Origin: an uncultured Candidatus Cloacimonadota bacterium | GTDB lineage: Bacteria > Cloacimonadota > Cloacimonadia > JGIOTU-2 | Assembly: GCA_964398885.1 (NCBI GenBank) | Contig: CAYNOU010000002.1 | Location: 22,762-86,761 of the forward strand | Reading direction: 5' to 3' | Length of the DNA stretch: 64,000 nt | Part shown: piece after piece, positions 1 to 64,000 of the stretch | How the letters are laid out: each line of letters starts with the position of its first letter | How positions within the stretch are numbered: the stretch's first letter is position 1 | Translations under genes and position numbers: made by a program | The notes under the pieces: model-generated | The model's database searches: none | Seen by the model: only the letters and a program-made list of their open reading frames with translations | What the model was told of the DNA's origin: nothing

Positions 1-312
1 ATTTGCATAGTGACCTGTTCCACATCCAACATCAAGTAAAGAAACCTCCTGAAGGTCAATTCCTTCACGATTGCATAATTCAAGCATTAATCGACTGCCT
101 TCGTTGAGAATGCGTTGATTCTCTTCTTGTGATTTAATGCAACTTCCAACTCCACGCAAGTCAAAACCGTATTTTTTGTGGGTGTTTTTCCAAAAATATT
201 CTGCTTTATAATCATAATGTTTAGAATACCTAAACCATTTCAAAAAGACATAAATTCTATTAATCACTACGCGTATTGGATGTTTAAATAATTTAATAAG
301 CTTTTTATTCAT
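1..312 (-). CDS. Class I SAM-dependent methyltransferase, partial. The N-terminal part is present and the gene continues past the window start.
   Basis: Reverse-strand translation from the ATG at 310-312 gives MNKKLIKLFKHP...LLDVGCGTGHYAN, a SAM-binding motif I (GxGxG). The frame stays open to position 1. Confidence 0.55.
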   Translation of the reverse strand, partial: MNKKLIKLFKHPIRVVINRIYVFLKWFRYSKHYDYKAEYFWKNTHKKYGFDLRGVGSCIKSQEENQRILNEGSRLMLELCNREGIDLQEVSLLDVGCGTGHYAN

Positions 313-425
313 AGATTTCCTTTATAGTAATTTCTTTTAAATATCAATTTTATTCAAGTAAAAAAAATGTTTATTTCTGCGAGGTTGCGAAGTGCAACTT
401 TGAGTTAGGAAACCTTGATATACTT

Positions 426-2273
426 TTATTTAAAATCCGCTTCATAATATTTTTCAATACTACTTTTACCACACTCAAATTCTTCAATAATTGAAGTAAT
501 AGTAAATAATACATCAAGTTCTTGTTTACCATGCTTACTACAATTATCAGTTATATTTTTCAACTCTGAATATGATAAATACTCAAGGATCGATTTACAA
601 TCAATTGTCTGCTTTTGGATGCACCTAATTAAATTTGAGTTATGTTTATATGCACTTTTATATTCGACTTTCTTTCTAATTTTCAACATAATTTTCGGAT
701 AATTAGAAATAATCTTGGATAAGCAGCTTATTAAATATCGTTTAATCCTATATCTAATGGATGATATTGGTAAAGCTAAATTTGCCTCTATAATCCTAGA
801 CATTTTGGGAGATAACTTAATTAACATTTCACGGTATAAACGATTATTAATTTTTTGCTTTTCCGGGCAATTTATAGCATAAATAAAAAAGGGTGTTGAC
901 TCAAGAGGTGTTCTAACCCAGAAAAAAAATCTATTGCGGTCTATTCCTTCATAATGCCAATTAAAACATCTACTATAAATAACAAAGTGCTCATATTTCC
1001 CTTGTAGACTTTTTTCAGGGTATGATAAGAGATTTCTTTTTATCTCACCTTCAATTTCTTCTTTAGTAATCCGAGTTAAATTTTCAACTTCATTTATACT
1101 AATCATCGAATGCTTAGATATAATAAACTCAATAAGATGATTTATGTCTTTAATTCTTTTCGGCAAATTATGAGATCTTAGACAAAGACCTGTATCACCA
1201 GTAAAGTACGTGACTTTATTTCCAAAGTCTTTTTTTATTTGTCTGAAAAAAGGTAGAATAAAACTCATAAATAAATAGTTCATACCCCTTTTAATATCAA
1301 GTAATTTTATAAAATCCTTACCTTTGGGTGAACTAAGGGGAAATAAATGCCAATCAATATTCAATGAACTTGCCACTTTCTCTGCAATTTCTGTATCAAG
1401 TTTAAAAACTTTATCGAAATCAAGGTATGTAACGCCTGAAAATGGAATTGAGCATTTTCTTAATGCGGCAGCAACAATTCTTGAATCTAATCCTCCACTT
1501 AAAGATAATACATTAACAAAATTATCTTCAGTATTACTTTTATTGCCGCAAGTTGCATTGAGTAATGATATTAAATTTGTAACATTTTTATTAATTGTAT
1601 TTCTACAATGTGTTTTGCAATCAAAATTTAATTGATAAATATTCTTAATTTCAAAATGTGATTCTAAAGAGTTAATCTTTATTAAAGAAGAAGGTTCTAA
1701 ACGAAAAATGTTGTTAAATAATGTTTCTTTCCCTAATGTATAACTAAATAACAAATAATTCGCTAATGATATTTTATTAAAATTTTCCTTTTTGATAAAA
1801 TTTGCAATAAATTTTATTTCTCTTGAGATATATATTTCTGATTTGTTTTTATAATAATATAAAGGCAAATGACCTAAGGCATCATTTAAAAATGCAACTT
1901 CATATGATTTTTTATCTAAAATAAATATAATAAATTCACCATCAGTATTTAACAACCAATCTGAAATTTGCTTATTTGTATTAGTCTGATTCTGAAAAAT
2001 TAGTTCCGATAATTCATTTAACTCTGATTTTATAGTCTGATAGTCTTTCCCATATATTTTACCTTCAAGATAAATACAATATTTATTGGTTTCAAAAGAA
2101 ATAATTGGATATTCTTTATATTTTGTATAGCCTAAAAAATAGAACTTTTTTTTTAAAAGAATCTTTCGTTTATATTCCTCAAAATGAATCAGTGAATCTA
2201 ATGATTGTAAAATTATAGATTCTTTCTTTGAAATATCTTCTGTAAAATCATAGATAAAACTTAATCCTGGCAT
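426..2273 (-). CDS. Asparagine synthetase (AsnB)-family amidotransferase-like protein with a PP-loop ATP pyrophosphatase domain. It has no N-terminal catalytic Cys.
   Basis: 615 aa ORF with the SLSGGLDSRIVAAAL motif (SGGxDS PP-loop). The N-terminus is MPGLSF, not the MCG of a class II glutamine amidotransferase. It sits in polysaccharide-locus context. Confidence 0.65.
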   Translation of the reverse strand: MPGLSFIYDFTEDISKKESIILQSLDSLIHFEEYKRKILLKKKFYFLGYTKYKEYPIISFETNKYCIYLEGKIYGKDYQTIKSELNELSELIFQNQTNTNKQISDWLLNTDGEFIIFILDKKSYEVAFLNDALGHLPLYYYKNKSEIYISREIKFIANFIKKENFNKISLANYLLFSYTLGKETLFNNIFRLEPSSLIKINSLESHFEIKNIYQLNFDCKTHCRNTINKNVTNLISLLNATCGNKSNTEDNFVNVLSLSGGLDSRIVAAALRKCSIPFSGVTYLDFDKVFKLDTEIAEKVASSLNIDWHLFPLSSPKGKDFIKLLDIKRGMNYLFMSFILPFFRQIKKDFGNKVTYFTGDTGLCLRSHNLPKRIKDINHLIEFIISKHSMISINEVENLTRITKEEIEGEIKRNLLSYPEKSLQGKYEHFVIYSRCFNWHYEGIDRNRFFFWVRTPLESTPFFIYAINCPEKQKINNRLYREMLIKLSPKMSRIIEANLALPISSIRYRIKRYLISCLSKIISNYPKIMLKIRKKVEYKSAYKHNSNLIRCIQKQTIDCKSILEYLSYSELKNITDNCSKHGKQELDVLFTITSIIEEFECGKSSIEKYYEADFK

Positions 2274-2357
2274 CTTCTTAATATGTTAAACTTTTGTTTG
2301 TAATAGATAAAATAATTATAGTTGATAATAAAAATTCAAAAATTTGAATATTTCTAT

Positions 2358-4256
2358 TCATGTATTGAATAATATTTTTACTATCTTATTAGCAATAGAT
2401 TCAGGGTCTAATCCCTGCACTTTATATACTTCTTCATTTTTTCCAGAGACTCCATATCGTGTAACACCAAATTTTACTAATTTGCATTGAATTCCATATT
2501 CAACTAATTTTTCAGAAACAATGCTTCCCAAACCGGTATTCACATTATGGTCTTCATAAGTAAAGATATAACCTGTGGAAGCTGCACTTTCTAAATCTTC
2601 TTTGCAAATATCAGAAACGCATGATAGATTCCAAACTGAGATATTAATTCTTTTACTTTTTAAGATTTCATATACTTTTAATGCTTTTTCAACCATCCCC
2701 CCGGTAGAAATTATCGTTGCATCATTTCCAGACCTAAGTCGGTCTGCTTTACCATAACAAAATTGATAATTGTTACTGTAAAAAACTTCATTATTTTCAT
2801 CTAAAATAATTTCAGTTTTGGAACGTCCAAGTGGTACGAAAAAGTTACCATTTTCAGATGCAATATATCTTATAATCTTATCAGTTTGGTTCGCATCTGC
2901 AGGAATAATTATTTTAAATCCAAAGAGATTACGCATCACACCAATATAATCAATGCATTGATGAGTTTTGCCATCCTCACCTACATCTAAACCAACATGA
3001 GTAGTAATCAATTTCAGATTGGTATGATTAATATCATTCAATCTCTGCTGGTTATAAGTCTCGTCTACACCAAAGACACCAAAATCAGAGTAAAAAGTTA
3101 TAATGCCTTCTTTAGACATAGCACCTGCAATTACTGCTGTGTTATGCTCTTGAATTCCACCTTGATAAAAGTTGTCGGGATTCTCTTTTGCAAATTTATT
3201 AGTTTTGACGGAGCCAGCAAGATCACAATCAAAAACTGCGAAATCAACTATATCTTTGTTTACTCGGACTAAATCAGCTAAAGCATTTCCATAAGCATCA
3301 CGATTTGCAACCTTTTTATCCTTATCATATATTTTTGGCTTGCCTTTTTGAACATTTTGTTTGCTTTTTTCTTCGGGATTGTTTGGGGGAATAATAAAAC
3401 TTTCCCTTAAATTTTTATATTTATCCAAATCATTTTTTACATTCAATTCATTCAAGGCTTTTTCACATTGAGACTCATTTAAAGCTTTTCCGTGGAACTG
3501 TGCATCATTTTCCATAAAAGAAACTCCTTTACCCATAACAGTATGTGCTAATATTGCAACAGGAGAATCTTTATAGGAATTCGCTCTTTCTAACGCAGAA
3601 AAAATTTGGCGAAAATCATGACCATCAATTTCAACCACTTCCCAGCCATCTGAGAGATAATTCTCCTTGATATTTTGGGGCATTACATTGCAAATTTTTC
3701 CACTTATCTGAAGTTTGTTATAATCAATTAGCACAGTGATGTTATTAAGACCGTATTTTCTTACAAATCTTCGTGCTTCTGATATTTGACCTTTTTGCTG
3801 TTCACCGTCCCCCATAGCCACAAAAACATTGTATTGAAGTCCTCGTTGCTTTCCTGCTAAAGCAAATCCGCATCCTGCAGAAAGTCCCTGTCCTAAATTG
3901 CCGGTTGCCCATTCAATACCGGGCACACTTGGCTCAACATGTCCTTCAAATATGCTTCCCGCTTTCCTGAAATAAGCAATAGCGTCATCAATATTAAAAA
4001 ATCCGAATCGTCCTAAAACAGAGTAAATTCCAGGAGCAGTATGCCCATGACTGATAACAATCCTATCACGATGTATATCTTTGAGATTATTGGGAGATAT
4101 GTTTGCAAAAGAATATAATGCAAGATATAAATCTAAAGAAGACACTGAGCCACCTGGATGGCCACTCTGAGCTAATGTAGTCATTTTCAGTATATCACCT
4201 TTACAAATGTGACTTAATTCATTTAATTCAGCTAAATCGAGTTTATTTTTTTTCAT
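2358..4256 (-). CDS. tkt: Transketolase.
   Basis: HPGGSVSSLDLYLALY, GHTAPGIYSVLG and MGDGEQQKGQISEA motifs are typical of TPP-dependent transketolase. The start is set at the internal ATG (MKKNKLDLAELN) at 4254-4256. The stop is TGA at 2358-2360. Confidence 0.85.
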   Translation of the reverse strand: MKKNKLDLAELNELSHICKGDILKMTTLAQSGHPGGSVSSLDLYLALYSFANISPNNLKDIHRDRIVISHGHTAPGIYSVLGRFGFFNIDDAIAYFRKAGSIFEGHVEPSVPGIEWATGNLGQGLSAGCGFALAGKQRGLQYNVFVAMGDGEQQKGQISEARRFVRKYGLNNITVLIDYNKLQISGKICNVMPQNIKENYLSDGWEVVEIDGHDFRQIFSALERANSYKDSPVAILAHTVMGKGVSFMENDAQFHGKALNESQCEKALNELNVKNDLDKYKNLRESFIIPPNNPEEKSKQNVQKGKPKIYDKDKKVANRDAYGNALADLVRVNKDIVDFAVFDCDLAGSVKTNKFAKENPDNFYQGGIQEHNTAVIAGAMSKEGIITFYSDFGVFGVDETYNQQRLNDINHTNLKLITTHVGLDVGEDGKTHQCIDYIGVMRNLFGFKIIIPADANQTDKIIRYIASENGNFFVPLGRSKTEIILDENNEVFYSNNYQFCYGKADRLRSGNDATIISTGGMVEKALKVYEILKSKRINISVWNLSCVSDICKEDLESAASTGYIFTYEDHNVNTGLGSIVSEKLVEYGIQCKLVKFGVTRYGVSGKNEEVYKVQGLDPESIANKIVKILFNT

Positions 4257-4378
4257 ATGAAAATCCTTTCTAACCACAAAGACACGAAGGTACAAAGATA
4301 AATGTAAAATTACGAATTACAAGTACATTGCGCTGATTCTAACACCATTTTTAATGGTGTTTTAATAAACAGTCCGCT

Positions 4379-4437
4379 CATGCCAGAGGCAGATCCTTCG
4401 GACAGCTGGCGGAGAACTTTTCGCTTGTATTGGCATG
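4379..4437. repeat. GC-rich palindromic repeat element, family A (CATGCCAGAGGCAGATCC...GGCGGAG), lying in the structured rph-tkt intergenic region.
   Basis: The 18-nt block catgccagaggcagatcc is identical to 39638-39655 and related to the perfect palindrome at 9594-9621. It is flanked by the inverted repeat catgcca/tggcatg. Confidence 0.6.
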
Positions 4438-4488
4438 CTGAAAGTTCACACCGAATAAAATTCGGCATTCGTTTCAGCACTCCTTTTT

Positions 4489-5235
4489 TCATTTTGAACT
4501 AATATCCTCAAGAAGTAATTTCTTTTCTAATTCAATAATCTCTTTTATTCCCTTATCAGCTAATTTCAACATTTCCAATAATTGAGATTCTGAAAAAGTC
4601 TTATGCTCGCTTGCTCCTTGAATTTCAATATAATTGCCATCGTCATCTTTAACGATATTCATATCAACTTCAGCAATCAAATCTTCATCATAAGCTAGAT
4701 CAAGCATTATTTCACCATTAATAAGACCAACGCTAATTGCTCCCAAAAACTTATTTAATGGGAATTCACTTATCTTTTTTTCTTTTTTCATCTTTGTAAA
4801 AGCATCGTAAAGAGCGACAAAACATCCGTTTATTGCAGCAGTTCTCGTGCCTCCATCTGCTTGAATAACATCGCAATCAAGATATATAGTTCTATCTGGA
4901 AATAATGTAAGGTCAGTAACAGCACGAAGAGACCTACTAATCAATCGTTGTATTTCCTGACTTCTCCCTTTTATCCTTCCTTTGTATCTATCACGAATTA
5001 TCCTTTTTTTAGCGCTTCTGGGAAGCATATCATATTCAGCAGTTATCCAGCCTTGATTCTTGCCTTCTTCTCGTAAAAAATGTGGAAGTTTATATTCAAC
5101 AGATGCTGTACAAATAACCTTTGTATTACCCATTTCAATAAAAACAGAACCCTCTGGGTCCTGTAAATAGTTTCTTAAAATTTTGATGTTGCGAAGCTCA
5201 TCTGTCTTTCTTCCATCACTTCTCTGGTAACTCAT
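4489..5235 (-). CDS. rph: Ribonuclease PH.
   Basis: MSYQRSDGRKTDELRNIKILRNY...GNTKVICTAS...DCDVIQADGGTRTAAINGC aligns with RNase PH. The start is placed at the internal Met (M15 of the track ORF). Confidence 0.85.
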   Translation of the reverse strand: MSYQRSDGRKTDELRNIKILRNYLQDPEGSVFIEMGNTKVICTASVEYKLPHFLREEGKNQGWITAEYDMLPRSAKKRIIRDRYKGRIKGRSQEIQRLISRSLRAVTDLTLFPDRTIYLDCDVIQADGGTRTAAINGCFVALYDAFTKMKKEKKISEFPLNKFLGAISVGLINGEIMLDLAYDEDLIAEVDMNIVKDDDGNYIEIQGASEHKTFSESQLLEMLKLADKGIKEIIELEKKLLLEDISSK

Positions 5236-6238
5236 TATCTTCTTCCTTATTTTTATTGTCAGTCTCTCTGAAATCAATTAGTTTCTCTACTAACTTTAAC
5301 AGGTTTGCTTTATTAATATTTGCCTCTGAAAATTGTAGGCTTTTCAGTTCTTTTGAAATTTTATCATTTATTCCTTGTTCAATGGTTAATTTAAAAGTAA
5401 CTTTGTTTTTATGTTCTTTACCACTCTCTTTTATTGGTTTAAATCCTGAATAATATGAAACTATTTCCATACCAAAAAGGATAGCTACCCAGTTGAAATA
5501 CAGCCATATCATAAAAATTGGGAAAGACCCAAGTGTGCCATATACAGAACGGACATTTGTAAAAGTGGCAATATACCAATCAAAACCGAATTTTAGAACA
5601 ATCCATATTATACTTGTAAATGCTGCTCCAATAAGTGCGTGTATTGTTTTGGGATGTACAGATGTAACAAATTTATAAATTACAAATAGCAATAAATAAA
5701 TACCAAAATATGGTGTAATTTTTATAAAGACTGCCAAATTAGCAACCTTACTAATCACTGGAGCAGAAGTCGTGAAAAGCAGCGCAGCAACTATAACTAA
5801 TCCACCAATTATTGCAGCTACGAATCTTTCAAAATCTCTTAACAAAGAACCGTTTCTTTTATGATAAACTTTTAATATTTTATCAAAAGTATTTGAAATA
5901 GATTTAAAAAGAAAAAAAGAAGTGATTAAAAGCAAAATTAAACCAATGACATCAAGTCCAACTCTTCTTTCTAAAAGCTGATTGAATACTGTTCTCATAG
6001 TCTCTGCAGAGCTGGGCATAAAAGTTTTAAAGATAAACTCAATTATAGCTTCTCTGATTTTTACTACAGTAATATCAGGGGTAAACAAAAAAATTACCAT
6101 CAAAAATGGAATGAATCCAAGAAAAGTAATATATGCGAGAGACGATGCTCTAAGAAAGCATTGGTCAGAAACAAAACTTGAATATATTAGCTTCAGGCTT
6201 TTATAAAACCTTTTTAAAGCGTTTCCCAATTTATTCAT
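5216..6238 (-). CDS. YihY/BrkB family inner membrane protein.
   Basis: N-terminal ...CFLRASSLAYITFLGFIPFLMVIF followed by multiple TM helices is typical of YihY/BrkB (virulence factor BrkB family). It has a charged C-terminal tail. Confidence 0.55.
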   Translation of the reverse strand: MNKLGNALKRFYKSLKLIYSSFVSDQCFLRASSLAYITFLGFIPFLMVIFLFTPDITVVKIREAIIEFIFKTFMPSSAETMRTVFNQLLERRVGLDVIGLILLLITSFFLFKSISNTFDKILKVYHKRNGSLLRDFERFVAAIIGGLVIVAALLFTTSAPVISKVANLAVFIKITPYFGIYLLLFVIYKFVTSVHPKTIHALIGAAFTSIIWIVLKFGFDWYIATFTNVRSVYGTLGSFPIFMIWLYFNWVAILFGMEIVSYYSGFKPIKESGKEHKNKVTFKLTIEQGINDKISKELKSLQFSEANINKANLLKLVEKLIDFRETDNKNKEEDNELPEK

Positions 6239-7454
6239 ATCTTAATATCTTAATTGGGTCAGAACGGCTTGCATTGATTGCCGGGAAAATACCAGCTATT
6301 AAACCAATACCAATTGATAAAACTAAAGCAATAATAATCATTTGAAGATTCGCAGCTGTCGGTGATTGCAAAAAATTTCCTAATGTATTTAATAGCAATA
6401 AGCCTATAATTATTCCGATTAATCCGCCAATTAAACTAACCATAATAGTCTGAACTAAAAACTGAACTAATATATCTTTTCTTTTTGCTCCAACTGCCAT
6501 TCTAACTCCTATTTCCCTCAATCTCTCTTTCACAGATGCTAATATCACATTAGTGATAACAATTCCACCGACAATTAATGAAATTCCTCCAATCAATAGA
6601 AAAATTAACTGTGATTGACTTGATTGTTTTTCAATATCTGCAAGACGGTCACTATTAGCTCTTACTTCAAATATTTCCTCCTCATTGCGAAGAGCTAATA
6701 AGAACTTAGATAACCTTTCCTGTGTTGGTTTTACTAATTCTGATGAGGTTACTTGAAAATCTATTGAATTTAAAGGTTCTTCTCCATACAGTTTCTTAAC
6801 AACAGTATTAAGTGGAACAAAAGCCTGCCGATTCATCCACTCAAATGCATTATGAGCCCAACCACCCATAAACATCTCTTTGTTTTCCATTATTCCTACA
6901 ACAGTAAAATTTGTATTCCCTATAGTGATACTCTTTCCCAATGCGGGTTCATTCAAGAATAAAGCCTCTTTTGCTTTTGTGCCTAATACAACAACTTTAT
7001 TTGCTTCCTCAATATCAAATTCTGAAATAAATCGTCCTTTCTCAACAAAAAAATTTTCTGCATTTTGATATTCAGGATATACCCCGCTTAATCTACAATT
7101 GAACACATTGTCTTTATATTTCAATCTTAACCGTTTAGTAATTATTGGGCTGAAGTATTGCAAATCAGGAAAATATTGTCTTATTAATCTCATATCTTTA
7201 AGAGTTAATTTTTTTTGAGCAACTTCGTCTCGTTTCTCCAAATCAAAGGTCCATTTGGGATGGATAGATAGTTTAAGAACTCCACCTCTCTCTTCTAACC
7301 ATTTCAATGATTGTTCCCTACCTCCATTTACTATTGCTAAAACTGCAATAACTGACATTGTACCCAGAATAATTCCAAGCATAGTAATTAATGTTCTGCC
7401 AATGTTGTGGAGCATATCAACGATGCCCAATCTGACATTATAAAAGATACTCAT
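6231..7454 (-). CDS. ABC transporter permease, FtsX-like (MacB/LolCE type) with a periplasmic core domain.
   Basis: 407 aa with an N-terminal TM, a large periplasmic domain, and a C-terminal FtsX-like 3-TM bundle (...SVKERLREIGVRMAVGAKRKDIL...). It is adjacent to an ABC ATPase. Confidence 0.7.
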   Translation of the reverse strand: MSIFYNVRLGIVDMLHNIGRTLITMLGIILGTMSVIAVLAIVNGGREQSLKWLEERGGVLKLSIHPKWTFDLEKRDEVAQKKLTLKDMRLIRQYFPDLQYFSPIITKRLRLKYKDNVFNCRLSGVYPEYQNAENFFVEKGRFISEFDIEEANKVVVLGTKAKEALFLNEPALGKSITIGNTNFTVVGIMENKEMFMGGWAHNAFEWMNRQAFVPLNTVVKKLYGEEPLNSIDFQVTSSELVKPTQERLSKFLLALRNEEEIFEVRANSDRLADIEKQSSQSQLIFLLIGGISLIVGGIVITNVILASVKERLREIGVRMAVGAKRKDILVQFLVQTIMVSLIGGLIGIIIGLLLLNTLGNFLQSPTAANLQMIIIALVLSIGIGLIAGIFPAINASRSDPIKILRYE

Positions 7455-8119
7455 TATCCAACAATATTCCCATCAGTTAGTTCAATCACATTATTAGCCA
7501 TTTTGGCAATATTACTGTCGTGAGTTACAACAATAACAGTATTTCCATTTTTATACAAATAGTTAAATATATTCATAATACTGCTTCCAGAGGCGCTATC
7601 TAAGTTACCTGTAGGTTCATCTGCTAAAATAATTGATGGGTTATTTACTAAAGCCCTTGCGATTGCCGTTCTTTGCCGCTCTCCTCCAGACAATTCTGCA
7701 GGTTTGTGTTTAAGTCGTTTAAGTAAACCAACTTCATCAAGAACTTTTTCAGCCCTTTTTTTTCTTACTTTTTTGCTCATTCCAGCATAAAGTAAAGGCA
7801 GACATACATTTTCTAAAACATTCATATTAGGTAAGAGATTGAAAGTCTGAAATACAAAGCCTATCTTTTTGTTACGAATTTCTGCTAATTTATTATAACT
7901 TAATCCACTTACCTCTTTCTCATCCAAAAAATATTTCCCTCGGGTTGGTGTATCCAGGCAACCCAGGATATGCAATAAAGTAGATTTTCCGGAGCCGGAT
8001 GGCCCCATTATAGCAGTATAACTATTTTTTTCAATCTCAACAGATATACTATCTAAAGCAGTAACTTTTACTTTTCCCATTTGATATATTTTCTGCAAAT
8101 TTTCAATCTTGATAAGCAT
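7454..8119 (-). CDS. ABC transporter ATP-binding protein (MacB/LolD-like).
   Basis: Walker A GPSGSGKST, ABC signature LSGGERQR and Walker B ILADEP. Confidence 0.9.
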   Translation of the reverse strand: MLIKIENLQKIYQMGKVKVTALDSISVEIEKNSYTAIMGPSGSGKSTLLHILGCLDTPTRGKYFLDEKEVSGLSYNKLAEIRNKKIGFVFQTFNLLPNMNVLENVCLPLLYAGMSKKVRKKRAEKVLDEVGLLKRLKHKPAELSGGERQRTAIARALVNNPSIILADEPTGNLDSASGSSIMNIFNYLYKNGNTVIVVTHDSNIAKMANNVIELTDGNIVG

Positions 8120-8122
8120 AAA

Positions 8123-8998
8123 TTACTTCTTCCTCAAACTTAAAGTTCCACTCGGATAAACTTTCAGATAATAGCTGCATTTTAAGTCAATGTTTTTATG
8201 AAGCTTAGCCATCAAAGTGTAATGACGAATCTGTTTTTTATATTGTTTTATTTCTTCTTCAAAAAGAAACCATATATTTGCTGTACTTTCTATTGCACGA
8301 GAAATACAATCTTCAGTCAAATAGATAGATGTTTCCCATCTATCAGGTTTTACTTTACCTGGAGAAAGGAAATAACTATCAACTAATTTATCATAATATT
8401 TATTAGATTTATATATTTGACTATAAAAATATTCATCAATCCCCGTCCCCGCGGTCCCCGATCCAATCGGGGAGGGGATAGTCGGTGATTTAATTCTATA
8501 TCTCCGTTTTCCAATATTCAGATGGAGAGCCCCAAAATTTTTTCTCACATCAGCTTCATAAACTTTATGTGGAACTTCTTCATATTCAAAGCGATATTTC
8601 CCATCTGTATGAAATGGTTGATGAAGGTCTGCAACATAATGGGAAATAACTCCTAATTCAAATACAATTATTTTCAAAGGATTATCTATAATCTTCTTTA
8701 AATAACCAGCACATTTTGGGTGATAGATAAGTGAATTTTTATTGGATAAAATTTCATGAATTAATATTGTTTCTTTTTGAATTTTTTTTACTACTGAACC
8801 GTAATGATAACCTTTTTCGTTTGGTGTGCAATTATAGTAATGATTTGTTGTATCACAAAATATTTTGTCAGGACAGATGATACCAAGTTCAAAATACTCG
8901 GGATAAACATCTATTAGCAGATTAAATTGCCGAGACATCTTTCTTAATGCCAATCGGCATATTTTAATATGAGTTGATGGATTCCAGGTCCAAATCAT
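8123..8998 (-). CDS. S1/P1 nuclease or zinc-dependent phospholipase C family-like protein.
   Basis: N-terminal MIWTWNPSTH (Trp/His zinc ligands) and HYVADLHQPFH resemble the H-x-x-D-x-H-Q-P-x-H motif of P1 nuclease/PLC. It contains an in-frame GC-rich palindrome insertion at 8439-8480. Confidence 0.4.
   Translation of the reverse strand: MIWTWNPSTHIKICRLALRKMSRQFNLLIDVYPEYFELGIICPDKIFCDTTNHYYNCTPNEKGYHYGSVVKKIQKETILIHEILSNKNSLIYHPKCAGYLKKIIDNPLKIIVFELGVISHYVADLHQPFHTDGKYRFEYEEVPHKVYEADVRKNFGALHLNIGKRRYRIKSPTIPSPIGSGTAGTGIDEYFYSQIYKSNKYYDKLVDSYFLSPGKVKPDRWETSIYLTEDCISRAIESTANIWFLFEEEIKQYKKQIRHYTLMAKLHKNIDLKCSYYLKVYPSGTLSLRKK
8439..8480. repeat. Nested GC-rich palindrome (tccccgatccaatcgggga core) embedded in-frame inside CDS 8123..8998.
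   Basis: atccccgtccccgcggtccccgatccaatcggggaggggat. It is related to the TCCCCAAT..ATTGGGGA intergenic hairpins at 39844 and 63669. It encodes the Gly/Ser/Thr-rich peptide PSPIGSGTAGTGID. Confidence 0.55.
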
Positions 8999-9066
8999 AA
9001 TAAAAATTTATAAAAATTTGTAAAAATTCATAAAGACTTTTAAAGATTCATAAAGATTTATTATTC

Positions 9067-9519
9067 TCAATCTTTCAATCTTTTTAATCTTTCAATTTTT
9101 TTCATTTCTCTTTGAACATCTTTTTCTCTAATTTTTTCTCGTTTTTCATACATCTTTTTCCCTTTTGCTAATCCCAATTCAATCTTTGCTAAACCCTTTT
9201 TGTTAATATATAATCTAATTGGTATTAAAGTAAACCCTCTTTCTTGAACACTTTTTTCAAGTCTACTTATTTCATGTTTATTAAGGAGTAATTTTCTTGT
9301 CCGAGTTGGGCTATAATGCTGATAACTTCCTTTATTATATAGGCTAACATGCATATTATACAACCACACTTCACTATTTCTAATTGAAGCATAACTATCT
9401 TTGAAATTAACTTTTCCTGCACGAATTGATTTTATTTCATTTCCTGTAAGAACAATTCCAACTTCTAATGTCTTTAATATTTGATAGTCTCTTTTGGCTT
9501 TGCGGTTTCTAATTTCCAT
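9067..9519 (-). CDS. smpB: SsrA-binding protein SmpB.
   Basis: MEIRNRKAKRDYQILKTLEVGIVLTGNEIKSIRAGKVNFKDSYA... The length (150 aa) and conserved N-terminus match SmpB. Confidence 0.9.
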   Translation of the reverse strand: MEIRNRKAKRDYQILKTLEVGIVLTGNEIKSIRAGKVNFKDSYASIRNSEVWLYNMHVSLYNKGSYQHYSPTRTRKLLLNKHEISRLEKSVQERGFTLIPIRLYINKKGLAKIELGLAKGKKMYEKREKIREKDVQREMKKIERLKRLKD

Positions 9520-9591
9520 TGAATTAGTTGAATTGGTTGAATTTGTTGAATTGGTTGAATCAGTTAAATTAGTTCAACCAGTTTAACCAGT
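9520..9591. repeat. Eight tandem copies of a 9-bp unit (TGAATTNGT / TYAACCAGT) immediately upstream of the smpB start codon.
   Basis: tgaattagt tgaattggt tgaatttgt tgaattggt tgaatcagt taaattagt tcaaccagt ttaaccagt. The periodicity is seen directly. Confidence 0.7.
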
Positions 9592-9593
9592 TT

Positions 9594-9621
9594 CCGCCAG
9601 AGGCGGATCCGCCTCTGGCGG
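9594..9621. repeat. Perfect 28-bp palindrome ccgccagaggcggatccgcctctggcgg (repeat family A).
   Basis: It is a perfect inverted repeat. It shares GCCAGAGGCRGATCCGCC with the elements at 4379 and 39638. Confidence 0.7.
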
Positions 9622-9729
9622 ACAACCACTAGAATCTAATTTACTTTTTATAATATTTAATCATATCTGTGTTTATCTGTCCACCCTCCGTAGCATTGCT
9701 ATTGCGGAAGACGGGTGTAAATCTGTGGC

Positions 9730-10689
9730 TTATTTTTTGTAATATTCTATAATCTCTTTTAGGATATTATCCAGAGGAACTTTTGGTTCAAATCCTATAT
9801 CTTTTTTGGCTTTTGATATGTCAGGAACACGACGCCTCATATCTTCAAATCCCTCTTCATAAGCTTCATTATAAGGGATGAGCTTTATTACGGATAAACT
9901 ATTTGTTAGCTTTTTAATCTTTTTAGCAAGGTCCATAATAGTTATCTCTTTGTCTGAGCCTATATTATAGACTTCTCCAATGCATTTCTCTTCATTCATC
10001 AATTTAACTAACGCATTTACAATATCTCCAACATAGGTAAAGCAGCGAGATTGTTTGCCATCACCATAAACTGTTATAGGATGACCAAGCAGAGCCTGTT
10101 GAACAAACCTGGGGACGACCATTCCATATTGTCCTGTTTGACGAGGCCCGATGGTATTAAATAATCTTCCAATAACAACCGGAAGCTTCTTTTCGTGCCA
10201 ATATGCTAATGCCAAAAACTCATCAATTGCCTTTGCCTCTGCATAAGACCATCTGCGAATATTTGTAGAACCGTAAATTCTATCAGTGCCTTCCTTAAAT
10301 GGTAAAGAATTGGCTTTCCCGTATACCTCTGATGTGGATGCAATAAAAATCTTCTTTTTATACTGATTAGCTAACTGAATCATTATCTCGGTTCCGGCAA
10401 CATTCGTTTCAATGGTTTGAACGGGGTTATCCACAATAAAGCGAACCCCAACCGCAGCTGCTAAATGATAAACCTGCTCGCAATTTTTTATCAAGCTGTC
10501 CATCAGTTTTTTGTTGAAAATTGTATCAATATGGATTTCCAAATTTTCATTTCTATAAATTTGTCTGATGTTTGCCAATCTGCCTGTTGAAAGATTGTCA
10601 ACAATAGTAACCTGATGACCATTCTTAAGCAAATATTCAGCTAAATATGAACCTATAAACCCTGAGCCGCCTGTGATTAAAATTTTCAT
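9730..10689 (-). CDS. NAD-dependent epimerase/dehydratase (SDR family; UDP-sugar 4-epimerase or UDP-glucuronate decarboxylase-like).
   Basis: N-terminal Rossmann fold MKILITGGSGFIGSYLAEYL and the catalytic YAEAK (YxxxK). Confidence 0.75.
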   Translation of the reverse strand: MKILITGGSGFIGSYLAEYLLKNGHQVTIVDNLSTGRLANIRQIYRNENLEIHIDTIFNKKLMDSLIKNCEQVYHLAAAVGVRFIVDNPVQTIETNVAGTEIMIQLANQYKKKIFIASTSEVYGKANSLPFKEGTDRIYGSTNIRRWSYAEAKAIDEFLALAYWHEKKLPVVIGRLFNTIGPRQTGQYGMVVPRFVQQALLGHPITVYGDGKQSRCFTYVGDIVNALVKLMNEEKCIGEVYNIGSDKEITIMDLAKKIKKLTNSLSVIKLIPYNEAYEEGFEDMRRRVPDISKAKKDIGFEPKVPLDNILKEIIEYYKK

Positions 10690-10786
10690 ACCATCTCTCC
10701 TAACTTAATATCATCTCAAAACTTTACTCAAATTTACTGCATAAGATGAGAATAAATTTTTTAGGCAAGTTTTTCAGAAGGAAAGA

Positions 10787-11809
10787 TTAAAATGTGTAAT
10801 AAATTGAGTGAATGTTATAAAAAAGATATTTATTTTTTTTCTTAAGATTCTTCAAATACCATTTACAGGTTTTTCTTATTTCATCTTCAATTGTATGTTT
10901 TTGAACATATCCCATTTCGCGAATTTTTTCAGAATAGTATTCTGTTGATGTATCAAATTTTTTCATTCTGTCACTATTTATTGGTAAATCTTTTTTTGTA
11001 ATAAAAGCTAATATATCGAAAATTTTGCCGCCGAAAACAGCAAAAAATAATGGAATTCTAATAATTGGTAAACGGAATCCATCATTTAATGCAATAATTT
11101 CCATTAATCTTTTTACTGAAATATATGGTTTATCTAATGTATTGAAAATCTGCAAACCTGGCTTCATCCTTGATATTATAAAATCAGTCATCTCCACAAG
11201 ATTTTCCAATGAAATCATTGATTTAATATGTTTTCCATTTCCAATTGTTATCCAGGGTTTACGATGCATCATATTAATTAAATTATACATATTTGCGTAA
11301 TTATATGGACCATAAATTATTGATGGTCTTAAAAAGATAACTTGCCTTTTACTATCTTGCTTTAACCATTTTTCAATAACCTTTTCTCCAGCAAGTTTAC
11401 TTGCACCATATTCATTATCAGGTTGGAGCTTACCTGTTTCATCACAGGGAACAGATTTATGACCATATACAGAAACGGTACTGTAGTAAATGACTTTATT
11501 AATTTTTTGTTCAGAAGCGTATTCCATTAAAACTTTTGTGCCATATTCATTATTACTATAGTAGCTTTCTTTTGTGATTCCCCAATCGTGTTTCGCCGCC
11601 GCACAATGAATTATCAAATTAAAATGTTTATCATTAAATTTTCGTAAATCTTTTATATTCCGTATGTCCCCAATTATTGTATGTGGATGTTTTTCTCGTA
11701 AACAAATATCACTGTTATCTATCCCCCAAATCTCATGCCCTTTTTCCTCAAGGAACCACATCAATCTGGAACCGACAAATCCGTTTGAACCTGTGATAAA
11801 TATGTTCAT
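10787..11809 (-). CDS. NAD-dependent epimerase/dehydratase (SDR family).
   Basis: MNIFITGSNGFVGSRLMWFLEEKGHEIWGIDNS is a Rossmann GxxGxxG motif, and the size is SDR-like. Confidence 0.65.
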   Translation of the reverse strand: MNIFITGSNGFVGSRLMWFLEEKGHEIWGIDNSDICLREKHPHTIIGDIRNIKDLRKFNDKHFNLIIHCAAAKHDWGITKESYYSNNEYGTKVLMEYASEQKINKVIYYSTVSVYGHKSVPCDETGKLQPDNEYGASKLAGEKVIEKWLKQDSKRQVIFLRPSIIYGPYNYANMYNLINMMHRKPWITIGNGKHIKSMISLENLVEMTDFIISRMKPGLQIFNTLDKPYISVKRLMEIIALNDGFRLPIIRIPLFFAVFGGKIFDILAFITKKDLPINSDRMKKFDTSTEYYSEKIREMGYVQKHTIEDEIRKTCKWYLKNLKKKNKYLFYNIHSIYYTF

Positions 11810-11816
11810 TTTCCTC

Positions 11817-13043
11817 TTAATCTGCTTTCAATTCTAATAGAATTCTTTCAATTTTTTCTGCTAACTTTCTTCTATCATAAAATCTCTCAACGAACTTTCT
11901 GCCATTTTTACCCATCTGAGTTCTTATATTAGGATGATTTTTTAGCCAAAGGATTTGCTTTGACAGCTCATAATAATTCTCAGGCTCGTAAAAAAGACCG
12001 CCTCTACTTTCTTCCAAAATCTCTCTTGCTTCTCCAGCTACGCCTAATAAAACAGGAAGTTCACAAGCCATATAATCAAACAATTTAGAAGGAACGGTGC
12101 CAGAAAAAACTTTAGATTTTTTAAGAGGAACAACTCCACAGTGAGCAATTGATAGATATTTAGAAATTTCTTCTTTGGGCACTTCATCAAAAAACATAAC
12201 ATTTCTCAAATTTCGTGTTTCAGTAATAGTTTTCAATCTATCGTTTTCTAGCCCATCACCGATTAATAAAAAAAGTATATCTTCCTCATTCTTTAATTCG
12301 TTTGCAGAATATAGAAGTGTTTCCAATCCCTGAGCAAGTCCTAAGTTGCCAGCATATAGTACAACAAACTTGTTATTTAATCCTAATCGGTCACTAATAT
12401 TTTCATCATTAACTTTAATCCAATTGCTGACATCAGTACCGTTTCTGACAACTACGATTTTCTCTTTATTAATTCTCTTTTTGATAATTTCCTGCTTAAA
12501 GAAATTAGTAGCAGTAATAATTTTATCAGATATTATATAACACGCTCGTTCCAGTCGTCTGCTAAGTTTTATGAAGATTTTATTTTTTAACTCATTTAAT
12601 GCAATTGCTGCATCTGGCCAAAGGTCACGCACCTCAAATATAAATTTTGTTTTAGGAAAAATATGCTTTAATGCTATTCCAATTGCACCAACAAATAAAG
12701 GTGGAGAAGTTACATAAACAGTATCATATTGCTTCCAATTTATCATTGCATATATAAATCCCAAAATCATAAAACTGATATAAAATAGCAACCTTGTAAT
12801 AAAATTTTTATTAGGTGTAGCATAAACCCAAACCCGTAATACATCAAACCCATCCATTTTTTCATGACAAAAGATTTTTCTTCTGTATGCATCAAAGATT
12901 ACTCCTTTAGGATGATTGGGCATTTCAGTAAGAATAACGACTTTATGTCCTTTCTGCGATAAATATTTTGCATTAGCATAAGCTCTATTTGGCGGAGCAC
13001 AAGCTTCAGGTATAAAATATTGGGTAATATAAAGGATTCTCAC
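11817..13043 (-). CDS. Glycosyltransferase family 4 (WbuB-like).
   Basis: MRILYITQYFIPEACAPPNRAYANAKYLSQKGHKVVILT is typical of WbuB-type GT4. It has a C-terminal GT-B domain. Confidence 0.7.
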   Translation of the reverse strand: MRILYITQYFIPEACAPPNRAYANAKYLSQKGHKVVILTEMPNHPKGVIFDAYRRKIFCHEKMDGFDVLRVWVYATPNKNFITRLLFYISFMILGFIYAMINWKQYDTVYVTSPPLFVGAIGIALKHIFPKTKFIFEVRDLWPDAAIALNELKNKIFIKLSRRLERACYIISDKIITATNFFKQEIIKKRINKEKIVVVRNGTDVSNWIKVNDENISDRLGLNNKFVVLYAGNLGLAQGLETLLYSANELKNEEDILFLLIGDGLENDRLKTITETRNLRNVMFFDEVPKEEISKYLSIAHCGVVPLKKSKVFSGTVPSKLFDYMACELPVLLGVAGEAREILEESRGGLFYEPENYYELSKQILWLKNHPNIRTQMGKNGRKFVERFYDRRKLAEKIERILLELKAD

Positions 13044-14617
13044 TGATTCTTTCTAATAGTCGTAATTAATGTTTTTTTGTTTTCAAATGTTCCATAAATT
13101 TTAACTGTTTGTTTACTATCTTTCTGATACATTTTAGGGAAATAAGGTGTTGTAACTATTGAAAATTCATCGTCCGGAAATTCAAATACTATCTCATCAT
13201 TTATTATTAATTCATTTTTATTCCTTTTTAAAACAAGCATTTGAGTAAAATGAAAGTATAACTCAAAACTGTGATAATTTTTTCCGAACAAACGATCTTG
13301 TATCAAGAATCCATTATCTTTCTTCTTTATAATCCGTTGATGAATAATAGCCTTGTCCTTATAACAATTATATGAACATTGGAGGAAATCTTTACTAATT
13401 TTTTTATTAAAAAGTTTACCTCTTTTCCCAATTCTAAACACTTTCCAAAGTTCACATTGATTCTTTCCATCAATTACGATTGTATTGTGTGCAGATGTAG
13501 AACGGGCATACATCCTTTCTGCACTTTCTTCATAATCATAATTGCCTGTATCAATTAAAATGGGTTTGCCATTATCCCATAATAATATTGATAACATATC
13601 AGCATGTGAATGAGCAGGATTATACGCTGGATTTATTGGAGCACAATATAACATAATTTTTAAATCATTATTTTCAAGTATTGGATAATATTTTGAGATT
13701 TTATCATTAATAGACTTATCTTCTTCAATTTCTAGATTTGAAGCATATTCTTTTAATTGAGAAGGCAAAGGACATCCTTCATAGTTAACATCATTTATTT
13801 GCAAATATTTTTTATCTTCACTAAAATAATCTAACCAATGTAAACCTTTCTGAATTTTTTCAGATAATGCTTCTAAAAAATCCTCATATAATCCTTTAGC
13901 ATTGTTTTTAATAAGATTGTAAATATCTAATAAATCTTTTGTAAAAAGAGCGTGATATGTTGGAGAAAATTCAAAATGACAACCCTCATCATTTATCTGT
14001 TCATCAATTTGCTTTTTTAATTCATTCAATGCCCAATTTTCCCATTTCTTTACATTAAATAGAAATCCCAAATAAAGCAAAGCAACTATATTTTTAAAAA
14101 GATGATTTGTCAATAAACGATATTCTCTTTGATAGAAAAGCCAATACCCTTGAAGTAATAATGAATCAAAAATCTTTTTATCATAAATTGAATATTTAAT
14201 TATGAATTTTATCCAATTTACAACCCTTAACGATATAGGATAAGGTTCCCATCCCGATGATGATAAACTTGGGGGAGTTGATTCTATCCATTGATAAATT
14301 ATCTTTATTCCTTTTTCTTTATCAAAATTTTCAAGAAAATCAAAATAATGTAGTTGATAAATCCATAATTTGGGAATAGAGCTTTCTGCCCATTTTACTT
14401 CGTCAATTTTTATTTTCTTATTAAAAATTGTTATAGAATTTTTTATTTTTCTATTCAGAATTTTTAATTTCGGAATATCTTGAACATCATAACTCTTCTT
14501 GAATTTTTTATATCTCAAGCATAATTTATTTATTTTAATAACAAATGTCCAATAAATTTGAATTGGTTTCAAATATTTAATAGTTGATATGGAGCGAGAA
14601 ATTCTTTTTATGAACAT
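13040..14617 (-). CDS. Heparinase II/III-like family protein.
   Basis: 525 aa. The assignment is by weak resemblance of the Trp-rich N-terminal half to heparinase II/III-like proteins and by its conserved position between a GT4 and a bi-domain oxidoreductase, as recalled from capsule loci. Confidence 0.45.
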   Translation of the reverse strand: MFIKRISRSISTIKYLKPIQIYWTFVIKINKLCLRYKKFKKSYDVQDIPKLKILNRKIKNSITIFNKKIKIDEVKWAESSIPKLWIYQLHYFDFLENFDKEKGIKIIYQWIESTPPSLSSSGWEPYPISLRVVNWIKFIIKYSIYDKKIFDSLLLQGYWLFYQREYRLLTNHLFKNIVALLYLGFLFNVKKWENWALNELKKQIDEQINDEGCHFEFSPTYHALFTKDLLDIYNLIKNNAKGLYEDFLEALSEKIQKGLHWLDYFSEDKKYLQINDVNYEGCPLPSQLKEYASNLEIEEDKSINDKISKYYPILENNDLKIMLYCAPINPAYNPAHSHADMLSILLWDNGKPILIDTGNYDYEESAERMYARSTSAHNTIVIDGKNQCELWKVFRIGKRGKLFNKKISKDFLQCSYNCYKDKAIIHQRIIKKKDNGFLIQDRLFGKNYHSFELYFHFTQMLVLKRNKNELIINDEIVFEFPDDEFSIVTTPYFPKMYQKDSKQTVKIYGTFENKKTLITTIRKNQ

Positions 14618-14619
14618 TA

Positions 14620-16758
14620 CTAAATTGACAATGCTAATCCAGTTTTAATTGATTCAATTATTCTGAATGTTGAAAGGGTTGTTAAATAGAGCGATTTGAA
14701 CGATATAGGTGAAGGATTGTTGGTGATTATTGAATCAAAGAATTGCTGATATTCTTGTGCAAATCCCTTGTCTTGCCCTTTTGAGTGGTATTTTGATTTA
14801 TGTCCGTTTTTGTAAAATTCAGTAATATAGAAATTATACATCTTAACAGTTTTATTATCCGCACTTACTTCAAAGAATTCTTTGGGGAGAGATTTATCTC
14901 CTACTGCATGATATGTAATGTTTCCAATAGAACCATCTTCATAACTTATACATATATGAACAGAATCGTCATTTTCAAATTTCTTATTATCAGTTTTTAA
15001 TGAGATAGCAAAAACACGATTGGGTTTGCTATTAGAAATAAACTGCAGAAAATCAAGAAAATGACATACTTCGCCAATGATTCTTCCGCCACCTACCTCA
15101 GGATTTTGCACCCAATGTTCTGAAGGAATATCACCAGCATTTACAACATAATTCATAACTAATGGAGTAAATTTTTTATAAAAGAATTCTTTTATTTTTT
15201 TTGCATGTGATGAAAATCTTCTGTTAAAGCCAACCATTAAATGTTTAGGAAATTTTTCATACACTTTTTTAATCGCTTCCAAATCCTCTTCCTTGATAGC
15301 TAAAGGCTTTTCAACAAATACATTCTTATTAGATTTCAAGCATTCCATAACTAATTTTGAATGACTGTTATGAGGAGTAGTAATCATTACAGTATTAATT
15401 TTTTCATCTTTCAGAATATCTTCTAATGAGGAGGATATTTTATTAAATTGATATTTCTTCCCAATATGTGAAGATATAGTGCTATTGTAATCAACTAATG
15501 AATTAAGATTTACCTTCAGATTTTTTAAAGTAGGCAAAGCGATTGATTGTGAAAAATTACCTGCACCAACTAAAGCTAATTCAATTTTTGATACCATTTT
15601 TTTATTAGAAATTTTGATTATTGTTTCCTTTTTTATATCTTCGTCATAATTAAGGATTATACCCAAATAGGGTTCTTTTGTTTCACCGGTTAATAATTTA
15701 TAAGCATCAATAGCATCATTGAATTTAAATCTATGAGTAATAAGTTTATCAGGTGTAATTTTTCTTTGTTCAATTAATCTGATAATTGTTTTTAGGTTCC
15801 TTTGTTCTGTCCATCTAACATAAGAAATAGGATAATCAATTCCTTGTTCTTCATATATTGGGTCATATCTACCAGGACCGTAAGACATAGAAAGTTTACA
15901 CTCTAACTCCTTTTTATAATAAATATCCCTTGGTATCTCAATGGGAAACATGCCAACAATTATTATTCTTCCCTTAACTCTGCAGATTTCTCCGGCATTA
16001 TGCATAATTCGTTTTGACTTGGTTGAAGCAGTTAGAATTACACCATCAACTCCAATACCATTTGTAAAATCTTCTATAATGAAGAACATATCACTATAAA
16101 GTGCGGTTTTATCAGCCCCCATCTCCATGGCTAATGCTAATTTACTCTTGTCAATATCAACAGCAATCACATCACATCCATTAGCTTTGAGCAATTGAAT
16201 TGTTATTTGCCCAATCAAACCAGAACCAATAACAGCAATTTTTTCTCCGATTGTCGGATTTAATTGTCTTACGCCTTGCAAGGCAATGGCACCGACTGTA
16301 GCAAAAGATGCATTTTCAAATGAGACAGAATCTGGAATTTTTGTAAACAGATTTTTCGGAATGAAATTAATTTCTGAATGACTTGCATAACCAGCACCAG
16401 CACATGCAACTCTATCACCTTTTGAAACGCCCATAATATTCTTACCTGACATAATTACCTCACCAGCACAAGAATAGCCTAATGGAACAGGAGAATCTAA
16501 TTTTGTAAATACCTTTTTTATCGTTGGTCGCAATCCATCTCTTTTTACTTTCTCCAAAACTTGTTTAACTAAATCTGGTCTTGATTTTGCTTTTCCTAAT
16601 AATGACTTTTTAGCTAAATCAATCATCAATTTCTCTGTACCTGCAGAAACTAAAGACGATTTTGTTTGAATTAAAATTCCATCGTTTCCACACCCTGGTA
16701 TTGGCACTTCTGTCAAAATCATCTTTCCTGTTTTGTAGGATTGGATTATTTGTTTCAT
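14620..16758 (-). CDS. Bi-domain oxidoreductase. The N-terminal domain is a zinc-binding alcohol dehydrogenase (MDR) and the C-terminal domain is a Gfo/Idh/MocA NAD-binding oxidoreductase.
   Basis: The N-terminus has LVSAGTEKL...GxGxxG (IAVIGSGLIGQ). The C-terminal half has LVGAGNFSQS...TPHNSHSKLVMECLKSNKNVFVEKPLA (Gfo/Idh/MocA). Confidence 0.7.
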   Translation of the reverse strand: MKQIIQSYKTGKMILTEVPIPGCGNDGILIQTKSSLVSAGTEKLMIDLAKKSLLGKAKSRPDLVKQVLEKVKRDGLRPTIKKVFTKLDSPVPLGYSCAGEVIMSGKNIMGVSKGDRVACAGAGYASHSEINFIPKNLFTKIPDSVSFENASFATVGAIALQGVRQLNPTIGEKIAVIGSGLIGQITIQLLKANGCDVIAVDIDKSKLALAMEMGADKTALYSDMFFIIEDFTNGIGVDGVILTASTKSKRIMHNAGEICRVKGRIIIVGMFPIEIPRDIYYKKELECKLSMSYGPGRYDPIYEEQGIDYPISYVRWTEQRNLKTIIRLIEQRKITPDKLITHRFKFNDAIDAYKLLTGETKEPYLGIILNYDEDIKKETIIKISNKKMVSKIELALVGAGNFSQSIALPTLKNLKVNLNSLVDYNSTISSHIGKKYQFNKISSSLEDILKDEKINTVMITTPHNSHSKLVMECLKSNKNVFVEKPLAIKEEDLEAIKKVYEKFPKHLMVGFNRRFSSHAKKIKEFFYKKFTPLVMNYVVNAGDIPSEHWVQNPEVGGGRIIGEVCHFLDFLQFISNSKPNRVFAISLKTDNKKFENDDSVHICISYEDGSIGNITYHAVGDKSLPKEFFEVSADNKTVKMYNFYITEFYKNGHKSKYHSKGQDKGFAQEYQQFFDSIITNNPSPISFKSLYLTTLSTFRIIESIKTGLALSI

Positions 16759-16997
16759 ATATTTTACTCCAGTAAAATTTTTATTAAAAGAATATTTATT
16801 CTTTATCTACGCTCCAATAATTTTCATCAGTAATTGTTTTTCTTTTGCTATCAAATTTGCTGTAGAAATTTAATCATACGCTATGGAATCTAATTTACCA
16901 TTTTTTACCATAACAACTTCTTTACTCATAGTTGCAGGCTTTTTGAGTATCTGAAGTTTCCAAAAATTTGGATGCCCTGATTTTTATTCATAAATTT

Positions 16998-19519
16998 CTA
17001 TCTTATTATAATCATCTTCTTTATTTCATTGTAACTCTCAGTTTTCAGTTGATAAAAGTAAATACCATTAGAAAGTGGACTACCATTTTCATCTTTTCCA
17101 TCCCAGATGATATTAGTCATTTGACATTGATTATTAGTCATTTGGTAAAGAGTTCTCACCAACTGACCTTTTATATTATAGATTTTTATATTTGATAATC
17201 TATGTAAACCTGGGGCTAAAAAGGAAATAGTAGTGGAAGTGCTAAAAGGATTAGGATAATTCTGATATAATAATATATCTGATGAAGATGTATAGAAATC
17301 ATCAATACCTTCCCCTTGCCATTCATAACAACCCATATCAACAATACTATTATATATTCTTGGATTTCCATCCAAATCAAATGGTGGTAGATTAAGACCT
17401 GTTGTATCAGGATTACCAGCATCAATACAGGGAGAATCATAATATAAATGATAATTGCTATTTAGTGTATCTACAAACTGCGGGTCAACAAACAAGTTAT
17501 AATAGATGTCGCATGAATCCTCATTTGCATTGACCGTAACAATTACTCCGAAATATGGGGGCACTCCAAAACCATTTATATCATTTTGCCAAAATAGATT
17601 ATATTCCAAAGTAGTAAGGATAGAATCCGCATAAATCCCATAACCATAATCTTCTCCATTATTACTAAAAACTATATTGTTTAAAATATTAGGAGAAGAT
17701 GAATTGGTTCTAATTCCATATCCATAACCATAACCATAACCACTATTACTAGAATGATACATACTCCCACCATCACCTTTCCCTGCATTATCACCTATCG
17801 TGTTATTATTTATAATTGGAGAAGAATTATTACAATTTATACCAAAGCCATATCCCTTACCCCCAGAACAATATCCCTCACCAATTCCACCATCTCCGCC
17901 ATTATCACTTATAATATTATCGTTAATACTTGGATAGGATGAATTAACACAGTATATTCCTGAACCATAACCATCTTCTGCAGGCCAACTTAAAGACTTA
18001 CCGGCATTACCACCATTTTTAATAATTGTATTATTACTAATATTCGGAGATGAATTATCACAATAGATTCCATATCCATTACCAGAACCACTTGATGGTG
18101 TCCTACTTTCACTACCATTACCATTATTATTGCTTATAATATTGAAACCATATCCTTTACTACCTAAAAACTGATAATAATAATCTCCACCTTCACCGCC
18201 ATTATTACCTATAATATTATTGTTAATATCTGGACAAGATGAATTTACACAGTATATTCCTGAGCCATAACCATCTCCAGGAGGATTTCCATCACCACCA
18301 TCACGACCATTATTAATTATTGTGTTATTGCTAATACTTGGAGAAGATGCATCACAATAAATCCCATAAGTTGCATATTCAACTTTAGAGTATGAGATTA
18401 AACTATTGGAAGAAGAATTCCCTTCAAATTTAATATGATTCCAATCGTTATGACGAGGTTCCTGTTCTCCTGAAGTAAAAAGAATAGAATCTGTTTCTGT
18501 TCCTTCCGCAAATAAGGTGCCATAAATAGTAAAAGAATAAAAACCCATAAACTTAATAGTAACACCATGTTCAATTATTAAAGTATCACTGAAATTAACA
18601 GAAATATCACCAACTACATTGTATGTTTCACCTGTTGACCAAATACCACTTTGTGAGCCTATTACTTCAAGGCTGAGTGTTACATTAGCAAGCGTTGTAT
18701 CTTCAACAAATTCAATTTCCTCAGGAATAGTATAAGGTTCCCAACCTTCATGAGAATAATGAACAGTATAAATTCCTGCTGAAAGCATAATAGCAAATGA
18801 GCCATCTTCATTTGTAAAGGTGCTGTCTGTTGTTGCTGAAGGATTTACACCAGAAAATAGAACTTTTGTTCCTAAATGATTGCTCATTCCTGCTAAATAG
18901 CAGAAGCCATCAACAGTAATACAATCATGATTTAGTGTAATTCCCGTTAATGTTGTATCTTCAAGAAGTTCAATTTCACCAGGAATAGTATAAGATTCCC
19001 AATACTTATGAGAATATTGCACAGTATAAGTTCCCGAAGAAATCTCTATAGCAAATGAGCCATCTTCATTTGTAAAGGTGCTGTCTGTAAAAGCAGGTGG
19101 AGATACTGCATTGAACAATACCTTTGTTCCTGAATGGTCACTCATTCCTGCTAAATAGCAGAAGCCATCAATGGTAACATCAACACTATAGAGGGTAATG
19201 TCTGGCAAAGTAGTATCTTCAAAAAATGCAATTTGACCAGGTATAGTATAGGATCCCCAACCTTCATGGGAATAATGTACAGTATAAATTCCTTCTGAAA
19301 GCACTATAGCAAATGAGCCATCTTCATTTGTAAAGGTGCTATCTGTAACAGCGGAAGGACTAACAGCATATAAAAGAGAACCTTGGTTCCCGAATGGTCG
19401 CTCATTCCTGCTAAATAGCAGAAGCCATCAACAGTAACTGACCGTGTTTGTGCCATTGCATTATTACCAATAATTAAAGGTAATAATAGCAAGAATGTTA
19501 GAATTACAATTTTTTTCAT
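16998..19519 (-). pseudogene. T9SS-sorted secreted protein with three CarboxypepD_reg-like repeats and beta-helix repeats. It is disrupted by a frameshift near 19370-19385, which separates the signal peptide.
   Basis: The 71-aa ORF (19304..19519) carries the signal peptide plus the first GFCYLAGMSDHSGTKVLF repeat. The 768-aa ORF continues in another frame with the same repeat twice more, NNxI beta-helix repeats, and a C-terminal NYPNPF...KKMIIIR sorting domain. The three repeats are near-identical at DNA level, so an assembly artifact is possible. Confidence 0.55.
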
Positions 19520-19609
19520 TGTATCCTCCTTCTTTTAATAATTCTAAAATTCAGTATTTTCATTCCGAAATAATAATTACTAATTTTTTTTAATTATATT
19601 TAAAAATTC

Positions 19610-20986
19610 TCACTTTTCACAATTTACACAACCAGAACTAATTACATAATCACGAGTAGTAGTTGGTTCGCAAATAACTATTGGAGCTATCTTATTACCT
19701 TCAAGAAAATTTGTTCCAATATGATTATGGCAATTATTTTTCGTAATATAAACTCCATAATCCTGGGTTTTATTTTCATCAACTCTATCATCATAACATC
19801 TATTACCAACTATGTAATTATAAGTAGAATAAACAGGTGGTACTCCATAATTATGCACAAATATTCCAACTCTTTTATATCCTATGGGAAGTCCCTCAGC
19901 ATATAAACAATTATTGTATACAATGTTGTTCGCTATTAGGCAATTATCTGATGCATATACTGCTATTCCTTTAGTATTATTGCAGCTTACAATATTTTCT
20001 GTGACAATAACTCTTTTTGATCTCCAAAGGCAGATTCCTATATCTCCTCCACCTGAAACATGGTTTCCGCGGACAAAACTATTCTTACAATCATACATTG
20101 CTATCATATCAGCGTTACCATCAGTTGAATCTGCATCAAAATATGTAAAGTTTCCAAATATGTTATTATCGAAAACTCTTATATTATCATTCTTTACCAT
20201 ATTACCATTAGTTGTGAAAAAAATTGGGTAGCCACTATAACCTATTCCACCTAATTCTGATAAAGTATTTCTTTTAACGGTTATCTTCCTGCAATAATCA
20301 CCCTGAGTACATCCAACATATATTCCTCCACTTTTAATACCATAAAAATGGTTATTAATGATGTCTATTAATTCTGCCTTTCTAGTAATTACAATACCTC
20401 TAAAAAAATGTTGTAATTTACAATCTTCAATTATTATATATTGGCAATTACTAAAAACTGCTCCTCCACGAATCCATATTGCCATATCACCGCTTACTAA
20501 GTTACCCAATTTTCGTATATAACATTTTTTTACTTTTATCTCTGATGTCCTGATAGTATCATTGTCAGAACGGATCTCCAGGGCAGTGATTCGTTTTGTT
20601 AAATTATCACAAATAACATCTAAGTTTTCAATGATAATATTGCTTTGATCTATTATAAGGATACATGCATCGGAACCTGGCACACTCATAAATTTCAATG
20701 TTGCGCCCATGCCAATCGAGAATAATCTGGTATTTTGGGGCATACAAACAGGCTTATTTAATAACAATGTCATATTTTCAGAAATATAGACAGAACCACC
20801 GCCTGCTGAATCAGCAGTAGATATAGCTTTCAATAAAGCAGCAGTATCAACATTTTTATCACCCGTTCCTACATTTTCACCAAAATCTCTCACATCAAAA
20901 ATATCATCATCAATTCCAGCAAAAATGAAATTAGTAAAGGAGACTAAAATTAAAACAAGTAATAGCTTTTTCATTTTTTCTTCCAA
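19610..20986 (-). CDS. Secreted right-handed parallel beta-helix repeat protein (pectate-lyase fold), possibly a polysaccharide-modifying enzyme.
   Basis: Signal peptide MKKLLLVLILVSFTNFIFA. Repeated NNxxxG/NNIVYNN/RGNHVSG beta-helix turn motifs. Confidence 0.5.
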   Translation of the reverse strand: MEEKMKKLLLVLILVSFTNFIFAGIDDDIFDVRDFGENVGTGDKNVDTAALLKAISTADSAGGGSVYISENMTLLLNKPVCMPQNTRLFSIGMGATLKFMSVPGSDACILIIDQSNIIIENLDVICDNLTKRITALEIRSDNDTIRTSEIKVKKCYIRKLGNLVSGDMAIWIRGGAVFSNCQYIIIEDCKLQHFFRGIVITRKAELIDIINNHFYGIKSGGIYVGCTQGDYCRKITVKRNTLSELGGIGYSGYPIFFTTNGNMVKNDNIRVFDNNIFGNFTYFDADSTDGNADMIAMYDCKNSFVRGNHVSGGGDIGICLWRSKRVIVTENIVSCNNTKGIAVYASDNCLIANNIVYNNCLYAEGLPIGYKRVGIFVHNYGVPPVYSTYNYIVGNRCYDDRVDENKTQDYGVYITKNNCHNHIGTNFLEGNKIAPIVICEPTTTRDYVISSGCVNCEK

Positions 20987-21025
20987 TAATTTTTTATTTG
21001 TAACATTATAAAATTTATACCTTCT

Positions 21026-21850
21026 CTAATATTCAATTGATGTATATTTCTCCAAGATCCTTCCTAATTCATCTTTGGATAAACTTTTCCTAGCTACCCA
21101 GCCAGGTTTCTTCTTCGCAACAAGCAACCAGGAATCTCTCCAACCTGTAAAAATTTTTGTTAATGCAAGATAAAATGGCTTAACAAAAGTAGAAATCTTT
21201 CTTAGCATGTGATGACAACTCCTCAGTTCAAGTATTTCTAGGTTGAGATACTTTGCAAGCTTAACCAAATCGTCTTTTGTATATTCACGAATATGTCCTC
21301 TCCAATGTCCAGGAAACCAGTAATATGATTCAAATGAAGGGAGGTTGGTTTTTCCAAAGAATACATCGATTCGTTTTCTAACATTAACAAGGTTTGGAAC
21401 AATTACGAAGAGAAGACCTTCTGGTTTGAGTAACTCAAGTAAATCATTTAGAAGATCACGAGGAGAATCATGAAGATGTTCTAGTACACTATGCATCATA
21501 ATCATATCAAAATAATTCTTTTCAAAAGGTAAAGTTTCATCAATTGCAAGTTTAAAATCAATTCCAATATCCTTTGTGAAAGCGAGAATTTTCTCCCTAT
21601 TTCCTTTTATCTTGTGCCAGTAATCTTGTAAATCATCATAAGCAGAACACTTAAAACCAAGTAGTTGCAAAACTGCTGTCTTATCACATGGTCCGCAACC
21701 GAAATCAAGAATCTTGCTCCCAGGCTGTAAATAACGCAAAACTGTCTTTTCAATGTCAAGGAATACATCTTTTGCAGCTAAAATATATCCTTCAAACGGA
21801 AACCGTTCACGAACCAACTGTATTGCTTTTTCTGTTGTCATTTTCATCAC
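21026..21850 (-). CDS. Class I SAM-dependent methyltransferase.
   Basis: ILDFGCGPCDKTAVL is motif I, followed by an acidic residue and motif II-like segments. Confidence 0.7.
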   Translation of the reverse strand: MMKMTTEKAIQLVRERFPFEGYILAAKDVFLDIEKTVLRYLQPGSKILDFGCGPCDKTAVLQLLGFKCSAYDDLQDYWHKIKGNREKILAFTKDIGIDFKLAIDETLPFEKNYFDMIMMHSVLEHLHDSPRDLLNDLLELLKPEGLLFVIVPNLVNVRKRIDVFFGKTNLPSFESYYWFPGHWRGHIREYTKDDLVKLAKYLNLEILELRSCHHMLRKISTFVKPFYLALTKIFTGWRDSWLLVAKKKPGWVARKSLSKDELGRILEKYTSIEY

Positions 21851-21983
21851 TTTTTATAAACTATATTTGCTCATAATGATTATCAAGTCCATAAAGGAGA
21901 AATCATAGTATTAATTATCTCCATTTAATACTAATCATAATTTCAATTTCTATTATTTTTGAACCAATATAAAATAAGTAAAA

Positions 21984-23114
21984 TCATCCTAATTTCTCAA
22001 ATATTTGAATTAGTTTTTTAACATGATTTTCCCATTTGTAGATTTTTGCTCTGCTTTTACCTATCGCACTCAATTTATTCTTTAAGTCTTGGTTACCATT
22101 TAATAATAATATTTTTTCTGCTAATTCATTTGAATCAAAAGGTGAGAAATAGAGAGCAGCTTCAGCACAAATTTCATGATTTATTGGCGTATCAGCCGCA
22201 ATTATGGGTAGTCCAGCACTCATAGCTTCAATAATAGGATGTCCAAATGACTCCATAAATGAAGGAAAAATAAATATGTCAGCATTTTGGTATAAGCTTT
22301 GTATTTTTTCATAATTCTCTGAACCTAATATGATATTATCTTTTATTTCAACATTAAATAATGCTTCATAATCATCCTTCCAAGTTACATACCTTTTTGC
22401 ATGATCTGATTCCATATCCATAGATATTCTTGCAAGTACTTTATAGCCTCTATCTTTAATAATTTTAATAGCCTTTGCCATTATACCTGGATTTTTATGA
22501 GCATAATAAACGGAAACATAAAGTAATTTAATGATAGTTTCATTTATATTCTTTTTTTTATAAACATTATTAAACTTGCTCTCTAAGGTTCCATAATAAT
22601 TTACATAACATTTAGGTAAAAATTTAGGATAAAACCGAAGAAAATCCTCTTTCATAGAATTGGAAGGGAAAACAATAATATTGCTGTATTTTGCTGAAAT
22701 TCTGATTAATATTCTCCTTATTTTATTTTCTATTTGCTGTATCTTTGATAAATGTGGCCATATTATTTCATAATACATTCTGTTAAATGATATTAGGCGG
22801 CGTATCAATAATACTTGGTTTAGACTCTTGCCAAAAATTCCGAAGTTAGCTGAAGAAAAAAGCACATTTGCTTTAATATGATGAATTTCCTTTTTTAATA
22901 TAAACTGTTCATAAAAAAATCTTCTTATAAAATTATAATCTGATGCTTTTACTTTATGCAAAATCACATTACCATTTCCTCTAAAATCACCGTTGTAAGA
23001 TACCCAGAAATGAAAAATATGTTCTTTATAATTGGCAAATGAATTTATAAGATTTCTCGTATATGTAAGAATACCACCAGATTTTGCCGAAATAGCATTA
23101 ATTGCCACAATCAT
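21984..23114 (-). CDS. Glycosyltransferase family 4 (GT-B).
   Basis: C-terminal FIFPSFMESFGHPIIEAMSAGLPIIAA is an EX7E-type GT4 motif. Confidence 0.75.
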   Translation of the reverse strand: MIVAINAISAKSGGILTYTRNLINSFANYKEHIFHFWVSYNGDFRGNGNVILHKVKASDYNFIRRFFYEQFILKKEIHHIKANVLFSSANFGIFGKSLNQVLLIRRLISFNRMYYEIIWPHLSKIQQIENKIRRILIRISAKYSNIIVFPSNSMKEDFLRFYPKFLPKCYVNYYGTLESKFNNVYKKKNINETIIKLLYVSVYYAHKNPGIMAKAIKIIKDRGYKVLARISMDMESDHAKRYVTWKDDYEALFNVEIKDNIILGSENYEKIQSLYQNADIFIFPSFMESFGHPIIEAMSAGLPIIAADTPINHEICAEAALYFSPFDSNELAEKILLLNGNQDLKNKLSAIGKSRAKIYKWENHVKKLIQIFEKLG

Positions 23115-24616
23115 TTAAACTTCCTTATCATCTGTAAATCAAATAATTTCTTCTTTGATAATGTAAGAAGAAAGAAAAATATTAATAATAGAGAAACTAA
23201 TAATGACAGAATATTATTAACCTGAATTCTAATAAAATAAAATTTTAATATTAATGAAATAATAAAAAATAGAAATCCAAAGAATAAAATTTTTTTATTT
23301 AATAAAGCAGAATATTCTAAAAATATCTTACATTTCAGGATATAAAATAAATAGATAACCACTGCCACCGAATATGCCCAATATGCTATGGGTAAGATAT
23401 AACTCTTCAAGGAATTAGTAAATAAAATAATCGCTATTAAATATGATACCAACCCCAAAATATTAGCAGCAACAAGCTGATTTACTTGTTGAATAGCAAA
23501 AAATAATTTAAGTAAAATTGTATAAAAGAATAAAGTGCAAATAGCAAACGAATACATAACGAGATAAGTAGATATATTGCTAAGTTCATTTTTAGAAATA
23601 CCTGTAAGTCCATACACTAAGCTTGTAAGTAAGCTTCCATTAAATAGGACTACAACAAGAAATGGGAATAGTATAACAGTTACAAATTTAAGGGATTTTT
23701 TTGTTATATCAAATATTCTACTAAAATTATCCTTCCCAAATTGTTTAGAAAGTTTTGGCAATAACAAAATACTTAAAGGAGTAATCAAAATAATTGAAAA
23801 GATAAGTACTAATCTAAAAGCAAGATTTAGTTCGCTTATTGTTCCCTCTGTAAAACGAGAAGCAACTATTTTTTCAATTACAAGAGTAACATTAGAAAGA
23901 AATATTATTGCTATAGCTGGGATTGAAAATTTAATTAGCTTTACCAAATAATTATCAAAAAAACGAATCATATTTCCAATGCTTAAATATTTTATAGTAA
24001 AAGGTAAATGGATTAGGAACCATAAGAAGAAGCCCAAACTTGTTCCCACTGCAGCTGACAAAATACCCCATTTATTGTAAAAAAGAAATGTTATGACAAT
24101 TGTAGTACTATTTGCAATAAACAATCCCAAAGAAGGGGCAAGGAAGTCTTCTAAGACATGCATTGCTCCCCTTAAAACTGCAGCGAATCCAATAAATATA
24201 ACTCCTGGGGCAAGAATCTTGAAAATTTTGGATAGTAGAACATATTGAATTTCTGTGAATCCAGGTGCTATAATTACACCAATTTTATATGAAAATATAT
24301 ATAAAGCTATTGCGATTAAAAATAATACACCCCCTATTACTAAGAATGAAGAACTTACAAATTCTGAGAATTTTCTATTCCCATATTTAACTAAAATCTC
24401 ACTTAAAATCGGAATTAATGCACCGGATAACAATCCTGCTATAAGTATATTAATTGTCATCTCAGATATTGTATTAGCTATAAAAAAAGCGTCTGTTTGG
24501 TAATTAAGTCCAAATAATTTAACAATAGTAAAATGCTTGAAAAAGCCAGCAAATTTACCCAAAATTAAGCCTATTGTAATATAGCTAATAGATTTTAAAT
24601 TTTTGTTAATTTCCAT
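23111..24616 (-). CDS. wzx: Polysaccharide flippase (Wzx/MOP superfamily).
   Basis: 501 aa with about 12-14 predicted TM helices. It lies in a GT/Wzy/Wzz context. Confidence 0.6.
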   Translation of the reverse strand: MEINKNLKSISYITIGLILGKFAGFFKHFTIVKLFGLNYQTDAFFIANTISEMTINILIAGLLSGALIPILSEILVKYGNRKFSEFVSSSFLVIGGVLFLIAIALYIFSYKIGVIIAPGFTEIQYVLLSKIFKILAPGVIFIGFAAVLRGAMHVLEDFLAPSLGLFIANSTTIVITFLFYNKWGILSAAVGTSLGFFLWFLIHLPFTIKYLSIGNMIRFFDNYLVKLIKFSIPAIAIIFLSNVTLVIEKIVASRFTEGTISELNLAFRLVLIFSIILITPLSILLLPKLSKQFGKDNFSRIFDITKKSLKFVTVILFPFLVVVLFNGSLLTSLVYGLTGISKNELSNISTYLVMYSFAICTLFFYTILLKLFFAIQQVNQLVAANILGLVSYLIAIILFTNSLKSYILPIAYWAYSVAVVIYLFYILKCKIFLEYSALLNKKILFFGFLFFIISLILKFYFIRIQVNNILSLLVSLLLIFFFLLTLSKKKLFDLQMIRKFK

Positions 24617-24676
24617 TACAAAATTAATATAATAATATAGTTTACTTGTGGCTGCAGAGGTCCAGTAGAATAGCCG

Positions 24677-26335
24677 TCAAATGAAGCGTTTGGGTAGGCA
24701 TTCTTTACTCTGTAAACAAGCAGAGTGCTCTAATTGACTAAGCCAAAGATTTGTAAACACAGCTACCCAAATGAAATTGTAAGTCTGAGATGGTAACGGT
24801 GCTTCATCTACAATAATCTTTCGCAATTGATTCATTTTAACTAAGTCAAGGACATCTGTTAAAACGGATTTGGAATTCAGAAGTTGATCAAATGCTTTGA
24901 GAAATTCTAACTGTGAAAACTTTTGCCTGATTGGGGCGATAAAGGCACTCTTAGACCGATAAACCATATCCTGTGGCACATGAGAAGCAAGAATGGATTT
25001 GAGTACCCACTTAGGTTGCTTGCTACCAGGCCAGTAACAGGCTCTTTGAAGTGCTAATTCAACCATGCGATGATCAAGGAATGGATAAATGATTTGTCGA
25101 GAGTGAGCATCAAAAATGGATTTGTTTTTTTGTGCAAATATCTCACTACATACTAATGCTAGATCAATTGCACTCAATCGGACTTTATCATTATCTGAAG
25201 GGATAGTAGATTTCATCCATCGTTCTATTAGATCTAAAACATTAAAATAAATGGAGTCTTGAACATGATAAGTAATCCCTAATAGAGGATTTTGGGCAAT
25301 ACTTGCTTGTAACATAGGCATCTGAACTGAACGCCGACATAGTCGAAGAAAGTATTCAATACGAGATACATTTTTCCAGTACCCTTTTGCTTTGTAAAGA
25401 TATCCCATTACTTTACGGAATGTTCTTGGAATACTATATAGTTTTCGAAAATCTGAAGTCTTACCGAATAATCCAAAAGCTCCATCAGCCCCTGTTCCAT
25501 CTATGATTACTCTTGATTTGGAAAAATTCTCCAATACTGCAAAAGAAAGGTTATAGGTCGGTAATGAAGAATGATCACCAAATGGACACCTAAATGTATT
25601 TGCAATTCTATTAAGCATTTCAAAAGAATTATAGTCCCTGTCATTGATTCGCAAGAAACTTAGCCCTAAGTGTTTTGCCATATTTTCAGCTAGAAAAGAT
25701 TCTTTGTCATCATTACCCATGCAATAGTTTATCAACTTAGTCTTCTTCCATCCCATAGCTGATGTGCGAGCAGCTAGCACCCCTGAGTCAACGCCTCCGC
25801 TAAATAGAATTATAGGATCTTTATAAGGACAGGACTCTATTAGAATTTTGTCTATCAGTTTTATTAGCATCTCTTGTTGCAAGTTGGCATTCAAAAAATA
25901 ATCTACCTTTTTAGTAGTTGGCCAAGTAATAGCAGCTTTTTGCTCGATAACATTCAAAGTATTAATGTCAATTATAAATCGTTTTCCAGGAGTAAATCGT
26001 TTCACATCGGTCCAAATACTTAAGGGTGGTACAATGGCACCGAATTGTAAGAGGGAATACAACCCACGAATATCAATTTCCATACCATTTCTGAATAGGC
26101 TTCGGGGATCGTTACTAATGGAGAGTTTTTGAAGATCACGACTAAAATAGAGTTGATCTGGTGAAGCAAGTGGTATCTCTACCTTCAATAGACTTTTTGT
26201 CTTTACTAAAAAGATCTGTGCTTGTCCAACAGTAAATTCAACCTTTGATTGGTCGTTTTGAGTAATAAAAAACTCTGCTTCTTGATTTATTACTGGTCTC
26301 TCTCCAAGCTTGATAGTTAAATTAAATGAATGCAT
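24677..26335 (-). CDS. Asparagine synthetase (AsnB)-family protein lacking the N-terminal nucleophile Cys.
   Basis: DPIILFSGGVDSGVLAA is an SGGxDS PP-loop. The N-terminus MHSFNL has no Cys2. Confidence 0.65.
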   Translation of the reverse strand: MHSFNLTIKLGERPVINQEAEFFITQNDQSKVEFTVGQAQIFLVKTKSLLKVEIPLASPDQLYFSRDLQKLSISNDPRSLFRNGMEIDIRGLYSLLQFGAIVPPLSIWTDVKRFTPGKRFIIDINTLNVIEQKAAITWPTTKKVDYFLNANLQQEMLIKLIDKILIESCPYKDPIILFSGGVDSGVLAARTSAMGWKKTKLINYCMGNDDKESFLAENMAKHLGLSFLRINDRDYNSFEMLNRIANTFRCPFGDHSSLPTYNLSFAVLENFSKSRVIIDGTGADGAFGLFGKTSDFRKLYSIPRTFRKVMGYLYKAKGYWKNVSRIEYFLRLCRRSVQMPMLQASIAQNPLLGITYHVQDSIYFNVLDLIERWMKSTIPSDNDKVRLSAIDLALVCSEIFAQKNKSIFDAHSRQIIYPFLDHRMVELALQRACYWPGSKQPKWVLKSILASHVPQDMVYRSKSAFIAPIRQKFSQLEFLKAFDQLLNSKSVLTDVLDLVKMNQLRKIIVDEAPLPSQTYNFIWVAVFTNLWLSQLEHSACLQSKECLPKRFI

Positions 26336-26386
26336 GATATTTATTGTTTTTTATCTGACCAACTCTTTATGATCATAGTTAGAAGC

Positions 26387-27853
26387 TTATAATTTAAATA
26401 TCGCGGGGATCTTAAATATAAAAATCACAAAAGATAGCACAAAGGCAACGGTATAAGCTAAGGATGACATCAAATCTCCTCTTAACATAAAAAAGAAAAA
26501 TCCTAACAAAAATGGATATAATACCTTATAAATAGTCAACCTTGTAGAATCCTTTACTGAAACATAATATAAACAATCTAATGCTGCTATTATTTTCCCA
26601 AATATAAAAGCAAAAACTAAGATGCCAAAGATTCCAAAATTTATATATCCTTCGGATAGAAGAGGATTAGATATATTTGCATAAGTTAGCCCATAGTTAT
26701 TTTGTAGGTATTTTCCTATTACAAATCCCGAACCTTTTGGTTTATTTTGCCATATTTGTCTTGGTATAAAAAATAATAATGAACCGATTAATTGTCTACC
26801 GTATGTAATACCATCAATCTTAGATAACTCTATAGTATGACAGGTATTTTCATAAGCATCAAAGGTTCCACTTGTCAATAAATCTTTAGGTGTAATCGTT
26901 TTGAGCTCCAAAGTTTGATAGCCCCATGATTTACTAATAAAAAGCCGTCTTCCAACATCTAAAGCAGGAAAAACAAAAAGTAAACCAATTAGCATTAATA
27001 ACAAGAAAACAGCACCATTTTTACATTTTCTTAAAATAATTAAACAAAAATACCCTAAATAAATTGCAGCAACCCAGTTCCTTGCAGCGCCTAATGGATT
27101 TGTTACTATAATAGTTAATATAATCAGTATTGCTATTAACGGATACCATATTATTTTCTTGTTTAGCTTCTTCTTAATGGGAAACAGTAATAAAGCACCA
27201 ATTGTAATTGCAGGAAATGATCTTAGAAATTGCCGGCTCATTAATAATAATGGCTTACTCTGAATCTTTTGTTGAGCAATTTCTCCAAACAATCCTCTTG
27301 TAAGAAATGCTCTTATGCCCATCCAAACTACTAAGATAATTGATACAGCAATTGAAATTATTATAGCTGTTTTTATATTACGCTCATTTATCTTTTTCAA
27401 ACTTAATCGCTTAATAGCTTTATGAAATAAGGACTTTTTCCCATCAAATGTGTGATAAACTATCATAAAAATAAACGACCATAACAAAATAAGGATGTTG
27501 GTTAATAGTAACAAATGGGGAGCAGTTAAATTACTAAATGTGCCTTTAGTAAGAGGATAAGTATTCGTTAAATAGCTAGTTAAAGGTGACAAAAAAAAGA
27601 AAGTTAAATTGAATAACCAAAATATGGCATTTAAAGAGAAAGGTCTCCATTCAAGCTCTTGTAATAAGTTTATAATTGATATAAATCCAATCAATAAATA
27701 GGTTGCAACTATAGGAAAAACCAATTCTCTGCTAAGGAGATTTGGAGGTAGCTTAATAAAAAAAAAGAAGTATAAAAAAAGTAACAAAAAGAATAAACTA
27801 ACAGTTAAGGGGAATAACAAAACTTTCTGTTTCATAAAGTTACTATTTATCAA
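26387..27853 (-). CDS. Wzy-like oligosaccharide repeat-unit polymerase / O-antigen ligase family membrane protein.
   Basis: 488 aa polytopic membrane protein with a large loop near the C-terminal third. It lies between wzx and wzz. Confidence 0.5.
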   Translation of the reverse strand: MINSNFMKQKVLLFPLTVSLFFLLLFLYFFFFIKLPPNLLSRELVFPIVATYLLIGFISIINLLQELEWRPFSLNAIFWLFNLTFFFLSPLTSYLTNTYPLTKGTFSNLTAPHLLLLTNILILLWSFIFMIVYHTFDGKKSLFHKAIKRLSLKKINERNIKTAIIISIAVSIILVVWMGIRAFLTRGLFGEIAQQKIQSKPLLLMSRQFLRSFPAITIGALLLFPIKKKLNKKIIWYPLIAILIILTIIVTNPLGAARNWVAAIYLGYFCLIILRKCKNGAVFLLLMLIGLLFVFPALDVGRRLFISKSWGYQTLELKTITPKDLLTSGTFDAYENTCHTIELSKIDGITYGRQLIGSLLFFIPRQIWQNKPKGSGFVIGKYLQNNYGLTYANISNPLLSEGYINFGIFGILVFAFIFGKIIAALDCLYYVSVKDSTRLTIYKVLYPFLLGFFFFMLRGDLMSSLAYTVAFVLSFVIFIFKIPAIFKL

Positions 27854-27870
27854 AAAATAAAGAAGATTAA

Positions 27871-28977
27871 CTAATCTATTTTATTCCTTCTGATATTGTC
27901 ACCAGCAATAATAGTCGTAATCTCTAAAAAGAGTGTTATAAAGAGAGCGAAGAAGACTATCATCTTTCTTTTTGGTTTATTTTTCTTCTCTGGTCTTACA
28001 GCTTTATCCAAAACCTGCACCGTAGGAACATCTTTAGCTTCTTCGATTTTTGCCTGCTCATATTGGGGACCTAAATATTCTAAAAGTTTAGCATAATATT
28101 CTGCTTTTCTTTTAAGTTGTAAATATTCCTTCTGCATATCTGGAATTTTATCAAAATTGAGAAAGAGTTTCTCTGACGAAGCTTCTGAATAAAATTCATT
28201 AAACTTTTTCCGTAAAATCACCAACTCGCTCTCTAATGATCCTACTTCAGGACTTTTTATACTAAGCACTCTTTTTTTAACTTCCAATTCAACCTCTTTT
28301 GCCATAATTCCAGCTTTCATATCTGCTGCTTTTTCTACAGCTGTTTTCATCTGGTCAGAAATGCTTATTATACCTTTTTTCTGCATAAACATACTAATTT
28401 CATTTTCCAATTTATTTAGACTATCCCTTACAATTTCTATTCTATTCTCAATAAATTCTCTGCTGCTTTTTGCTTTGCTGGCTGTTAATGTTATATTTAA
28501 ATTGTCTAAACAATAAACAATATAATTTGCCATATCAGCCACTATATCCTGGTCTTTATCCAATATTGAAACAACAATCTGCTCTTCTTCTTCAACCTTT
28601 ATATTTATTTTTCCCCGCAATGCTTTTATAGTACTTTCCAAGTTTTTTGTTTTGTATCGTTTCTGTAAATCAAATTTCTTATTCATTGCTTCTAATAAAG
28701 TTCTACTCTTCAAAATTGCTAAGAATCTCATCTGGCTTTCGCTTCCACCAAACATACCACCCAATCCAAATGCACCCAGATTAGCACTTATTCCAGCCAA
28801 TTTGCTTTCCTCTGTCTCGGGGGGCATAATAACAGCAGTTGCTTTATACCATTTGGGCAGAAGCAGGCTAATAATCACAGATAATACCGTAACAATGGTA
28901 ACAGTAATGATAATAAATTTTCTCTTTTTCCAGATTATATTCCAATAATCAATTAAGTTAATTTCTTTTTCTTGCAT
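27871..28977 (-). CDS. wzz: Polysaccharide chain-length determinant protein (Wzz/PCP family, no kinase domain).
   Basis: N-terminal ...LIDYWNIIWKKRKFII + TM + coiled-coil region + C-terminal TM (MIVFFALFITLFLEITTII). Confidence 0.65.
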   Translation of the reverse strand: MQEKEINLIDYWNIIWKKRKFIIITVTIVTVLSVIISLLLPKWYKATAVIMPPETEESKLAGISANLGAFGLGGMFGGSESQMRFLAILKSRTLLEAMNKKFDLQKRYKTKNLESTIKALRGKINIKVEEEEQIVVSILDKDQDIVADMANYIVYCLDNLNITLTASKAKSSREFIENRIEIVRDSLNKLENEISMFMQKKGIISISDQMKTAVEKAADMKAGIMAKEVELEVKKRVLSIKSPEVGSLESELVILRKKFNEFYSEASSEKLFLNFDKIPDMQKEYLQLKRKAEYYAKLLEYLGPQYEQAKIEEAKDVPTVQVLDKAVRPEKKNKPKRKMIVFFALFITLFLEITTIIAGDNIRRNKID

Positions 28978-28991
28978 ATTACCTCTTTATT

Positions 28992-29020
28992 TTGCCACAG
29001 AGACACAAAGACACAGAGAA
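28992..29020. repeat. Repeat family B, TTGCCACAGAGACAC...ACAGAGA, upstream of the wzz start.
   Basis: ttgccacagagacacaaagacacagagaa. The same module recurs at 34378-34411 and 39619-39683, and in a TTGCCACGAA variant at 39376 and 59052. Confidence 0.6.
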
Positions 29021-29246
29021 AAAATTATTTAAAATAACTTTGCGATTTCTGCGACTTTGCGGTGAGAGAGTTCACCCTATCGTCTTTCATACAAGACGAT
29101 ATCCTGTCATTATCGTCTTATATACTTGCCAATAGAGAAGGGAACAATATTAAAATCGCAAACATAATTTCTTTTTCTTCCATAAATTCCTCACTTTTCT
29201 CATTCCCAAACTCAATTTGGAAATGAGAAATCTATATAGTTATCAT

Positions 29247-30854
29247 TTACCATTTCACATTTTGAATTACAATAAGAACGGTTGCAATATCAGCGGCAAC
29301 TCTCATCACATCCTTTGCAATCTGCCAATAATCATACTCTTTCTTCTCAGGAATAAAAATCATATCACCAACCTCAATTTTAGTATTCTTATCTGGCTTT
29401 AACCATTCACCAGTTACAGCCTTAATTAACCTTATTTTACTCTTGCGGGCTCGCCAGGCAAAACCACCAGCTTTATTGATATAATATAGATAGTTTCTAC
29501 CTTGAATAAATGTAATAAGTCCAGGACTTTTTACTTGACCCGAGACAGTTATAGTAATGGTTTTGTCTGGAATATAGATGAAATCACCGCTTTTCAATAA
29601 AATGTCTGCACCTTTATCCTTATCAAGCAAAAGTTTCCCAAAATCAATAGGGACCATTCCTTTTAATTCTCGGGACTTGGTTTTAAAATATTCATACTCC
29701 ATATCAGTCATATCTTCAACCAACATCAATTTTAATCTTTCAAATTCCGGGTCAACTATATCTACACTTCTTCTTCGCTGGAGATAGGCATTTTTCAAGT
29801 CAGCCTTATCAGTTGGTCTGCCGCATTTTTCAAGAATTTCAGCAAGGTATGTTTTGCCCTCTTCTATTGAGTATGCACCCGGGAATCTAACCTCTCCTGA
29901 AACGGTTACACCTTTCTTTTCATGAAATTCAGGAATTGAGCGAATGAAAATTCTGTCATCATTTTTTAATAATATGTTGTCTTCGCATTCAGGCTTATCT
30001 ATTATTTTCTTCAAATTTACTGTTAGAATTTCAGTATCAATATGGTTCTCTTTGAACCTAACAACCTCAGCTTTTTCTAAATATGCATCATCTCGTAAAC
30101 CGCCAGAAACTGCTATTGCGTCAGATAATCTATATCCTTCGGTTAAGTTATATTCATCAGGATTTTTTACTGCACCAGATACAGTAACTTTTAACTCTTC
30201 TCTTTTGTGATATTCAGGAATTGCTTTAATAAAAATCCTATCGTCATTTTTAAGCAAAACATTATCAGTAGATGCGGGATTATCTATCACATTTTGCAAA
30301 TTAATGGTTAATATTTCTGTATCAATATGATTATCTTTAAATCTAACAACCTCAGCTTTTTCTAAATATGCATCATCTCGGAGTCCCATTGCAAGTTCAA
30401 TTATATCACTGATTTTATCACCTTTTACCAATTCATAGGTGCCGACTCTGTTTACAGCTCCATAGATGGATATAGTCTTATCCCTAACCGGAACGAAGAT
30501 AACATCTCCGTCCTGCAGATATGGATTATCTTCTTCAGAGCCCAGAATAAGAAATCTTGCTAAGTCCAGTTTAATTTCAGAGTTATCCCTTCTTAATAAT
30601 ACCTTTCTTTTAGAGGCATTAGACAAAAAGCCAGTCCTTATGGTATCTGAGAAAGAAGCATATTTTATTGCTGTAAGGACTCTATCAGAGGATGGTAACT
30701 TATATACACCAGGATTTTGAACTGCACCTACCACTGAGACGCTATAATAGACTTCAACTCTTTGAGGCATAGTTTGTGCAGTCAAAATGCCATTTGCTAT
30801 AATGAAACACAATAGGTAAATTAAGACTGCATTTTTTTTGTAGTGTTTAGTCAT
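29247..30854 (-). CDS. Polysaccharide export protein (Wza-like) with multiple SLBB domains.
   Basis: Signal peptide. Repeated GDVIFVP/DRIFI motifs. Two near-identical internal ~80-aa repeats (GLRDDAYLEKAEVVRFK[DE]NHIDTEILT...). Confidence 0.7.
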   Translation of the reverse strand: MTKHYKKNAVLIYLLCFIIANGILTAQTMPQRVEVYYSVSVVGAVQNPGVYKLPSSDRVLTAIKYASFSDTIRTGFLSNASKRKVLLRRDNSEIKLDLARFLILGSEEDNPYLQDGDVIFVPVRDKTISIYGAVNRVGTYELVKGDKISDIIELAMGLRDDAYLEKAEVVRFKDNHIDTEILTINLQNVIDNPASTDNVLLKNDDRIFIKAIPEYHKREELKVTVSGAVKNPDEYNLTEGYRLSDAIAVSGGLRDDAYLEKAEVVRFKENHIDTEILTVNLKKIIDKPECEDNILLKNDDRIFIRSIPEFHEKKGVTVSGEVRFPGAYSIEEGKTYLAEILEKCGRPTDKADLKNAYLQRRRSVDIVDPEFERLKLMLVEDMTDMEYEYFKTKSRELKGMVPIDFGKLLLDKDKGADILLKSGDFIYIPDKTITITVSGQVKSPGLITFIQGRNYLYYINKAGGFAWRARKSKIRLIKAVTGEWLKPDKNTKIEVGDMIFIPEKKEYDYWQIAKDVMRVAADIATVLIVIQNVKW

Positions 30855-30990
30855 CTTTCTACCTCAGTAATTATTTAATTTCACTCAAAATTTTAGTTAG
30901 TTATTTTTCGCACACTAACAGCTTTTTATTACTTTTTCCATTTGGACTGAAAATATTAAGATAATTTGTATTCTTAAAATTTTCACCATA

Positions 30991-31671
30991 CTATTTTTCG
31001 GACTCAAGTTCATTGATAAGTTCTTCTGCCTTTTTAAGAAAAAATTCTTTTAATTCTTTAATAGTAACTTTTTTAATCATTCTGGGCAGTTTTTCTATTT
31101 TTCTAATTTCAAATAAAGATTGAGCTAACCAATGCTTTTCAATTCCGATATGCTTCTTTCTGGCATTTTCATAAATCTTATCAAATGATAAATATTCTTT
31201 ATCAATGAAATATATATCTACAAAATCCTTTGCATCATGTCTATCGAAAAGAGCAGAAAATTTATTACAAGCAATATCCAATAAGTTATCTACATAAATA
31301 CTAAACTCGTCGTTCATTTGAATAGGAGCTAAGCGATATGGAGAGTCAACAGCAAAGTCCATTTTCACTATTTCTTTCAGCTTTTCTTTATTTATTGCCC
31401 AACATTCAATAAATGTAGAGTATTCCCGCCGAAATTCAGCTTTTGCCCCAACTTTATCCAAAATATCAGGAAGTTGTGCTTTTGCAACCAGAATTGCCTT
31501 TGAATCGGTTGTAAAAAAATCAAGGTCTTCTGAAAAGCGATGTTTTAAGTAAAAGGCAGATAATGCACTACCGCCTGTGAAAAAGAAAAGTTTTCCAACC
31601 TCACTCTTACCTAATCCTTTAAGTATCTTCTTTTGAAAATTAGTGAGAATTCCCATATTTTTTTCTAACAT
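30991..31671 (-). CDS. Pol-beta superfamily nucleotidyltransferase, AbiEii/DUF1814-like (putative toxin), copy 1.
   Basis: FTGGSALSAFYLKHRFSEDLDFF has the hG[GS] motif and the [DE]h[DE]h motif. It is a paralog of 31914..32579. Confidence 0.55.
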   Translation of the reverse strand: MLEKNMGILTNFQKKILKGLGKSEVGKLFFFTGGSALSAFYLKHRFSEDLDFFTTDSKAILVAKAQLPDILDKVGAKAEFRREYSTFIECWAINKEKLKEIVKMDFAVDSPYRLAPIQMNDEFSIYVDNLLDIACNKFSALFDRHDAKDFVDIYFIDKEYLSFDKIYENARKKHIGIEKHWLAQSLFEIRKIEKLPRMIKKVTIKELKEFFLKKAEELINELESEK

Positions 31672-31921
31672 CTGGTAATGAAAAATACCATTCCCAGAAC
31701 TCTCTATGTGAACAACTAAGATTTAATTCTTTTAAATACTTAAATATATTTTTTGTACCAATTTCCTGTAAATCCTTGTCAGTTCCTCGTTCTAATACTC
31801 TTACGATATACCATTTTAGAAACATTTCCGATTTGAGTTCTTTCTCGGAAAAATCGTAATCCCAGATAAGCTTCTTGTTTATTTTCATTTTTTGCGAAAA
31901 ATTACCAAAATTTTTACTCAT
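31640..31921 (-). CDS. Small (93 aa) partner protein of the nucleotidyltransferase (putative antitoxin/regulator), copy 1.
   Basis: Overlaps the downstream NTase by 32 nt. Shares the IWDYD...W..W pattern with 32572..32856. Confidence 0.4.
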   Translation of the reverse strand: MSKNFGNFSQKMKINKKLIWDYDFSEKELKSEMFLKWYIVRVLERGTDKDLQEIGTKNIFKYLKELNLSCSHREFWEWYFSLPDVRKKYGNSH

Positions 31922-32579
31922 TTATTTCAATCAATTTATCTGCAATATTTTCTATGTCTTGAATCAAGGTACCGAAATCAGGCATTTCTATCCATTTTAT
32001 TATAGAAAAATTCTGTCTCTCTGCTAAGTATAAAATCCGAGCCACATCAAGAGGAAATATTCCAGCAGCTTTACTACCAGCATTTTTTATTGCTTTAGAT
32101 AATGATAGACCCATTTTAGTACAGAATGCCCAAATATCAACAATATCCTTTGGCTCGTTTCTATCAACAAGTGCTGTAACTTTATTAGCCAATATATTCT
32201 CGGGACTATCAATTCTGCCAAGAATCGGATGATTTCTTATAAGTCCGATATGAGATGGCACATCATTTACAAATTCTATCTTCAGTTCAATTTCTTTATC
32301 CACAATTACACATCTGGCAAAACGGTCTTCTCGTAACAAAATATCTAACTTCCATTCTTTGTTTTTTGTTATTGCATTGAAAATTCTATCAACCCACAGA
32401 CTAAATTCAGGTTTATCGTTCACAAAGAAATCAAGGTCATCAGAAAAACGATGATGTAAAAAAACTCTTGATGCAACTGTTCCATCTGTCAGATAAAATT
32501 TTTGATCTATTTTTTGTATAACCGAAAGAAAACTATCTTGCAAAGGATACAGTTTGTTGAAATAAAAATTCTTATCCAT
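31914..32579 (-). CDS. Pol-beta superfamily nucleotidyltransferase, AbiEii/DUF1814-like (putative toxin), copy 2.
   Basis: LTDGTVASRVFLHHRFSDDLDFFV. The downstream part is similar to copy 1 (KDFVDIY / KDIVDIW). Confidence 0.55.
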   Translation of the reverse strand: MDKNFYFNKLYPLQDSFLSVIQKIDQKFYLTDGTVASRVFLHHRFSDDLDFFVNDKPEFSLWVDRIFNAITKNKEWKLDILLREDRFARCVIVDKEIELKIEFVNDVPSHIGLIRNHPILGRIDSPENILANKVTALVDRNEPKDIVDIWAFCTKMGLSLSKAIKNAGSKAAGIFPLDVARILYLAERQNFSIIKWIEMPDFGTLIQDIENIADKLIEINE

Positions 32580-32856
32580 TGAGCTTCTCTGGATGTAGCT
32601 CTGTTAGCCATTTTAGTAAAAAGTCATACCCTCGTCGTCGGCTATTAGACCTAATTCTGTTTCTTACCTGCGGCCATCTCTTTACAAATTCAGGAAAACC
32701 TAATAATTTTATAACATCTTGATAATAAGCATATTCTAATAATCTTTGTGTTGCCCAAAGATAGTCTAAATTACCAATATGCATTTTATGATTTAAAATA
32801 TCAATAAATGTTCTTTCATCTATGTCATAATCCCATATCCAGTAAATACTTTTCAC
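32572..32856 (-). CDS. Small (94 aa) partner protein of the nucleotidyltransferase, copy 2.
   Basis: MKSIYWIWDYDIDERTF... Overlaps the NTase by 8 nt. It is a paralog of 31640..31921. Confidence 0.4.
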   Translation of the reverse strand: MKSIYWIWDYDIDERTFIDILNHKMHIGNLDYLWATQRLLEYAYYQDVIKLLGFPEFVKRWPQVRNRIRSNSRRRGYDFLLKWLTELHPEKLNG

Positions 32857-33109
32857 TAAAGTTCTCCTTAGGCTTACACTTGAATGAATTCTGCAAAAAT
32901 ATGGAAAATTCCCCTAACTTGCCGTTCTCGTGATCCCCGCATCCGCGAGGAGGGAATCCAGTAGAAATACTTGTCCTCACGAAAGTGGGGAAAGGACTGT
33001 GGATTTCCAATAGATTCCCAATCAAGTTGGGAATGACAATGTTGGGAATGACATGCGTATGCCATTTTGCAGATCTCATTTACAATTTAAAACAGTGCAA
33101 AAAAACCTT

Positions 33110-34366
33110 TTAATGAGAGTTGTTAAATACAACTCTTCCCTTTTTGATAAGCATCTCCACACAATTACTTCCAAGATGGTAAGGAAGATATTTATATGAA
33201 GGCATATCCATAATTAAAATATCTGCTTGTTTACCCACTTCAATTGAACCAATTTTATCACCTAATTCTAAGGAATAAGCAGCATTAATCGTAGATGCAG
33301 TAATGGCTTCAGAAGGCAGTAAACCCATTTCTATGCAAGCTAAACTAATTACGGTTTGCATAGAATCACAATGACAGGAGCCAGGATTAAAATCAGTAGC
33401 AAGAGCAATTGGCAATCCAGAGTCAGTCATTTTTCTGGCTGGAGCATATCTTTTCAGCCCTAAACTGAAAGTCGTGGCCGGAAGCAAAATTGGAATTACA
33501 TCTGCTTCTTTCAGCTTTTGAATTCCATTATCTAAAACAGCGACAAGGTGGTCAGCAGTAACTGCACCGATTTCTGCGGCAAGTTCTGCACCTCCGATTG
33601 GCTCTAATTCATCAGCATGCATACGAATCTTAAAGCCTAATTTTTTCGCTTCTGACAGAATTCTTCTGGATTGCTCAACATTAAAAACATGTTTCTCACA
33701 AAAAATATCACAATATTCGGCAAGATTTCGCTTTTTAACTTCCGGTAGCATTTCATCAATTAAAATCCTTATGTATTCTTCTTGATTGTTTTTATATTCT
33801 TCAGGAAATTCGTGTGCACCTAAAAAAGTGGGAATTATGTCCATTTCTGAGATTTTATCTATTTTCTGGATAGCTTCCAGCATTTTTATTTCTGACTCTA
33901 CGGAAAGTCCATATCCGCTTTTTGCTTCTATAGTGGTTGTTCCCATTTCAAGCATTTTAGTTATTCTCTTCAGACCGAGTTCTACCAGTTCTGCTTTTGA
34001 AGCTTTTCTGACATCATTTATACTTGAACGAATGCCACCACCGGATTGGGAAATTTCCTGGTAAGATTTTCCAAGAATGCGTATCTCAAACTCATTTTCA
34101 CGGGTTTTAACAAATATTGGATGAGTATGAGGGTCTACAAAACCAGGCATTACTACTTTTCCTGAAGCATCAATAACATTTTCGGAAATAAAATTTTCTG
34201 TAATTTCTTTTATAGTGCCAACCCCTGCTATTTTTTCACCAAGAACAGCAACAGCCCCATCTTGAATGATACCAAGATTTTGCATTTCAATACCAGTTTT
34301 GGGACTATCTGACTTAAGTGTCAATAGTTGATTTGCATTCTTGATTATTAAATCTGCTTTTTTCAT
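33110..34366 (-). CDS. hutI: Imidazolonepropionase.
   Basis: Amidohydrolase motifs VVMPGFVDPHTHPIF and IRMHADELEPIGGAELAAEIGAVTADHL. The start is placed at ATG 34364-34366 (MKKADLIIKN), because the upstream GTG lies inside the family-B repeat. Confidence 0.8.
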   Translation of the reverse strand: MKKADLIIKNANQLLTLKSDSPKTGIEMQNLGIIQDGAVAVLGEKIAGVGTIKEITENFISENVIDASGKVVMPGFVDPHTHPIFVKTRENEFEIRILGKSYQEISQSGGGIRSSINDVRKASKAELVELGLKRITKMLEMGTTTIEAKSGYGLSVESEIKMLEAIQKIDKISEMDIIPTFLGAHEFPEEYKNNQEEYIRILIDEMLPEVKKRNLAEYCDIFCEKHVFNVEQSRRILSEAKKLGFKIRMHADELEPIGGAELAAEIGAVTADHLVAVLDNGIQKLKEADVIPILLPATTFSLGLKRYAPARKMTDSGLPIALATDFNPGSCHCDSMQTVISLACIEMGLLPSEAITASTINAAYSLELGDKIGSIEVGKQADILIMDMPSYKYLPYHLGSNCVEMLIKKGRVVFNNSH

Positions 34367-34377
34367 ATTAAAAATTC

Positions 34378-34411
34378 TTTGCCACAGAGACACGGAGAAC
34401 ACAGAGATAAT
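34378..34411. repeat. Repeat family B copy upstream of hutI.
   Basis: tttgccacagagacacggagaacacagagataat. Confidence 0.6.
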
Positions 34412-34413
34412 TT

Positions 34414-34890
34414 TTACAACTCTTCAATAATCAAAGCCACAGCATAAACCTTTACACCTTCACCTTTTCCTACAAATCCCAATCCTTCCTCTCTTGTGGC
34501 TTTGATGGAGATTTGGGTTATTTCAATGTCAAGTTTATCAGCAATGTTGTATTTCATTTCTGGAATATAAATCTGTAACTTAGGTTTTTCAAGAACAATT
34601 GTTGAATCAATATTAATTATATGAAATTTTTTGTTAGCCAAAATCTTACCTGTTTCTTGTAATAAAATCAAACTGGATATATCTTTGTATTTTGAATTAG
34701 TATCTGGAAAATAGGAGCCAATATCACCAAGCGATGCTGCACCCAAAAGTGCATCAATAATGGCATGTATTAATGCATCACCATCAGAATGTCCTAAAAG
34801 TCCTTTTTCAAATGGAATTTCAACTCCACCTAAGATAAGTTTTCTATCCTTTGTTAAAGGATGAACATCGTAACCAAATCCTATTTTCAT
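34414..34890 (-). CDS. ispF: 2-C-methyl-D-erythritol 2,4-cyclodiphosphate synthase.
   Basis: [12 protein letters not shown]...[26 protein letters not shown] is the IspF signature. Confidence 0.9.
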
Positions 34891-35082
34891 TTTTTTATTT
34901 TAATTCGACGTAGAAAAACGCTGAATATGCTGAAAAACGCTGATGAAGACATATCTTTTTTCAATGATAATCAGTGGCTTTAGGCAGAGTTCTTCTGCCC
35001 GCTATTAAACGCAAACCATTGCGAAGGTCTGACGACCATTCGCAAGGTTTTGAAATCAGCGTTATCCTGCGTGCTATTATAT

Positions 35083-37866
35083 CTAATCCACAGTAATTGA
35101 TTTTGAAACATTTTTTGGTACATCGGGATGGACGCCATGTCTGGGCACATGGAGTTTATTAAGATATTTCATCTTTTTTATACTCATTCTCAAAGCTAAA
35201 AGTTGTAATACAACAATGCTTGAGAAAACTGTTAGAAGAGTATCACCGGTTTTTGGAAGTTCAATATAACCCCATTTATAGTCTGGATGTGCAGATGGAA
35301 TTGAACTAATGTTCTGGAGTAAGTCATCATTTTCTTCGGCAATAAGAAAGCTATTGGCACCCCGAATTTTATGTGTATTAATTTGCGAAATTGTTAATCT
35401 AACATCTCGCTCTTCAGGGCCAGTGATATAGATTAAAGGATAGTTTCTATATAGAGATGCAAAGAAATCAAATTCTTTAACTGCCTGTTCAAAGAGTTTC
35501 AAGGAATGAGGTAATAAATTAAAAGGTCTAACCCTATCAAAAATATAATCACCAAGCGCGGTTATCACTTTTGGAATATCTTCCTCAGTTATCACATCAT
35601 CGCTTTGGGTTTCAGAGTAGATAAATTCAATTGCTTTATTATACTTTTTCATCAAAGATTCTATATTCCATATTCCAAAAACTGTATTTTCTCCCAGTAT
35701 TGTATTTGGTCCGTGTTTAAATTCCGCTCCTTCTCTTCCTTCTGTATGATTCAAAACTGTTTCACGGATTTTTAAAGCGCCTTCTTGTGCAACGGGGCTT
35801 AACTTTGTTGCCAAAATATGTATGCTGGGCTCAAGAAAAATTTGTTCGGCGACATTTTCAATCTGAGCCTGGGTTGTATTAATCGTTTCGCTTATAATGT
35901 TTGGAATATAATCAAGTGTCTCAAAACGCTGAGTAATCTGTTGCTCTAATTGCTCTATTTCCTTCTTATCATACGAATTAGCCTTCATATGTTTAAGTCT
36001 AACTTCAGCGGTTCGTATTGCTAAATAATATAAAAGAGTAATTTGATTGATGTAACTTTTTGTTGCAGGCACTGCCATTTCTGGACCACATCTAATAGGC
36101 AGACAGAGTTGTGATTTCTCCTGTCCAAGAGTGGAATTTACATTATTTACAATGGCAATTCTATAAATATCTTTGCCCAATTTTTCTACATCGCTAAAAA
36201 TATCTATTAAATCTTTTGTTTCGCCACTTTGACTTATGCCAATGATTATGTCCTTATCTCGCAATGACTTTGAATATTGGCCGCGGAAATCACCTGGTAT
36301 AATAGGTATTATCTCAACTCCGGCGATTTCGTTAAAAAACAGGGCAGCGGTTTTGCTAGCATGATAGGAAGTACCGCAAGATGCAGCGTAAATATTACAA
36401 TGTTTATCCCAGGTATTAGTTATCATTTCAAGAAAACGATCTATTTTTTTCTGAAAATTTAAAGTTTCACTCTGCTCATCAATGGCGTCCATTATTTTAG
36501 CTAATAAAAGATAGTCTTCAGAAATTTCATTCCCAATTATATCTAAAAAAACAGTTGAATTTTCGGAATAGAATTCATCTTTGGTAAAATCTGGGTCAGT
36601 AAATTTATCAAACAATTCTGGAATCTCTTTCTTGCATTCTCTTTTTATCTCTATAAAGGATTTATCAGAAAGGAAATTTTGGAAAATTTTTGTCGGTTTT
36701 TCAAAGTCAGATGTTTCGGTGATACTTTTGCAAATTGTTTGATAGTTCTTTAACACCTTACTATCTTTTAAAATGCTACAAATTTTTTTGCTGTCTTCAC
36801 TTCCATTCTTTATAAATTGAATAAGCTTCCTACTACTTTCTACCTCAGCGTAAATTTCTTGTTCCATAAAATATTTAAATGGAGGTGAAAGCTTAATATC
36901 TTCAGCTCTTAACTTACTACGCTTCGGTTTAACATTTATCTTCTCACCTTCTTTGTAATGTTTATAAGTTCCATCCGCCAGACCCGATTCTATCCCCGAT
37001 ACATTCCCGATATATCGGGAGAGCTGGCGGATTGTTAAATCTTTTAATGCATATATTTGATATCTGTCGTGAGAAAATTCAATAAACTCATTTTCATATA
37101 TTTTGATTAATACTTTTGTATAATGTAAAATTGCAGTTAAGTCAGAGGATGCAAGAATAAATCTGTTACCTTCATATTCTCCGACACCCATATAAAGACT
37201 GCTTCCAGCCTTAATTGCGTAAACAATTTCTGTAACAGGGTCAACTATTACAGCAGCATAAGAACCTTCTAACTTTTTGTTTGCCTCAATTATTGCCTTT
37301 CGCATAGAATCCTTGCGAATCTGTGGTTCTAAATGTCTTTTATCTGGAAATTTCTCAATATACATATCAAAATATTGCTCAACAGTATGAACCAGTATTT
37401 CTCCATCATTATTACTTATAACATCATGTCCTTCATCAATAAGAAACTGTTTTAATGCGCAGGTATTGGTAATATTTCCATTATGAGCCCCGTAGATATG
37501 CTTTTTGCACTTTACTTCATGAGGTTGAGAATTTTCCTTGTTAACTGAACCGAAAGTTGCCCATCTAACCTGCCCACAGAATATTTTTCCTGATAGTTTT
37601 TCTATTCCCAAAGTTTTAACAAGTTCAGAAGGTGCACCTACATCTTTCCTGACTACAATTTTTCCTTTATCATCCTGAACAATAGCACCAGTTGAGTCAT
37701 AACCACGATATTCAAGACTTTTTAAAAGTTGGGCTGCTATCTTTCCCATTTTAATGGTCTGTTTGGCAAAGACTAAGCCAAGAACTCCACAACCAATTCC
37801 AATAACTGGGATTCTGATTTGAAAATCTTTTAATTTACTTAATATCTTTATTAATAATTTTTTCAT
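35083..37866 (-). CDS. glmS: Glutamine--fructose-6-phosphate aminotransferase (isomerizing), long form with insertions and a 25-aa N-terminal extension.
   Basis: CGVLGLV (Ntn Cys), LEYRGYDSTG, RWATFG and AHNGNITN match the GlmS glutaminase domain. SIS domains (ASCGTSYHAS...). The C-terminal ...KHGP...PKNVSKSITVD matches the GlmS C-terminus. 927 aa versus about 610 aa typical. Confidence 0.65.
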   Translation of the reverse strand: MKKLLIKILSKLKDFQIRIPVIGIGCGVLGLVFAKQTIKMGKIAAQLLKSLEYRGYDSTGAIVQDDKGKIVVRKDVGAPSELVKTLGIEKLSGKIFCGQVRWATFGSVNKENSQPHEVKCKKHIYGAHNGNITNTCALKQFLIDEGHDVISNNDGEILVHTVEQYFDMYIEKFPDKRHLEPQIRKDSMRKAIIEANKKLEGSYAAVIVDPVTEIVYAIKAGSSLYMGVGEYEGNRFILASSDLTAILHYTKVLIKIYENEFIEFSHDRYQIYALKDLTIRQLSRYIGNVSGIESGLADGTYKHYKEGEKINVKPKRSKLRAEDIKLSPPFKYFMEQEIYAEVESSRKLIQFIKNGSEDSKKICSILKDSKVLKNYQTICKSITETSDFEKPTKIFQNFLSDKSFIEIKRECKKEIPELFDKFTDPDFTKDEFYSENSTVFLDIIGNEISEDYLLLAKIMDAIDEQSETLNFQKKIDRFLEMITNTWDKHCNIYAASCGTSYHASKTAALFFNEIAGVEIIPIIPGDFRGQYSKSLRDKDIIIGISQSGETKDLIDIFSDVEKLGKDIYRIAIVNNVNSTLGQEKSQLCLPIRCGPEMAVPATKSYINQITLLYYLAIRTAEVRLKHMKANSYDKKEIEQLEQQITQRFETLDYIPNIISETINTTQAQIENVAEQIFLEPSIHILATKLSPVAQEGALKIRETVLNHTEGREGAEFKHGPNTILGENTVFGIWNIESLMKKYNKAIEFIYSETQSDDVITEEDIPKVITALGDYIFDRVRPFNLLPHSLKLFEQAVKEFDFFASLYRNYPLIYITGPEERDVRLTISQINTHKIRGANSFLIAEENDDLLQNISSIPSAHPDYKWGYIELPKTGDTLLTVFSSIVVLQLLALRMSIKKMKYLNKLHVPRHGVHPDVPKNVSKSITVD

Positions 37867-37904
37867 ATTCCTTAATTTCCATTAAAGCTTGAGTGACTTT
37901 AAAA

Positions 37905-38306
37905 TTAATCCTTTTCTTCAATCATTTTCATCATCGTTTTTTCTGCTTGATTAATAAATCTTTCTGCATTTTTAATTTGATGTTCTGCGTCTTCTTTACT
38001 TATTTCTACAAAATCTCTATAATCCGCATCTTCTCTAATATTTTTGGCTGTTGGCAACAATTTACTCAATTCCTTAGGAAAAAATCCTTCTTTAACAATA
38101 TACCTATTAAACAAGGAAATAACGCCTGAGTGTTTACTTGAATCCAACTCCTTCAATGCGAGTAATGCCTTTGTTGCGGAAAACATTGCATAATAACTTC
38201 TATTTGTAGACAATTTATAATGCCCATGTTGTAAACTATCTTTTGATTCAATAAGAATTTCCTTCGCTCGTTCCATCCTATATTTTGCTAATTCTATTCT
38301 ACTCAT
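37905..38306 (-). CDS. HEPN domain protein (HepT-like toxin of a MNT-HEPN module).
   Basis: 133 aa all-helical with ...NIREDADYRDF... (R-x-x-x-x-Y, HEPN-like). Overlaps the upstream MNT gene by 4 nt. Confidence 0.55.
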   Translation of the reverse strand: MSRIELAKYRMERAKEILIESKDSLQHGHYKLSTNRSYYAMFSATKALLALKELDSSKHSGVISLFNRYIVKEGFFPKELSKLLPTAKNIREDADYRDFVEISKEDAEHQIKNAERFINQAEKTMMKMIEEKD

Positions 38307-38644
38307 AAAGTTACTCCTTCTTTTTCTACTTTTTCAAGGAAAAATGACTTTAACTCCTTATTTTTCTTATATTCAAAAACACTGGATACAACAGGAGATA
38401 TTGGAATATCAGTTTCATAAAAATATTCAGCCGAAATGTCACTTATCTTATCTCTTACACCTTTTTTCCTTTTAACTAAAATAAAGATATCAATATCAGA
38501 ATCTTTGTTAAAGTCACCTCTAACTTTAGAGCCAAAAAGTTTGATAAAAACTATCTCATTCCCTAATTTTTCTCTTAACTCTTTAACAAAAGATGATACT
38601 ACCCTTGCCTCTTTTTTTGTTAAATATTTATATTTTTTTTGCAT
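38303..38644 (-). CDS. Minimal nucleotidyltransferase (MntA-like antitoxin of a MNT-HEPN module).
   Basis: LFGSKVRGDFNKDSDIDIFILV shows the GS...DxD pol-beta NTase motifs. 113 aa. Confidence 0.65.
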   Translation of the reverse strand: MQKKYKYLTKKEARVVSSFVKELREKLGNEIVFIKLFGSKVRGDFNKDSDIDIFILVKRKKGVRDKISDISAEYFYETDIPISPVVSSVFEYKKNKELKSFFLEKVEKEGVTL

Positions 38645-38669
38645 TTCAAAACCATATATTTATTCTTTC

Positions 38670-39362
38670 CTAATTATTCCTTAATATAGCTTCAGCAATT
38701 TTCAAATCAAACTTATCAGTTATCTTAATATTTTGGGGGGAACCCTGCAAAACAAATACATCTTCTCCAAGAATTTCCACTAATTCTGCATCATCATTTA
38801 CTTTGAGTTTTTTGCTTTCCGCATTTTTATGTGCTTTATAAATTAAGTCATAATAGAATGCTTGAGGTGTAAAAATTTCCCATAACTGTTTTCTATCTAA
38901 AGTGGATATGACTCTATTCTGCTTAATTCTCTTAATGGTATTTTTTGCTGGTATGCCGAGTGTAACTGCTCTTTTTTCTTCAGTCAGTTTAACAATTTCC
39001 TGAATTTCTTTAACCTTTACGAGAGGTCTAACCCCATCGTGAATTACAACATAATCAGTTGCTTCGGGGCACATTTTTAATGCATTAAATACGGATTGTT
39101 GTCTTGTTACGCCTCCATCAACAATGATAAATTTCTTTTTAGGAAGATTATATTCAGAAAAGAGTATTTTTTCAGCAAGTTTTCTATCTTCTGAACTGAT
39201 TGTGATAATTACTTTATCAAAAATTTCCGCTTTTAAAAATTTCTCTACTGTATGGACTATAATTGGTTTACCCGCAAGTGGCATAAACTGCTTTTTTATA
39301 GGTGGGTTCATCCTTTCACCTTTTCCTGCGGCTGTAATGATGGCTGATATTTTGTTTTTCAT
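38670..39362 (-). CDS. ispD: 2-C-methyl-D-erythritol 4-phosphate cytidylyltransferase.
   Basis: MKNKISAIITAAGKGERMN...KQF is the IspD N-terminal signature. 230 aa. Confidence 0.85.
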   Translation of the reverse strand: MKNKISAIITAAGKGERMNPPIKKQFMPLAGKPIIVHTVEKFLKAEIFDKVIITISSEDRKLAEKILFSEYNLPKKKFIIVDGGVTRQQSVFNALKMCPEATDYVVIHDGVRPLVKVKEIQEIVKLTEEKRAVTLGIPAKNTIKRIKQNRVISTLDRKQLWEIFTPQAFYYDLIYKAHKNAESKKLKVNDDAELVEILGEDVFVLQGSPQNIKITDKFDLKIAEAILRNN

Positions 39363-39555
39363 CTGAAAATAGCTTTTTTGCCACGAACCACACGAACTAA
39401 TCGGTCTCGGCCAGTCTTGGCTAGGCCAAGCCTAGACAGGCGCCCAGACGGACACGAACAATATTTTGTTCATAAAATTAAATCCGTTTAAAATTGTTTA
39501 CCCTGTGGAATAAAATCAAAGATTTTAATGCAAAGCATTATTCCACAGGGTGAAT

Positions 39556-39616
39556 AATTTTCATAATCCTTTGTGTCCGATTTGTTTTCGGGACATGTAT
39601 GTTTCATATGAAAATA
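39556..39616. repeat. About 60-bp direct repeat, copy 1, containing the hairpin gtccgatttgttttcgggac.
   Basis: aattttcataatcctttgtgtccgatttgttttcgggacatgtatgtttcatatgaaaat. A second copy lies at 39728-39785. Confidence 0.7.
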
Positions 39617-39618
39617 CC

Positions 39619-39683
39619 TTGCCACAGAGACACATCATGCCAGAGGCAGATCCGCCTTAGGCGGAGAGAACACAGAGATAATT
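39619..39683. repeat. Composite repeat: a family-B element (ttgccacagagacac ... agaacacagagataat) interrupted by a family-A palindrome (catgccagaggcagatccgccttaggcggag).
   Basis: Direct comparison with 28992-29020, 34378-34411, 4379-4396 and 9594-9621. Confidence 0.65.
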
Positions 39684-39727
39684 TCTATTTCTTTTTTGAT
39701 TATCCTCTGTTTCAAGCCTCTGTGTAT

Positions 39728-39785
39728 AATTTTCATACTCCTTTGTGTCCCGATTTATCGGGACATGTATGTTTCATATGAAAAT
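39728..39785. repeat. About 60-bp direct repeat, copy 2, containing the hairpin gtcccgatttatcgggac.
   Basis: aattttcatactcctttgtgtcccgatttatcgggacatgtatgtttcatatgaaaat. The hairpin also occurs at 59112-59129. Confidence 0.7.
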
Positions 39786-39975
39786 CACCTTTTTATTATT
39801 TCAATTCGGGATAAACCCGAATCTACCCACCAGTTGTCGGGTATCCCCAATTTAATTGGGGACAGGTTTATCCTGTTGCTGCAATAAAACAAGAAACTCA
39901 TCTTTAATCTTGATTCATCTTTTTAGGCCCTTGTAGTTATCACTTTTTTTCACAAATTCTTTGGTGAAAAATCTT

Positions 39976-40212
39976 TTATAGGTCACCAAAGACCTCATCT
40001 TCAGTTTCTATATTTCCGACCTCAAAATCCTTAAAACCTTTTCTAATTGAGTTCATAAGTTCCGCATTAAGATTTATATCAATTGTTTCTATTAGCTTTA
40101 TAAAATCATCAATATTGATTAATACAGACTTAATCTCATTATTTGAATAAATATATTCTACTTTAGGAATATTATACTGTCTTGTAATCTTCATAAGTTC
40201 ACTTGGTAACAT
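39976..40212 (-). CDS. Small protein, possibly a Phd/YefM-type antitoxin, orphan.
   Basis: 78 aa. ...ITRQ...EIKSVLINIDDFIKLIETIDINLNAELMNSIRKG... resembles the Phd/YefM fold pattern. No partner toxin ORF lies downstream, only the repeat hotspot. Confidence 0.3.
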   Translation of the reverse strand: MLPSELMKITRQYNIPKVEYIYSNNEIKSVLINIDDFIKLIETIDINLNAELMNSIRKGFKDFEVGNIETEDEVFGDL

Positions 40213-40270
40213 TGTTGTTCCTTTCTCTCCGATTGGAGTAATTTTTATAAAAAATCTAAAATTCTAGAAA

Positions 40271-41209
40271 TTAAGTCAAGTTTCTAATATCAATTATACA
40301 TCTTGCAATGCTTTCATCTAACTTTATTTGCTCAATAAGTTCTTCTTTATCTGCGAATTTTTTTTCATCACGAATTCTTCTTATAAAAAAGAGTTCTATC
40401 TCTTGCGAATAAACCTCTTTATCAAAATCAAAAATATAAGTTTCAATAAATTTTTTTCTATTATTCTTTTTTATAGTTGGTTTTTTGCCAATATTTGTTA
40501 GTCCCCACCCTTTTTTTCCTTTCAATTTAATTTTTGTAAGATACACCCCACATTGTGGAAGTAGCTTTCTTGGTTCTAATGGCTCAAGGTTCGTGGTTGG
40601 AAATCCTAATTGCCTGCCAATTTTATCGCCTGGAACGACCTTACCTAAAATAGAATAATTTCTACCTAACATTTTTTGAGCAGACTCTATTTTCCCATCT
40701 CTAATATATTCCCGAATTTTAGTGCTGGATACAATTTTCTTTCCCCTCCTTACTTCTTTTACAATATCCGTTTTATAACTATATGACTTTTCATACTTTT
40801 TCAATAGATGATAATCACCTGTTCTGTCCTTCCCAAAATGCCAATCATAACCAACTATGATTTCTTTAGCTACTAACTTATCAACAAAATACGCTTTAAT
40901 AAAATCTTCAGGTGAAAGATTTGCTAACTTTGTATCAAAGTCAAGCCAGAGCACATAATCAATGCCCATATTTTTGAGAAATTCTTCTTTTTTTACCTTT
41001 TCTGTAAGGAGATATGGAAAATGCCTATTATTTAGAATTTCCAATGGGTGTGGATGATAGGTCATAACGACTGATACTCCACCAATTGCTTTTGCTCTTT
41101 TCACAAGAGTTTGCATAATCTTCTGATGTCCAAGATGCACTCCATCAAAAGTGCCAACAGTAACAACAGGATTTTTCAATTTATGCTTCATTTTGTGTAT
41201 GCTTTTCAT
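40271..41209 (-). CDS. ribF: Bifunctional riboflavin kinase / FMN adenylyltransferase.
   Basis: VVTVGTFDGVHLGHQKIMQTLVKRA...VMTYHPHP is the RibF N-terminal FAD synthetase signature. Confidence 0.85.
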   Translation of the reverse strand: MKSIHKMKHKLKNPVVTVGTFDGVHLGHQKIMQTLVKRAKAIGGVSVVMTYHPHPLEILNNRHFPYLLTEKVKKEEFLKNMGIDYVLWLDFDTKLANLSPEDFIKAYFVDKLVAKEIIVGYDWHFGKDRTGDYHLLKKYEKSYSYKTDIVKEVRRGKKIVSSTKIREYIRDGKIESAQKMLGRNYSILGKVVPGDKIGRQLGFPTTNLEPLEPRKLLPQCGVYLTKIKLKGKKGWGLTNIGKKPTIKKNNRKKFIETYIFDFDKEVYSQEIELFFIRRIRDEKKFADKEELIEQIKLDESIARCIIDIRNLT

Positions 41210-41249
41210 AATATCTTTTTAATTTGATGGAAACGAGTCCCAAACTTTG

Positions 41250-41280
41250 TTGCGTTCCCAAGCTGGGCTTGGGAACGAGA
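41250..41280. repeat. Palindromic repeat family D: TTGCGTTCCCAA-[hairpin]-TTGGGAACGAGA.
   Basis: ttgcgttcccaagctgggcttgggaacgaga. The same outer arms enclose a different inner hairpin at 63657-63704. Confidence 0.65.
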
Positions 41281-41365
41281 GGGGAATTGCGGCGAAAAGA
41301 AATATAATAATAAAAAGAAATTTGAATAATTTCATATAAATTATTTATTTATATTTGATACAGGA

Positions 41366-42064
41366 TTAACCTGTATCTACCCAATTTGTTATTGGTATTA
41401 TCAAATTTCCTATATTTTCCTTATTCAATTCCATCAATTTCAAAGCATCTTTTATGCGGAAATTACCAATTCGCATTCTTCTTAATTCTACTAAGTGCCC
41501 AACTGTGCCAAGTTTTTCCGCAATATCTTCTGCTAATGCTCTGATATAGGTTCCTTTAGAAACAACTGAAGAAAATTTCAAGAACGGTTTATTATACTCT
41601 AATAATTCCAATTCTTTGATTTCAACTCTCCGTGGCTCTCTTTCAATAGTTTTTCCCTTTCGCGCAAGTTTATAGAGACGAATTCCATCTTTTTTTATCG
41701 CTGAATACATTGGAGGAATTTGTCGAATTTTGCCAATAAAATTTTGGAAAACTGATTCTATTTGTGAGATTGATAACTCTGGAATAGATTTCTCCTCAAT
41801 GACTTTGCCTGTTAAATCTGCCGTATCAGTTTTTTCGCTAAGTTTGATTTTTGCATAATATTCTTTTTCTAAACCAGTAAATTCAGAAATCTGTTTAGTC
41901 GCTTCTCTTCCCACAAAAACCAGTAGAACTCCAGTTGCAAATGGGTCAAGCGTGCCTGAATGACCAACTTTCTTTACTCCTGTAAGATAACGGATTTTTC
42001 TAACCACATCAAAAGATGTAATGCCTGCTGGCTTATCTATGTTCAGGATACCATTCATACACAA
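41366..42064 (-). CDS. truB: tRNA pseudouridine(55) synthase.
   Basis: LNIDKPAGITSFDVVRKIRYLTGVKKVGHSGTLDPFATGVLLV is the TruB catalytic motif. Confidence 0.9.
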   Translation of the reverse strand: MCMNGILNIDKPAGITSFDVVRKIRYLTGVKKVGHSGTLDPFATGVLLVFVGREATKQISEFTGLEKEYYAKIKLSEKTDTADLTGKVIEEKSIPELSISQIESVFQNFIGKIRQIPPMYSAIKKDGIRLYKLARKGKTIEREPRRVEIKELELLEYNKPFLKFSSVVSKGTYIRALAEDIAEKLGTVGHLVELRRMRIGNFRIKDALKLMELNKENIGNLIIPITNWVDTG

Positions 42065-42164
42065 AATCCTAAATCCGAATTTCTAAATCCTAAATAAATT
42101 CAAAATTCAAATTCCAAATTAAAATGTGTGCCAAAAGCCTCATTTGGCATTTGACATTTGTAAT

Positions 42165-43184
42165 TTATTTGTAATTTGATATTTGAAATTTGTCATTTTT
42201 TTTGTGGTTGATCAATTCCACAAGTTTCTCCTTTAACTTCTTTAATTCCATTTCTGTCTCAAAACCAGCTGCAAGTTTATGTCCACCGCCGCCAAATTTT
42301 TCTGCAATTTTCTGGACATTCAAATCTTTTGACCTAAGGGAAACCCGATAATGGTCAGTATTTAATTCACGAAAATAAATAACAACATCTCGTTCATTAG
42401 AAGGCTTAACCTCTTTTGAGAAACCGTCTGTCAATTCCATATCTGCATTACAACCTTTTAGCATCTTCTGGGTCGTAATGTAAAAAGCAATGCTTACATT
42501 TCGTCCTATTTTGTGGAATTCCAATGTTGACAAAGTCTTACCCAGGAGTTTCAACTCATCTGTGCTTCTATTTTCAAAGATATTAAGAGAGCAGAGATTA
42601 TTATCTGCACCTATGGCAAGCAGTTCGCTCGCTACTGTAAATGTCTGGGGAGACACATTCTTATTTGCAAAATTATTGGTATCATAAATTAAGCCTGTAT
42701 AAAGACAATTAGCAAATTTTCTTTTCCAATAGGATGAAAAACCTTGAATTTCTTCTTGTAAGAGCAAATAGATAATCTCGCATACTGAAGAAGCATTTGT
42801 ATCAATGTAAAAAATGGTATTTGGTATCTCCTCTAATTTGTAATGATGGTCTATACATATCAACTGCTTACAGTTTTCAAATAAATTTTGAATTTTTTGT
42901 CCTGCTCTCTTTCTTTCATTATAGTCAAGCATAAAGACTATTTGATTGGTAGCGTTGGAGATTTGGGTTTCAACTTTATCTGATAAACCGAGAAAGTCAT
43001 ATTTATTTGAAGGAAGGTCTTGATTTATGATTCTAATACTTTTGCCATGTCCTTTTAGGAATAGATAAATGGCAAATTGTGCACCAATAGCGTCACCATC
43101 TGGATTCTCATGTGTTGTTATAACAAAATTTTGATTAGTATAAATAAGGTTTTTTAATTCAATCTTAAATTCATCTAATGTCAT
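42165..43184 (-). CDS. nrnA: Bifunctional oligoribonuclease / pAp phosphatase NrnA (DHH-DHHA1).
   Basis: DGDAIGA (DHH motif I) and GGGHKLAAGF (DHHA1). Confidence 0.8.
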   Translation of the reverse strand: MTLDEFKIELKNLIYTNQNFVITTHENPDGDAIGAQFAIYLFLKGHGKSIRIINQDLPSNKYDFLGLSDKVETQISNATNQIVFMLDYNERKRAGQKIQNLFENCKQLICIDHHYKLEEIPNTIFYIDTNASSVCEIIYLLLQEEIQGFSSYWKRKFANCLYTGLIYDTNNFANKNVSPQTFTVASELLAIGADNNLCSLNIFENRSTDELKLLGKTLSTLEFHKIGRNVSIAFYITTQKMLKGCNADMELTDGFSKEVKPSNERDVVIYFRELNTDHYRVSLRSKDLNVQKIAEKFGGGGHKLAAGFETEMELKKLKEKLVELINHKKNDKFQISNYK

Positions 43185-43527
43185 ATTTTTTTCGTTCTTC
43201 TTCTATGAGCCTTTCTATGGAGCGAGCATTTTGAGATATTGTATCATAAACAAAATTCAATTCTGGAGTATATTTTAGGTTAAGGGATTTAGCCAATCTC
43301 ATTCTGATATATTTCTTAGCTCTATCTAAACCTTTTTGAGCCAACTTTTTTCCCATATCACCATTTAAGATTGAAAAATATATTGTTGCATAATGCAAAT
43401 CTGCTGAGACTTTTACATCTTTAATTACAACACCTTTTACTCTTTTATCGCGTAAATCAAACCGAACTATTTTTGCAACGGTTTGCTTAATAAGAGAACT
43501 CAATCTATTCTGACGGAATTGTGCCAT
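43171..43527 (-). CDS. rbfA: Ribosome-binding factor A.
   Basis: 118 aa. The conserved ...VVIKDVKVSADLHYATIYFS... and its position after infB match RbfA. Confidence 0.85.
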   Translation of the reverse strand: MAQFRQNRLSSLIKQTVAKIVRFDLRDKRVKGVVIKDVKVSADLHYATIYFSILNGDMGKKLAQKGLDRAKKYIRMRLAKSLNLKYTPELNFVYDTISQNARSIERLIEEERKKYDIR

Positions 43528-43808
43528 TAATAATAATCCTCAATTTTAGTTATCTCAACATCCATATAAGTATCTTCAATAAAATGAATAACATCGGATA
43601 ATTTTCTTTCAATATATAACATTTCATTAGCAATTATAGAAATACCGATTGTAGCATTTTTCCATTTCTCATTATTATTAATCTCAGCAATTGAAACATT
43701 ATATTTATTATGGATTCTCTGTGTCATGCTTTTTACAATACTTCTTTTATTTTTTAAAGATTTTGATAAGGGCAGGTAAAGTTCAAGGATTATACTTTTT
43801 ACAGGCAT
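43527..43808 (-). CDS. DUF503 (YlxP-like) protein.
   Basis: Small protein between infB and rbfA, as in the Bacillus ylxP position. The start is placed at the internal Met (MPVKSIILELY). Confidence 0.55.
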   Translation of the reverse strand: MPVKSIILELYLPLSKSLKNKRSIVKSMTQRIHNKYNVSIAEINNNEKWKNATIGISIIANEMLYIERKLSDVIHFIEDTYMDVEITKIEDYY

Positions 43809-43973
43809 TAATGACTTTGTTGATTTAATGATTTGGAGATTTGGTGATTTTAATTTTAAGCTCCATAAATCGCCATACAAGCTCAAACTCCACTTGGAGG
43901 ATACATACAAGACTTCCGAAATTCAGTAAATTCTTGAAAAAATTGAATTAATCAACAGACTCATTAATTTAGG

Positions 43974-46298
43974 TTATTCTATTTTTTTTCTTTCTTCTGT
44001 TTTTACATAAGCATCTATGATATCATCAACCTTGATGTCATTAAAGTTTTCAATAACAATTCCACATTCCTGACCTTCGTGAACTTCTTTTACTTCATTC
44101 TGAAATCTTTTAAGAGAGGCTATTCTCCCCTCGTAAATTTTGATTTCTTCACGGAAAAGTCTTACAAAGGCATCATTAATAATTTTCCCCTCCATTACAT
44201 AGCATCCGGCGACAACGCCAACTTTAGATATTCTGAAGATTTGCTTAACCTTTGCTGTCCCAATAATTTCTTCGTGAATGACAGGTGCCAGTAAACCTTC
44301 AAGGGATTTTTTCACATCATCAATTGCTTCAAAAATAACATCATATAATCGTATTTCAACCTTATTGAGTTCAGCAGATTTTCTTGCTTCAGCATTTGGA
44401 CGGACATGAAAGCCGATAACTATTGCATTTGAAGCTGCTGCGAGGTCTGCATCAGCCTCAACGATTCCGCCAACTGCTTTGTGAACGATATTGACTTTTA
44501 TCTCTTTAGATTGTATTTTTTGAAGAGCATCGCAAATCGCTTCAACAGAACCATCAGTGTCTGCTTTTACGATAATATTAAGGACATTCAACTCACTTTG
44601 CTGAATTCGGTCAAAGAGATTATCCAAAGTTACACCTTTGCCACTTGCTATCTGTCGTTGTCTAATAATGTATTGTCTTTTAGATGTTATATCTCTTGCA
44701 ATTTTTTCATCAAGCACAACATTTAAAGTATCACCTGCTTGTGGAATTCCATTTAAACCTAAAATCTGAACAACTCCAGATGGATAGCAAATAGGCACAG
44801 GTTGCATTCGTTCATCAAGCAGTAACCGAATTTTTCCAAATTGAGCACCGCATATTACGATATCACCAGTTTTTAAAACACCATTTTGCACCAATATTGT
44901 AGCTACTGGTCCCTTGCCTTTGTCCAATTTTGCCTCAACAATAACCCCTTCTGCATTACCTGAATACTTTGCTGATAATTCTTCAACCTCAGCAACTAAT
45001 AAAATTGTTTCTAACAAATTATCAATTCCTTCTCCGGTTTTCGCAGAACATTCAACATACTCTACAGACCCACCCCAACCTTGCAATCTAATATTTTGCT
45101 TTACGAGTTGAACCTTCACTTTCTCTGGGTCTGCGTTAGGCAAATCAATTTTATTAATTGCTATAATTAAAGGTATATCCGCGGCTTTTGCATGGTCAAT
45201 CGCTTCAATTGTTTGAGGCATAACCCCATCGTCAGCAGCTATTACAATTATAGCAATATCAGTAATATCTGCACCTCTGGCTCTCATAGCAGTGAAAGCT
45301 TCGTGGCCTGGTGTATCAATAAAAGTAATTTTTTTATTCTTAAATTCTACTTGATATGCTCCTATATGCTGAGTTATTCCACCAGACTCACCAGCAATAA
45401 TATTACTTTTCCTTATGCAATCAAGTATTGATGTTTTCCCGTGGTCAACATGTCCCATAACAGCAACTACTGGTGGTCGTATTTTTATCTTTTCTTTCTT
45501 TGTCTCTTTTCGTTCTAAAGACAAAATATCCTTTCCGTATTGCTCAGCAAATTCAACTTCAAAATTAAATTCATCACAGATCATTATTAATGAATCTTTA
45601 TCCAACCTTTGATTGATCGTAATCATTTTCCCAAGTTCCATAAATTTGGCAACAATTTCAATTGAATTTTTACCCATAATTTTCGCTAATTCAGAAGCTG
45701 AAGTAAATTCGTTAACAACAATTTTTTGTGTTTTCTGTTCTCCTGCTATTTTTCCTTTCTTACGCTTTTTTATTTTTACATCCTTTGTAAGCGTTGCTTT
45801 AATATTTCCTTTTATCTGTTGCTGGTCAAAAAATTTTCTTTCTCGTTCTTCACGAAGTCTTGCTTTCTTGTCTTTGTATCTAACTTTTTCTTTTTTCTTC
45901 TCTTTTACAAACTCTGATGGATACGGCTTCTTTTTTGATATGGACGGTGCTTCCTTTACCTTTGTTATTTTAGGAGATGGTTTTGTGGTCTCTGTCTTTT
46001 TTGATGGTTCTCTTGGGATTTTAGTTTCAGTACCAGCAACCTTTGCTCTTTCATATTTTTTAGACTCTTGAAATCTTTTAGAACGCAACTGCTCCTGATA
46101 GCTTTTTCTTTGCTTTTGTCTTGCGCTTGCGGCTTTCATTTGCTCAGAAAACATTTTCCGAATCTTTTCAACAGACTTTTCATCAATGTAGCTCATATGG
46201 CTTTTTACAACCACTTTCATATCTTTTAGGATTGACATCAATGCTTGTGGGGAAATTTTTAATTCTCGCGCAAACTCATAAACTCTTATTTGATCCAT
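43974..46298 (-). CDS. infB: Translation initiation factor IF-2.
   Basis: G-domain [17 protein letters not shown]...DTPGHEAF...NKID. 774 aa. It follows nusA. Confidence 0.95.
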
Positions 46299-46307
46299 TT
46301 ATTTCCT

Positions 46308-46619
46308 TTAACTATCTAAAATTATCTTAAAACCTTTGGTAAAATCTTTGTTAATAATAGCTACTAATGTCAACTTTTGTCTGCCAAAAATCTTACTTAA
46401 TTCTTCATCTGGAAAAATGTAGGAAATTTGAATACCTTTTTGCTTATATATCTCACAGTTTCGTCTTAGAAAATTACTATTCTTTTTCCCGGAAAATATC
46501 AACCTGGTGTTACTGCCGGCAATACTCTTTTTCACTGCTATCCTGCCGAAAGCAACTGCTTTAGCCTTTCTTGCCAGTCTTAATAAGTTAGTTATTTTTT
46601 CTTTCTTTTTTTCATCCAT
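46308..46619 (-). CDS. L7Ae/L30e-family RNA-binding protein (YlxQ-like).
   Basis: 103 aa between ylxR and infB, which is the conserved position. KAKAVAFGRIAVKK is an L7Ae-like motif. Confidence 0.55.
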   Translation of the reverse strand: MDEKKKEKITNLLRLARKAKAVAFGRIAVKKSIAGSNTRLIFSGKKNSNFLRRNCEIYKQKGIQISYIFPDEELSKIFGRQKLTLVAIINKDFTKGFKIILDS

Positions 46620-46813
46620 TTTTCAAGTTTGTTCATACAATTTACATCTGAACAACAATAATATCCTCTGCCAGGCATTCTTTGTTTGTAATCGAAAACA
46701 ATAGAATCATTTTTTATTATAAATCTTACTAAATTTGATTTCTCTCTTTTTCTTTTGCAGATAACGCAAGTCCGCTTTGGAATATGTCCTGCATTACTTG
46801 CTTTATTCACCAT
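46592..46813 (-). CDS. YlxR/DUF448 family protein.
   Basis: IPKRTCVICKRKREKSNLVRF is the RTCxxC motif characteristic of YlxR. It lies immediately after nusA. Confidence 0.7.
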   Translation of the reverse strand: MVNKASNAGHIPKRTCVICKRKREKSNLVRFIIKNDSIVFDYKQRMPGRGYYCCSDVNCMNKLEKWMKKRKKK

Positions 46814-48049
46814 TTAAAAATACCTGGCAGATTCTTTAATTTTTTCAGCTATTTTTACACCAATACCTTCAATTCGGCAAAGTTCTTGCATAGAAGCAAG
46901 ATGGATATCTTGAACAGAGGTATAACCCGCATTATGTAATATCATTCCAATGTTTTCAGTAACACCTTCAAGTTCAAAGACTGTGCTTGTAATTCTGCGT
47001 TCATCAGCTGAGATTTCTTCATATTCATCTTCTAATAAAACATCCAATTTATAATTAGTAAGTTTTGCAGCTAATTTGATATTTTTACCACCTTTGCCAA
47101 TTGCAATATTTTTGTTTTTTTCATCAGTAATTATTTGAGCGAATTTTCCTTTATCAGCTAAATAGACCCTTTTTACCAACTCACTTCCAATACTATTCTT
47201 AATGAGTTGCTCATGATTTTCACTCCAAACAATTATATCAACCTGTTCTCCATGAAGTTCCTTTTTTATCTCTTCTATTCTCATACCTTTTGGTCCAACA
47301 CAACTTCCAAATGCATCAATATTTTTGTTAGTACTATAAACAGCAACTTTGGTTCTATATCCTGGCTCTCTTACGATTTTCTTAATCACAACATCCCCGT
47401 CCAAAATTTCTGGAATCTCACTTTCAAATAATTTTATTATAAACTCTGGCCTCCTTCTTGAAAGTATTACCCTTACTCTTCCTTTTTGATGTCTAATATT
47501 AGCAATATATGCTTTAATATAATCACCGGTTTTATAAAATTCAGTCTCAACTTGCTCTTCAGTTGGGAGTAGTCCTTCTGTGAAACCTATATCAACGATA
47601 TAACCATTATATTCCACTTTTTTTACAATACCGGATACAATTTGTCCTTTCTGTTTTTCATAATCAACTTTGATTTTTTTAGTTTCTGACTCCCTTATTT
47701 TGGTAATAATAGCCTGTCTTGCTGATTGAATTGTTTTCCTGCCAAATTCAGTAATAGGAATTTCAAATGGAATATAATCATCAATCTGGGCTGTTGGAAT
47801 AATCTTTTGAGCATCTTTAAGATTGATTTCATCAAAATTTTTCTTAACTTCTTCAACTACCTTTGCAGATAATCTGGCAACTACTTTGTTCTCCTCAAAA
47901 TCAATTTCAACAGATAGTTCACAATCTGGATTTAATTTCTTTAATAATGTTGCTTTTAAACTATCTTTAATAATATCTGCAATAACTTCTCTTTTTATCT
48001 GTTTAAGCCTTGCAAATTCATCAATAATTGCAATCAAATTAAATCCCAT
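46814..48049 (-). CDS. nusA: Transcription termination/antitermination factor NusA.
   Basis: N-terminal domain + S1 (GQIVSGIVKKVEYNGYIVDIG) + KH domains. 411 aa. It follows rimP. Confidence 0.9.
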   Translation of the reverse strand: MGFNLIAIIDEFARLKQIKREVIADIIKDSLKATLLKKLNPDCELSVEIDFEENKVVARLSAKVVEEVKKNFDEINLKDAQKIIPTAQIDDYIPFEIPITEFGRKTIQSARQAIITKIRESETKKIKVDYEKQKGQIVSGIVKKVEYNGYIVDIGFTEGLLPTEEQVETEFYKTGDYIKAYIANIRHQKGRVRVILSRRRPEFIIKLFESEIPEILDGDVVIKKIVREPGYRTKVAVYSTNKNIDAFGSCVGPKGMRIEEIKKELHGEQVDIIVWSENHEQLIKNSIGSELVKRVYLADKGKFAQIITDEKNKNIAIGKGGKNIKLAAKLTNYKLDVLLEDEYEEISADERRITSTVFELEGVTENIGMILHNAGYTSVQDIHLASMQELCRIEGIGVKIAEKIKESARYF

Positions 48050-48057
48050 CTTGCTCC

Positions 48058-48549
48058 CTAATTCTTTTTACTTTCTTTTTTAGAGAATTCAGAGGTCCAG
48101 TTAAAAACTGTTCTTGCGTTTTTTACCTGTTCATAAAATATATTAATATTTTTTTTCTCATCTAATTTAATAGAGATAGAGTATTCATCAGCCGATGCAA
48201 GAATGCCTTTTACTGTCTCTATTTCATCCTTATTATTCAGATATTTAAGCTTAACCAGTTCATCTACAGCGTCAATAAAATGCTGAGGAGTTCTTAAATT
48301 TCTACTAAGACCAGGAGATGAAACTTCCAAAACATATCTTGAATCAAATATGTCTCTCATATCCAATTCATCTCCAATCTCCTGGCTAACTGCTTGGCAA
48401 TCAACTAAAGTAATACCATTTTTCCGGGTTATATAGACGACCAGAGACTGATTATTACGAATTCCTCTTAATTTCCAATCATAGAGTTGCACATTCATTT
48501 TATTGCATACTTTTTTAATAATATCTTCTAAAATTTCATTATTTTTCAT
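48058..48549 (-). CDS. rimP: Ribosome maturation factor RimP.
   Basis: 163 aa, first gene of the nusA operon. The central ...VSSPGLSR... motif is conserved. Confidence 0.8.
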   Translation of the reverse strand: MKNNEILEDIIKKVCNKMNVQLYDWKLRGIRNNQSLVVYITRKNGITLVDCQAVSQEIGDELDMRDIFDSRYVLEVSSPGLSRNLRTPQHFIDAVDELVKLKYLNNKDEIETVKGILASADEYSISIKLDEKKNINIFYEQVKNARTVFNWTSEFSKKESKKN

Positions 48550-48565
48550 ACTGTATTTTTCTCAT

Positions 48566-48592
48566 ACAAAAAATGCTCCGATTAATCGGAGC
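48566..48592 (-). terminator. Intrinsic terminator-like hairpin plus a U-run in the rimP-nusA leader, about 25 nt upstream of the rimP ATG. Putative attenuator.
   Basis: The minus strand reads gctccgattaatcggagc followed by attttttg. It lies between the divergent promoter region and the rimP start. Confidence 0.45.
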
Positions 48593-49232
48593 TAACTCGC
48601 TCTGCTTTTTGTTAATTTTGTTAGTTTATAATTTATTTGTCAAATATTATAGGATTTTTCATAGGTTCCACTGTCGCTTATTGGGAAGTAGCCCTACATA
48701 AAAAAAGACAGAATAAAAAAAATATTCTGCCTTTTTAATCTTATACTTGTCCGAAAATTAGTCAATTACCAAATTTATTATTTCAATAACATCATCTTTT
48801 TAATTTTATATTATTATCCAGGTTTATAATTTACCCATTCGATAGCTATAATCATAAGATGATTAGAAAAAGGTTGATATTTTTTGAATACGATATTATT
48901 TATTTAAAAAATATTTGTTACACAAAAGAAACTTCATTTAGCATACAGTTTTCAACGAACATTTAACATATAACAACTTCTTTTCAAATTGAATATCATT
49001 ATGTTCATCATTTAGATGATTTTGTATGATATTTTTTAAGAAGAATTGATTAAAAAAAATTTAAAACTTGACACGAAAGTTAATCAGTTCTTCTAAAAAC
49101 ACCAAAATAAAAAATTAGAAATTTAAAAATAGTAAAAAGGAAATAATATTTTTATATTATTTTTTGTTGTTCTTTTAAGATGAAAATGATTCTATAAAAA
49201 GTTTTATGAAAAATTATTAATCGGAGGTATTT

Positions 49233-52175
49233 ATGAAAAAGGTATTTTTGTTAGTTTTTATACTATTCTTGTTTATTTTACCATTAACATTATTTTCAAT
49301 TGAAACTGGAAATATTGCAGGAAAAGTTTATATTCAAAAAACAGAAAAACCTCTTTTTCAGGCAAATGTTTATGTGGAAGATTTAAAAACAGGAATGCTA
49401 ACAAAGGAAGATGGTAGTTTCATAATGAAGAATATCCCAGTTGGTATTCATACTGTAACAGTAAGTTTTATGGGATATGAAAAGTTATCTGAAGAGGTTG
49501 AAGTAAAACCTAATTTGACGACAACTGTAATATTTTCATTAAGAATGAAACCTATAGGTATCGCAGGTATTACAGTTACTGCTACCCGTGCAATAAAAAG
49601 AGAAACTCCTATTGCCTTTACTGATATTGAGATGGCAGAGATTTCTGACAAATATACAACACAGGATATGCCGCAACTACTGGAAGATGTTCCGGGATTG
49701 TTCTCAAGTACAACAGGTATTGGAGATGCACAGATAACAATGCGTGGTTTTGAAGCTGATAAAATCCAGGTTCTCATAAATGGTATTCCAGTAAATGACC
49801 CAGAAAGTCAAAATGTATATTGGTCAAACTGGACAGGTCTTTCATCTAATGTAAAATCCGTTCAGGTGCAAAAAGGCTCAGGGTCTTCACTTTATGGTTC
49901 CGGAGCTTTCGGTGGTTCCTTAAATATAGAAACAATTGGATCTATCCCGAATAGAGAATTCACTTTTAGATCATCCTTTGGTGGATATTCCACAGAAGGT
50001 GATGTCGCTGATGGTAAAGGAGAGATTACAGATTATAATCCCATAAATTATAACGCACTTTTTCGATATAATTCCGGTAATCTTTATGGTGGAAAATTCA
50101 ATTATAATGTAATGTTGGAAAGAAAAGCTGGCGATTACTACCTTGCTGGCACAGACTATAATGGTTATTCTTTCGGATTAGAAACTCAAAACATAATTGG
50201 TCCGCATAAGATCAATCTTAGCTTCATTGGAGCCCCTCAATATCATAACCAGGTTTATTTCAAATCAGACAGAAATTTAATGGAAACTCTGGGTCGTGAG
50301 TATAACAGAAACAATCATGAATACCAGGAAAATTACTATTTCAAACCCCAGCTTTCACTCAGAGATGAATGGAAAATTTCTGATAAACAACTTCTGATGA
50401 CAAATGTTTTTGTAACAAAAGGAAATGGTGGAGGAAAATATCTCAGCCAGGATAATTTTGATGTGGAAACTGGAGATATCAGTTTCAAGGAAATTCATTC
50501 AGCAAACGAAGAAAACATTACTTTCGGCAGACATGCTCGGTATATTTATCAAATTACTGATTCAACTATTATATTTGATGGTTACAATCCTTCTGATTCG
50601 AATTATTATGGTTACCCAACTTATAACGGTAAGATAATCACCTCCGGGGCAGACTTTTTTTCATCACCGGATAGATACGATTACAGTTGGAGAAATAATA
50701 GCATAAGTGATCATTCCCAATTGGGATTGAACACATATTATCAACATGATATAAACCCTATGTTGAAACTGGTTGTTGGTGGAGAACTGCGAAGATGGGT
50801 TGCTGATCATTACAGAAAAACAGAGAACTTCAGACATTTTAATCCTGAATTTCCAGATAGTGTGGAAACTTATGATGAAATCCAAAGACAATATGATGAA
50901 ACATCTACTGTTACTAATCTATCAGGTTTTGCCCGTTTTAGCATAAAACCTATTAAAAACATAAATATCATGATTGATGGACAACTGGCAAGCTATAACT
51001 CAAAAGTAGAAGAAAATCCCATTGAAATTTATGATTTGGGAACTGGAGAACCTACCGGATATTATTTCTATTCAACCAAAGAAATTAAAGATGATGATGG
51101 AAATTTAAAATTTACGAAAGATGATTATAAGAAAACATATAACTTTTTCTCTCCGAAATTTGGTATAAACTATAATATTTCAAAATACTTTAATATAATG
51201 ACAAATTATTCAATTTCCTATAAAGAACCCAGAACAATGGAATGGTACAGTGGTTATGACGGACCCGATGGAAATCAGAGGTACACACAGAATCTCGTAG
51301 GTGAAGATGCTTCTGGTTATTATGAATATTCAGAAGAAACGTTTTATGGTGAACTGAAACCGGAGAAGATCAATACAATGGAATTTGGTGTTGGTTATGA
51401 TGGTATTATTTTTGATGTGAATGCTAATTATTATATTAGCGATTATATAGATAAGATTGAATATGTTGAAATTCCAATAACTAATTACTACTATGATGAG
51501 CAAAATGATTCAATATATACTGTCCAAAGGGATGAAAACCTTACATTAAATGCAGGTAAAGCACAGCACCAGGGTTTGGAATTAAGCACTTCAGTAAATT
51601 ATGCTGATTTCGATTTCTCTTCTTCATTAACATTGGCAAGGTTTCGTTGGACAAAGATGAATATAGAAGAGATTTTTGGCATCAGTGCAGAAGAAATGGA
51701 AGGAAAAGTTGTTCCTTTCTCTCCTGAGAAAATGGCAAATGGTTCTATTGGATATACCTTACAAGGGTTACCAATGGATGGAAGATTGCGTATTGGTTTC
51801 ACAGCTAAGTACTGGGATGACTATTATGCCAACTACACAAATGAATATGACTGCATTGAAGATTTAGATGGTGATTTTATTGCAGACACAACTTCAGTAA
51901 AAAGCACCAAGCTACCCCATTTCCTGGAATTTGGCAGCAACATCAAATATGCATTTAAGATTGGAAATAAAGATGCATTTATACGCCTGGATCTAAATAA
52001 TATTACTAATCGAAAGGATAACTATTCCTCAGCAAATGTAAATAAAGACTACAATCGTGGTTATTATAATGAAGAAGGTGAATTTGTAGATGATTACCTG
52101 ACTGATAACGATTATATGTATGTTACACCTGCCCCTTTGTTTAATATTTTTTTAACATTTGAAATTAAATTTTAA
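49233..52175 (+). CDS. TonB-dependent outer-membrane receptor with an N-terminal carboxypeptidase-regulatory-like domain.
   Basis: Signal peptide. CarboxypepD_reg-like segment (GKVYIQKTEKPL...NIPVGIHTVTVSFMGYE). Plug (ITVTATRAIKRETPIAFTDI). A 22-strand-size barrel ending with ...TFEIKF, an aromatic C-terminus. Confidence 0.8.
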   Translation: MKKVFLLVFILFLFILPLTLFSIETGNIAGKVYIQKTEKPLFQANVYVEDLKTGMLTKEDGSFIMKNIPVGIHTVTVSFMGYEKLSEEVEVKPNLTTTVIFSLRMKPIGIAGITVTATRAIKRETPIAFTDIEMAEISDKYTTQDMPQLLEDVPGLFSSTTGIGDAQITMRGFEADKIQVLINGIPVNDPESQNVYWSNWTGLSSNVKSVQVQKGSGSSLYGSGAFGGSLNIETIGSIPNREFTFRSSFGGYSTEGDVADGKGEITDYNPINYNALFRYNSGNLYGGKFNYNVMLERKAGDYYLAGTDYNGYSFGLETQNIIGPHKINLSFIGAPQYHNQVYFKSDRNLMETLGREYNRNNHEYQENYYFKPQLSLRDEWKISDKQLLMTNVFVTKGNGGGKYLSQDNFDVETGDISFKEIHSANEENITFGRHARYIYQITDSTIIFDGYNPSDSNYYGYPTYNGKIITSGADFFSSPDRYDYSWRNNSISDHSQLGLNTYYQHDINPMLKLVVGGELRRWVADHYRKTENFRHFNPEFPDSVETYDEIQRQYDETSTVTNLSGFARFSIKPIKNINIMIDGQLASYNSKVEENPIEIYDLGTGEPTGYYFYSTKEIKDDDGNLKFTKDDYKKTYNFFSPKFGINYNISKYFNIMTNYSISYKEPRTMEWYSGYDGPDGNQRYTQNLVGEDASGYYEYSEETFYGELKPEKINTMEFGVGYDGIIFDVNANYYISDYIDKIEYVEIPITNYYYDEQNDSIYTVQRDENLTLNAGKAQHQGLELSTSVNYADFDFSSSLTLARFRWTKMNIEEIFGISAEEMEGKVVPFSPEKMANGSIGYTLQGLPMDGRLRIGFTAKYWDDYYANYTNEYDCIEDLDGDFIADTTSVKSTKLPHFLEFGSNIKYAFKIGNKDAFIRLDLNNITNRKDNYSSANVNKDYNRGYYNEEGEFVDDYLTDNDYMYVTPAPLFNIFLTFEIKF

Positions 52176-52267
52176 GTAAAATGGGTGTGTATTAAATTTA
52201 AATAAAAATCTTTAAAAGTTCCTTATGACCACCCCATAGATTAAGAAATTAAGTAATACTTCCTTAA

Positions 52268-52300
52268 AACAAAAAAGCCCCGAGATAGTTCGGGGCTAAT
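52268..52300. terminator. Bidirectional intrinsic terminator between convergent genes.
   Basis: aaaaaagccccgagatagttcggggct. It is an 8-bp GC stem with an A-run on plus and a T-run on minus (agccccgaactatctcggggcttttttg). Confidence 0.65.
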
Positions 52301-52312
52301 TAAGTTATATAA

Positions 52313-53302
52313 CTACTTCATTAAAATCATTTTCTTGGCAGAATGATATTGTCCTGTGTTAATTAGGTAGTAATAAATGCCACTTGAAACAGAGTTTCCA
52401 TTCTCATCAGAGCCATCCCAAATAACAGTATATTCTTTTGCACTACAATTTCTATCTAAAAGTGTCCTGATTTTTTGACCACTTACATTATAAACAGCAA
52501 TAGTAACATGAGATGGTTTTTTTAGAGTGAAAGCAATTTTTGTTTCTGAATAGAATGGATTCGGAAAGTTTGCTTGAAATACCGTATTAGCATTAATAGC
52601 ATTATCATCAACTGAACCAGGTTCTATTAAGTCATCTGGAGTTCTGGGATTCAATCCATATTCATCATAGCTATAATCAACACAACCTCTTATTATTTCC
52701 CATACCATACCCACAGTAATTACAATAGGTGGAACAACCTCGTCTAAATAAAAGAATCCATCATCAATTTGAGCAATTCCAGTACCATCATGAACTAACC
52801 ATTGTCCATATAAGTCTGGTTCTTGGATAACAGTTACATCATTCAACTCAACCAAAACACCTTCATAGGGTTCTCCAACACCCTCTGGGGCAAGGTCAGC
52901 ACAAGTGATAGAAGTTGCATCAGGAATAGGATTACCTGAACTCAATAAGGTTATAGTAATGGGGTCACTATAACCAGAAATTTCAGTCATTCCATAATAT
53001 TCATCTACAGTTCCTGTTACTTCTATTTCATCACCAGGAACGAGTGTTGTATCACCTGCCATATAAACAAGGATACCTTTCCAAGCACCACCTTCTGGCA
53101 TTGAAATAAAAAAGTTATCCTTATAATGTGCCCATTCTATAGCAGTAACAATTCCTGAAACTGTAACTACCAGTCCATCATAAGTTGAAGGATATGTATT
53201 ATCACTACCAGGTTCAGTTGTGTATTGAACCTTATAAATCGTTAAGGCAGAAAGACTTCCGACAAATAAGAATAAAACCAAAGCCATAACACACTTTTTC
53301 AT
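52313..53302 (-). CDS. Secreted protein with a T9SS (Por) C-terminal sorting domain.
   Basis: Signal peptide MKKCVMALVLFLFVGSLSA. The C-terminus FPNPFYSETKIAF...GIYYYLINTGQYHSAKKMILMK matches the T9SS C-terminal sorting-domain consensus. Confidence 0.6.
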   Translation of the reverse strand: MKKCVMALVLFLFVGSLSALTIYKVQYTTEPGSDNTYPSTYDGLVVTVSGIVTAIEWAHYKDNFFISMPEGGAWKGILVYMAGDTTLVPGDEIEVTGTVDEYYGMTEISGYSDPITITLLSSGNPIPDATSITCADLAPEGVGEPYEGVLVELNDVTVIQEPDLYGQWLVHDGTGIAQIDDGFFYLDEVVPPIVITVGMVWEIIRGCVDYSYDEYGLNPRTPDDLIEPGSVDDNAINANTVFQANFPNPFYSETKIAFTLKKPSHVTIAVYNVSGQKIRTLLDRNCSAKEYTVIWDGSDENGNSVSSGIYYYLINTGQYHSAKKMILMK

Positions 53303-53424
53303 AAATACCTCCGTTTTTTATTTAATTCAATTTACATTTTTTGTAAAAGAGATGTCAAGCACTTTCTGTTATATACATATTTTTTCTTGGTGAAATGCAC
53401 CCACCAATAAATATAAAAATTAAC

Positions 53425-53467
53425 CAAAACCTACCTCCCTTGAATTTGGTTAAGGGAGGTTTTTATA
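53425..53467. terminator. Intrinsic terminator hairpin downstream of the minus-strand gene 53545..54597.
   Basis: acctcccttgaatttggttaagggaggt followed by tttttat. On the minus strand the same stem is followed by aggttttgg. Confidence 0.5.
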
Positions 53468-53544
53468 TTAACGAAATATTATTAATTATATTGTTGAATA
53501 AATTTTATATTATTACTAAATATATAATTTCAATTTTGGTGAGC

Positions 53545-54597
53545 TTATCTCATAATCACCATTTTCTTAACTTGAGAATTTTCTACACCACCGAGTTTAT
53601 AAAAATAAATTCCATTCTGAACTGGTATTCCATTATCATCCAGTCCATTCCAACCAACTGAACCAGAGTCGTTTTCTATCAGTAAGTTGCTGAATCCTTT
53701 AACCTTTTGTCCTTTAACATTATAAATTACAATATCTGCTTTTTGGGCCTGTTTTCTATTTAATCTATAGGAAATCACTGTAGTTGAATTAAATGGGTTT
53801 GGATAGTTTTGAATTAGTTTATATTCAGTTGAACTGATTGAGGTTTCATCAACATCTACAAAGGGTTGAGTAAGATATGAAAGATAAGAAGACATCAGAG
53901 TTGCTTTTGTATTGGGTCTGGCACCATCAATCATTGCTCCCAGAAGTGATGATGTAAAAATTGTATGATATTGACCTTCTCCGTCATAACAAACTCCACG
54001 ACCTTTTTCGTCCTGAGAAATGAAAAAGAGTGTACCTTTATCAGCCCCAATCTCATCAACTGAATAATCGGAGTCAGAACCATATTGATAATTAAACTCG
54101 TAGTCTTCTGCAAATGTTCCATCTACCCCAAACAAACTCTGAACATTATAAGCATAACCATCACCATCGTAATTACAACCGAAATAGCTAAAAAGGTCAG
54201 TAAAATAATGATCAGAAGCAAAGTCTACGCCCTCAACATAAACAGCTTTACCAGAATTCAAAAAATCAACAAGCCTTTGTTGCTCGACCGAGCCAATTAC
54301 TCCAGGAGGAGTAGAACCTCACCCCAAACACCAATGACCAAGTGTAACAAATATCAGGTCGTAATTTGATAGGTCTGAAGGTAAGTAAGAAAAAGTGGCA
54401 TAACTTTCACCATTAGTCATCAAAGCCTGTTGTAAAGCATATTGACAACCAACATATCCTGCTCCTTCTGGATCATTTATATAAGAACCATTATCGTTAT
54501 CCCAAATTAAAATTTCTAGTCCTATGACAATTTGAGGTATAATAAATAACATTATTACGAAACACAAAATTATTGAATATTGTTTAATAATTTTCAT
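53545..54597 (-). pseudogene. T9SS-sorted secreted protein interrupted by a single in-frame TGA (54319-54321). It is either a pseudogene or sequencing error, or a selenocysteine codon in a CLG-U context.
   Basis: The 92-aa ORF has a signal peptide and the 238-aa ORF has the T9SS C-terminal sorting domain. They are in the same frame and separated only by TGA: ...GHWCLG*GSTPPGVIG... It is adjacent to the sel operon. Confidence 0.5.
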
Positions 54598-54857
54598 GAT
54601 ACACCTCTTTTTGATTTTAATATCAAAATAAAAAACAAATTAATAAAATAATTGTCAAGAAAAATCTAACGATAAGCTTTCTAATAAAAAAATTTAACCC
54701 CAAATTTCGCGGAGTAGACACAAATTCACCCTGTTAGATGTTTACTATCTAACGGGGGAACCACAAAGATAATAAGTAACTCAGTGAATTCTGTCACGCA
54801 ATGTAGGGATTCTCTATGGTTAATTTCGGTTTATAGCTCTATAAATTTACTATCACT

Positions 54858-57056
54858 TTATTTAACAAAAATTTTTCCAGTGCCTTTGGAAATTACTTTT
54901 CCAATTTTTGAAAATCCTTGAATTCCCTTTTTCTGAAATTTGTCTATTAATTCTATACATTCATCTTCTGGAATAGAAACTAACAAACCACCAGAAGTTT
55001 GTGCATCGGATAAAAGAACTTTCTGAACATAAGAAATGGAAGAACTCCATTCTACAATTGGCTCAACAAATTTCAAATTGGATAAAGTCCCTCCAGGAAT
55101 GACATTTCCAGCTGCAAATTCAACTGCGCCATTAAGGAGTTTTACCTTGTCAGCAAATACTTCAACATTCACATCACTCGCTTTAGTCATTTCAGATAAA
55201 TGCCCCAATAAACCAAAACCCGTCACATCTGTGCATCCATGAACTGTAAAATCATTTAATATTTGAGATGTGTAATTATTCAAAGTTTCCATTGTCTCAA
55301 CTAATTCTGTTTTTTGACTTTCAGAAAGTAATCCTCTTTTTAAAGCAGTTGATAATATTCCTGTTCCAATTGGTTTTGTAAGAAGAATTACATCACCAAG
55401 TAGCATACCTACATTTTTCCAAATTTTTTCTGGATGAACAAGACCAACTACAACCATACCATATTTCGGTTCTGTATCTTCAATAGAATGTCCACCAATA
55501 ACAGTTATTCCCGCCTCTTTAGCTTTCTCATTTGCACCTTGTAAAATCTTCTCTAACACACTCATAGGTAACCGATTCGTAGGAAATCCAACTATATTCA
55601 ATCCAAATAATGGTTTTGCACCCATTGCATAAATGTCACTTAAGGCATTTGCTGTAGCTATCATTCCAAAATCAAAAGGATTATCTACAATAGGAGTAAA
55701 GAAATCCACAGTAACAACAACCGCAGTATTATCATCAATTTTATAAACAGCAGCATCATCAGCAGTATTTGTACTTACTAAAATATTAGTATCAACTGGA
55801 ATCGGCAATTTTTGTAATATTGTTTCCAATATCTGTGGTTCAATCTTACAAGCACATCCCATTCCGTGAGTAAAATGAGTTAATTTGATTTCTTCTCTCA
55901 TATCAATTATAATATGATCTTTCTTTGCTTGAAATTTTTGCACAGTTTTAATAATAATTTCTGCTGCTTGCTCAATTTCTTCTTCAGTTGTAAATTTACC
56001 CGTAGAAAATCGAATAGTTCCCATTGAATAATCGATAGGCACATTCATAGCTTGCAAAACAGCCGAAACATCTATCCTGTCAGAATGGCACGCAGCACCA
56101 GCAGAAGCTGCAACTCCACTCATTTCAGAAAGAATAGTGTTCGCTTCGATTTTATAAAATCCTAAACTTAAAGTATTAGGCAAACCTTTTTCTGGATGCC
56201 CATTCAAACGAAAATCAAGATTTGATTCAGTGAGCTTTTCATGTAACAGGTCCCTCATCTTCTTCATATGTTTACAATTTTTATCCAGATCATTACCTGC
56301 AATTTCGCATGCTTTACCTAAGCCAACAATTTCCAATACATTTTCTGTCCCGGGACGCAAATTCTGCTCCTGATTTGCTCCATGTATTAGTTTCTGCAAT
56401 CTTGTTCCTCTTTTTATATAAAGAGCACCAACACCTTTGGGTGCATATAATTTATGACCTGCAATTGAAAGGAGATCTACTCCTAATTCTTTTACATCCA
56501 CTTTAATTTTGCCCATAGATTGAGCTGCATCTGTATGGAAGTAAACATTGTATTTTTTTGCAACTTTTGATATGTCTTCAATTGGCTGAATCGTTCCAAC
56601 CTCATTATTTGCATGCATAATTGTAATCAAAATAGTTTGAGGAGTAATAGCTTTTTCAACATCATCTGGGTTAACCAAACCATATTCATCTACAGGTAGA
56701 TATGAAATATTGAGTCCCTGTGATTCTAAATATTCACAAACTTCTATTACTGAAGGATGCTCAATTGAAGAGGTTATAATATGATTTCCCCTATCTTTAT
56801 GAGACAATGCAATCCCTTTGATTGCAAAATTATTGGATTCAGAACCACCACTTGTAAAGATAATCTCATCAGAATGAGCATTAATCATATTTGCAACTTG
56901 TTTGCGTGCATTTTCAACAGCTTTTTTTGTTTGAATTCCATACCAGTGCATACTTGAAGGATTACCAAAATGATTATCTAAAAAAGGTCTCATAGCTTGT
57001 GCTACTTCAGGTGCAATTGGAGTTGTTGCATTATAATCTAAATATATTGGTTTCAT
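54858..57056 (-). CDS. selD: Fusion protein: NifS-like cysteine desulfurase / selenocysteine lyase (N-terminal) fused to selenide, water dikinase SelD (C-terminal).
   Basis: N-terminal half: LDYNATTP...SSMHWYG...FTSGGSESNN, a class V aminotransferase. C-terminal half: THGMGCACKIEP (the SelD GCxCK motif, Cys-type), then a PurM-like fold. 732 aa. Confidence 0.8.
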   Translation of the reverse strand: MKPIYLDYNATTPIAPEVAQAMRPFLDNHFGNPSSMHWYGIQTKKAVENARKQVANMINAHSDEIIFTSGGSESNNFAIKGIALSHKDRGNHIITSSIEHPSVIEVCEYLESQGLNISYLPVDEYGLVNPDDVEKAITPQTILITIMHANNEVGTIQPIEDISKVAKKYNVYFHTDAAQSMGKIKVDVKELGVDLLSIAGHKLYAPKGVGALYIKRGTRLQKLIHGANQEQNLRPGTENVLEIVGLGKACEIAGNDLDKNCKHMKKMRDLLHEKLTESNLDFRLNGHPEKGLPNTLSLGFYKIEANTILSEMSGVAASAGAACHSDRIDVSAVLQAMNVPIDYSMGTIRFSTGKFTTEEEIEQAAEIIIKTVQKFQAKKDHIIIDMREEIKLTHFTHGMGCACKIEPQILETILQKLPIPVDTNILVSTNTADDAAVYKIDDNTAVVVTVDFFTPIVDNPFDFGMIATANALSDIYAMGAKPLFGLNIVGFPTNRLPMSVLEKILQGANEKAKEAGITVIGGHSIEDTEPKYGMVVVGLVHPEKIWKNVGMLLGDVILLTKPIGTGILSTALKRGLLSESQKTELVETMETLNNYTSQILNDFTVHGCTDVTGFGLLGHLSEMTKASDVNVEVFADKVKLLNGAVEFAAGNVIPGGTLSNLKFVEPIVEWSSSISYVQKVLLSDAQTSGGLLVSIPEDECIELIDKFQKKGIQGFSKIGKVISKGTGKIFVK

Positions 57057-57058
57057 AA

Positions 57059-59002
57059 CTATCTTCCAATTTCTTTATACCCTTTTTCAGTAATAACTCT
57101 ATAATCCCCTTTTCGGATGGTAATACCTTCGCTATCAAATTGGGTAAGCATCAAAAGACATATTTTACGATTCCCTTCAATCAAATCGCGGAACTCAGAA
57201 ATTTTTATACCCTGAGGATTATCATTAAGATATTTTAATAGTTTTTCTCTTGCGCCATTAATAACAGAGGAATGAATAAAATTCCCATCAATATTACACA
57301 ACTTCCCTTTATTTATTAGCAATCCAATAATTTGTTTTATCTTCTTATCATTATAACCTTTTTTCTCAGCAATGGAGCATAAATCAGATAAGAGTGGGGT
57401 TTTCATCCCTGAATTTTTAAAGTAATTTTCCACAAATGCTATTTGCTTCTCATCATCTTTAGATATATTTAATTTATGGGTTTTCAAAGCCCATGTATTT
57501 TGGATTTGTTTTATTTTTCCTTCATCTTCAAGCTTTTTCATAATAATTTGAATCCATTTGTCATTTGATGAATCGTTTTTCATTCCAAACAAACCGACTA
57601 ATTCCTTAAAAGTTTTTCCCGTTTCTAAAAACGGATTTTTTTTATGATATTCTTTCAGATTTTCAAGAATCCTTTTTTCAGTTCTGCTTTTCTCTTCTTT
57701 TTTAAAAAGAAATATATTCTTATCTGATGATAGAATAGAAATATCTTCAGGTATAGACTTAAAAATTATCTCTCTAATTTTTTCTTCTGGTAAATTCAGT
57801 TTTTTTGCAATATATTCATAATTTAACGGATACAAACTTTTTCTAACTTCTGTAGCAATTAATTCAGATATATCACCAGAAGCAATTTTATAGAGCTTGT
57901 TAATTACATTTTCATTTCTTCTACGATGATGAAGTGGATGTGCATCAAGCACAATTCCCCCACCAAGAGTTAATTCGGACGAGGTATTTCGTAGAACAAA
58001 TTTATCACCGTAAAAAGCAATACAAGGAGAATCAAGATGTATCTGAACAATACCACTTTGTCTCGGTTTCAAAATTTCTTTATCAATAAGATGTATTTTT
58101 GCTTGTGCCTGCAATGTACCCAAAAGAAATATTGCTTGTGACCATCTGCCAAAACTGCTATTGTGATTAAACAAAGTAATTTTTGCATCAATCATATCTG
58201 TTGTCTGTAAAGGCATATTAGAGATAAGCATTCCTCTTGAAAAATTTTCTTTATTCAATCCTATCAGATTCAAAGAAGCTCTATCTCCAGCAGTTATTTC
58301 CTCAACCTGGGTTCCATGACGCTCCATTCTACGAATTCTCAACTTTTTTGCATTAGGCAGAAGATAAACTTTTTCATTATCTCTTAACTTACCACTAATA
58401 ACAGAGCCGTTTACAACGGTTCCAAAGCCTTTTACTGTAAATATCCTATCAATATACATTCTAAAAACATCACCAGTTGGTCGTTGTGGAATTTCTTCAC
58501 TAATTTTTACTAAAAGCTGCTTTAATTCCTCAATACCATATCCTGTTTTTGATGAAACTTTTATAATTGGAAATTCTTCAAGAAAAGTTCCTTTTATAAA
58601 ATCAGCAACTTCTTGTTCTACAATTTTGAGAAGCTCTTCATCTACAAGGTCAATCTTTGTTAAAGCTACAAATCCTTTTTTTATCCCAAGAATCTTCATA
58701 ACATTAAGATGCTCAACTGTTTGTGGCATAATTCCACTATCTGCAGCAATAACGAGCATAACAAAATCAATTCCGCTTGCTCCTGCAACCATAGTATTCA
58801 CAAAATCTTTATGACCAGGAACATCTATTATTCCAATACTCTGTCCATTTGGTAGCTCAATATGTGCGAAACCAAGATTAATGGTTATTCCTCTAATCTT
58901 TTCTTCTTTGTGAGTATCACATTCAATATTTGTTAAAGCTTTTATTAAAGCAGTTTTCCCATGGTCAATATGGCCTGCTGTTCCCATTATTAAATGTTTC
59001 AT
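57059..59002 (-). CDS. selB: Selenocysteine-specific translation elongation factor SelB.
   Basis: N-terminal G-domain MGTAGHIDHGKTALIKALT...DVPGHKDF...TKIDL. 647 aa with a C-terminal winged-helix extension. It lies between selA and selD. Confidence 0.85.
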   Translation of the reverse strand: MKHLIMGTAGHIDHGKTALIKALTNIECDTHKEEKIRGITINLGFAHIELPNGQSIGIIDVPGHKDFVNTMVAGASGIDFVMLVIAADSGIMPQTVEHLNVMKILGIKKGFVALTKIDLVDEELLKIVEQEVADFIKGTFLEEFPIIKVSSKTGYGIEELKQLLVKISEEIPQRPTGDVFRMYIDRIFTVKGFGTVVNGSVISGKLRDNEKVYLLPNAKKLRIRRMERHGTQVEEITAGDRASLNLIGLNKENFSRGMLISNMPLQTTDMIDAKITLFNHNSSFGRWSQAIFLLGTLQAQAKIHLIDKEILKPRQSGIVQIHLDSPCIAFYGDKFVLRNTSSELTLGGGIVLDAHPLHHRRRNENVINKLYKIASGDISELIATEVRKSLYPLNYEYIAKKLNLPEEKIREIIFKSIPEDISILSSDKNIFLFKKEEKSRTEKRILENLKEYHKKNPFLETGKTFKELVGLFGMKNDSSNDKWIQIIMKKLEDEGKIKQIQNTWALKTHKLNISKDDEKQIAFVENYFKNSGMKTPLLSDLCSIAEKKGYNDKKIKQIIGLLINKGKLCNIDGNFIHSSVINGAREKLLKYLNDNPQGIKISEFRDLIEGNRKICLLMLTQFDSEGITIRKGDYRVITEKGYKEIGR

Positions 59003-59188
59003 AATTTTTTACCGCGAATGTACGCTAATTTAAGCGAATATTTTTTCTTTGCCACGAATTTACCCCATGAAATCCTTCAAAGAAGGAATCCCAACACACC
59101 CGTTCTCCGTAGTCCCGATAAATCGGGACGAAGGATGAATCGGGATTATTTCACAGGGCAAGCACGAACTGGCACGAACATTTATGTA

Positions 59189-60577
59189 TCAATGTAAAAG
59201 GCATTTTTGTATTTCTTGTGATACATAATCTATATCTTCTTCATTAATTGTTAAAACATCAAAATGGATATTTCCTTCTCTGAGAATTCCAAGTATTGGC
59301 CTTTCTAAATGCAACAATTGTTTAAACAACTTTTCTGCAAAATTTTTCGTATTATCCTTGTTAATCAGCATTACTGAATAGCTATCTAATTTTAGACGAG
59401 GAAGGGTTCCTCCGCCACAATGTGCAATACTCTCTACTATTTCAGATTGTATATGAAATTTTGCTAACTCATTTTGTAATTTTTTTGCAATATTATAAAG
59501 CTCGGATTTACTTTTTTTTAGCATCCTATAAACAGGTATTTTTGTAAAAACATCTTCATCTTTAATATAATATCGCAACACTGTGGATAAAGCGGCAATA
59601 GTCATTTTACCCACTCGGAGTGCTCGCATAAGTGGAGCTTTTGAAAGTTTAGATATTAATTCCTTTTTACCTGCGATTATCCCTGCTTGAGGACCACCAA
59701 GTATTTTATCACAACTAAAAGTAACTAAATCTGTTCCGTAGTTTAGACTGGAAACAGCATCAGGTTCATTCCCAAAATGTAAATCTTTTTGTTTTCTTAT
59801 AAGTCCGGAGCCCAAATCATACATTAAAATCAGATTATATTTTCTTGCAAGCTTTGATAATTCTTTTAGTTCTACCTCTTCTGTAAAGCCTTCTATATAG
59901 TAATTTGATTTATGAACTTTTAAAATGATTCTTGTATCACCAGTAATTGCATTTTCATAATCTGATATTCTGGTTCTGTTTGTTGTGCCAACTTCAACCA
60001 TTTTTGCACCGCTTGCCTTCATTATATCAGGAATCCTGAAAGAACCACCAATTTCTATCAATTCTCCACGAGATATAATTGCTTCTTTATTTTCAGCAAA
60101 AGTTTTTAAACAGAGCAGGACTCCAGCGGCATTATTATTAACCACAACTGCATCTTCTGCTTTTGTAACAAATTTAATTAATTCTGAAATGTGTTTATTT
60201 CTCTGCCCTCTTTTACCTTTATCTAAATCAAATTCTAAATTAGAATATCCAAGTATGATTGGTTCTAATTCTTTTAGAACATCTTTACCAAGTGGAGCTC
60301 TTCCAAGATTTGTATGAAGTATAATTCCAGTTGCATTGACCATTGGTTTAAGTGATTTTTTGGTTATAGATTGGATAATAACTTTAATATCCTCAATAAT
60401 TTGGTTTAAGTTTTTTGCAGGCTTTGCTTTTAAAACATTTTTTCTATACTCATCCAAAATTTGTCTAATTGAATATGTAATCAAATCATTTCCAAATTTG
60501 TTTTTCAATTTCATTATTTCAGGATGATTTAATAATTTATCCACGCCGGGAATCTTTTTAAGTTCTTCTTTACACAT
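59189..60577 (-). CDS. selA: L-seryl-tRNA(Sec) selenium transferase (selenocysteine synthase).
   Basis: MCKEELKKIPGVDKLL...NATGIILHTNLGRAPL...NNNAAGVLL...RGELIEIGGSFRIPDIM...VGTTNRT are SelA hallmarks. The start is placed at ATG 60575-60577, because the track GTG lies inside a repeat. Confidence 0.85.
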   Translation of the reverse strand: MCKEELKKIPGVDKLLNHPEIMKLKNKFGNDLITYSIRQILDEYRKNVLKAKPAKNLNQIIEDIKVIIQSITKKSLKPMVNATGIILHTNLGRAPLGKDVLKELEPIILGYSNLEFDLDKGKRGQRNKHISELIKFVTKAEDAVVVNNNAAGVLLCLKTFAENKEAIISRGELIEIGGSFRIPDIMKASGAKMVEVGTTNRTRISDYENAITGDTRIILKVHKSNYYIEGFTEEVELKELSKLARKYNLILMYDLGSGLIRKQKDLHFGNEPDAVSSLNYGTDLVTFSCDKILGGPQAGIIAGKKELISKLSKAPLMRALRVGKMTIAALSTVLRYYIKDEDVFTKIPVYRMLKKSKSELYNIAKKLQNELAKFHIQSEIVESIAHCGGGTLPRLKLDSYSVMLINKDNTKNFAEKLFKQLLHLERPILGILREGNIHFDVLTINEEDIDYVSQEIQKCLLH

Positions 60578-60587
60578 AGTTAATCCT

Positions 60588-60648
60588 AAAAAATTTGCCA
60601 CAGATTTAGACCAATCAAAAAAATGATTACCTTTATTTCTGTGGCAAA
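60588..60648 (-). terminator. Hairpin (11-bp stem TTTGCCACAGA/TCTGTGGCAAA, about 32-nt loop) plus a U6 run between tRNA-Sec and the selA RBS. Terminator-like or a processing element.
   Basis: The minus strand reads tttgccacagaaataaaggtaatcatttttttgattggtctaaatctgtggcaaatttttt aggattaact ATG. It uses the family-B TTGCCACAGA motif as an inverted repeat. Confidence 0.4.
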
Positions 60649-60662
60649 CAATAAAATTATAA

Positions 60663-60757
60663 AGCCGAGAGGGCAGGAATCGAACCTGCCACAGACGGTT
60701 TTATCCGCCCACTACTGATTTTGAAGACCAGTTGGAACACCAGTTCCATCCTCTCAA
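60663..60757 (-). tRNA. selC: tRNA-Sec (selC), anticodon UCA.
   Basis: Minus-strand fold: 8-bp acceptor (TTGAGAGG/CCTCTCGG), 6-bp D-stem TGGAAC/GTTCCA with the 4-nt loop TGGT, 6-bp anticodon stem with loop CTTCAAA (UCA at 34-36), a long variable arm, and a 5-bp T-stem GCAGG/CCTGC with loop TTCGATT. About 94-95 nt. CCA is not encoded. Confidence 0.75.
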
Positions 60758-60795
60758 ATAAATTTTATGATATTATTTTATGATTCTTTGTGAGC

Positions 60796-62730
60796 TTATC
60801 GCATTATCACCATTTTTCTTACCTGAGATTTTTCAGAATTAGAAATTTTATAGAAATATACACCATTGCTAACTGCATTTCCATTTGTATCTGTTCCATC
60901 CCAGACAATCTCACCATAATTTCCTTCAAAAGGAAGGTTATTAAATTCTTTTACAATATCACCTTTAATATTATAAATAATGATTTTTGATTTTCTACTC
61001 GGCTTTATGTTATAAGAAATATTTGTCTCGGAGTTAAATGGATTTGGAAAATTCTGCAGCAAGCCTGAATTGTTATTTATCGCAGAATCAACACTATGTG
61101 GTTGATCAAAATATAAAGCACCCATATCTGCAACAGTTCCATCAGGGTCTGGTGGAGAAGCTGGATCTCCTGCGTCAATACACGGAGAACCTTCTAATAA
61201 ACTCCAGGATGCTTCAAGACCATTGTAACTCGTTCCACTTCCTGCTGTTGGATTCTCAAACATTGGGTCTTCATTGATATTTCCAGTTCCACTATAACCA
61301 CCTGATATACAAGTATAGGTTACATAAACAGTACTACCAAATAGATTGAATACATCTAAGTCGTCAATTAGGATACAATTGTTAACTGTTGCAGAAGAAG
61401 ATGCAAACCACATTGCTCCATAACCATAGGTAGATTCATTATTTGCTATTGTGTTGTTAATCATAGTCGGGTTTGATGAGTTTTTTAAACTAATTGCACC
61501 AGCGAAACCTGCAGTATTATTAACGATTATATTATGAGAAATCAGAGGATTTGCATTATCACAAACAATTCCTGCACAAAGAATTGAACTTGTATTATTG
61601 GCTATTAGGTTTTTATAAATATACACACTATCTAAACCAATTACATTAATTGCTGCGCCTTTCTGGGTTGTAGTTAAATTCTCATAAATAGTGTTTTCAA
61701 TAATATCAACTTTTGAATTTTCAATATCTACTGCACAATAAGTGGCATTAGTTATTTCACAATTCTGAATAAGATTGTCTTCCATAGTATTAAAGAATTG
61801 AATACCTTTCCAACTATCATTTGATGTGAAAATTATAGGACCTTTTCCAGAAGCATCAGCAACTATTTTTCCTTCAACTTTTATCTTGCTATTATTATTT
61901 GTAATTATTTGAACATCAGGTTCAATAGTAAGTTCACAGCCATCTGGAATTGATACATCATCAGTGATAGTATAAGGGCTAAAAGCTGTATTCCAGACAC
62001 CAGCAACAGTTCCCGAAATATTATTACTATTAGTAACAGTGATGTAGTCCTCTTGAGTAATACTTGCACTATCAGCACCACTCCAAACAGTTAGAGATAC
62101 ATCATAAGATCCAACATCAGTATAAAGGAAAAATGGATTTTCTTCGTTACTGTCAATTAAGCCATCACCATCAAGATCCCAAGCCCATGTATCTGCACTA
62201 CCCGCTGTACTATGGAATTGAACTCCTAATGAAGGAGGTCCTGTTTGTATACTTGCATCAAATCCTGCCATTAATCCTAAAGATGCAATCGCATCATCTA
62301 AATATGTTGAGAAATTTACATTATTCTCACCATAATATAGTTGATATTCACCACCAATAACTGCAAAGAATGGTACATAGCCATTACCATAATCCCAATA
62401 TAAAGAGCTAATATCAGAAGAATGATAAAATGTACAATTATAAGGTGGAATACTCCAATCATTTTCAGATAGGAAGTAAACATGTCCACCGGGGTTATAT
62501 GTTTGCCACATAGCTTCTAATTGCGGCGCCGCCGCAACACAGCCACCTCAACTATAACCTCCCCAGAAAAAGACTACCGCTTTTTCTGCGTTGATCAATT
62601 CATATATTGAATGCGGTGCTCCAGTATTATCAGTCCAACTAAAATCATCTACAACATCGCCTACTTGGTATACTGCAAACAATGAACTTGCAAATACCAA
62701 AAATGCGAAAAGGGTAATTGCTTTTTTCAT
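60796..62730 (-). CDS. Candidate selenoprotein. Order of domains: signal peptide, thioredoxin/TlpA-like redoxin domain with a U-x-x-C motif (Sec at the in-frame TGA 62548-62550), PKD-like domain, beta-helix repeats, T9SS C-terminal sorting domain.
   Basis: The signal-peptide ORF and the 571-aa ORF are in the same frame and separated only by TGA: ...EKAVVFFWGGYS-U-GGCVAAAPQLEAMWQTY..., a redoxin pattern with FW..xCxxC. A SECIS-like hairpin starts 10 nt downstream. sel genes lie immediately downstream. The C-terminus FPNPFNSE...KMVIMR is a T9SS sorting domain. Confidence 0.6.
62521..62537 (-). promoter_or_regulatory. Putative bacterial SECIS element: GC-rich hairpin 10 nt 3' of the in-frame UGA.
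   Basis: Plus strand ttgcggcgccgccgcaa (8-bp inverted repeat). The mRNA reads UGA GGUGGCUGUG UUGCGGCGGCGCCGCAA. It is a conspicuous 100% GC core in a roughly 30% GC genome. Confidence 0.45.
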
Positions 62731-62876
62731 CTTATACTCCTTTAATTTTATTTAATTCCATAAAATGAATTTTACACATCTTATGAAATCATTTTTTACT
62801 ATATTAGTCTTTTAAATAAAATTTTGTCAAAAAATATTATAATTTTTTTAAATTTATTTATGATTGATTTTGCAAT

Positions 62877-63617
62877 TTATCTCAAAAGTAGCATTTTTTT
62901 TGTTTCTTGATAACTCCCAACTTTTAATGAATAGAAATATATTCCGTTTGCAAGTTTTCTACCATTTGCATTTGTGCCATCCCATACAACTTCTTTAATT
63001 TTTTCCCGAGTATAATTGGGATTAATTTTTAATTCTTTTATTAGTTGCCCTTTCAGGTTGAATATTTCAACAATTGGGTCTTTATGTGTGGGTTTATCAA
63101 GATAAAATGAAATAGTTGTTGAAAAAGAAAAAGGATTGGGATAATTTTGTGATAAATTGCAAGTTAAGGGAATATTGACATCATCTATACTATTTTCTGT
63201 TGCATATGAAAAATTTATTGTATCTGGCTCACTAATTGAAGGGGACTCAAAGATGAACTGAAAGGTAAAACTTCCAGTAGAACTAACTGTTATGGTAAAA
63301 TCAAGATTAAGTGTATCACCACTTACAAATTCAAATTGCCATGGCCATCCGAGCATATGGCATACTCCTGAACCATGAAGTTCATGACACCAGATCATAG
63401 ACCAATCTGATGGTATATTTTGAGCTTCAACATTTACTGTGAATGTATCTGTTTGACCATTATTGATAACATAAAAAAAATCTGATGTAAAAATATAAGT
63501 GCTATCTGTATAAGGAGGTCCCACAACATTTGGATTGAATGGAATGTTAACTTCTAAGTCAGCAATGAGCAGATTTGCACAAAATAAGATTATTGATAAT
63601 GTTAATATTTTTTTCAT
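62877..63617 (-). CDS. Secreted protein with a T9SS C-terminal sorting domain.
   Basis: Signal peptide MKKILTLSIILFCANLLIA. C-terminus NYPNPFSFSTTISF...GIYFYSLKVGSYQETKKMLLLR. Confidence 0.6.
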   Translation of the reverse strand: MKKILTLSIILFCANLLIADLEVNIPFNPNVVGPPYTDSTYIFTSDFFYVINNGQTDTFTVNVEAQNIPSDWSMIWCHELHGSGVCHMLGWPWQFEFVSGDTLNLDFTITVSSTGSFTFQFIFESPSISEPDTINFSYATENSIDDVNIPLTCNLSQNYPNPFSFSTTISFYLDKPTHKDPIVEIFNLKGQLIKELKINPNYTREKIKEVVWDGTNANGRKLANGIYFYSLKVGSYQETKKMLLLR

Positions 63618-63656
63618 TATTCTCCTTTCATTTTTTTCTTAAAGAAATGCTGATTA

Positions 63657-63704
63657 TTGCGTTCCCAATCCCCAATTCAATTGGGGAGGGCTTTGGGAAC
63701 GAGA
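63657..63704. repeat. Palindromic repeat family D with a nested inner hairpin (tccccaattcaattgggga).
   Basis: ttgcgttcccaatccccaattcaattggggagggctttgggaacgaga. The outer arms are identical to 41250-41280. The inner hairpin recurs at 39844-39862. Confidence 0.65.
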
Positions 63705-63726
63705 AATCGCTTGGTTTACTATTACT

Positions 63727-64000
63727 AGAAAGAAGTTGTTAATTCCAATCTAAGCCCTTTGAATCTTAATTGATATCTGCAAATTCCATTCCTGCAAACT
63801 TTCCCGCTTTTTTCTTTTCCAGCAAAAAGAATCAAATCAGTATTTTCAAATATTGGTACTTTCACTTCAGCTCCAATCCATAAAGGGTTATCCCATAATT
63901 CGTCAAGGTTTTTATAACTATATTCAGCAATAATAGAGAAGGATATATCTTTGTATACACAATCACATTGTAATAAAGGTTCATAATGAGATTCGCTTAT
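63727..64000 (-). CDS. Hypothetical protein, partial (C-terminal part). The N-terminus lies beyond the window end.
   Basis: Open minus-strand frame from the window end to the stop near 63727. The C-terminus ...RFKGLRLELTTSF ends in an aromatic residue, which is OMP-like. Confidence 0.3.

What the first reader, a model, noticed from the sequence alone, without database searches (positions are those of the whole stretch)
54858..60757. Complete selenocysteine-decoding cluster: tRNA-Sec(UCA) - selA - selB - nifS::selD
On the minus strand, a 94-95 nt tRNA has the tRNA-Sec hallmarks: 8-bp acceptor stem, 6-bp D-stem with a 4-nt loop, anticodon loop CUUCAAA (UCA), a long variable arm, and a 5-bp T-stem. 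It is followed in the same orientation by SelA, SelB and a SelD fusion. This establishes that the organism decodes UGA as Sec. It also gives context for the two TGA-interrupted T9SS genes that flank the cluster.
Basis: partly seen in the sequence, partly recalled or inferred. Interest (0 to 1): 0.7.

Follow-up and report, generated by a model that had tools for sequence, protein, structure and literature searches.

The report
Selenocysteine operon flanked by secreted selenoproteins
This is a genuine, complete gene set for inserting selenocysteine at UGA codons in an uncultured Cloacimonadota bacterium; the machinery is an ordinary known kind, but the two genes on either side of it are real selenium-containing proteins that appear to be exported by the type IX secretion system, which is the less expected part.

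Summary
Confirmed. On the minus strand, 54858-60757 holds tRNA-Sec(UCA), selA, selB and a nifS::selD fusion. ARAGORN and Rfam call the tRNA. All three proteins clear curated equivalog cutoffs.

One correction: comparison with relatives and the literature favours the published "Cloacimonetes-type" 7+5 tRNA-Sec (G73, one-nucleotide acceptor/D linker), not the 8-bp acceptor stem claimed.

The NifS-SelD fusion (Cys form) is a rare architecture already described in Caldithrix and Geobacter. About a dozen 50%-identity clusters exist among 1.84 billion representatives.

Both flanking T9SS genes are real selenoprotein genes, not pseudogenes.
- Upstream gene: a TlpA-like thioredoxin fold with S-U-G-G-C. 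I found seven Sec forms, two TGC (Cys) forms, and a GC-rich SECIS hairpin starting 11 nt after UGA that has decayed in the Cys forms.
- Downstream gene: an orphan domain with C-x-x-U. The TGA is kept in all 8 loci read. All 15 database gene calls are fragments consistent with a break there, and no Cys form was found among 5.8 billion proteins.

TGA is an ordinary stop in 12 of 47 window ORFs, so the code is not reassigned.

Verdict: a known kind of system, newly seen in this lineage and well anchored. The T9SS-cargo selenoproteins are a modestly novel by-product. Interest 0.4.

The parts
60664..60757 (-). selC, tRNA-Sec with anticodon UCA. Best read as 60665..60756 (92 nt, U1 to G73) in a 7+5 'Cloacimonetes-type' fold. 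CCA is not fully encoded: G73 is followed by CUUU.
   Evidence: ARAGORN; Rfam RF01852 58.3 bits > GA 47; fold; alignment and pair counts with relatives; coordinates checked; literature PMC5330540.
59189..60601 (-). selA, L-seryl-tRNA(Sec) selenium transferase. The ORF opens at GTG 60601; the likely real start is ATG 60577 (MCKEELKK...). It ends with an ordinary TGA stop.
   Evidence: TIGR00474 551.7 bits (cutoff 267.9), PF03841 447.9 bits, Se-cys_synth_N; 73% identical to Cloacimonadota MAG SelA; start region.
57059..59002 (-). selB, Sec-specific elongation factor with C-terminal winged-helix SECIS-binding domain.
   Evidence: TIGR00475 362.3 bits (cutoff 242.25); GTP_EFTU, GTP_EFTU_D2, Beta-barrel_SelB, SelB-wing_3 43.7 bits.
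54858..57056 (-). nifS::selD fusion, 732 aa. The N-terminal PLP cysteine-desulfurase / Sec-lyase-like domain (aa 1-380, 55917..57056) has PLP Lys in 'SIAGHK' (K202) and catalytic Cys in 'SAGAACHS'. The C-terminal selenophosphate synthetase domain (aa ~386-732, 54861..55901) has the Cys-form active loop 'HGMGCACK'. The ATG lies 2 nt after the selB stop.
   Evidence: Aminotran_5 281 bits; AIRS and AIRS_C; TIGR00476 374.7 bits (cutoff 125); NF002098 374.5 (cutoff 299); IscS-subfamily NF002806 322 (cutoff 304); NifS equivalog TIGR03402 487.5 < 530.75; motifs; conserved as one 732-aa ORF in L001 (89%), L031/L032 (100%), L033 (81%).
60796..62730 (-). Upstream client selenoprotein gene, 644 aa. Layout: signal peptide, TlpA/AhpC-TSA-like thioredoxin fold with S-U-G-G-C, PKD, right-handed beta-helix region, T9SS C-terminal sorting domain. 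Its stop is 38 nt from the tRNA-Sec.
   Evidence: Translation; Pfam/NCBIfam: PKD, Por_Secre_tail (TIGR04183 30.3 > 23), AhpC-TSA 24.8 bits sub-threshold; Cys homologues P0003 'WCGPC' and PDB 3hcz 'QCGHC' align to U; orthologues with TGA or TGC.
62548..62550 (-). Sec codon (UGA) of the upstream selenoprotein.
62520..62538 (-). SECIS hairpin of the upstream gene, GUUGCGGC-GGC-GCCGCAAU. The conserved 7-bp core begins 11 nt after UGA (10-nt spacer); the 8-bp reading reported here begins one nucleotide earlier. It is 76% GC in a 32% GC genome.
   Evidence: Folds; RNAalifold with 4 pairs showing compensatory change; apical CGGC-GG(C/U)-GCCG kept in all 7 Sec forms and degraded in the Cys forms; codon-usage improbability 2e-5.
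53545..54597 (-). Downstream client selenoprotein gene, 350 aa. Layout: signal peptide, orphan ~220-aa domain with 'LGHWC-L-G-U-G' (CxxU), T9SS C-terminal sorting domain.
   Evidence: Translation; Por_Secre_tail TIGR04183 34.2 > 23; 7 orthologues each with one in-frame TGA at the same column; CARDB-fused variant also keeps TGA; no Pfam or PDB match for the N-domain.
54319..54321 (-). Sec codon (UGA) of the downstream selenoprotein.
54282..54313 (-). Candidate SECIS region of the downstream gene: two small hairpins, UACUCC-UCCU-GGAGUA at +9..+24 and GCUC-GGUC-GAGC at +29..+40. This assignment is tentative.
   Evidence: Folds; RNAalifold finds no hairpin shared by the whole family; the second hairpin is shared with L033.

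Best explanation
This is the selenocysteine-insertion operon of a Candidatus Cloacimonadota bacterium. Two of its client genes sit immediately beside it, all on one strand, in this order: T9SS selenoprotein (UxxC), selC, selA, selB, nifS::selD, T9SS selenoprotein (CxxU).

Mechanism. Gene identities are shown here; the biochemistry is inferred from the established E. coli pathway.
1. Seryl-tRNA synthetase charges the 7+5-type tRNA-Sec with serine.
2. SelA converts Ser-tRNA-Sec to Sec-tRNA-Sec using selenophosphate.
3. Selenophosphate is made by the SelD domain of the fusion protein. The fused PLP-dependent NifS/IscS-like domain probably hands selenium directly to SelD, as an enzyme-bound perselenide taken from free selenocysteine.
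4. SelB-GTP binds Sec-tRNA-Sec and a SECIS hairpin just 3' of an in-frame UGA, and delivers Sec to the ribosome.

The two neighbouring genes are such UGA/SECIS genes. Their products carry a signal peptide and a type IX secretion C-terminal sorting domain. They are therefore predicted to be extracytoplasmic (surface or secreted) thiol/selenol redox proteins, with Sec in a CxxC-type motif.
For: Machinery:
- tRNA-Sec is called by two methods.
- SelA, SelB and SelD exceed curated equivalog cutoffs.
- Catalytic residues are intact: PLP Lys, NifS Cys loop, SelD GCxCK loop.
- The ORFs are intact and tightly spaced.
- The order selC-selA-selB-nifS::selD recurs in a Cloacimonadota MAG, with the fusion 89% identical.
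- selC-selA-selB recurs in Bacteroidales.

Clients, upstream family:
- 7 Sec forms (TGA) and 2 Cys forms (TGC) at the same codon.
- Sec aligns with the first Cys of CxxC in redoxin homologues.
- The SECIS hairpin shows compensatory changes and rare GCG/CCG codons.

Clients, downstream family:
- The TGA is kept in all 8 loci examined, down to about 50% identity, with protein conservation on both sides.
- All 15 database gene calls are fragments whose lengths and coverage fit a break at that TGA.

Code: TGA is a normal stop for 12 of 47 ORFs.

T9SS sorting domains pass TIGR04183 cutoffs.
Against: - No expression, 75Se or mass-spectrometry data exist.
- The SECIS of the downstream gene is not a single conserved hairpin. 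There are two structural subtypes and no covariation.
[quoted passage not shown] Whether this genome has a second selD cannot be seen from 64 kb; there is none in the window.
- The NifS domain misses the strict NifS equivalog cutoff.
- Position 1 of the tRNA is U (A in relatives) rather than the usual G1.
- T9SS export is inferred only from the C-terminal domain and a signal peptide judged by eye.
- Adjacency of the client genes to the operon is lineage-specific, not general.
Confidence: 0.9

Rival explanations
1. The fused NifS-SelD is not the cell's general selenophosphate synthetase. It acts only as a salvage enzyme, phosphorylating selenium released from free selenocysteine by its own NifS domain. 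A second, unfused selD elsewhere in the genome does the main job. On this reading the cluster is not strictly self-sufficient.
For: Mariotti et al. 2015, Suppl. S2, found that all NifS-SPS species they saw (Geobacter FRC-32, Caldithrix abyssi, Naegleria) also had another SPS, and proposed exactly this. The fusion is more conserved (89%) than SelA (73%) or SelB (64%) between the window and L001, which suggests a distinct constraint.
Against: The fusion occupies the selD slot of the operon, 2 nt after selB, and does so in several lineages. The SelD domain passes two SelD equivalog models with the active-site Cys and Lys intact. No second selD lies in the 64-kb window. That is weak evidence, because the rest of the genome is unseen.
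Confidence: 0.25
2. The two flanking T9SS genes are pseudogenes inactivated by nonsense mutations. Their position next to the sel operon is coincidental.
For: Automated gene callers split every member at the TGA. One orthologue (L041) does look frameshifted further downstream.
Against: The stop is always TGA, never TAA or TAG. It falls at the same codon in 7 + 8 independent sequences at 50-99% identity, with amino-acid conservation continuing on both sides. It lies within UxxC / CxxU. Cys orthologues use TGC at that codon. A conserved hairpin of rare codons follows it.
Confidence: 0.03
3. UGA is globally reassigned or read through as a standard amino acid (as in code 4 or code 25 lineages) rather than specifically recoded to Sec.
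For: The genome is AT-rich (32% GC), as are many UGA-reassigned lineages.
Against: 12 of 47 long ORFs in the window, including selA itself, terminate at TGA. Only two in-frame TGAs with long open frames on both sides exist in 64 kb, and both are in redox motifs. A full Sec machinery is present.
Confidence: 0.01
4. The tRNA-Sec has the canonical bacterial 8+5 fold, as the first reader and ARAGORN's boundaries imply, with U.G/U.G terminal pairs.
For: In the window itself, 5'-UU...GG-3' can form two U.G wobbles. In 3 of 4 distinct sequences the -1:73 positions could formally pair (C-G in two, U.G in one).
Against: It would make the discriminator C instead of the near-universal G73, and it would leave an internal A.G mismatch in three relatives. 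The invariant G is followed by an encoded CCA in L002, L005 and L006. The literature describes the Cloacimonetes type as 7+5 with one linker nucleotide missing, which is what is seen here: a single A between the acceptor and D stems.
Confidence: 0.12

Closest known systems
E. coli-type bacterial Sec-insertion system (selC, selA, selB, selD; fdhF SECIS)
   Same: All four components are present and pass family-specific models. The SECIS is a hairpin immediately 3' of UGA inside the coding sequence, with its conserved stem beginning 11 nt after UGA and G-G at the start of the loop. The comparison with fdhF spacing is from established knowledge, not tested here.
   Different: The genes are clustered in one operon with selC first. 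The tRNA has a 12-bp (7+5) rather than 13-bp (8+5) acceptor/T arm. SelD is fused to a NifS-like domain. No Rfam SECIS model matches.
Cloacimonetes-type tRNA-Sec (Mukai et al. 2016, Angew Chem, as summarised in Santesmasses et al. 2017, PMC5330540)
   Same: 7-bp acceptor plus 5-bp T stem, one nucleotide missing from the acceptor/D linker, G73, and selC next to selA-selB.
   Different: Nothing substantive. In this gene pair 1:72 is U.G (A-U or A.G in relatives), and CCA is not encoded. The same type is seen here in two Bacteroidales loci (L005, L006).
NifS-SPS (NifS-SelD) fusion proteins of Caldithrix abyssi (Cys form) and Geobacter sp. FRC-32 (Sec form); also Naegleria and Acanthamoeba (Zhang et al. 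2008, PMC2398784; Mariotti et al. 2015, PMC4561486)
   Same: N-terminal NifS-like PLP domain fused to C-terminal SelD, with Cys at the SelD active site as in Caldithrix.
   Different: Here the fusion is the terminal gene of the selC-selA-selB operon in Cloacimonadota. It is unknown whether a second, unfused SelD exists. The best 50%-cluster representatives are only 61% and 58% identical.
Thioredoxin-fold (TlpA/ResA/AhpC-TSA-like, 'thiol:disulfide' type) bacterial selenoproteins with UxxC
   Same: Sec replaces the N-terminal nucleophilic Cys of the CxxC motif. Cys-form orthologues and paralogues coexist.
   Different: The redox domain is the N-terminal module of a ~650-aa PKD / beta-helix protein with a T9SS sorting domain. 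No paper in the held library links selenoproteins with T9SS cargo.

Membership tests
tRNA-Sec (Rfam RF01852) | Covariance-model score above the gathering threshold, and a UCA anticodon | tested here: met
   58.3 bits vs GA 47; anticodon tca.
tRNA-Sec (Rfam RF01852) | 6-bp D stem with 4-nt loop, long variable arm, 5-bp T stem | tested here: met
   MFE fold and pair counts: each of these helices is about 96-100% paired across 4 distinct sequences.
Canonical bacterial 8+5 tRNA-Sec | 13-bp acceptor + T arm with G73 discriminator | tested here: not met
   With G73 (invariant, followed by CCA in 3 of 5 genes) the acceptor has 7 positions. An 8th pair would use G73 itself.
Cloacimonetes-type 7+5 tRNA-Sec | 12-bp acceptor + T arm, one linker nucleotide missing between the acceptor and D stems, G73 | tested here: met
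   Single A between the acceptor and D stems; 7+5; G73.
SelA (TIGR00474 / PF03841) | Equivalog HMM score above the curated cutoff over the full length | tested here: met
   551.7 bits vs 267.9, profile positions 1-454 of 455.
SelB (TIGR00475) | Equivalog HMM above cutoff, plus the C-terminal winged-helix SECIS-binding domain | tested here: met
   362.3 bits vs 242.25; SelB-wing_3 43.7 bits vs 23.2.
SelD (TIGR00476 / NF002098) | Equivalog HMM above cutoff, and an N-terminal loop with Sec/Cys and Lys (E. coli Cys17 / Lys20) | tested here: met
   374.7 bits vs 125 and 374.5 bits vs 299; loop 'HGMGCACK'.
NifS sensu stricto (TIGR03402) | Equivalog score above the curated cutoff | tested here: not met
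   487.5 bits < 530.75. It does pass the IscS-subfamily model NF002806 (322 > 304) and Aminotran_5. PLP Lys and catalytic Cys are present. It is therefore filed as an IscS/NifS-family desulfurase-like domain, not as NifS proper.
Selenocysteine lyase activity of the NifS-like domain | Preference for selenocysteine over cysteine, and selenium delivery to SelD | not testable with these tools
   Inferred from Lacourciere et al. 2000, as cited in PMC4561486. The SclA model scores only 118 bits vs a cutoff of 525.
Bacterial selenoprotein gene (upstream T9SS gene) | In-frame UGA conserved in orthologues, Cys-containing homologues at the same position, and a SECIS hairpin downstream | tested here: met
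   7 TGA forms and 2 TGC forms; P0003 and 3hcz have Cys aligned; hairpin with compensatory changes.
Bacterial selenoprotein gene (downstream T9SS gene) | In-frame UGA conserved in orthologues, with coding conservation on both sides | tested here: met
   8 of 8 loci keep TGA in 'C-x-x-U-G'.
Bacterial selenoprotein gene (downstream T9SS gene) | Cys-containing homologues, and a conserved SECIS | tested here: inconclusive
   No Cys form among 15 clusters in 5.8 billion proteins. There are two different hairpin subtypes and no covariation.
T9SS type A cargo (TIGR04183 / PF18962) | C-terminal sorting domain above cutoff, plus an N-terminal signal peptide | tested here: met
   30.3 and 34.2 bits vs cutoff 23. 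Hydrophobic N-termini were judged by eye. No signal-peptide predictor was available, and T9SS core genes were not looked for.
TlpA/AhpC-TSA/Redoxin thioredoxin fold (upstream gene N-domain) | Pfam score above the gathering threshold | tested here: inconclusive
   AhpC-TSA 24.8 bits < 26; Redoxin 20.6 bits < 26.6. However, it is 33% identical over 128 aa to P0003, which carries both domains, and the PDB best hit is a thiol-disulfide isomerase, 3hcz, at E = 0.008.

The most novel reading that the evidence does not exclude
The sel operon lies within a small 'selenoprotein island' whose clients are type IX secretion cargo. On this reading, Cloacimonadota (and, from locus L006, some Bacteroidales) export selenocysteine-containing redox proteins to the cell surface or the medium. 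One of these is an orphan family with a C-x-x-U motif in a domain that has no Pfam or PDB relative and no detectable Cys-form homologue, so it would be an obligate selenoprotein family not yet described. T9SS-exported selenoproteins would be a new cellular location and export route for bacterial selenoproteins.
Probability: 0.55. Interest if true: 0.55.

Novelty: new member of a known kind. Interest (0 to 1): 0.4.

Why it matters
The cluster shows that this Cloacimonadota lineage uses selenocysteine. The type genome of the phylum was scored as lacking the trait in Mariotti et al.'s tables. It also gives annotators the key to rescue genes that every pipeline currently splits at UGA; every database entry I found for both client families was truncated there.

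It adds an operon-embedded example of the rare NifS-SelD fusion. That bears on the open question of how selenium is delivered to selenophosphate synthetase.

The neighbours suggest that selenoproteins can be T9SS cargo, and they define a small Sec-only family of unknown fold. If verified, this would extend where, and for what, bacteria use selenium.

Tried and rejected
- Structure prediction of the orphan CxxU domain. 
- Profile search of that domain against PDB sequences gave only noise, E >= 0.33. Pfam found nothing for the N-domain at E <= 1.
- A second homologue search with the family profile, to find Cys forms or distant relatives, returned only the same small family.
- A permissive Rfam scan for curated SECIS families across 53400-63000 found none.
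- RNAalifold found no single conserved SECIS for the downstream family.
- Mukai et al. 2016 (PMC4833512) is not held, so the Cloacimonetes-type description is cited second-hand.
- A search for a second selD or nifS in the window found none.
- The promoter scan was uninformative: 38 sites against 47.7 expected.
- I considered and rejected pseudogenes, a global UGA reassignment, and an assembly artefact creating the fusion. The fusion is conserved as one ORF in four or more independent assemblies.

Full report
THE OBSERVATION

ARAGORN finds a single tRNA in the 64-kb window, tRNA-SeC(tca), at 60664..60757 on the minus strand. Rfam's tRNA-Sec model RF01852 matches 60667..60755 at 58.3 bits against a gathering score of 47 (E = 3e-9). 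The minimum-free-energy fold gives the expected cloverleaf:
- a 6-bp D stem with a 4-nt loop,
- a 6-bp anticodon stem with loop CUUCAAA,
- a 6-bp variable-arm stem,
- a 5-bp T stem.

Three intact ORFs follow in the same orientation, and all pass curated models.
- 59189..60601 is SelA: TIGR00474 551.7 bits against a cutoff of 267.9, and PF03841 447.9 bits.
- 57059..59002 is SelB: TIGR00475 362.3 bits against 242.25, with the SelB beta-barrel and the C-terminal SelB-wing_3 domain.
- 54858..57056 is a 732-aa fusion. Aminotran_5 covers aa 4-363. SelD covers aa 391-698, with TIGR00476 at 374.7 bits against 125 and NF002098 at 374.5 bits against 299.

Spacing is tight: 62 nt from the tRNA to selA, 186 nt from selA to selB, and 2 nt from the selB stop to the fusion's ATG.

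ONE CORRECTION: THE ACCEPTOR STEM

I aligned the gene with the tRNA-Sec genes of two Cloacimonadota MAGs and two Bacteroidales MAGs fetched through SelA and counted pairs.
- Six pairs (GAGAGG/CCUCUC) are conserved. One of them covaries: A-U becomes G-C in the Bacteroidales loci.
- The next pair out (1:72) is U.G in the window, A-U in L001, and A.G in L002, L005 and L006.
- The following 3' base is an invariant G. An encoded CCA comes after it in three of the five genes.

That G is therefore the discriminator G73, and the acceptor stem has seven positions. Only one nucleotide (A) separates it from the D stem.

[quoted passage not shown] 2016 (PMC5330540). With only four distinct sequences the call is not absolute, so I leave 0.12 on the 8+5 reading. 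In the window the CCA end is not encoded: G73 is followed by CUUU.

WHOSE GENOME

SelA is 73% identical to SelA of two "Candidatus Cloacimonadota bacterium" MAGs. The next best hits are Bacteroidales at 48%. The window has 31.8% GC.

The surroundings look like an ordinary chromosome:
- rimP-nusA-infB...truB-ribF,
- a polysaccharide-synthesis cluster,
- a TonB-dependent receptor,
- many proteins with type IX secretion C-terminal domains.

In MAG locus L001 the order tRNA-Sec, selA, selB, nifS::selD recurs. About 3.4 kb is inserted before the fusion there, and the fusion is 89% identical to the window's. The 732-aa fusion ORF is also found intact in three further assemblies, L031/L032 at 100% and L033 at 81%. 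It is therefore not an assembly or frameshift artefact.

THE NIFS-SELD FUSION

Catalytic residues are present in both halves:
- the PLP lysine in SIAGHK,
- the desulfurase cysteine loop SAGAACHS,
- the SelD N-terminal loop HGMGCACK, which is a Cys-form SelD and not itself a selenoprotein.

The N-terminal half misses the strict NifS equivalog cutoff (487.5 bits against 530.75) but passes an IscS-subfamily model (322 against 304). I therefore call it an IscS/NifS-family domain.

This architecture is already in the literature:
- Zhang et al. 2008 reported it in Geobacter sp. FRC-32, with Sec in the SelD site (PMC2398784).
- Mariotti et al. 2015 added Caldithrix abyssi (Cys form), Naegleria and Acanthamoeba (PMC4561486 and its Supplement S2).
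- Mariotti et al. cite Lacourciere et al. 2000 for NifS-like proteins delivering selenium to SelD.

Mariotti et al. also note that every fusion-bearing species had a second, unfused SPS. They speculate that the fusion may only phosphorylate NifS-delivered selenium. I cannot settle that point. There is no second selD in the window, and the rest of the genome is out of reach.

An exhaustive phmmer search of 1.84 billion 50%-identity representatives puts about a dozen full-length two-domain proteins at the top, for example P0017 (732 aa, 61% identity), P0018, P0021, P0023 and P0025. After those come ordinary ~380-aa desulfurases. The fusion is rare but recurrent.

THE NEIGHBOURS ARE CLIENT SELENOPROTEIN GENES

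A systematic scan finds only two in-frame TGAs in the window with long open frames on both sides that are not simply a gene's stop. They are at 62548-62550 and 54319-54321. TGA is an ordinary stop for 12 of 47 long ORFs, including selA, so the code is not reassigned.

Upstream gene (60796..62730, minus strand, 644 aa)

Its stop lies 38 nt from the tRNA. The protein has these parts:
- a hydrophobic signal-like N-terminus,
- the stretch ...VVFFWGGYS-U-GGCVAAAPQ...,
- a PKD domain,
- a beta-helix region,
- a T9SS sorting domain (TIGR04183, 30.3 bits against 23).

The N-domain is thioredoxin-fold. AhpC-TSA scores 24.8 bits, just under its cutoff of 26. The domain is 33% identical over 128 aa to P0003, a Redoxin/AhpC-TSA protein, and the PDB best hit is the thiol-disulfide isomerase 3hcz. 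In both homologues the Sec aligns with the first Cys of CxxC: WCGPC in P0003 and QCGHC in 3hcz.

Database gene calls P0001 and P0002 end exactly at ...FFWGG(LG/YS). Their contigs continue in frame after a TGA. A metagenome scan added four loci. Altogether there are seven Sec forms and two Cys forms:
- Sec (TGA): window, L030, L026, L040, L041, and the second tandem copies in L038 and L039.
- Cys (TGC): the first tandem copies in L038 and L039.

A hairpin follows the UGA after a 10-nt spacer: UUGCGGC-GGC-GCCGCAA in the window. The evidence for it is:
- It is 76% GC in a 32% GC genome.
- It is built from GCG GCG GCG CCG. GCG is 6.2% of Ala codons and CCG is 8.2% of Pro codons, so the chance of this codon choice for AAAP is 2e-5.
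- L026 has UAUCGGC-GGC-GCCGGUA, which keeps two pairs through changes on both sides (U-A to A-U, and G-C to U.G).
- RNAalifold reports four pairs with such compensatory changes.
- All seven Sec forms keep CGGC-GG(C/U)-GCCG at +16 to +26.
- The Cys forms read UGGC-AGC-GCCG, with two more stem mismatches. Their local folding energy is -2.8 kcal/mol, against -5 to -11.5 in the Sec forms. The loop G is lost through a synonymous GCG-to-GCA change.

The two Cys sequences are identical in this region, so this counts as one evolutionary event. The geometry, with the stem starting 11 nt after UGA and G-G opening the loop, matches what I recall for the E. coli fdhF mini-SECIS. That comparison is from memory and was not tested.

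Downstream gene (53545..54597, minus strand, 350 aa)

It starts 260 nt after the fusion's stop. The protein has a signal-like N-terminus, a domain of about 220 aa with no Pfam hit and no PDB sequence hit, and a T9SS sorting domain (TIGR04183, 34.2 bits against 23). The TGA sits in ...TLGHWC-L-G-U-GSTPPG....

- Two searches of 5.8 billion proteins return only 15 clusters in total.
- Thirteen are 225-239-aa or 339-aa fragments covering only the region downstream of the TGA. Two are 343-aa fragments covering only the region up to it.
- No full-length Cys form was found.
- I read the DNA of seven orthologues at about 50-99% identity. Each has exactly one in-frame TGA at the same column (TAA is the true stop), with strong conservation on both sides: ILIWDNDN...GAG.VGC.YA.QQAL...LG.WC..UG..PPG...VY.EGVDF....
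- A differently built protein, with a CARDB domain followed by this domain (P0013 / L042), also keeps C-V-G-U-G and continues in frame.
- In L033 the gene again directly follows nifS::selD. In L034-L037 it does not, and no sel genes lie within the fetched flanks of about 3 kb.

Its SECIS is unresolved. Four of six sequences share GGGCC-AGGUU-GGCUC, with GGU at +24 to +26. The window and L033 instead have GCUC-GGUC-GAGC at +29 to +40. There is no covariation.

A RECURRING THEME

L033 has a third T9SS protein downstream of nifS::selD, about 2.3 kb further on beyond the CxxU gene and an Rrf2-family gene:
- It reads ...SSG-U-PYC....
- A GC-rich hairpin, CAGCCCG-GGU-CGGGCUG, follows.
- It also has PKD and the sorting domain.

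The Bacteroidales locus L006 has such a gene immediately beside, and divergent from, its tRNA-Sec-selA-selB:
- It reads ...FFFNS-U-PTC....
- AhpC-TSA scores 49.5 bits.
- It has two PKD domains.
- Por_Secre_tail scores 55.8 bits.

T9SS cargo with a Sec-containing thioredoxin-fold head therefore turn up next to sel operons in two phyla. The linkage is not universal, however. L026 and L038-L041 have no sel genes nearby.

HOW IT MOST LIKELY WORKS

Shown here: the gene identities, the intact catalytic motifs, the conserved UGA positions, the Sec/Cys pairs and one SECIS.

Inferred from the established bacterial pathway:
1. SerRS serylates the 7+5 tRNA-Sec.
2. SelA converts Ser to Sec using selenophosphate.
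3. The SelD domain makes selenophosphate from selenium that is probably channelled from the fused NifS-like domain.
4. SelB-GTP-Sec-tRNA-Sec docks on the SECIS hairpin and decodes UGA.
5. The two neighbours are translated as full-length selenoproteins, exported across the inner membrane by the Sec translocon, and passed through the T9SS by their C-terminal domain.

At the cell surface or in the medium they would act as thiol/selenol-disulfide oxidoreductases. That function is well founded for the upstream TlpA-like protein. For the orphan CxxU domain it is a guess based on the motif alone.

COMPARISON WITH WHAT IS KNOWN, AND NOVELTY

The Sec machinery, the 7+5 tRNA type and the NifS-SelD fusion are all published kinds. 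This cluster is a new, well-documented member in a Cloacimonadota lineage. Candidatus Cloacimonas acidaminovorans is listed with no selenoproteins, SelA or SelD in Mariotti et al.'s tables.

UxxC thioredoxin-fold selenoproteins are also a known kind. I could not find in the held literature any link between selenoproteins and type IX secretion: two searches gave no relevant paper. I also found no description of the CxxU orphan family. A specialist would find the operon unsurprising and the T9SS clients mildly surprising.

SCORES

Interest is 0.4. Novelty is "new member of a known kind". The most novel reading not excluded is T9SS-exported selenoproteins including a Sec-obligate orphan family. 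I give it a probability of 0.55 of being both real and previously undescribed, with an interest of 0.55 if true.

DEAD ENDS

- Structure prediction of the orphan domain was blocked for the read-through sequence. It was useless for the permitted fragment alignment, at pLDDT 50.
- PDB profile, Pfam and Rfam SECIS searches were negative.
- The promoter scan was uninformative. It does show a terminator-like hairpin at 54715..54697 (minus strand), between the fusion's stop and the downstream gene. That suggests the downstream gene is a separate transcription unit.

Noticed in passing
L038:5941-9929 and L039:5941-9858: Tandem paralogues of the TlpA-like T9SS protein lie side by side in the same genome. 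The first copy has Cys (TGC, 'GLG-C-GGC') and the second has Sec (TGA, 'GSG-U-GAC'). This is a natural Sec/Cys pair in one locus.
   Followed up: partly
L033:4737-6896: A third kind of T9SS selenoprotein candidate ('SSG-U-PYC', a weak Omp28-like region, PKD, sorting domain) has a GC-rich hairpin CAGCCCG-GGU-CGGGCUG 14 nt after UGA. It lies downstream of nifS::selD, the CxxU selenoprotein gene and an Rrf2-family regulator gene.
   Followed up: partly
L006:7532-9379 (minus strand): In a Bacteroidales MAG, a TlpA-like 'FNS-U-PTC' protein with two PKD domains and a T9SS tail is encoded divergently right next to tRNA-Sec-selA-selB. The Bacteroidales tRNA-Sec also has the 7+5 layout with G73-CCA.
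   Followed up: partly
L001:13736-17091: In the closest MAG, about 3.4 kb separates selB from nifS::selD. The interval contains a duplicated fragment of the selB C-terminus (80% identity over 35 aa at 14434-14538) and only short ORFs. It may be a rearrangement or an insertion remnant.
   Followed up: no
L042:3001-4155: The orphan CxxU domain also occurs as the C-terminal part of a larger protein with a CARDB domain (P0013, P0016). The gene call again stops at the Sec codon.
   Followed up: yes
L041:5905-7852: This orthologue of the upstream selenoprotein keeps the TGA but appears frameshifted near residue 222; tblastn splits it into two frames. This could be a sequencing error or a real pseudogene.
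   Followed up: no
window 52313-53302, 62877-63617 and 16998-19304 (all minus strand): Further T9SS-sorted proteins without in-frame TGA lie around the cluster. One (52313-53302) has a weak ExeM/NucH-like nuclease N-terminal match. The region is unusually rich in T9SS cargo.
   Followed up: partly
window 40271-48549 (minus strand): A conserved housekeeping block: rimP, nusA, infB, small ORFs, a DHH/DHHA1 phosphoesterase, truB and ribF. This confirms a chromosomal rather than mobile context. A polysaccharide or LPS biosynthesis cluster (Wzz, SLBB export protein, MurJ-like flippase, glycosyltransferases, epimerases, heparinase II/III-like) spans roughly 9.7-31 kb.
   Followed up: partly
window 53433-53460 (+) and 54697-54715 (-): Terminator-like hairpins. 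One is an 11-bp stem between the two downstream T9SS genes. The other lies between the nifS::selD stop and the CxxU gene start, which suggests the sel operon and the downstream selenoprotein gene are separate transcripts.
   Followed up: no

What the first reader, a model, noticed from the sequence alone, without database searches (positions are those of the whole stretch)
54858..57056. NifS-like cysteine desulfurase fused to SelD in one 732-aa polypeptide
The N-terminal roughly 380 aa are a class-V PLP enzyme (NifS/IscS/selenocysteine-lyase-like: ...SSMHWYG..., FTSGGSESNN). The C-terminal roughly 350 aa are selenophosphate synthetase with the THGMGCACK motif (Cys-type). NifS-like proteins are thought to deliver selenium to SelD, and fusions of the two have been noted only rarely. 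It is expressed directly after selB, with the selB stop at 57059 and the fusion start at 57056.
Basis: partly seen in the sequence, partly recalled or inferred. Interest (0 to 1): 0.55.

Follow-up and report, generated by a model that had tools for sequence, protein, structure and literature searches.

The report
NifS-like / SelD fusion in sel operon
One gene really does encode a selenium-mobilising PLP enzyme joined to selenophosphate synthetase, as the last gene of a selenocysteine operon, but this fusion was described in 2008-2015 and is common in uncultured anaerobes, so it is a sound annotation and not a discovery.

Summary
Window 54858..57056 (-) is one uninterrupted 732-aa ORF. Residues 4-363 match Pfam Aminotran_5. 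Residues 433-732 match AIRS and AIRS_C, and SelD scores above the curated NCBIfam cut-offs. The gene starts 2 nt after the selB stop and closes a tRNA-Sec, selA, selB cluster.

PLP-Lys202, catalytic Cys323 and SelD Cys401/Lys404 are invariant in 120 homologue clusters. Five independent metagenome assemblies carry the identical sequence, so it is not a frameshift artefact.

The fusion is not new. It was reported in Geobacter sp. FRC-32, Caldithrix abyssi, Naegleria, Acanthamoeba and Spironucleus. It is not rare in data either: at least 120 clusters at 90% identity, and at least 43 species genomes from many phylum-level lineages.

What I add:
- The NifS-like domain belongs to a subclade whose catalytic loop (GAACHSD) matches human selenocysteine lyase, not IscS.
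- Unfused members of that subclade sit next to selD or selU in 2 of 7 sampled contexts.
- A related contig has selA, selB, Sec-type selD and an unfused nifS-like gene in the same slot.

Likely mechanism (inferred): Cys323 of the lyase domain hands selenium to Cys401 of the SelD domain.

In passing: two T9SS-tailed candidate selenoprotein genes flank the operon, one with comparative support.

The parts
54858..57056 (-). Complete nifS-like/selD fusion gene (732 codons plus TAA stop at 54858-54860)
   Evidence: Identical in 5 independent assemblies.
55929..57056 (-). N-terminal group-I NifS-like PLP domain, residues 1-376. Key residues: His100 (56757-56759), Pro101, Ala199, PLP-Lys202 (56451-56453), catalytic Cys323 (56088-56090), His324.
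   Evidence: Pfam PF00266, E 1.4e-83. NifS, IscS and NFS1 are the best PDB and NCBIfam matches. Residues are invariant in homologues. Codon coordinates.
55890..55928 (-). Inter-domain linker, residues 377-389. Variable in sequence, nearly constant in length.
   Evidence: Column conservation 0.17-0.58 with at most 6 of 120 gaps. AlphaFold pLDDT below 50 at residues 379-387.
54861..55889 (-). C-terminal selenophosphate synthetase (SelD) domain, residues 390-732. The Gly-rich N-terminal loop is HGMGCACK: Cys401 (55854-55856) corresponds to E. coli Cys17, Cys403 to Cys19, and Lys404 (55845-55847) to Lys20.
   Evidence: TIGR00476 and NF002098 score above cut-off. E. coli SelD 3u0o residues 4-336 align to query 388-723, an offset of 384. 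Cys and Lys are invariant in 120 homologues.
57059..59002 (-). selB (647 aa). Its TAG stop lies 2 nt before the fusion ATG.
   Evidence: TIGR00475 scores 362.3 bits (cut-off 242.25). Pfam GTP_EFTU, Beta-barrel_SelB and SelB-wing_3.
59189..60601 (-). selA. The longest ORF starts at GTG 60601; an ATG at 60577 is a likelier start.
   Evidence: TIGR00474 scores 551.7 bits (cut-off 267.9). Sequence read.
60664..60757 (-). tRNA-Sec (selC), anticodon TCA, first element of the cluster
   Evidence: ARAGORN. Rfam RF01852, 58.3 bits against a gathering score of 47.
54697..54715 (-). Terminator-like hairpin followed by a T-run, 143 nt downstream of the fusion stop. Probable end of the operon.
   Evidence: Consensus scan only. 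Not proof of function.
53545..54597 (-). Context: downstream candidate selenoprotein gene. It has a signal peptide, a CxxU motif with in-frame TGA at 54319-54321, and a T9SS C-terminal domain.
   Evidence: The TGA and its flanking sequence are conserved in L096 and L097.
60796..62730 (-). Context: upstream candidate selenoprotein gene. It has a signal peptide, an AhpC/TSA-like N-terminus with UxxC (TGA at 62548-62550), a PKD domain and a T9SS tail.
   Evidence: Not confirmed by homologues.

Best explanation
The gene encodes a genuine two-domain enzyme. A group-I NifS-like PLP-dependent selenocysteine lyase/cysteine desulfurase (residues 1-376) is joined by a flexible linker of about 13 residues to a Cys-type selenophosphate synthetase (residues 390-732). 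It is a member of the already described NifS-SelD (NifS-SPS) fusion family. Here it sits in a Cloacimonadota-like genome as the last gene of a selC, selA, selB, nifS-selD cluster, probably translationally coupled to selB.

Proposed mechanism:
1. The PLP domain removes selenium from free L-selenocysteine, or takes it from another low-molecular-weight selenium source.
2. Selenium is held as a Cys323-S-Se(-) sulfoselenide on the mobile active-site loop.
3. It passes to Cys401 in the mobile Gly-rich N-terminal loop of the tethered SelD domain.
4. The SelD domain uses ATP to make selenophosphate for SelA, so free and toxic selenide is never released.

What is shown: the domain identities, intact catalytic residues, conservation of the architecture, and the operon context. 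What is inferred: the Se-transfer step, the substrate preference and the lack of free selenide. These rest on published work with separate proteins.
For: Domains and cut-offs.

Catalytic residues: His100, Lys202, Cys323, Cys401, Cys403 and Lys404 are invariant in 120 homologue clusters. Pro101, Ala199, His324 and Asp433, 434, 451, 474 and 610 are invariant in the 51-sequence alignment.

Architecture is conserved. All top 120 clusters are fusions. The fusion spans one ORF in about 43 genome loci.

Operon context: tRNA-Sec, selA and selB lie directly upstream. The same order occurs in two Ignavibacteriaceae loci, L006 and L007.

A related contig, L085, has tRNA-Sec, selA, selB, Sec-type selD and an unfused nifS-like gene 73% identical to the N-domain. 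The two activities are therefore linked even when separate.

AlphaFold model: two confident domains (mean pLDDT 88.6). Exactly the Cys323 loop (322-328) and the linker (379-387) have low confidence, as expected for mobile Se-carrying segments.

Published work:
- E. coli NifS-like proteins supply Se to SelD (Lacourciere 2000, cited).
- hSCL has a dynamic Cys segment proposed to deliver Se directly to SPS (PMC3266270).
- T. brucei SEPHS2 binds Sec lyase through its N-terminal region (PMC7595633).

The catalytic loop ASAGAACHSD matches human Sec lyase ASVGAACHSD and not IscS/NFS1 SSGSACTS.
Against: No biochemical data exist for any member of the fusion family (literature searches).

The residue equivalent to hSCL Asp146, the one shown to confer Sec specificity, is Pro101. 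It is neither the Asp of Sec-specific lyases nor the Lys of desulfurases. Substrate preference therefore cannot be read from sequence.

pTM is only 0.70.

Five of seven sampled unfused relatives are not next to selenium genes.

Other fusion-bearing genomes also carry a separate Sec-type SelD: L037, and Caldithrix and Geobacter. The fusion may therefore not be the main SelD everywhere.
Confidence: 0.75

Rival explanations
1. Recycling-only enzyme. The fused SelD can phosphorylate selenium only when its own NifS-like domain supplies it from selenocysteine breakdown. A second, canonical SelD (probably Sec-type) elsewhere in the genome does the bulk of selenophosphate synthesis from selenide. This is the speculation in Mariotti et al. 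2015, Supplement S2.
For: Mariotti et al. note that every fusion-bearing species they saw also had another SPS gene. In locus L037 a Sec-type SelD (motif CAGUASK) lies convergent to and adjacent to the fusion.
Against: In the window the fusion occupies the selD slot of the selC, selA, selB cluster. In the related contig L085 the same slot holds a canonical Sec-type selD plus an unfused nifS-like gene. The fusion therefore looks like a replacement for both. No second selD is present in the 64-kb window, though the rest of the genome is unseen.
Confidence: 0.25
2. Housekeeping desulfurase that happens to be fused. The N-domain is an ordinary NifS/IscS-type cysteine desulfurase serving Fe-S cluster and thio-cofactor synthesis. 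The fusion only secures co-expression, with no direct Se hand-over.
For: The best NCBIfam hits are NifS, DndA and IscS, and all desulfurase catalytic residues are present. Most unfused close relatives sampled are not next to selenium genes.
Against: The score is below the NifS and IscS equivalog cut-offs. No NifU or IscU scaffold gene lies next to the fusion or next to any of the 7 sampled unfused relatives. Two of those 7 sit next to selD or selU. The catalytic loop and the residue before the PLP-Lys differ from IscS/NFS1, and the loop equals that of Sec lyase. The architecture and linker length are conserved across many phyla.
Confidence: 0.12
3. Assembly or sequencing artefact: a lost stop codon or a frameshift joins two adjacent genes.
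For: None found.
Against: Five independent assemblies are identical over 4199 bp. At least 120 homologue clusters and about 43 genome loci carry the same single ORF with the same linker length.
Confidence: 0.01

Closest known systems
Published NifS-SelD (NifS-SPS) fusions: Geobacter sp. FRC-32, Caldithrix abyssi, Naegleria gruberi, Acanthamoeba castellanii, Spironucleus salmonicida (PMC2398784, PMC4561486 with Supplement S2, PMC3916229)
   Same: The order of domains is the same: NifS-like N-terminal, SelD C-terminal. As in Caldithrix and the protists, SelD has Cys at the Sec/Cys position. The fusion co-occurs with the Sec machinery. A Caldithrix sp. protein is 61% identical over 100% of the length (P0117).
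   Different: The host lineage differs; the closest named relatives are Cloacimonetes at 89% and 80% identity. The position as last gene of a selC, selA, selB cluster was not reported for the published cases. The Geobacter protein carries Sec, whereas this one carries Cys.
E. coli SelD working with separate NifS-like proteins (CsdB/SufS, CSD, IscS; Lacourciere et al. 2000)
   Same: The same two activities, and the same proposed flow of Se from a PLP-enzyme perselenide to SelD. The SelD domain aligns to E. coli SelD 3u0o over residues 388-723, with Cys17 and Lys20 conserved.
   Different: In E. coli the partners are separate, non-dedicated proteins. Here they form one polypeptide with a 13-residue tether.
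Eukaryotic selenocysteine lyase (SCLY) with the SEPHS2 complex (human SCL structure PMC3266270; T. brucei SCLY-SEPHS2 complex PMC7595633)
   Same: Group-I fold (Foldseek TMt 0.88-0.90 to 3gzc and 3a9x). The catalytic loop core GAACHSD is identical, including the His after the catalytic Cys. The interaction involves the SelD N-terminal region, which here is the tethered end.
   Different: The specificity-determining Asp146 is Pro here, and Val256 is Ala. Overall sequence is closer to NifS, IscS and NFS1 than to SCL (359-318 bits against 244 bits). The link here is covalent, whereas the SCLY-SEPHS2 complex is non-covalent.
Ndh (NADH dehydrogenase-like)-SelD fusions
   Same: An N-terminal extra domain is fused to a Cys-type SelD. 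These fusions are widespread and presumed to feed reduced selenium to SelD.
   Different: The partner domain is a flavoprotein, not a PLP lyase. A CxxC motif is reported at the SelD site, whereas here the motif is GCACK, as in E. coli GCGCK.
SclA, the bacterial group-II selenocysteine lyase encoded near orphan selD in Enterococcus faecalis (NCBIfam NF040779)
   Same: A PLP enzyme genomically linked to selD and proposed as a selenium donor.
   Different: It belongs to a different subgroup. The window protein scores 118.3 bits against a cut-off of 525. SclA is not fused.

Membership tests
Selenophosphate synthetase SelD (TIGR00476 / NF002098) | Whole-protein HMM score above the curated equivalog cut-off | tested here: met
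   374.7 bits against 125, and 374.5 bits against 299
Selenophosphate synthetase SelD (TIGR00476 / NF002098) | AIRS plus AIRS_C two-domain fold | tested here: met
   PF00586 at residues 433-540 and PF02769 at 554-732. The AlphaFold model is confident over this region.
Selenophosphate synthetase SelD (TIGR00476 / NF002098) | Gly-rich N-terminal loop with Sec/Cys and Lys (E. coli Cys17, Lys20) | tested here: met
   HGMGCACK. Cys401 and Lys404 correspond to positions 17 and 20 by the 3u0o alignment offset. Both are invariant in 120 homologues.
Selenophosphate synthetase SelD (TIGR00476 / NF002098) | Selenide- and ATP-dependent selenophosphate formation | not testable with these tools
   Needs an enzyme assay or complementation of an E. 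coli selD mutant
Group-I NifS/IscS-type cysteine desulfurase (class-V aminotransferase fold) | PF00266 match with PLP-binding Lys in the GHK motif and the stacking His | tested here: met
   E 1.4e-83. His100, His201 and Lys202 are invariant.
Group-I NifS/IscS-type cysteine desulfurase (class-V aminotransferase fold) | Catalytic Cys on a long mobile loop (the group-I insertion) | tested here: met
   Cys323 is invariant. The loop at 322-328 has pLDDT below 50. The region aligns without gaps to the IscS and NFS1 loop.
NifS proper (TIGR03402) / IscS (TIGR02006) | Score above the equivalog cut-off | tested here: not met
   487.5 bits against 530.75 for NifS, and 411.2 bits against 643.2 for IscS
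NifS proper (TIGR03402) / IscS (TIGR02006) | Genomic partnership with a NifU or IscU scaffold | tested here: not met
   No NifU or IscU among the window neighbours, nor in 7 sampled contexts of the closest unfused relatives. The rest of the genome was not seen.
Sec-specific selenocysteine lyase (eukaryotic SCLY type) | Asp at the hSCL-146 position (necessary for Sec specificity, PMC3266270) | tested here: not met
   Pro101 follows the stacking His100
Sec-specific selenocysteine lyase (eukaryotic SCLY type) | His directly after the catalytic Cys (hSCL His389) | tested here: met
   GAAC-H-SD, identical to 3gzc. His324 is invariant.
Sec-specific selenocysteine lyase (eukaryotic SCLY type) | Val before the GHK motif (hSCL Val256; Ser in desulfurases) | tested here: not met
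   Ala199. This is non-polar like Val, but it is neither Val nor the Ser of NFS1.
NifS-SelD fusion family (Zhang 2008; Mariotti 2015) | Single ORF with the NifS-like domain N-terminal and SelD C-terminal | tested here: met
   Full-length homology of 60-89% to database fusions, including a Caldithrix sp. protein.
NifS-SelD fusion family (Zhang 2008; Mariotti 2015) | Occurrence in a genome with the Sec-decoding machinery | tested here: met
   tRNA-Sec, selA and selB are adjacent. A flanking gene has a conserved in-frame TGA.

The most novel reading that the evidence does not exclude
The 'Pro/Ala/His' NifS-like subclade, fused or unfused, could be a bacterial group-I selenocysteine-lyase-type selenium carrier dedicated to SelD, and possibly to SelU, and not an Fe-S desulfurase. 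In this Cloacimonadota genome the fusion would then be the only SelD. All selenophosphate for Sec would be made from protein-bound perselenide and never from free selenide. The fusion would have displaced an ancestral pair of Sec-type selD plus nifS-like gene in the same operon slot.
Probability: 0.3. Interest if true: 0.55.

Novelty: new member of a known kind. Interest (0 to 1): 0.3.

Why it matters
How selenium reaches SelD without free, toxic selenide being released is still argued mainly from in-vitro mixing experiments and from one non-covalent complex, in trypanosomatids. A natural covalent NifS-like/SelD enzyme is a convenient object for structural and kinetic study of that hand-over. 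It is conserved across many anaerobic phyla and sits inside a sel operon, and no structure spans both domains.

For annotation, NCBI labels these 730-aa proteins simply 'selenide, water dikinase SelD', which hides the lyase half. The example in the window adds nothing fundamentally new. Its value is as a clean, operon-embedded representative.

Tried and rejected
- Artefact hypothesis: rejected.
- Conserved gene neighbourhood of the fusion: I clustered all ORFs from 43 fusion loci. Nothing recurs beyond antisense shadow ORFs. Only L006 and L007 share the selC, selA, selB order, and L014 has tRNA-Sec nearby.
- Single origin of the fusion: an NJ tree of N-domains puts fused and unfused forms in one clade, separate from other NifS/IscS proteins but interleaved. 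The tree has no bootstrap, so this is unresolved.
- Organism identification by cluster look-up: no names were returned. Taxonomy rests on named homologues and T9SS neighbours.
- Inter-domain geometry: only pLDDT and pTM are returned, so the Cys323-Cys401 distance could not be measured. The Foldseek search against PDB found single-domain matches only.
- SECIS hairpins after the two flanking TGA codons: hairpins exist, but the fold z-scores of -1.1 and -0.9 are not significant.
- Homologues of flanking candidate selenoprotein B: none in the loci held or in one metagenome scan.
- TGTGGCAAA motif: its count is within the range expected by chance (27 matches, 6 of 100 shuffles as many) in the window.
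- SclA membership: rejected, 118 bits against 525.
- Biochemical characterisation of the fusion in the literature: none found.
Full report
1. THE OBSERVATION

The minus strand of the window carries one uninterrupted ORF at 54858..57056 (732 codons, ATG start, TAA stop).

Pfam places Aminotran_5 on residues 4-363 (E 1.4e-83), AIRS on 433-540 and AIRS_C on 554-732. NCBIfam gives SelD above both curated cut-offs: TIGR00476 scores 374.7 bits against 125, and NF002098 scores 374.5 against 299. The best N-terminal model is cysteine desulfurase NifS (TIGR03402), at 487.5 bits, just below its equivalog cut-off of 530.75.

The selB stop (TAG, 57061-57059) is separated by two bases from the fusion ATG at 57056-57054. 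Upstream lie selB (57059-59002), selA (59189-60601) and tRNA-Sec (60664-60757), all on the same strand. A terminator-like hairpin lies 143 nt after the fusion stop. G+C content is uniform at 29-35% across the region.

2. NOT AN ARTEFACT

The exact protein is found on independently assembled contigs from four JGI metagenomes and one SRA run. The DNA is identical to the window over 4199 bp. All 120 best clusters in the 5.8-billion-protein search are 710-752 aa and carry both halves.

In an alignment of these 120, PLP-Lys202, His100, His201, catalytic Cys323 and SelD Cys401, Cys403 and Lys404 are invariant. The linker (about residues 377-389) varies in sequence but hardly in length.

3. HOW COMMON AND WHERE

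Named relatives are Candidatus Cloacimonetes (89% and 80% identity, so the window is most likely Cloacimonadota), Bacteroidales, Zixibacteria and Caldithrix. JGI already calls the protein 'cysteine desulfurase NifS/selenium donor protein'. NCBI calls it only 'selenide, water dikinase SelD'.

I scanned one genome per GTDB species with an alignment of the junction region. The lineages include Dehalococcoidales, Anaerolineae, 'Deltaproteobacteria', Calditrichaceae, Ignavibacteriaceae, Caldisericaceae, Zixibacteria, Cloacimonadales, several Bacteroidota, Phycisphaerae, Eisenbacteria, KSB1, Lentisphaeria, Actinomycetota, Neomarinimicrobiota and Myxococcota.

At 50% identity the family collapses to about a dozen representatives. 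It is therefore compact and well conserved, but widely spread.

4. WHAT IS ALREADY PUBLISHED

- Zhang and Gladyshev reported a NifS-SelD fusion in Geobacter sp. FRC-32, with Sec in SelD (PMC2398784).
- Mariotti et al. 2015 added Caldithrix abyssi (Cys form), Naegleria gruberi and Acanthamoeba castellanii. They speculated that the fused SPS might act only on selenium delivered by its NifS part, because those species have a second SPS (PMC4561486 and Supplement S2).
- The Spironucleus salmonicida genome paper describes a fusion of the same two proteins (there the NifS-like part is said to be at the C-terminal end), and the same idea (PMC3916229).

I found no biochemical or structural study of any fusion. 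No PDB chain covers both domains, by sequence or by fold (TM-score normalised to the query about 0.5 for all hits).

5. ANATOMY AND LIKELY MECHANISM

The N-domain is a group-I enzyme. It matches NFS1, IscS and NifS structures with TM-score about 0.9 to the target.

The SelD domain aligns to E. coli SelD 3u0o with an offset of 384, so Cys401 corresponds to Cys17 and Lys404 to Lys20. The conserved aspartates are invariant.

AlphaFold2 with a 51-sequence alignment gives mean pLDDT 88.6 and pTM 0.70. The only low-confidence stretches are 225-237, the Cys323 loop (322-328) and the linker (379-387). Both selenium-carrying segments are therefore predicted to be mobile. The SelD N-terminal loop starts only about 25 residues after the last NifS helix.

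Three published results bear on the mechanism:
- NifS-like proteins can feed SelD (Lacourciere 2000).
- The dynamic Cys segment of human Sec lyase was proposed to deliver Se directly to SPS (PMC3266270).
- T. brucei SEPHS2 binds Sec lyase through its N-terminal region, occluding the PLP site (PMC7595633).

Taken together, the best-supported model is intramolecular or intradimer hand-over of Se from Cys323-S-Se(-) to Cys401, followed by ATP-dependent selenophosphate synthesis for SelA. This last step is inference.

6. NEW DETAILS FOUND HERE

(a) The catalytic loop ASAGAACHSD is identical in its core to human Sec lyase ASVGAACHSD. SCL was the only PDB sequence hit by that 23-mer. IscS and NFS1 have SSGSACTS.

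At the three hSCL specificity positions (Asp146, Val256, His389; Lys, Ser and Thr/Ala in desulfurases) the fusion has Pro101, Ala199 and His324. All three are invariant in the family. Because the decisive Asp146 position is Pro, Sec specificity cannot be claimed.

(b) The same Pro/Ala/His signature marks a clade of unfused proteins of about 380 aa that are 65-74% identical to the N-domain. I sampled seven genomic contexts:
- One is tRNA-Sec, selA, selB, selD(Sec; AAGUAAK), nifS-like (L085).
- One lies directly after a fragmented selU (rhodanese plus AAA_SelU).
- One is divergent from a TehB-like methyltransferase.
- Four show no selenium link.
- None has NifU or IscU.

(c) L085 is a fairly close relative: SelA 66%, SelB 57% and NifS-like 73% identity. 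Its SelD, however, is only 42% identical to the fused SelD domain. The Cys-type fusion and the Sec-type selD plus nifS pair therefore look like alternative occupants of the same operon slot.

(d) In L037 a Sec-type SelD lies next to the fusion. This matches Mariotti's observation and keeps the 'recycling-only' rival alive for some genomes.

(e) An NJ tree places fused and unfused N-domains in one clade, but interleaved. The number of fusion or fission events is unresolved.

7. COMPARISON AND VERDICT

The protein meets every testable criterion for SelD and for the NifS-SelD fusion family. It meets the fold and catalytic criteria of group-I desulfurases but not the NifS or IscS equivalog cut-offs. 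It meets only one of the three Sec-lyase specificity markers.

It is a new member, in Cloacimonadota and embedded in an operon, of a known but uncharacterised kind. The fusion is rarely discussed in the literature, but it is not rare in nature. I score interest at 0.3.

8. SEEN IN PASSING

Both flanks of the sel cluster carry genes with one in-frame TGA, a signal peptide and a T9SS C-terminal sorting domain.

The downstream gene (53545-54597) has a CxxU motif. Its TGA and the sequence on both sides are conserved in two other Cloacimonadota contigs. No Cys-form homologue and no Pfam domain were found for its body, so it may be an undescribed secreted selenoprotein family.

The upstream gene (60796-62730) is AhpC/TSA-like with UxxC and has a GC-rich hairpin 11 nt after the TGA. 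It lacks comparative support.

Noticed in passing
window 53545-54597 (-); TGA at 54319-54321: The gene directly downstream of the fusion reads through one in-frame TGA. It joins a 92-aa ORF with a signal-peptide-like start to a 238-aa ORF with a T9SS sorting domain. The motif is GHWCLG-U-GSTPP (CxxU). The TGA and the flanking protein sequence are conserved in L096 and L097. All 10 database homologues are cut at the TGA, no Cys form was found, and the body has no Pfam domain. This is a likely secreted or surface selenoprotein of an undescribed family.
   Followed up: partly
window 60796-62730 (-); TGA at 62548-62550: The gene directly upstream of tRNA-Sec has a signal peptide and an AhpC/TSA-like N-terminus (24.8 bits against a cut-off of 26) with FFWGGYS-U-GGC (UxxC). 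PKD and T9SS-tail domains follow. A GC-rich hairpin (UUGCGGCG..CGCCGCAA) starts 11 nt after the UGA. No homologues were found in the loci held or in one metagenome scan, so it remains unconfirmed.
   Followed up: partly
L097 5737-7896 (+): On the contig that carries the 81%-identical fusion there is a further split gene with an in-frame TGA in VFSTSSG-U-PYC (thioredoxin-like UxxC). It also has a signal peptide, PKD and a T9SS tail. This suggests several T9SS-cargo selenoproteins in Cloacimonadota.
   Followed up: no
L085 261-5970 (+): An unfused version of the cluster: tRNA-Sec, selA, selB, a Sec-type selD (AAG-U-AAK, whose N-terminus the gene caller missed), then a stand-alone nifS-like gene 73% identical to the window's N-domain.
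   Followed up: yes
L037 8382-9440 (-): A stand-alone Sec-type SelD (VQCAG-U-ASK, CxxU) lies convergent to and adjacent to a Cys-type NifS-SelD fusion. Some genomes therefore keep both.
   Followed up: partly
L088 3857-4924 (+): Rhodanese and AAA_SelU fragments lie immediately upstream of an unfused Pro/Ala/His-type nifS-like gene. They look like a selU gene (tRNA 2-selenouridine synthase) broken by frameshifts in a long-read assembly.
   Followed up: no
L083 5312-5800 (-), L084 246-809 (-): A TehB-like SAM methyltransferase is divergently adjacent to the unfused nifS-like gene in two Deltaproteobacteria-type contigs. TehB is a tellurite/selenite-detoxifying type, a point from general knowledge.
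   Followed up: no
window 60594-60604 and 60638-60648: A perfect 11-nt inverted repeat (TTTGCCACAGA / TCTGTGGCAAA, 33 nt apart) lies between the 3' end of tRNA-Sec and selA and overlaps the GTG start of the longest selA ORF. It could be a processing or attenuation hairpin. An ATG at 60577 is a likelier selA start.
   Followed up: no
window 59003-59188: The selA-selB spacer is unusually long for an operon (186 nt). It contains short hairpins such as TCCCGATTTATCGGGA and repeated TTCGTG/TTCGCG motifs. Its function is unknown.
   Followed up: no
window 60664-60757 (-): Published work describes a 'Cloacimonetes-type' tRNA-Sec with a 7+5 (12-bp) acceptor/T-stem (PMC5330540). I did not check whether the window's tRNA-Sec has that structure.
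   Followed up: no
window 52313-53302 (-), 62877-63617 (-), 49233-52175 (+): The sel cluster is embedded among further T9SS-tail proteins. One has an ExeM/NucH-like nuclease N-terminus. A TonB-dependent receptor is also present. This is consistent with an FCB-group host.
   Followed up: no

What the first reader, a model, noticed from the sequence alone, without database searches (positions are those of the whole stretch)
60796..62730. Candidate secreted selenoprotein: Sec-containing thioredoxin-like domain fused to a T9SS cargo protein, next to the sel operon
A signal-peptide ORF (62548..62730) and a 571-aa ORF (60796..62511) are in the same frame and separated only by TGA at 62548-62550. The read-through product reads ...EKAVVFFWGGYS-U-GGCVAAAPQLEAMWQTYNPGGHVYFLSEND.... 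This is the FW..xCxxC active-site pattern of TlpA/redoxin-type thiol:disulfide oxidoreductases, with UGA replacing the first Cys (UxxC). Sec-containing thioredoxin-like oxidoreductases are an established bacterial selenoprotein class. Here the domain is followed by PKD-like and beta-helix domains and a Por/T9SS C-terminal sorting domain, so the protein would be cell-surface or extracellular, which is unusual for selenoproteins. A complete Sec-decoding cluster (tRNA-Sec, selA, selB, selD) begins 40 nt downstream.
Basis: partly seen in the sequence, partly recalled or inferred. Interest (0 to 1): 0.85.

Follow-up and report, generated by a model that had tools for sequence, protein, structure and literature searches.

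The report
Secreted selenocysteine redoxin on T9SS stalk
This is very probably a real selenocysteine-containing thiol-disulfide oxidoreductase carried on a stalk with a type IX secretion tail, which points to an overlooked set of cell-surface selenoproteins in Cloacimonadota that public annotation currently cuts in two.

Summary
On the minus strand, 62730..60796 is one reading frame broken only by TGA at 62550..62548.

The same codon is TGA in 14 distinct relatives, including Cloacimonadota MAGs, a Bacteroidales MAG and metagenome contigs. It is Cys (CxxC) in others, including a full-length orthologue of identical architecture (77% identity). An 8-bp hairpin with a GGC loop starts 9 nt after the UGA. 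It meets the published bacterial SECIS criteria, shows compensatory changes in 5 of 8 pairs, and is the only G/C run of 10 or more bases in the 64-kb window.

A model of the Cys orthologue's head (pLDDT 86.6) is a TlpA/ResA-type thioredoxin fold, and the U position lies at the N-terminus of helix 1. PKD, beta-helix and T9SS C-terminal domains follow. tRNA-Sec, selA, selB and a nifS-selD fusion follow 38 nt downstream, and this linkage recurs in three other genomes.

Sec-redoxins (UxxC) are a known class. What is new is the T9SS surface-display architecture, its spread (at least 42 public clusters, all annotated as truncated) and its link to the sel operon. Two further stalk-borne or T9SS-tailed selenoprotein families turned up alongside it. 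Secretion and activity are inferred, not shown.

The parts
60796..62730 (-). Complete selenoprotein gene: 644 codons plus stop, with Sec at codon 61
   Evidence: Single frame with one internal TGA. The full-length Cys orthologue P0005 (650 aa) is 77% identical over 100% of the read-through product. Public gene calls give only the 571-aa remainder (P0004).
62801..62830 (-). Promoter-like site TTGACA-18-TAATAT upstream of the gene (weak evidence)
   Evidence: Consensus scan, 10 of 12 matches. The number of such sites in the region is not above the shuffled expectation.
62737..62740 (-). Shine-Dalgarno GGAG, 6 nt before the ATG at 62730
   Evidence: Read directly from the sequence.
62674..62730 (-). 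Signal peptide MKKAITLFAFLVFASSLFA, predicted cleavage before VYQVGD
   Evidence: By inspection: KK n-region, hydrophobic core, small residues at -3/-1, no lipobox Cys. The same pattern occurs in orthologues. No predictor was run.
62275..62673 (-). TlpA/ResA-like thioredoxin-fold head with active site U61-G-G-C64
   Evidence: PF00578 scores 26.2 bits against a 26-bit cutoff on the mature head. AF2 model of the Cys orthologue's head: pLDDT 86.6. Top Foldseek hits are thiol-disulfide oxidoreductases (4ka0, 4nmu, ResA, StoA, Etrx). Invariant family columns are U/C43, C46 and P102, the last inferred to be the cis-Pro.
62548..62550 (-). Sec codon UGA
   Evidence: TGA at the homologous codon in 14 distinct relatives; TGC or TGT in Cys homologues.
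62520..62538 (-). SECIS-like hairpin GUUGCGGC-GGC-GCCGCAAU, 9 nt after UGA (17 nt from UGA to loop)
   Evidence: MFE -11.0 kcal/mol. It meets the bSECIS criteria quoted in PMC13188914. Covariation: 85.7% of cells paired, 5 of 8 pairs with changes on both sides, 0 of 500 shuffles as good, shifted registers 28-52% paired. It is the only G/C run of 10 or more bases in the window. P(GCG GCG GCG CCG | AAAP) = 1.7e-5 from the window's codon usage.
62035..62259 (-). PKD domain
   Evidence: PF18911 27.8 bits against 27; PF00801 24.2 against 23.5. pLDDT is about 82-95 in the orthologue model, and Foldseek finds collagenase and S-layer PKD domains.
61111..62019 (-). Right-handed parallel beta-helix (stalk)
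   Evidence: Orthologue model pLDDT is about 82-97, with regular short strands. Weak Foldseek matches to pectate and alginate lyase folds. PF13229 is precomputed on homologues. A para_beta_helix repeat scores 17.4 bits, below its cutoff.
60799..61050 (-). T9SS type A C-terminal sorting domain
   Evidence: PF18962 30 bits against 27; TIGR04183 30.1 bits against 23.
60664..60757 (-). tRNA-Sec (anticodon UCA), 38 nt downstream of the stop codon
   Evidence: ARAGORN; Rfam RF01852, 58.3 bits. The same adjacency occurs in L006, L007/L028 and L026.
59189..60601 (-). selA
   Evidence: TIGR00474, 551.7 bits against a 267.9-bit cutoff.
57059..59002 (-). selB
   Evidence: TIGR00475, 362.3 bits against a 242.25-bit cutoff, full length.
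54858..57056 (-). NifS-like cysteine desulfurase fused to SelD
   Evidence: TIGR00476 selD, 374.7 bits against 125, on residues 391-698. The NifS/IscS-type region covers residues 4-376.
53545..54596 (-). Second T9SS-tailed candidate selenoprotein flanking the sel genes (C-L-G-U motif; TGA at 54321..54319)
   Evidence: TGA is conserved in L042, L043 and L044. Cys sits at the U position in P0144, P0153, P0263 and P0146. CTD PF18962 scores 31.2 bits.

Best explanation
The region 62730..60796 (minus strand) is one gene for a 644-residue secreted selenoprotein.

How it is made: during translation, SelB carrying Sec-tRNA(Sec) binds the hairpin at 62538..62520. This recodes the UGA at 62550..62548 as selenocysteine. 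The factors needed are encoded directly downstream.

What the product contains, in order:
- a cleavable signal peptide;
- a TlpA/ResA-type thioredoxin-fold head whose attacking residue in the U-G-G-C redox motif is Sec;
- a PKD domain;
- a long beta-helix;
- a flexible linker;
- a type IX secretion C-terminal domain.

Inferred route and chemistry: the protein crosses the inner membrane through Sec and the outer membrane through the T9SS, and is then displayed on or released from the cell surface. There the head would carry out thiol-disulfide (selenylsulfide) exchange on extracellular substrates. The low pKa, high nucleophilicity and easy re-reduction of Sec would suit an enzyme that has no dedicated reductase outside the cell and must rely on ambient thiols or sulfide in anoxic habitats.

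Most speculative step: the same PKD/beta-helix/CTD stalk carries M6 metalloprotease heads in related proteins. One plausible job is therefore opening disulfides in extracellular proteins ahead of proteolysis.

Shown: the conserved UGA, the covarying SECIS-like hairpin, the Cys homologues, the fold, the domain order and the adjacent Sec machinery.

Inferred: actual Sec insertion, T9SS export, redox activity and the substrate.
For: The TGA and the open frame are in the sequence. TGA sits at the same codon in 14 distinct relatives down to 27% identity, and the protein is conserved on both sides of it.

Cys replaces U in homologues: P0003 has CGPC, Flavobacteriia have C[GV]PC, and P0005/L024/L025 have CGGC in the identical architecture.

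Of the 120 best protein clusters, only the Cys form is full length. At least 42 predicted proteins begin inside the head just after the U position.

The hairpin fits the bSECIS model (loop GGC, 8 bp, 17 nt spacing, -11.0 kcal/mol). Covariation: 85.7% paired, 19 double-change cells, 0 of 500 shuffles as good, shifted registers 28-52% paired. The closing pair changes C-G to A-U through a non-synonymous change (Ala to Glu) on the 5' side and a synonymous one (GCG to GCU) on the 3' side.

The hairpin uses codons that are rare in this 31.8% GC window, with probability 1.7e-5. It is the only G/C run of 10 or more bases in 64 kb.

In the near-identical Cys paralogue the hairpin has decayed to -2.8 kcal/mol with loop AGC.

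tRNA-Sec, selA, selB and selD are adjacent, and the same linkage occurs in L006, L007/L028 and L026.

Fold: pLDDT 86.6, CxxC at the N-terminus of helix 43-59, best structural matches TlpA/ResA-like oxidoreductases. PF00578 or PF08534 matches 10 of 11 family members and scores 41-87 bits in distant Sec relatives.

The CTD passes curated cutoffs. An independent Sec-redoxin (L039) also ends in a T9SS CTD. The stalk is shared with M6 protease heads. There is experimental precedent for a thioredoxin-active T9SS cargo on the cell surface, HBP35 (PMC2907840).
Against: There is no protein-level evidence for Sec insertion or for the full-length product.

The window head reaches the Pfam cutoff only marginally: 25.9 bits with the signal peptide and 26.2 without, against a cutoff of 26.

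The single-sequence fold z-score of the 66-nt region is not significant (z = -0.75).

In some orthologues (L006, L008) only the 4-bp GC core of the hairpin pairs.

No T9SS machinery gene lies in the window. T9SS in Cloacimonadota is only said to be possibly present (PMC11285876).

No extracellular reductant or substrate is identified.

Confidence: 0.75

Rival explanations
1. The protein is a genuine Sec-containing redoxin but stays in the periplasm or outer membrane. On this reading the C-terminal FlgD_ig/Por_Secre_tail-like domain in Cloacimonadota is not a working T9SS signal, and the enzyme acts like classical TlpA/ResA in envelope protein maturation.
For: No T9SS component lies in the window. 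T9SS outside Bacteroidota is only inferred (PMC11285876). The best structural relatives are periplasmic or membrane-anchored oxidoreductases. The CTD scores are only just above cutoff (30 against 27).
Against: The CTD passes two curated models. At least five proteins in this window carry it. In Cloacimonadota the same stalk and CTD carry M6 metalloprotease heads, which is typical of secreted cargo. Distant Sec-redoxins carry dockerin and TSP3 modules, which are extracellular anchoring domains.
Confidence: 0.17
2. The TGA is a real stop. The locus then encodes a 60-residue peptide plus a separate 571-residue T9SS protein, or is a pseudogene or assembly error, as public annotation implies.
For: Gene callers split it (P0004, P0001, P0002). 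An ATG lies 12 codons after the TGA.
Against: Neither piece is a complete domain, because the thioredoxin fold spans the TGA. The TGA and the frame are conserved in 14 distinct sequences from independent assemblies. The Met at 62511 is absent in L001, L006, L007, L008 and L026. The 12 codons between the TGA and the ATG are conserved and include the second active-site Cys. A covarying hairpin follows the TGA. A full-length Cys orthologue exists.
Confidence: 0.03
3. The UGA is read through but not, or not always, as Sec. Cys or Trp could be inserted by near-cognate decoding or under selenium limitation.
For: A homologue of the second, neighbouring family has Trp at the U position (P0148). That shows TGA-to-TGG changes are tolerated in related contexts. 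Nothing here measures which residue is inserted.
Against: A dedicated tRNA-Sec(UCA), selA, selB and selD lie immediately downstream. A SelB-type hairpin sits at fixed spacing and is lost in the Cys paralogue. Position-specific Sec/Cys exchange is the recognised signature of selenoproteins (PMC13188914).
Confidence: 0.05

Closest known systems
Prx-like thiol:disulfide oxidoreductase / Redoxin-family UxxC selenoproteins (PF00578 / PF08534; Zhang and Gladyshev; listed in PMC2398784 Table 2 and PMC13188914)
   Same: Thioredoxin-fold head matching PF00578/PF08534. Sec is in the first position of UxxC. Cys homologues are abundant. A bSECIS-type hairpin lies just after the UGA.
   Different: The described members are treated as single-domain or simple fusion proteins. 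None is described with a PKD/beta-helix stalk or a T9SS CTD, and Cloacimonadota are not mentioned. No NCBIfam selenoprotein model matches this head.
TlpA / ResA / StoA / Etrx extracytoplasmic thiol-disulfide oxidoreductases
   Same: Best structural matches, with TM 0.62-0.72. Shared features are the N-terminal beta-hairpin, CxxC at the start of helix 1, a conserved Pro (inferred cis-Pro), and action outside the cytoplasm.
   Different: Those proteins use Cys, are membrane-anchored or lipoproteins, and are re-reduced through CcdA/DsbD. This one has Sec and no membrane anchor, is only 14-24% identical, and carries a secretion stalk.
HBP35 of Porphyromonas gingivalis (T9SS cargo with a thioredoxin motif)
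   Same: Signal peptide, N-terminal thioredoxin-type CxxC domain and T9SS CTD. HBP35 is shown experimentally to have thioredoxin activity and to be anchored on the surface through A-LPS (PMC2907840).
   Different: No detectable sequence relationship: no PDB hit to HBP35 at E <= 1, and it is not among the 50 matches listed by Foldseek. HBP35 uses Cys, binds haem and lacks the PKD/beta-helix stalk.
Omp28-related selenoprotein (NCBIfam NF045500, listed as 'hypothetical protein GOS_C' in PMC13188914)
   Same: A cell-envelope UxxC selenoprotein family. Relatives of it (U-G-Y-C-P heads) sit on the same stalk next to orthologues of this gene.
   Different: It is a different head family. The protein under study does not match NF045500.

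Membership tests
Bacterial selenoprotein gene (SelB/bSECIS-dependent UGA recoding) | In-frame UGA within a continuous frame, with protein conservation on both sides | tested here: met
Bacterial selenoprotein gene (SelB/bSECIS-dependent UGA recoding) | bSECIS model: apical loop 3-9 nt, upper stem 4-16 bp, G in the first two loop positions, 16-37 nt from UGA to loop, MFE <= -7.5 kcal/mol (criteria quoted in PMC13188914) | tested here: met
   Loop GGC, 8 bp, 17 nt, -11.0 kcal/mol. Covariation supports the helix. bSECISearch itself was not run.
Bacterial selenoprotein gene (SelB/bSECIS-dependent UGA recoding) | Cys-containing homologues align Cys with the UGA position | tested here: met
   P0003, Flavobacteriia loci, and P0005/L024/L025.
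Bacterial selenoprotein gene (SelB/bSECIS-dependent UGA recoding) | selA, selB, selC (tRNA-Sec) and selD present in the genome | tested here: met
   All four lie within 6 kb downstream.
Bacterial selenoprotein gene (SelB/bSECIS-dependent UGA recoding) | Selenium actually incorporated at the UGA | not testable with these tools
   Needs 75Se labelling or mass spectrometry.
Prx-like / TlpA-like redoxin (PF00578, PF08534), UxxC class | Match to the family profile at the curated cutoff | tested here: met
   Marginal for the window head: 26.2 bits against 26 without the signal peptide, 25.9 with it. Clear in relatives: 10 of 11 members match, best E = 2.3e-14; L033 86.8, L030 71.4 and L039 41.5 bits.
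Prx-like / TlpA-like redoxin (PF00578, PF08534), UxxC class | Thioredoxin fold with the redox motif at the N-terminus of helix 1 and a conserved cis-Pro loop | tested here: met
   AF2 model of the Cys orthologue's head, Foldseek, and invariant C43/C46/P102. The model is of an orthologue, not the window protein, and the cis conformation of the Pro is inferred.
Prx-like / TlpA-like redoxin (PF00578, PF08534), UxxC class | Thiol-disulfide oxidoreductase activity | not testable with these tools
   Needs an insulin or DTNB reduction assay on recombinant protein.
T9SS type A cargo protein | N-terminal Sec-type signal peptide | tested here: met
   By inspection only. No signal-peptide predictor was available.
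T9SS type A cargo protein | C-terminal sorting domain matching TIGR04183 / PF18962 at the curated cutoff | tested here: met
   30.1 bits against 23, and 30 against 27.
T9SS type A cargo protein | T9SS machinery encoded in the same genome | not testable with these tools
   None in the 64-kb window, and the whole genome is not available. The literature says only that it may be present in Cloacimonadota.
T9SS type A cargo protein | CTD-dependent secretion and CTD cleavage | not testable with these tools
   Experimental.
HBP35 family | Sequence or close structural homology to the HBP35 thioredoxin domain | tested here: not met
   No hit to the HBP35 chain at E <= 1, and it is absent from the 50 matches listed by Foldseek. 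The resemblance is in architecture only.
Omp28-related selenoprotein (NF045500 / GOS_C) | Match to NF045500 | tested here: not met
   No match for the protein under study at E <= 1. Neighbouring-family proteins P0104 and P0026 match at 64 bits, below the 200-bit cutoff.

The most novel reading that the evidence does not exclude
Cloacimonadota, and some other members of the FCB group, maintain an extracellular, T9SS-delivered set of selenoproteins. At least three different Sec-containing heads are involved:
- the TlpA-like U-x-x-C head studied here;
- an Omp28/GOS_C-like U-G-Y-C-P head;
- an undescribed C-x-x-U head.

The first two are mounted on a common PKD/beta-helix/CTD stalk; the C-x-x-U head is followed directly by a T9SS CTD. 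Their genes lie in tandem and are often physically linked to the tRNA-Sec/selAB(D) operon. On this reading, selenium-based redox catalysis takes place at or beyond the outer membrane in anoxic habitats. These genes would also be major clients of the Sec machinery that current annotation misses entirely.
Probability: 0.45. Interest if true: 0.8.

Novelty: new variant of a known kind. Interest (0 to 1): 0.66.

Why it matters
Bacterial selenoproteins are mostly thought of as cytoplasmic or periplasmic redox enzymes. A conserved family of Sec-redoxins built as T9SS surface cargo would put selenium chemistry on the outside of the cell. It also raises a concrete question: how is an extracellular selenylsulfide re-reduced?

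The finding has a practical side for annotation. At least 42 public protein clusters of this family are deposited as N-terminally truncated 'T9SS/PKD/beta-helix' proteins. So are many members of two neighbouring families. Selenoproteome censuses of Cloacimonadota, which are common in anaerobic digesters and sediments, are therefore likely to be undercounts.

Finally, the conserved position of the gene directly upstream of tRNA-Sec/selA/selB offers a compact, testable module (UGA, 19-nt hairpin, cognate SelB and tRNA) from a phylum that has not been cultured.

Tried and rejected
- Single-sequence folding significance. The 66-nt region has z = -0.75 against dinucleotide shuffles. This is uninformative because the shuffles keep the local GC-rich composition. 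I used covariation and codon-usage rarity instead.
- Rfam. Only tRNA-Sec matched and no SECIS family did. That is expected for a 19-nt hairpin.
- First homologue search with the head alone. It gave only 3 hits, because gene callers split the Sec forms. Locus-level scans and a full-length query were needed.
- Structure prediction of the window protein. I modelled the Cys orthologue's head instead. The full-length model gave a low-confidence head (pLDDT below 50 for residues 1-157) because few alignment rows cover the N-terminus. I used that model only for the PKD, beta-helix and CTD.
- Alternative genetic code (TGA as a sense codon genome-wide). Rejected, because TGA ends 10 of 44 long ORFs and the homologous residue is Cys.
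- Re-initiation at ATG 62511. Rejected, because that Met is absent from several orthologues and the intervening codons, which include the second active-site Cys, are conserved.
- Other TGA-bridged ORF pairs in the window. All were trivial adjacencies or antisense frames except the one at 54321.
- Literature. No paper was found that links selenoproteins with Cloacimonas, Cloacamonas or Cloacimonetes genes of this type, or with type IX secretion. The one relevant Cloacimonetes mention concerns tRNA-Sec structure.
- Membership in HBP35 and in NF045500. Both were considered and not met.
Full report
**1. Observation**

On the minus strand, the frame that starts at ATG 62730 runs to TAA 60798..60796. 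It has one internal stop, TGA at 62550..62548. The ATG is preceded by GGAG at 62740..62737.

The listed 60-aa ORF (62548..62730) and 571-aa ORF (60796..62511) are the two halves of this frame. The 12 codons between the TGA and the first downstream ATG are open. They read GGCVAAAPQLEA, so the second active-site Cys lies in what would otherwise count as intergenic sequence.

tRNA-Sec (anticodon UCA) is at 60664..60757 on the minus strand, 38 nt after the stop. It is followed on the same strand by three genes that all pass curated NCBIfam cutoffs:
- selA, 59189..60601
- selB, 57059..59002
- a NifS-like/SelD fusion, 54858..57056

The window is 31.8% GC. TGA terminates 10 of 44 long ORFs, so TGA is a normal stop in this organism.

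**2. The UGA is conserved and exchanges with Cys**

Gene-call databases hold only fragments. Two 89-aa proteins end exactly at ...FFWGGLG and ...FFWGGYS (P0001, P0002). The window's own 571-aa remainder is also there (P0004).

Their contigs, and loci from the genome and metagenome scans, show TGA at the homologous codon in 14 distinct sequences besides the window. These are L001, L002, L006, L007, L008, L009, the second copy in L024, L026, L029, L030, L033, L039, L040 and L041. L027 and L028 duplicate L006 and L007 in this stretch. The frame stays open and the protein stays conserved on both sides of the TGA.

The titled genome records are Candidatus Cloacimonadota MAGs (L006-L008) and one Bacteroidales MAG (L009).

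Homologues with Cys at this position are:
- a Gemmatimonadetes protein with CGPC (P0003/L010);
- about 290-aa Flavobacteriia proteins with C[GV]PC and a T9SS tail (L011-L023);
- L031, L032 and L035;
- full-length orthologues of the identical architecture with CGGC (P0005, 650 aa, 77% identity over 100% of the query; L024/L025).

In L024 and L025 a Cys copy and a Sec copy (UGAC) lie in tandem.

Among the 120 best clusters for the read-through query, only the Cys form begins before the U position. At least 42 predicted proteins begin inside the head, between query residues 65 and 161. That is what gene callers produce when they meet a stop at residue 61.

**3. SECIS-like element**

Nine nucleotides after the UGA lies GUUGCGGC-GGC-GCCGCAAU (62538..62520). 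It has 8 bp, a GGC loop, 17 nt between the UGA and the loop, and an MFE of -11.0 kcal/mol.

This meets all four constraints of the published bSECIS model: loop 3-9 nt, stem 4-16 bp, a G in the first two loop positions, spacing 16-37 nt, and MFE <= -7.5 kcal/mol (PMC13188914).

In a gap-free alignment of 14 distinct Sec forms (the window plus 13 of the relatives; L009, whose hairpin is shifted by one base, was left out), the results are as follows:
- The helix is paired in 85.7% of cells, against 28-52% in registers shifted by 1-3 nt.
- Five of 8 pairs have changes on both sides (19 cells).
- None of 500 shuffles reaches the observed covariation score.

The closing pair changes from C-G to A-U in five sequences. 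The 5' change is non-synonymous (Ala GCG to Glu GAG) and the 3' change is synonymous (GCG to GCU). This is hard to explain by protein constraint alone.

The hairpin is written in codons that are rare here (GCG is 5.9% of Ala codons, CCG is 8.1% of Pro codons). The chance of GCG-GCG-GCG-CCG for AAAP is 1.7e-5. The stretch is the only run of 10 or more G/C bases in the 64-kb window.

There is a natural control. In the Cys paralogue of L024, whose head is almost identical in protein sequence to the Sec form L001, three substitutions fall in the 5' arm and loop. The hairpin drops from -8.5 to -2.8 kcal/mol and the loop G is lost.

There are also weaknesses. In L006 and L008 only the 4-bp GC core pairs. 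The single-sequence z-score is not significant.

**4. What the protein is**

Residues 1-19 look like a type I signal peptide. This is by inspection only.

The mature head with U replaced by C scores 26.2 bits on PF00578 (cutoff 26) and 22 bits on PF08534. Ten of 11 family members match these models. Distant Sec relatives score 41-87 bits.

PDB sequence matches align the motif with the CxxC of a thiol-disulfide isomerase (3hcz) and with the TxxC of a peroxiredoxin. This places U at the first, attacking, position.

I modelled the Cys orthologue's head with an alignment built from window fragments and database hits. Mean pLDDT is 86.6 and pTM is 0.82. The order of elements is beta-beta-alpha-beta-[CxxC]-alpha-beta-alpha-beta-beta-alpha, and the first Cys sits at the N-terminus of helix 43-59.

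Foldseek against the PDB returns TlpA/ResA-type oxidoreductases first: Bacteroides 4ka0 (E = 1e-8), 4nmu (TM 0.72), ResA, StoA, pneumococcal Etrx1/2 and DsbE. Bcp-type peroxiredoxins also appear. The fold spans the UGA, so neither half-ORF would be a complete domain.

Downstream of the head come:
- PKD, residues 158-232 (PF18911, 27.8 bits against 27);
- a beta-helix, roughly residues 238-540 (orthologue model pLDDT about 82-97);
- a disordered linker;
- the T9SS sorting domain, residues 561-642 (PF18962, 30 bits against 27; TIGR04183, 30.1 against 23).

The PKD/beta-helix/CTD module is a common stalk in Cloacimonadota. It also carries M6 metalloprotease heads (P0041, P0055, P0057 and others) and an Omp28-like head.

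**5. Mechanism and its status**

- Shown: the conserved UGA, the covarying hairpin, Sec/Cys exchange at the redox-active position, the adjacent Sec machinery, the fold and the domain order.
- Inferred from the established SelB/bSECIS mechanism: Sec is inserted at codon 61.
- Inferred from T9SS biology and the HBP35 precedent: the protein is exported through Sec and then T9SS, and is displayed on or released from the surface. HBP35 is a thioredoxin-active T9SS cargo anchored on the P. gingivalis surface (PMC2907840).
- Inferred from selenium chemistry (my own knowledge): Sec gives a stronger nucleophile that is easier to re-reduce and resists over-oxidation. That suits an enzyme working without a dedicated reductase in sulfidic, anoxic habitats.
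- Speculative: the substrate. Opening disulfides in extracellular proteins is suggested by the stalk shared with M6 proteases. A role in selenium or sulfur acquisition is suggested only by the sel linkage.

The gene, tRNA-Sec, selA, selB and nifS-selD lie on one strand with short gaps. I found no terminator-like site on that strand between the gene's stop codon and selA. One follows selD at 54715..54697. Co-transcription is therefore possible but not shown. The same adjacency of gene and tRNA-Sec occurs in L006, L007/L028 and L026, but not in L008.

**6. Comparison with what is known**

Sec-containing redoxins with UxxC are established predicted families. These include Prx-like 1 and 3, 'Prx-like thiol:disulfide oxidoreductase' (PF00578), 'Redoxin family protein' (PF08534) and the UGC-containing TlpA family (PMC2398784 Table 2; PMC13188914). 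The head belongs to this kind.

Envelope selenoproteins have also been predicted, for example the Omp28-related/GOS_C family, a MtrB/PioB-type outer-membrane protein, ExtKL and DsbA-like proteins. 'Outside the cytoplasm' is therefore not new in itself.

What I did not find in the searchable literature or in NCBIfam is a Sec-redoxin built as T9SS cargo, any account of Cloacimonadota selenoproteins of this type, or the sel-operon linkage.

I therefore file it as a new variant of a known kind. It is architecturally analogous to HBP35 but not homologous to it.

**7. Wider pattern seen in passing**

- A second T9SS-tailed gene flanks the sel genes on the other side (54596..53545). It has an in-frame TGA at 54321..54319 in the motif ...LGHWCLG-U-GSTPPG.... 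The TGA is conserved in L042-L044. Cys occupies the position in P0144, P0153, P0263 and P0146. No Pfam or NCBIfam family covers its head. Most of its 383 representative relatives start right after the U position.
- A third head, U-G-Y-C-P, is distantly related to NF045500 (GOS_C). It sits on the same stalk and carries TGA in L007, in L045 (two copies) and in L046. It lies directly next to orthologues of the gene studied here. L045 carries three such selenoprotein genes in tandem.
- Distant Sec-redoxins carry TSP3 repeats, a dockerin and a T9SS CTD (L039), or a dockerin-like stretch (L033; Dockerin_1 22.5 bits, just under its 22.9-bit cutoff).

Together these observations suggest a surface-directed set of selenoproteins that present annotation does not see.

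**8. Verdict**

My confidence by claim:
- genuine selenoprotein gene: about 0.9;
- TlpA-like head: about 0.9;
- T9SS export: about 0.65;
- specific substrate: low.

Interest is moderate to high. The chemistry class is known, but the architecture, lineage, prevalence, systematic mis-annotation and genetic linkage are new and can be tested directly.

Noticed in passing
window 53545-54596 (minus strand; TGA at 54319-54321): A second T9SS-tailed candidate selenoprotein lies immediately downstream of nifS-selD. It has a signal peptide, the motif ...VTLGHWCLG-U-GSTPPG... (CxxU), and a Por_Secre_tail scoring 31.2 bits. The TGA is conserved in L042, L043 and L044. Cys is at the U position in P0144 (CTGC), P0153 (CIGC), P0263 (CVGC) and P0146 (CLSC). 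P0148 has Trp there. No Pfam or NCBIfam family covers the head. It has 383 representative relatives (E <= 0.001), and most predicted proteins start just after the U position. No hairpin that clearly fits the bSECIS model was found. It may be an undescribed selenoprotein family.
   Followed up: partly
L007 3579-5726; L045 2863-5085 and 5209 onward; L046 2839-5073: A third head family...VGEVFT...-U-[GP]-Y-C-P-x-A-R..., sits on the same PKD/beta-helix/CTD stalk. It has TGA at the first Cys position and a GC-rich hairpin about 19 nt downstream. Full-length Cys forms exist (P0104, P0026). It is distantly related to NCBIfam NF045500, the 'Omp28-related selenoprotein' (listed as GOS_C in PMC13188914): 64 bits against a 200-bit cutoff. 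It lies next to orthologues of the studied gene, and L045 has three selenoprotein genes in tandem. The C-x-Y-C-P motif resembles the active site of HBP35.
   Followed up: partly
L024 about 4000-8100; L025 about 4000-8050: Tandem paralogues of the full architecture: a Cys copy (CGGC) directly followed by a Sec copy (UGAC). In the Cys copy the SECIS-like hairpin has decayed. This is a natural experiment on Sec-to-Cys conversion.
   Followed up: partly
window 54858-57056 (minus strand): SelD is fused to an N-terminal NifS/IscS-like cysteine desulfurase (possibly a selenocysteine lyase). The SelD active-site region reads GMGCACK, so this is the Cys form, not the Sec form.
   Followed up: no
P0041, P0055, P0057, P0060, P0067 and others: In Cloacimonadota the PKD/beta-helix/T9SS-CTD module is a shared stalk that also carries M6 metalloprotease heads of about 1005 aa. 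This suggests modular surface display of different catalytic heads.
   Followed up: no
L039 (complete 369-aa protein), L040, L041, L033, L030: Distant Sec-redoxins (UPSC, UASC, UGAC; PF00578 41-87 bits) have the same hairpin position. L039 also has a TSP3 repeat, a dockerin and a T9SS CTD, and L033 has a dockerin-like stretch (22.5 bits, just under the 22.9-bit cutoff). This is an independent association of Sec-redoxin heads with extracellular anchoring modules.
   Followed up: partly
window 16998-19304, 52313-53302, 62877-63617; 49233-52175: Three further proteins with T9SS C-terminal domains lie in the window, two of them flanking the sel cluster. A TonB-dependent receptor lies next to the cluster. 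No T9SS machinery genes are in the window.
   Followed up: no
public records of this gene (P0004, P0124-P0126) and at least 42 related clusters: The deposited gene calls for this family are N-terminally truncated. Where a source gives a name, it is 'T9SS type A sorting domain-containing', 'PKD repeat' or 'right-handed parallel beta-helix repeat-containing' protein. The selenoprotein nature is not annotated.
   Followed up: yes
window 60664-60757: The literature describes a 'Cloacimonetes-type' tRNA-Sec with a 7+5 acceptor/T-stem (PMC5330540). ARAGORN draws this tRNA with 8+5, and the two outermost acceptor pairs are G-U wobbles. I did not resolve which structure applies.
   Followed up: no
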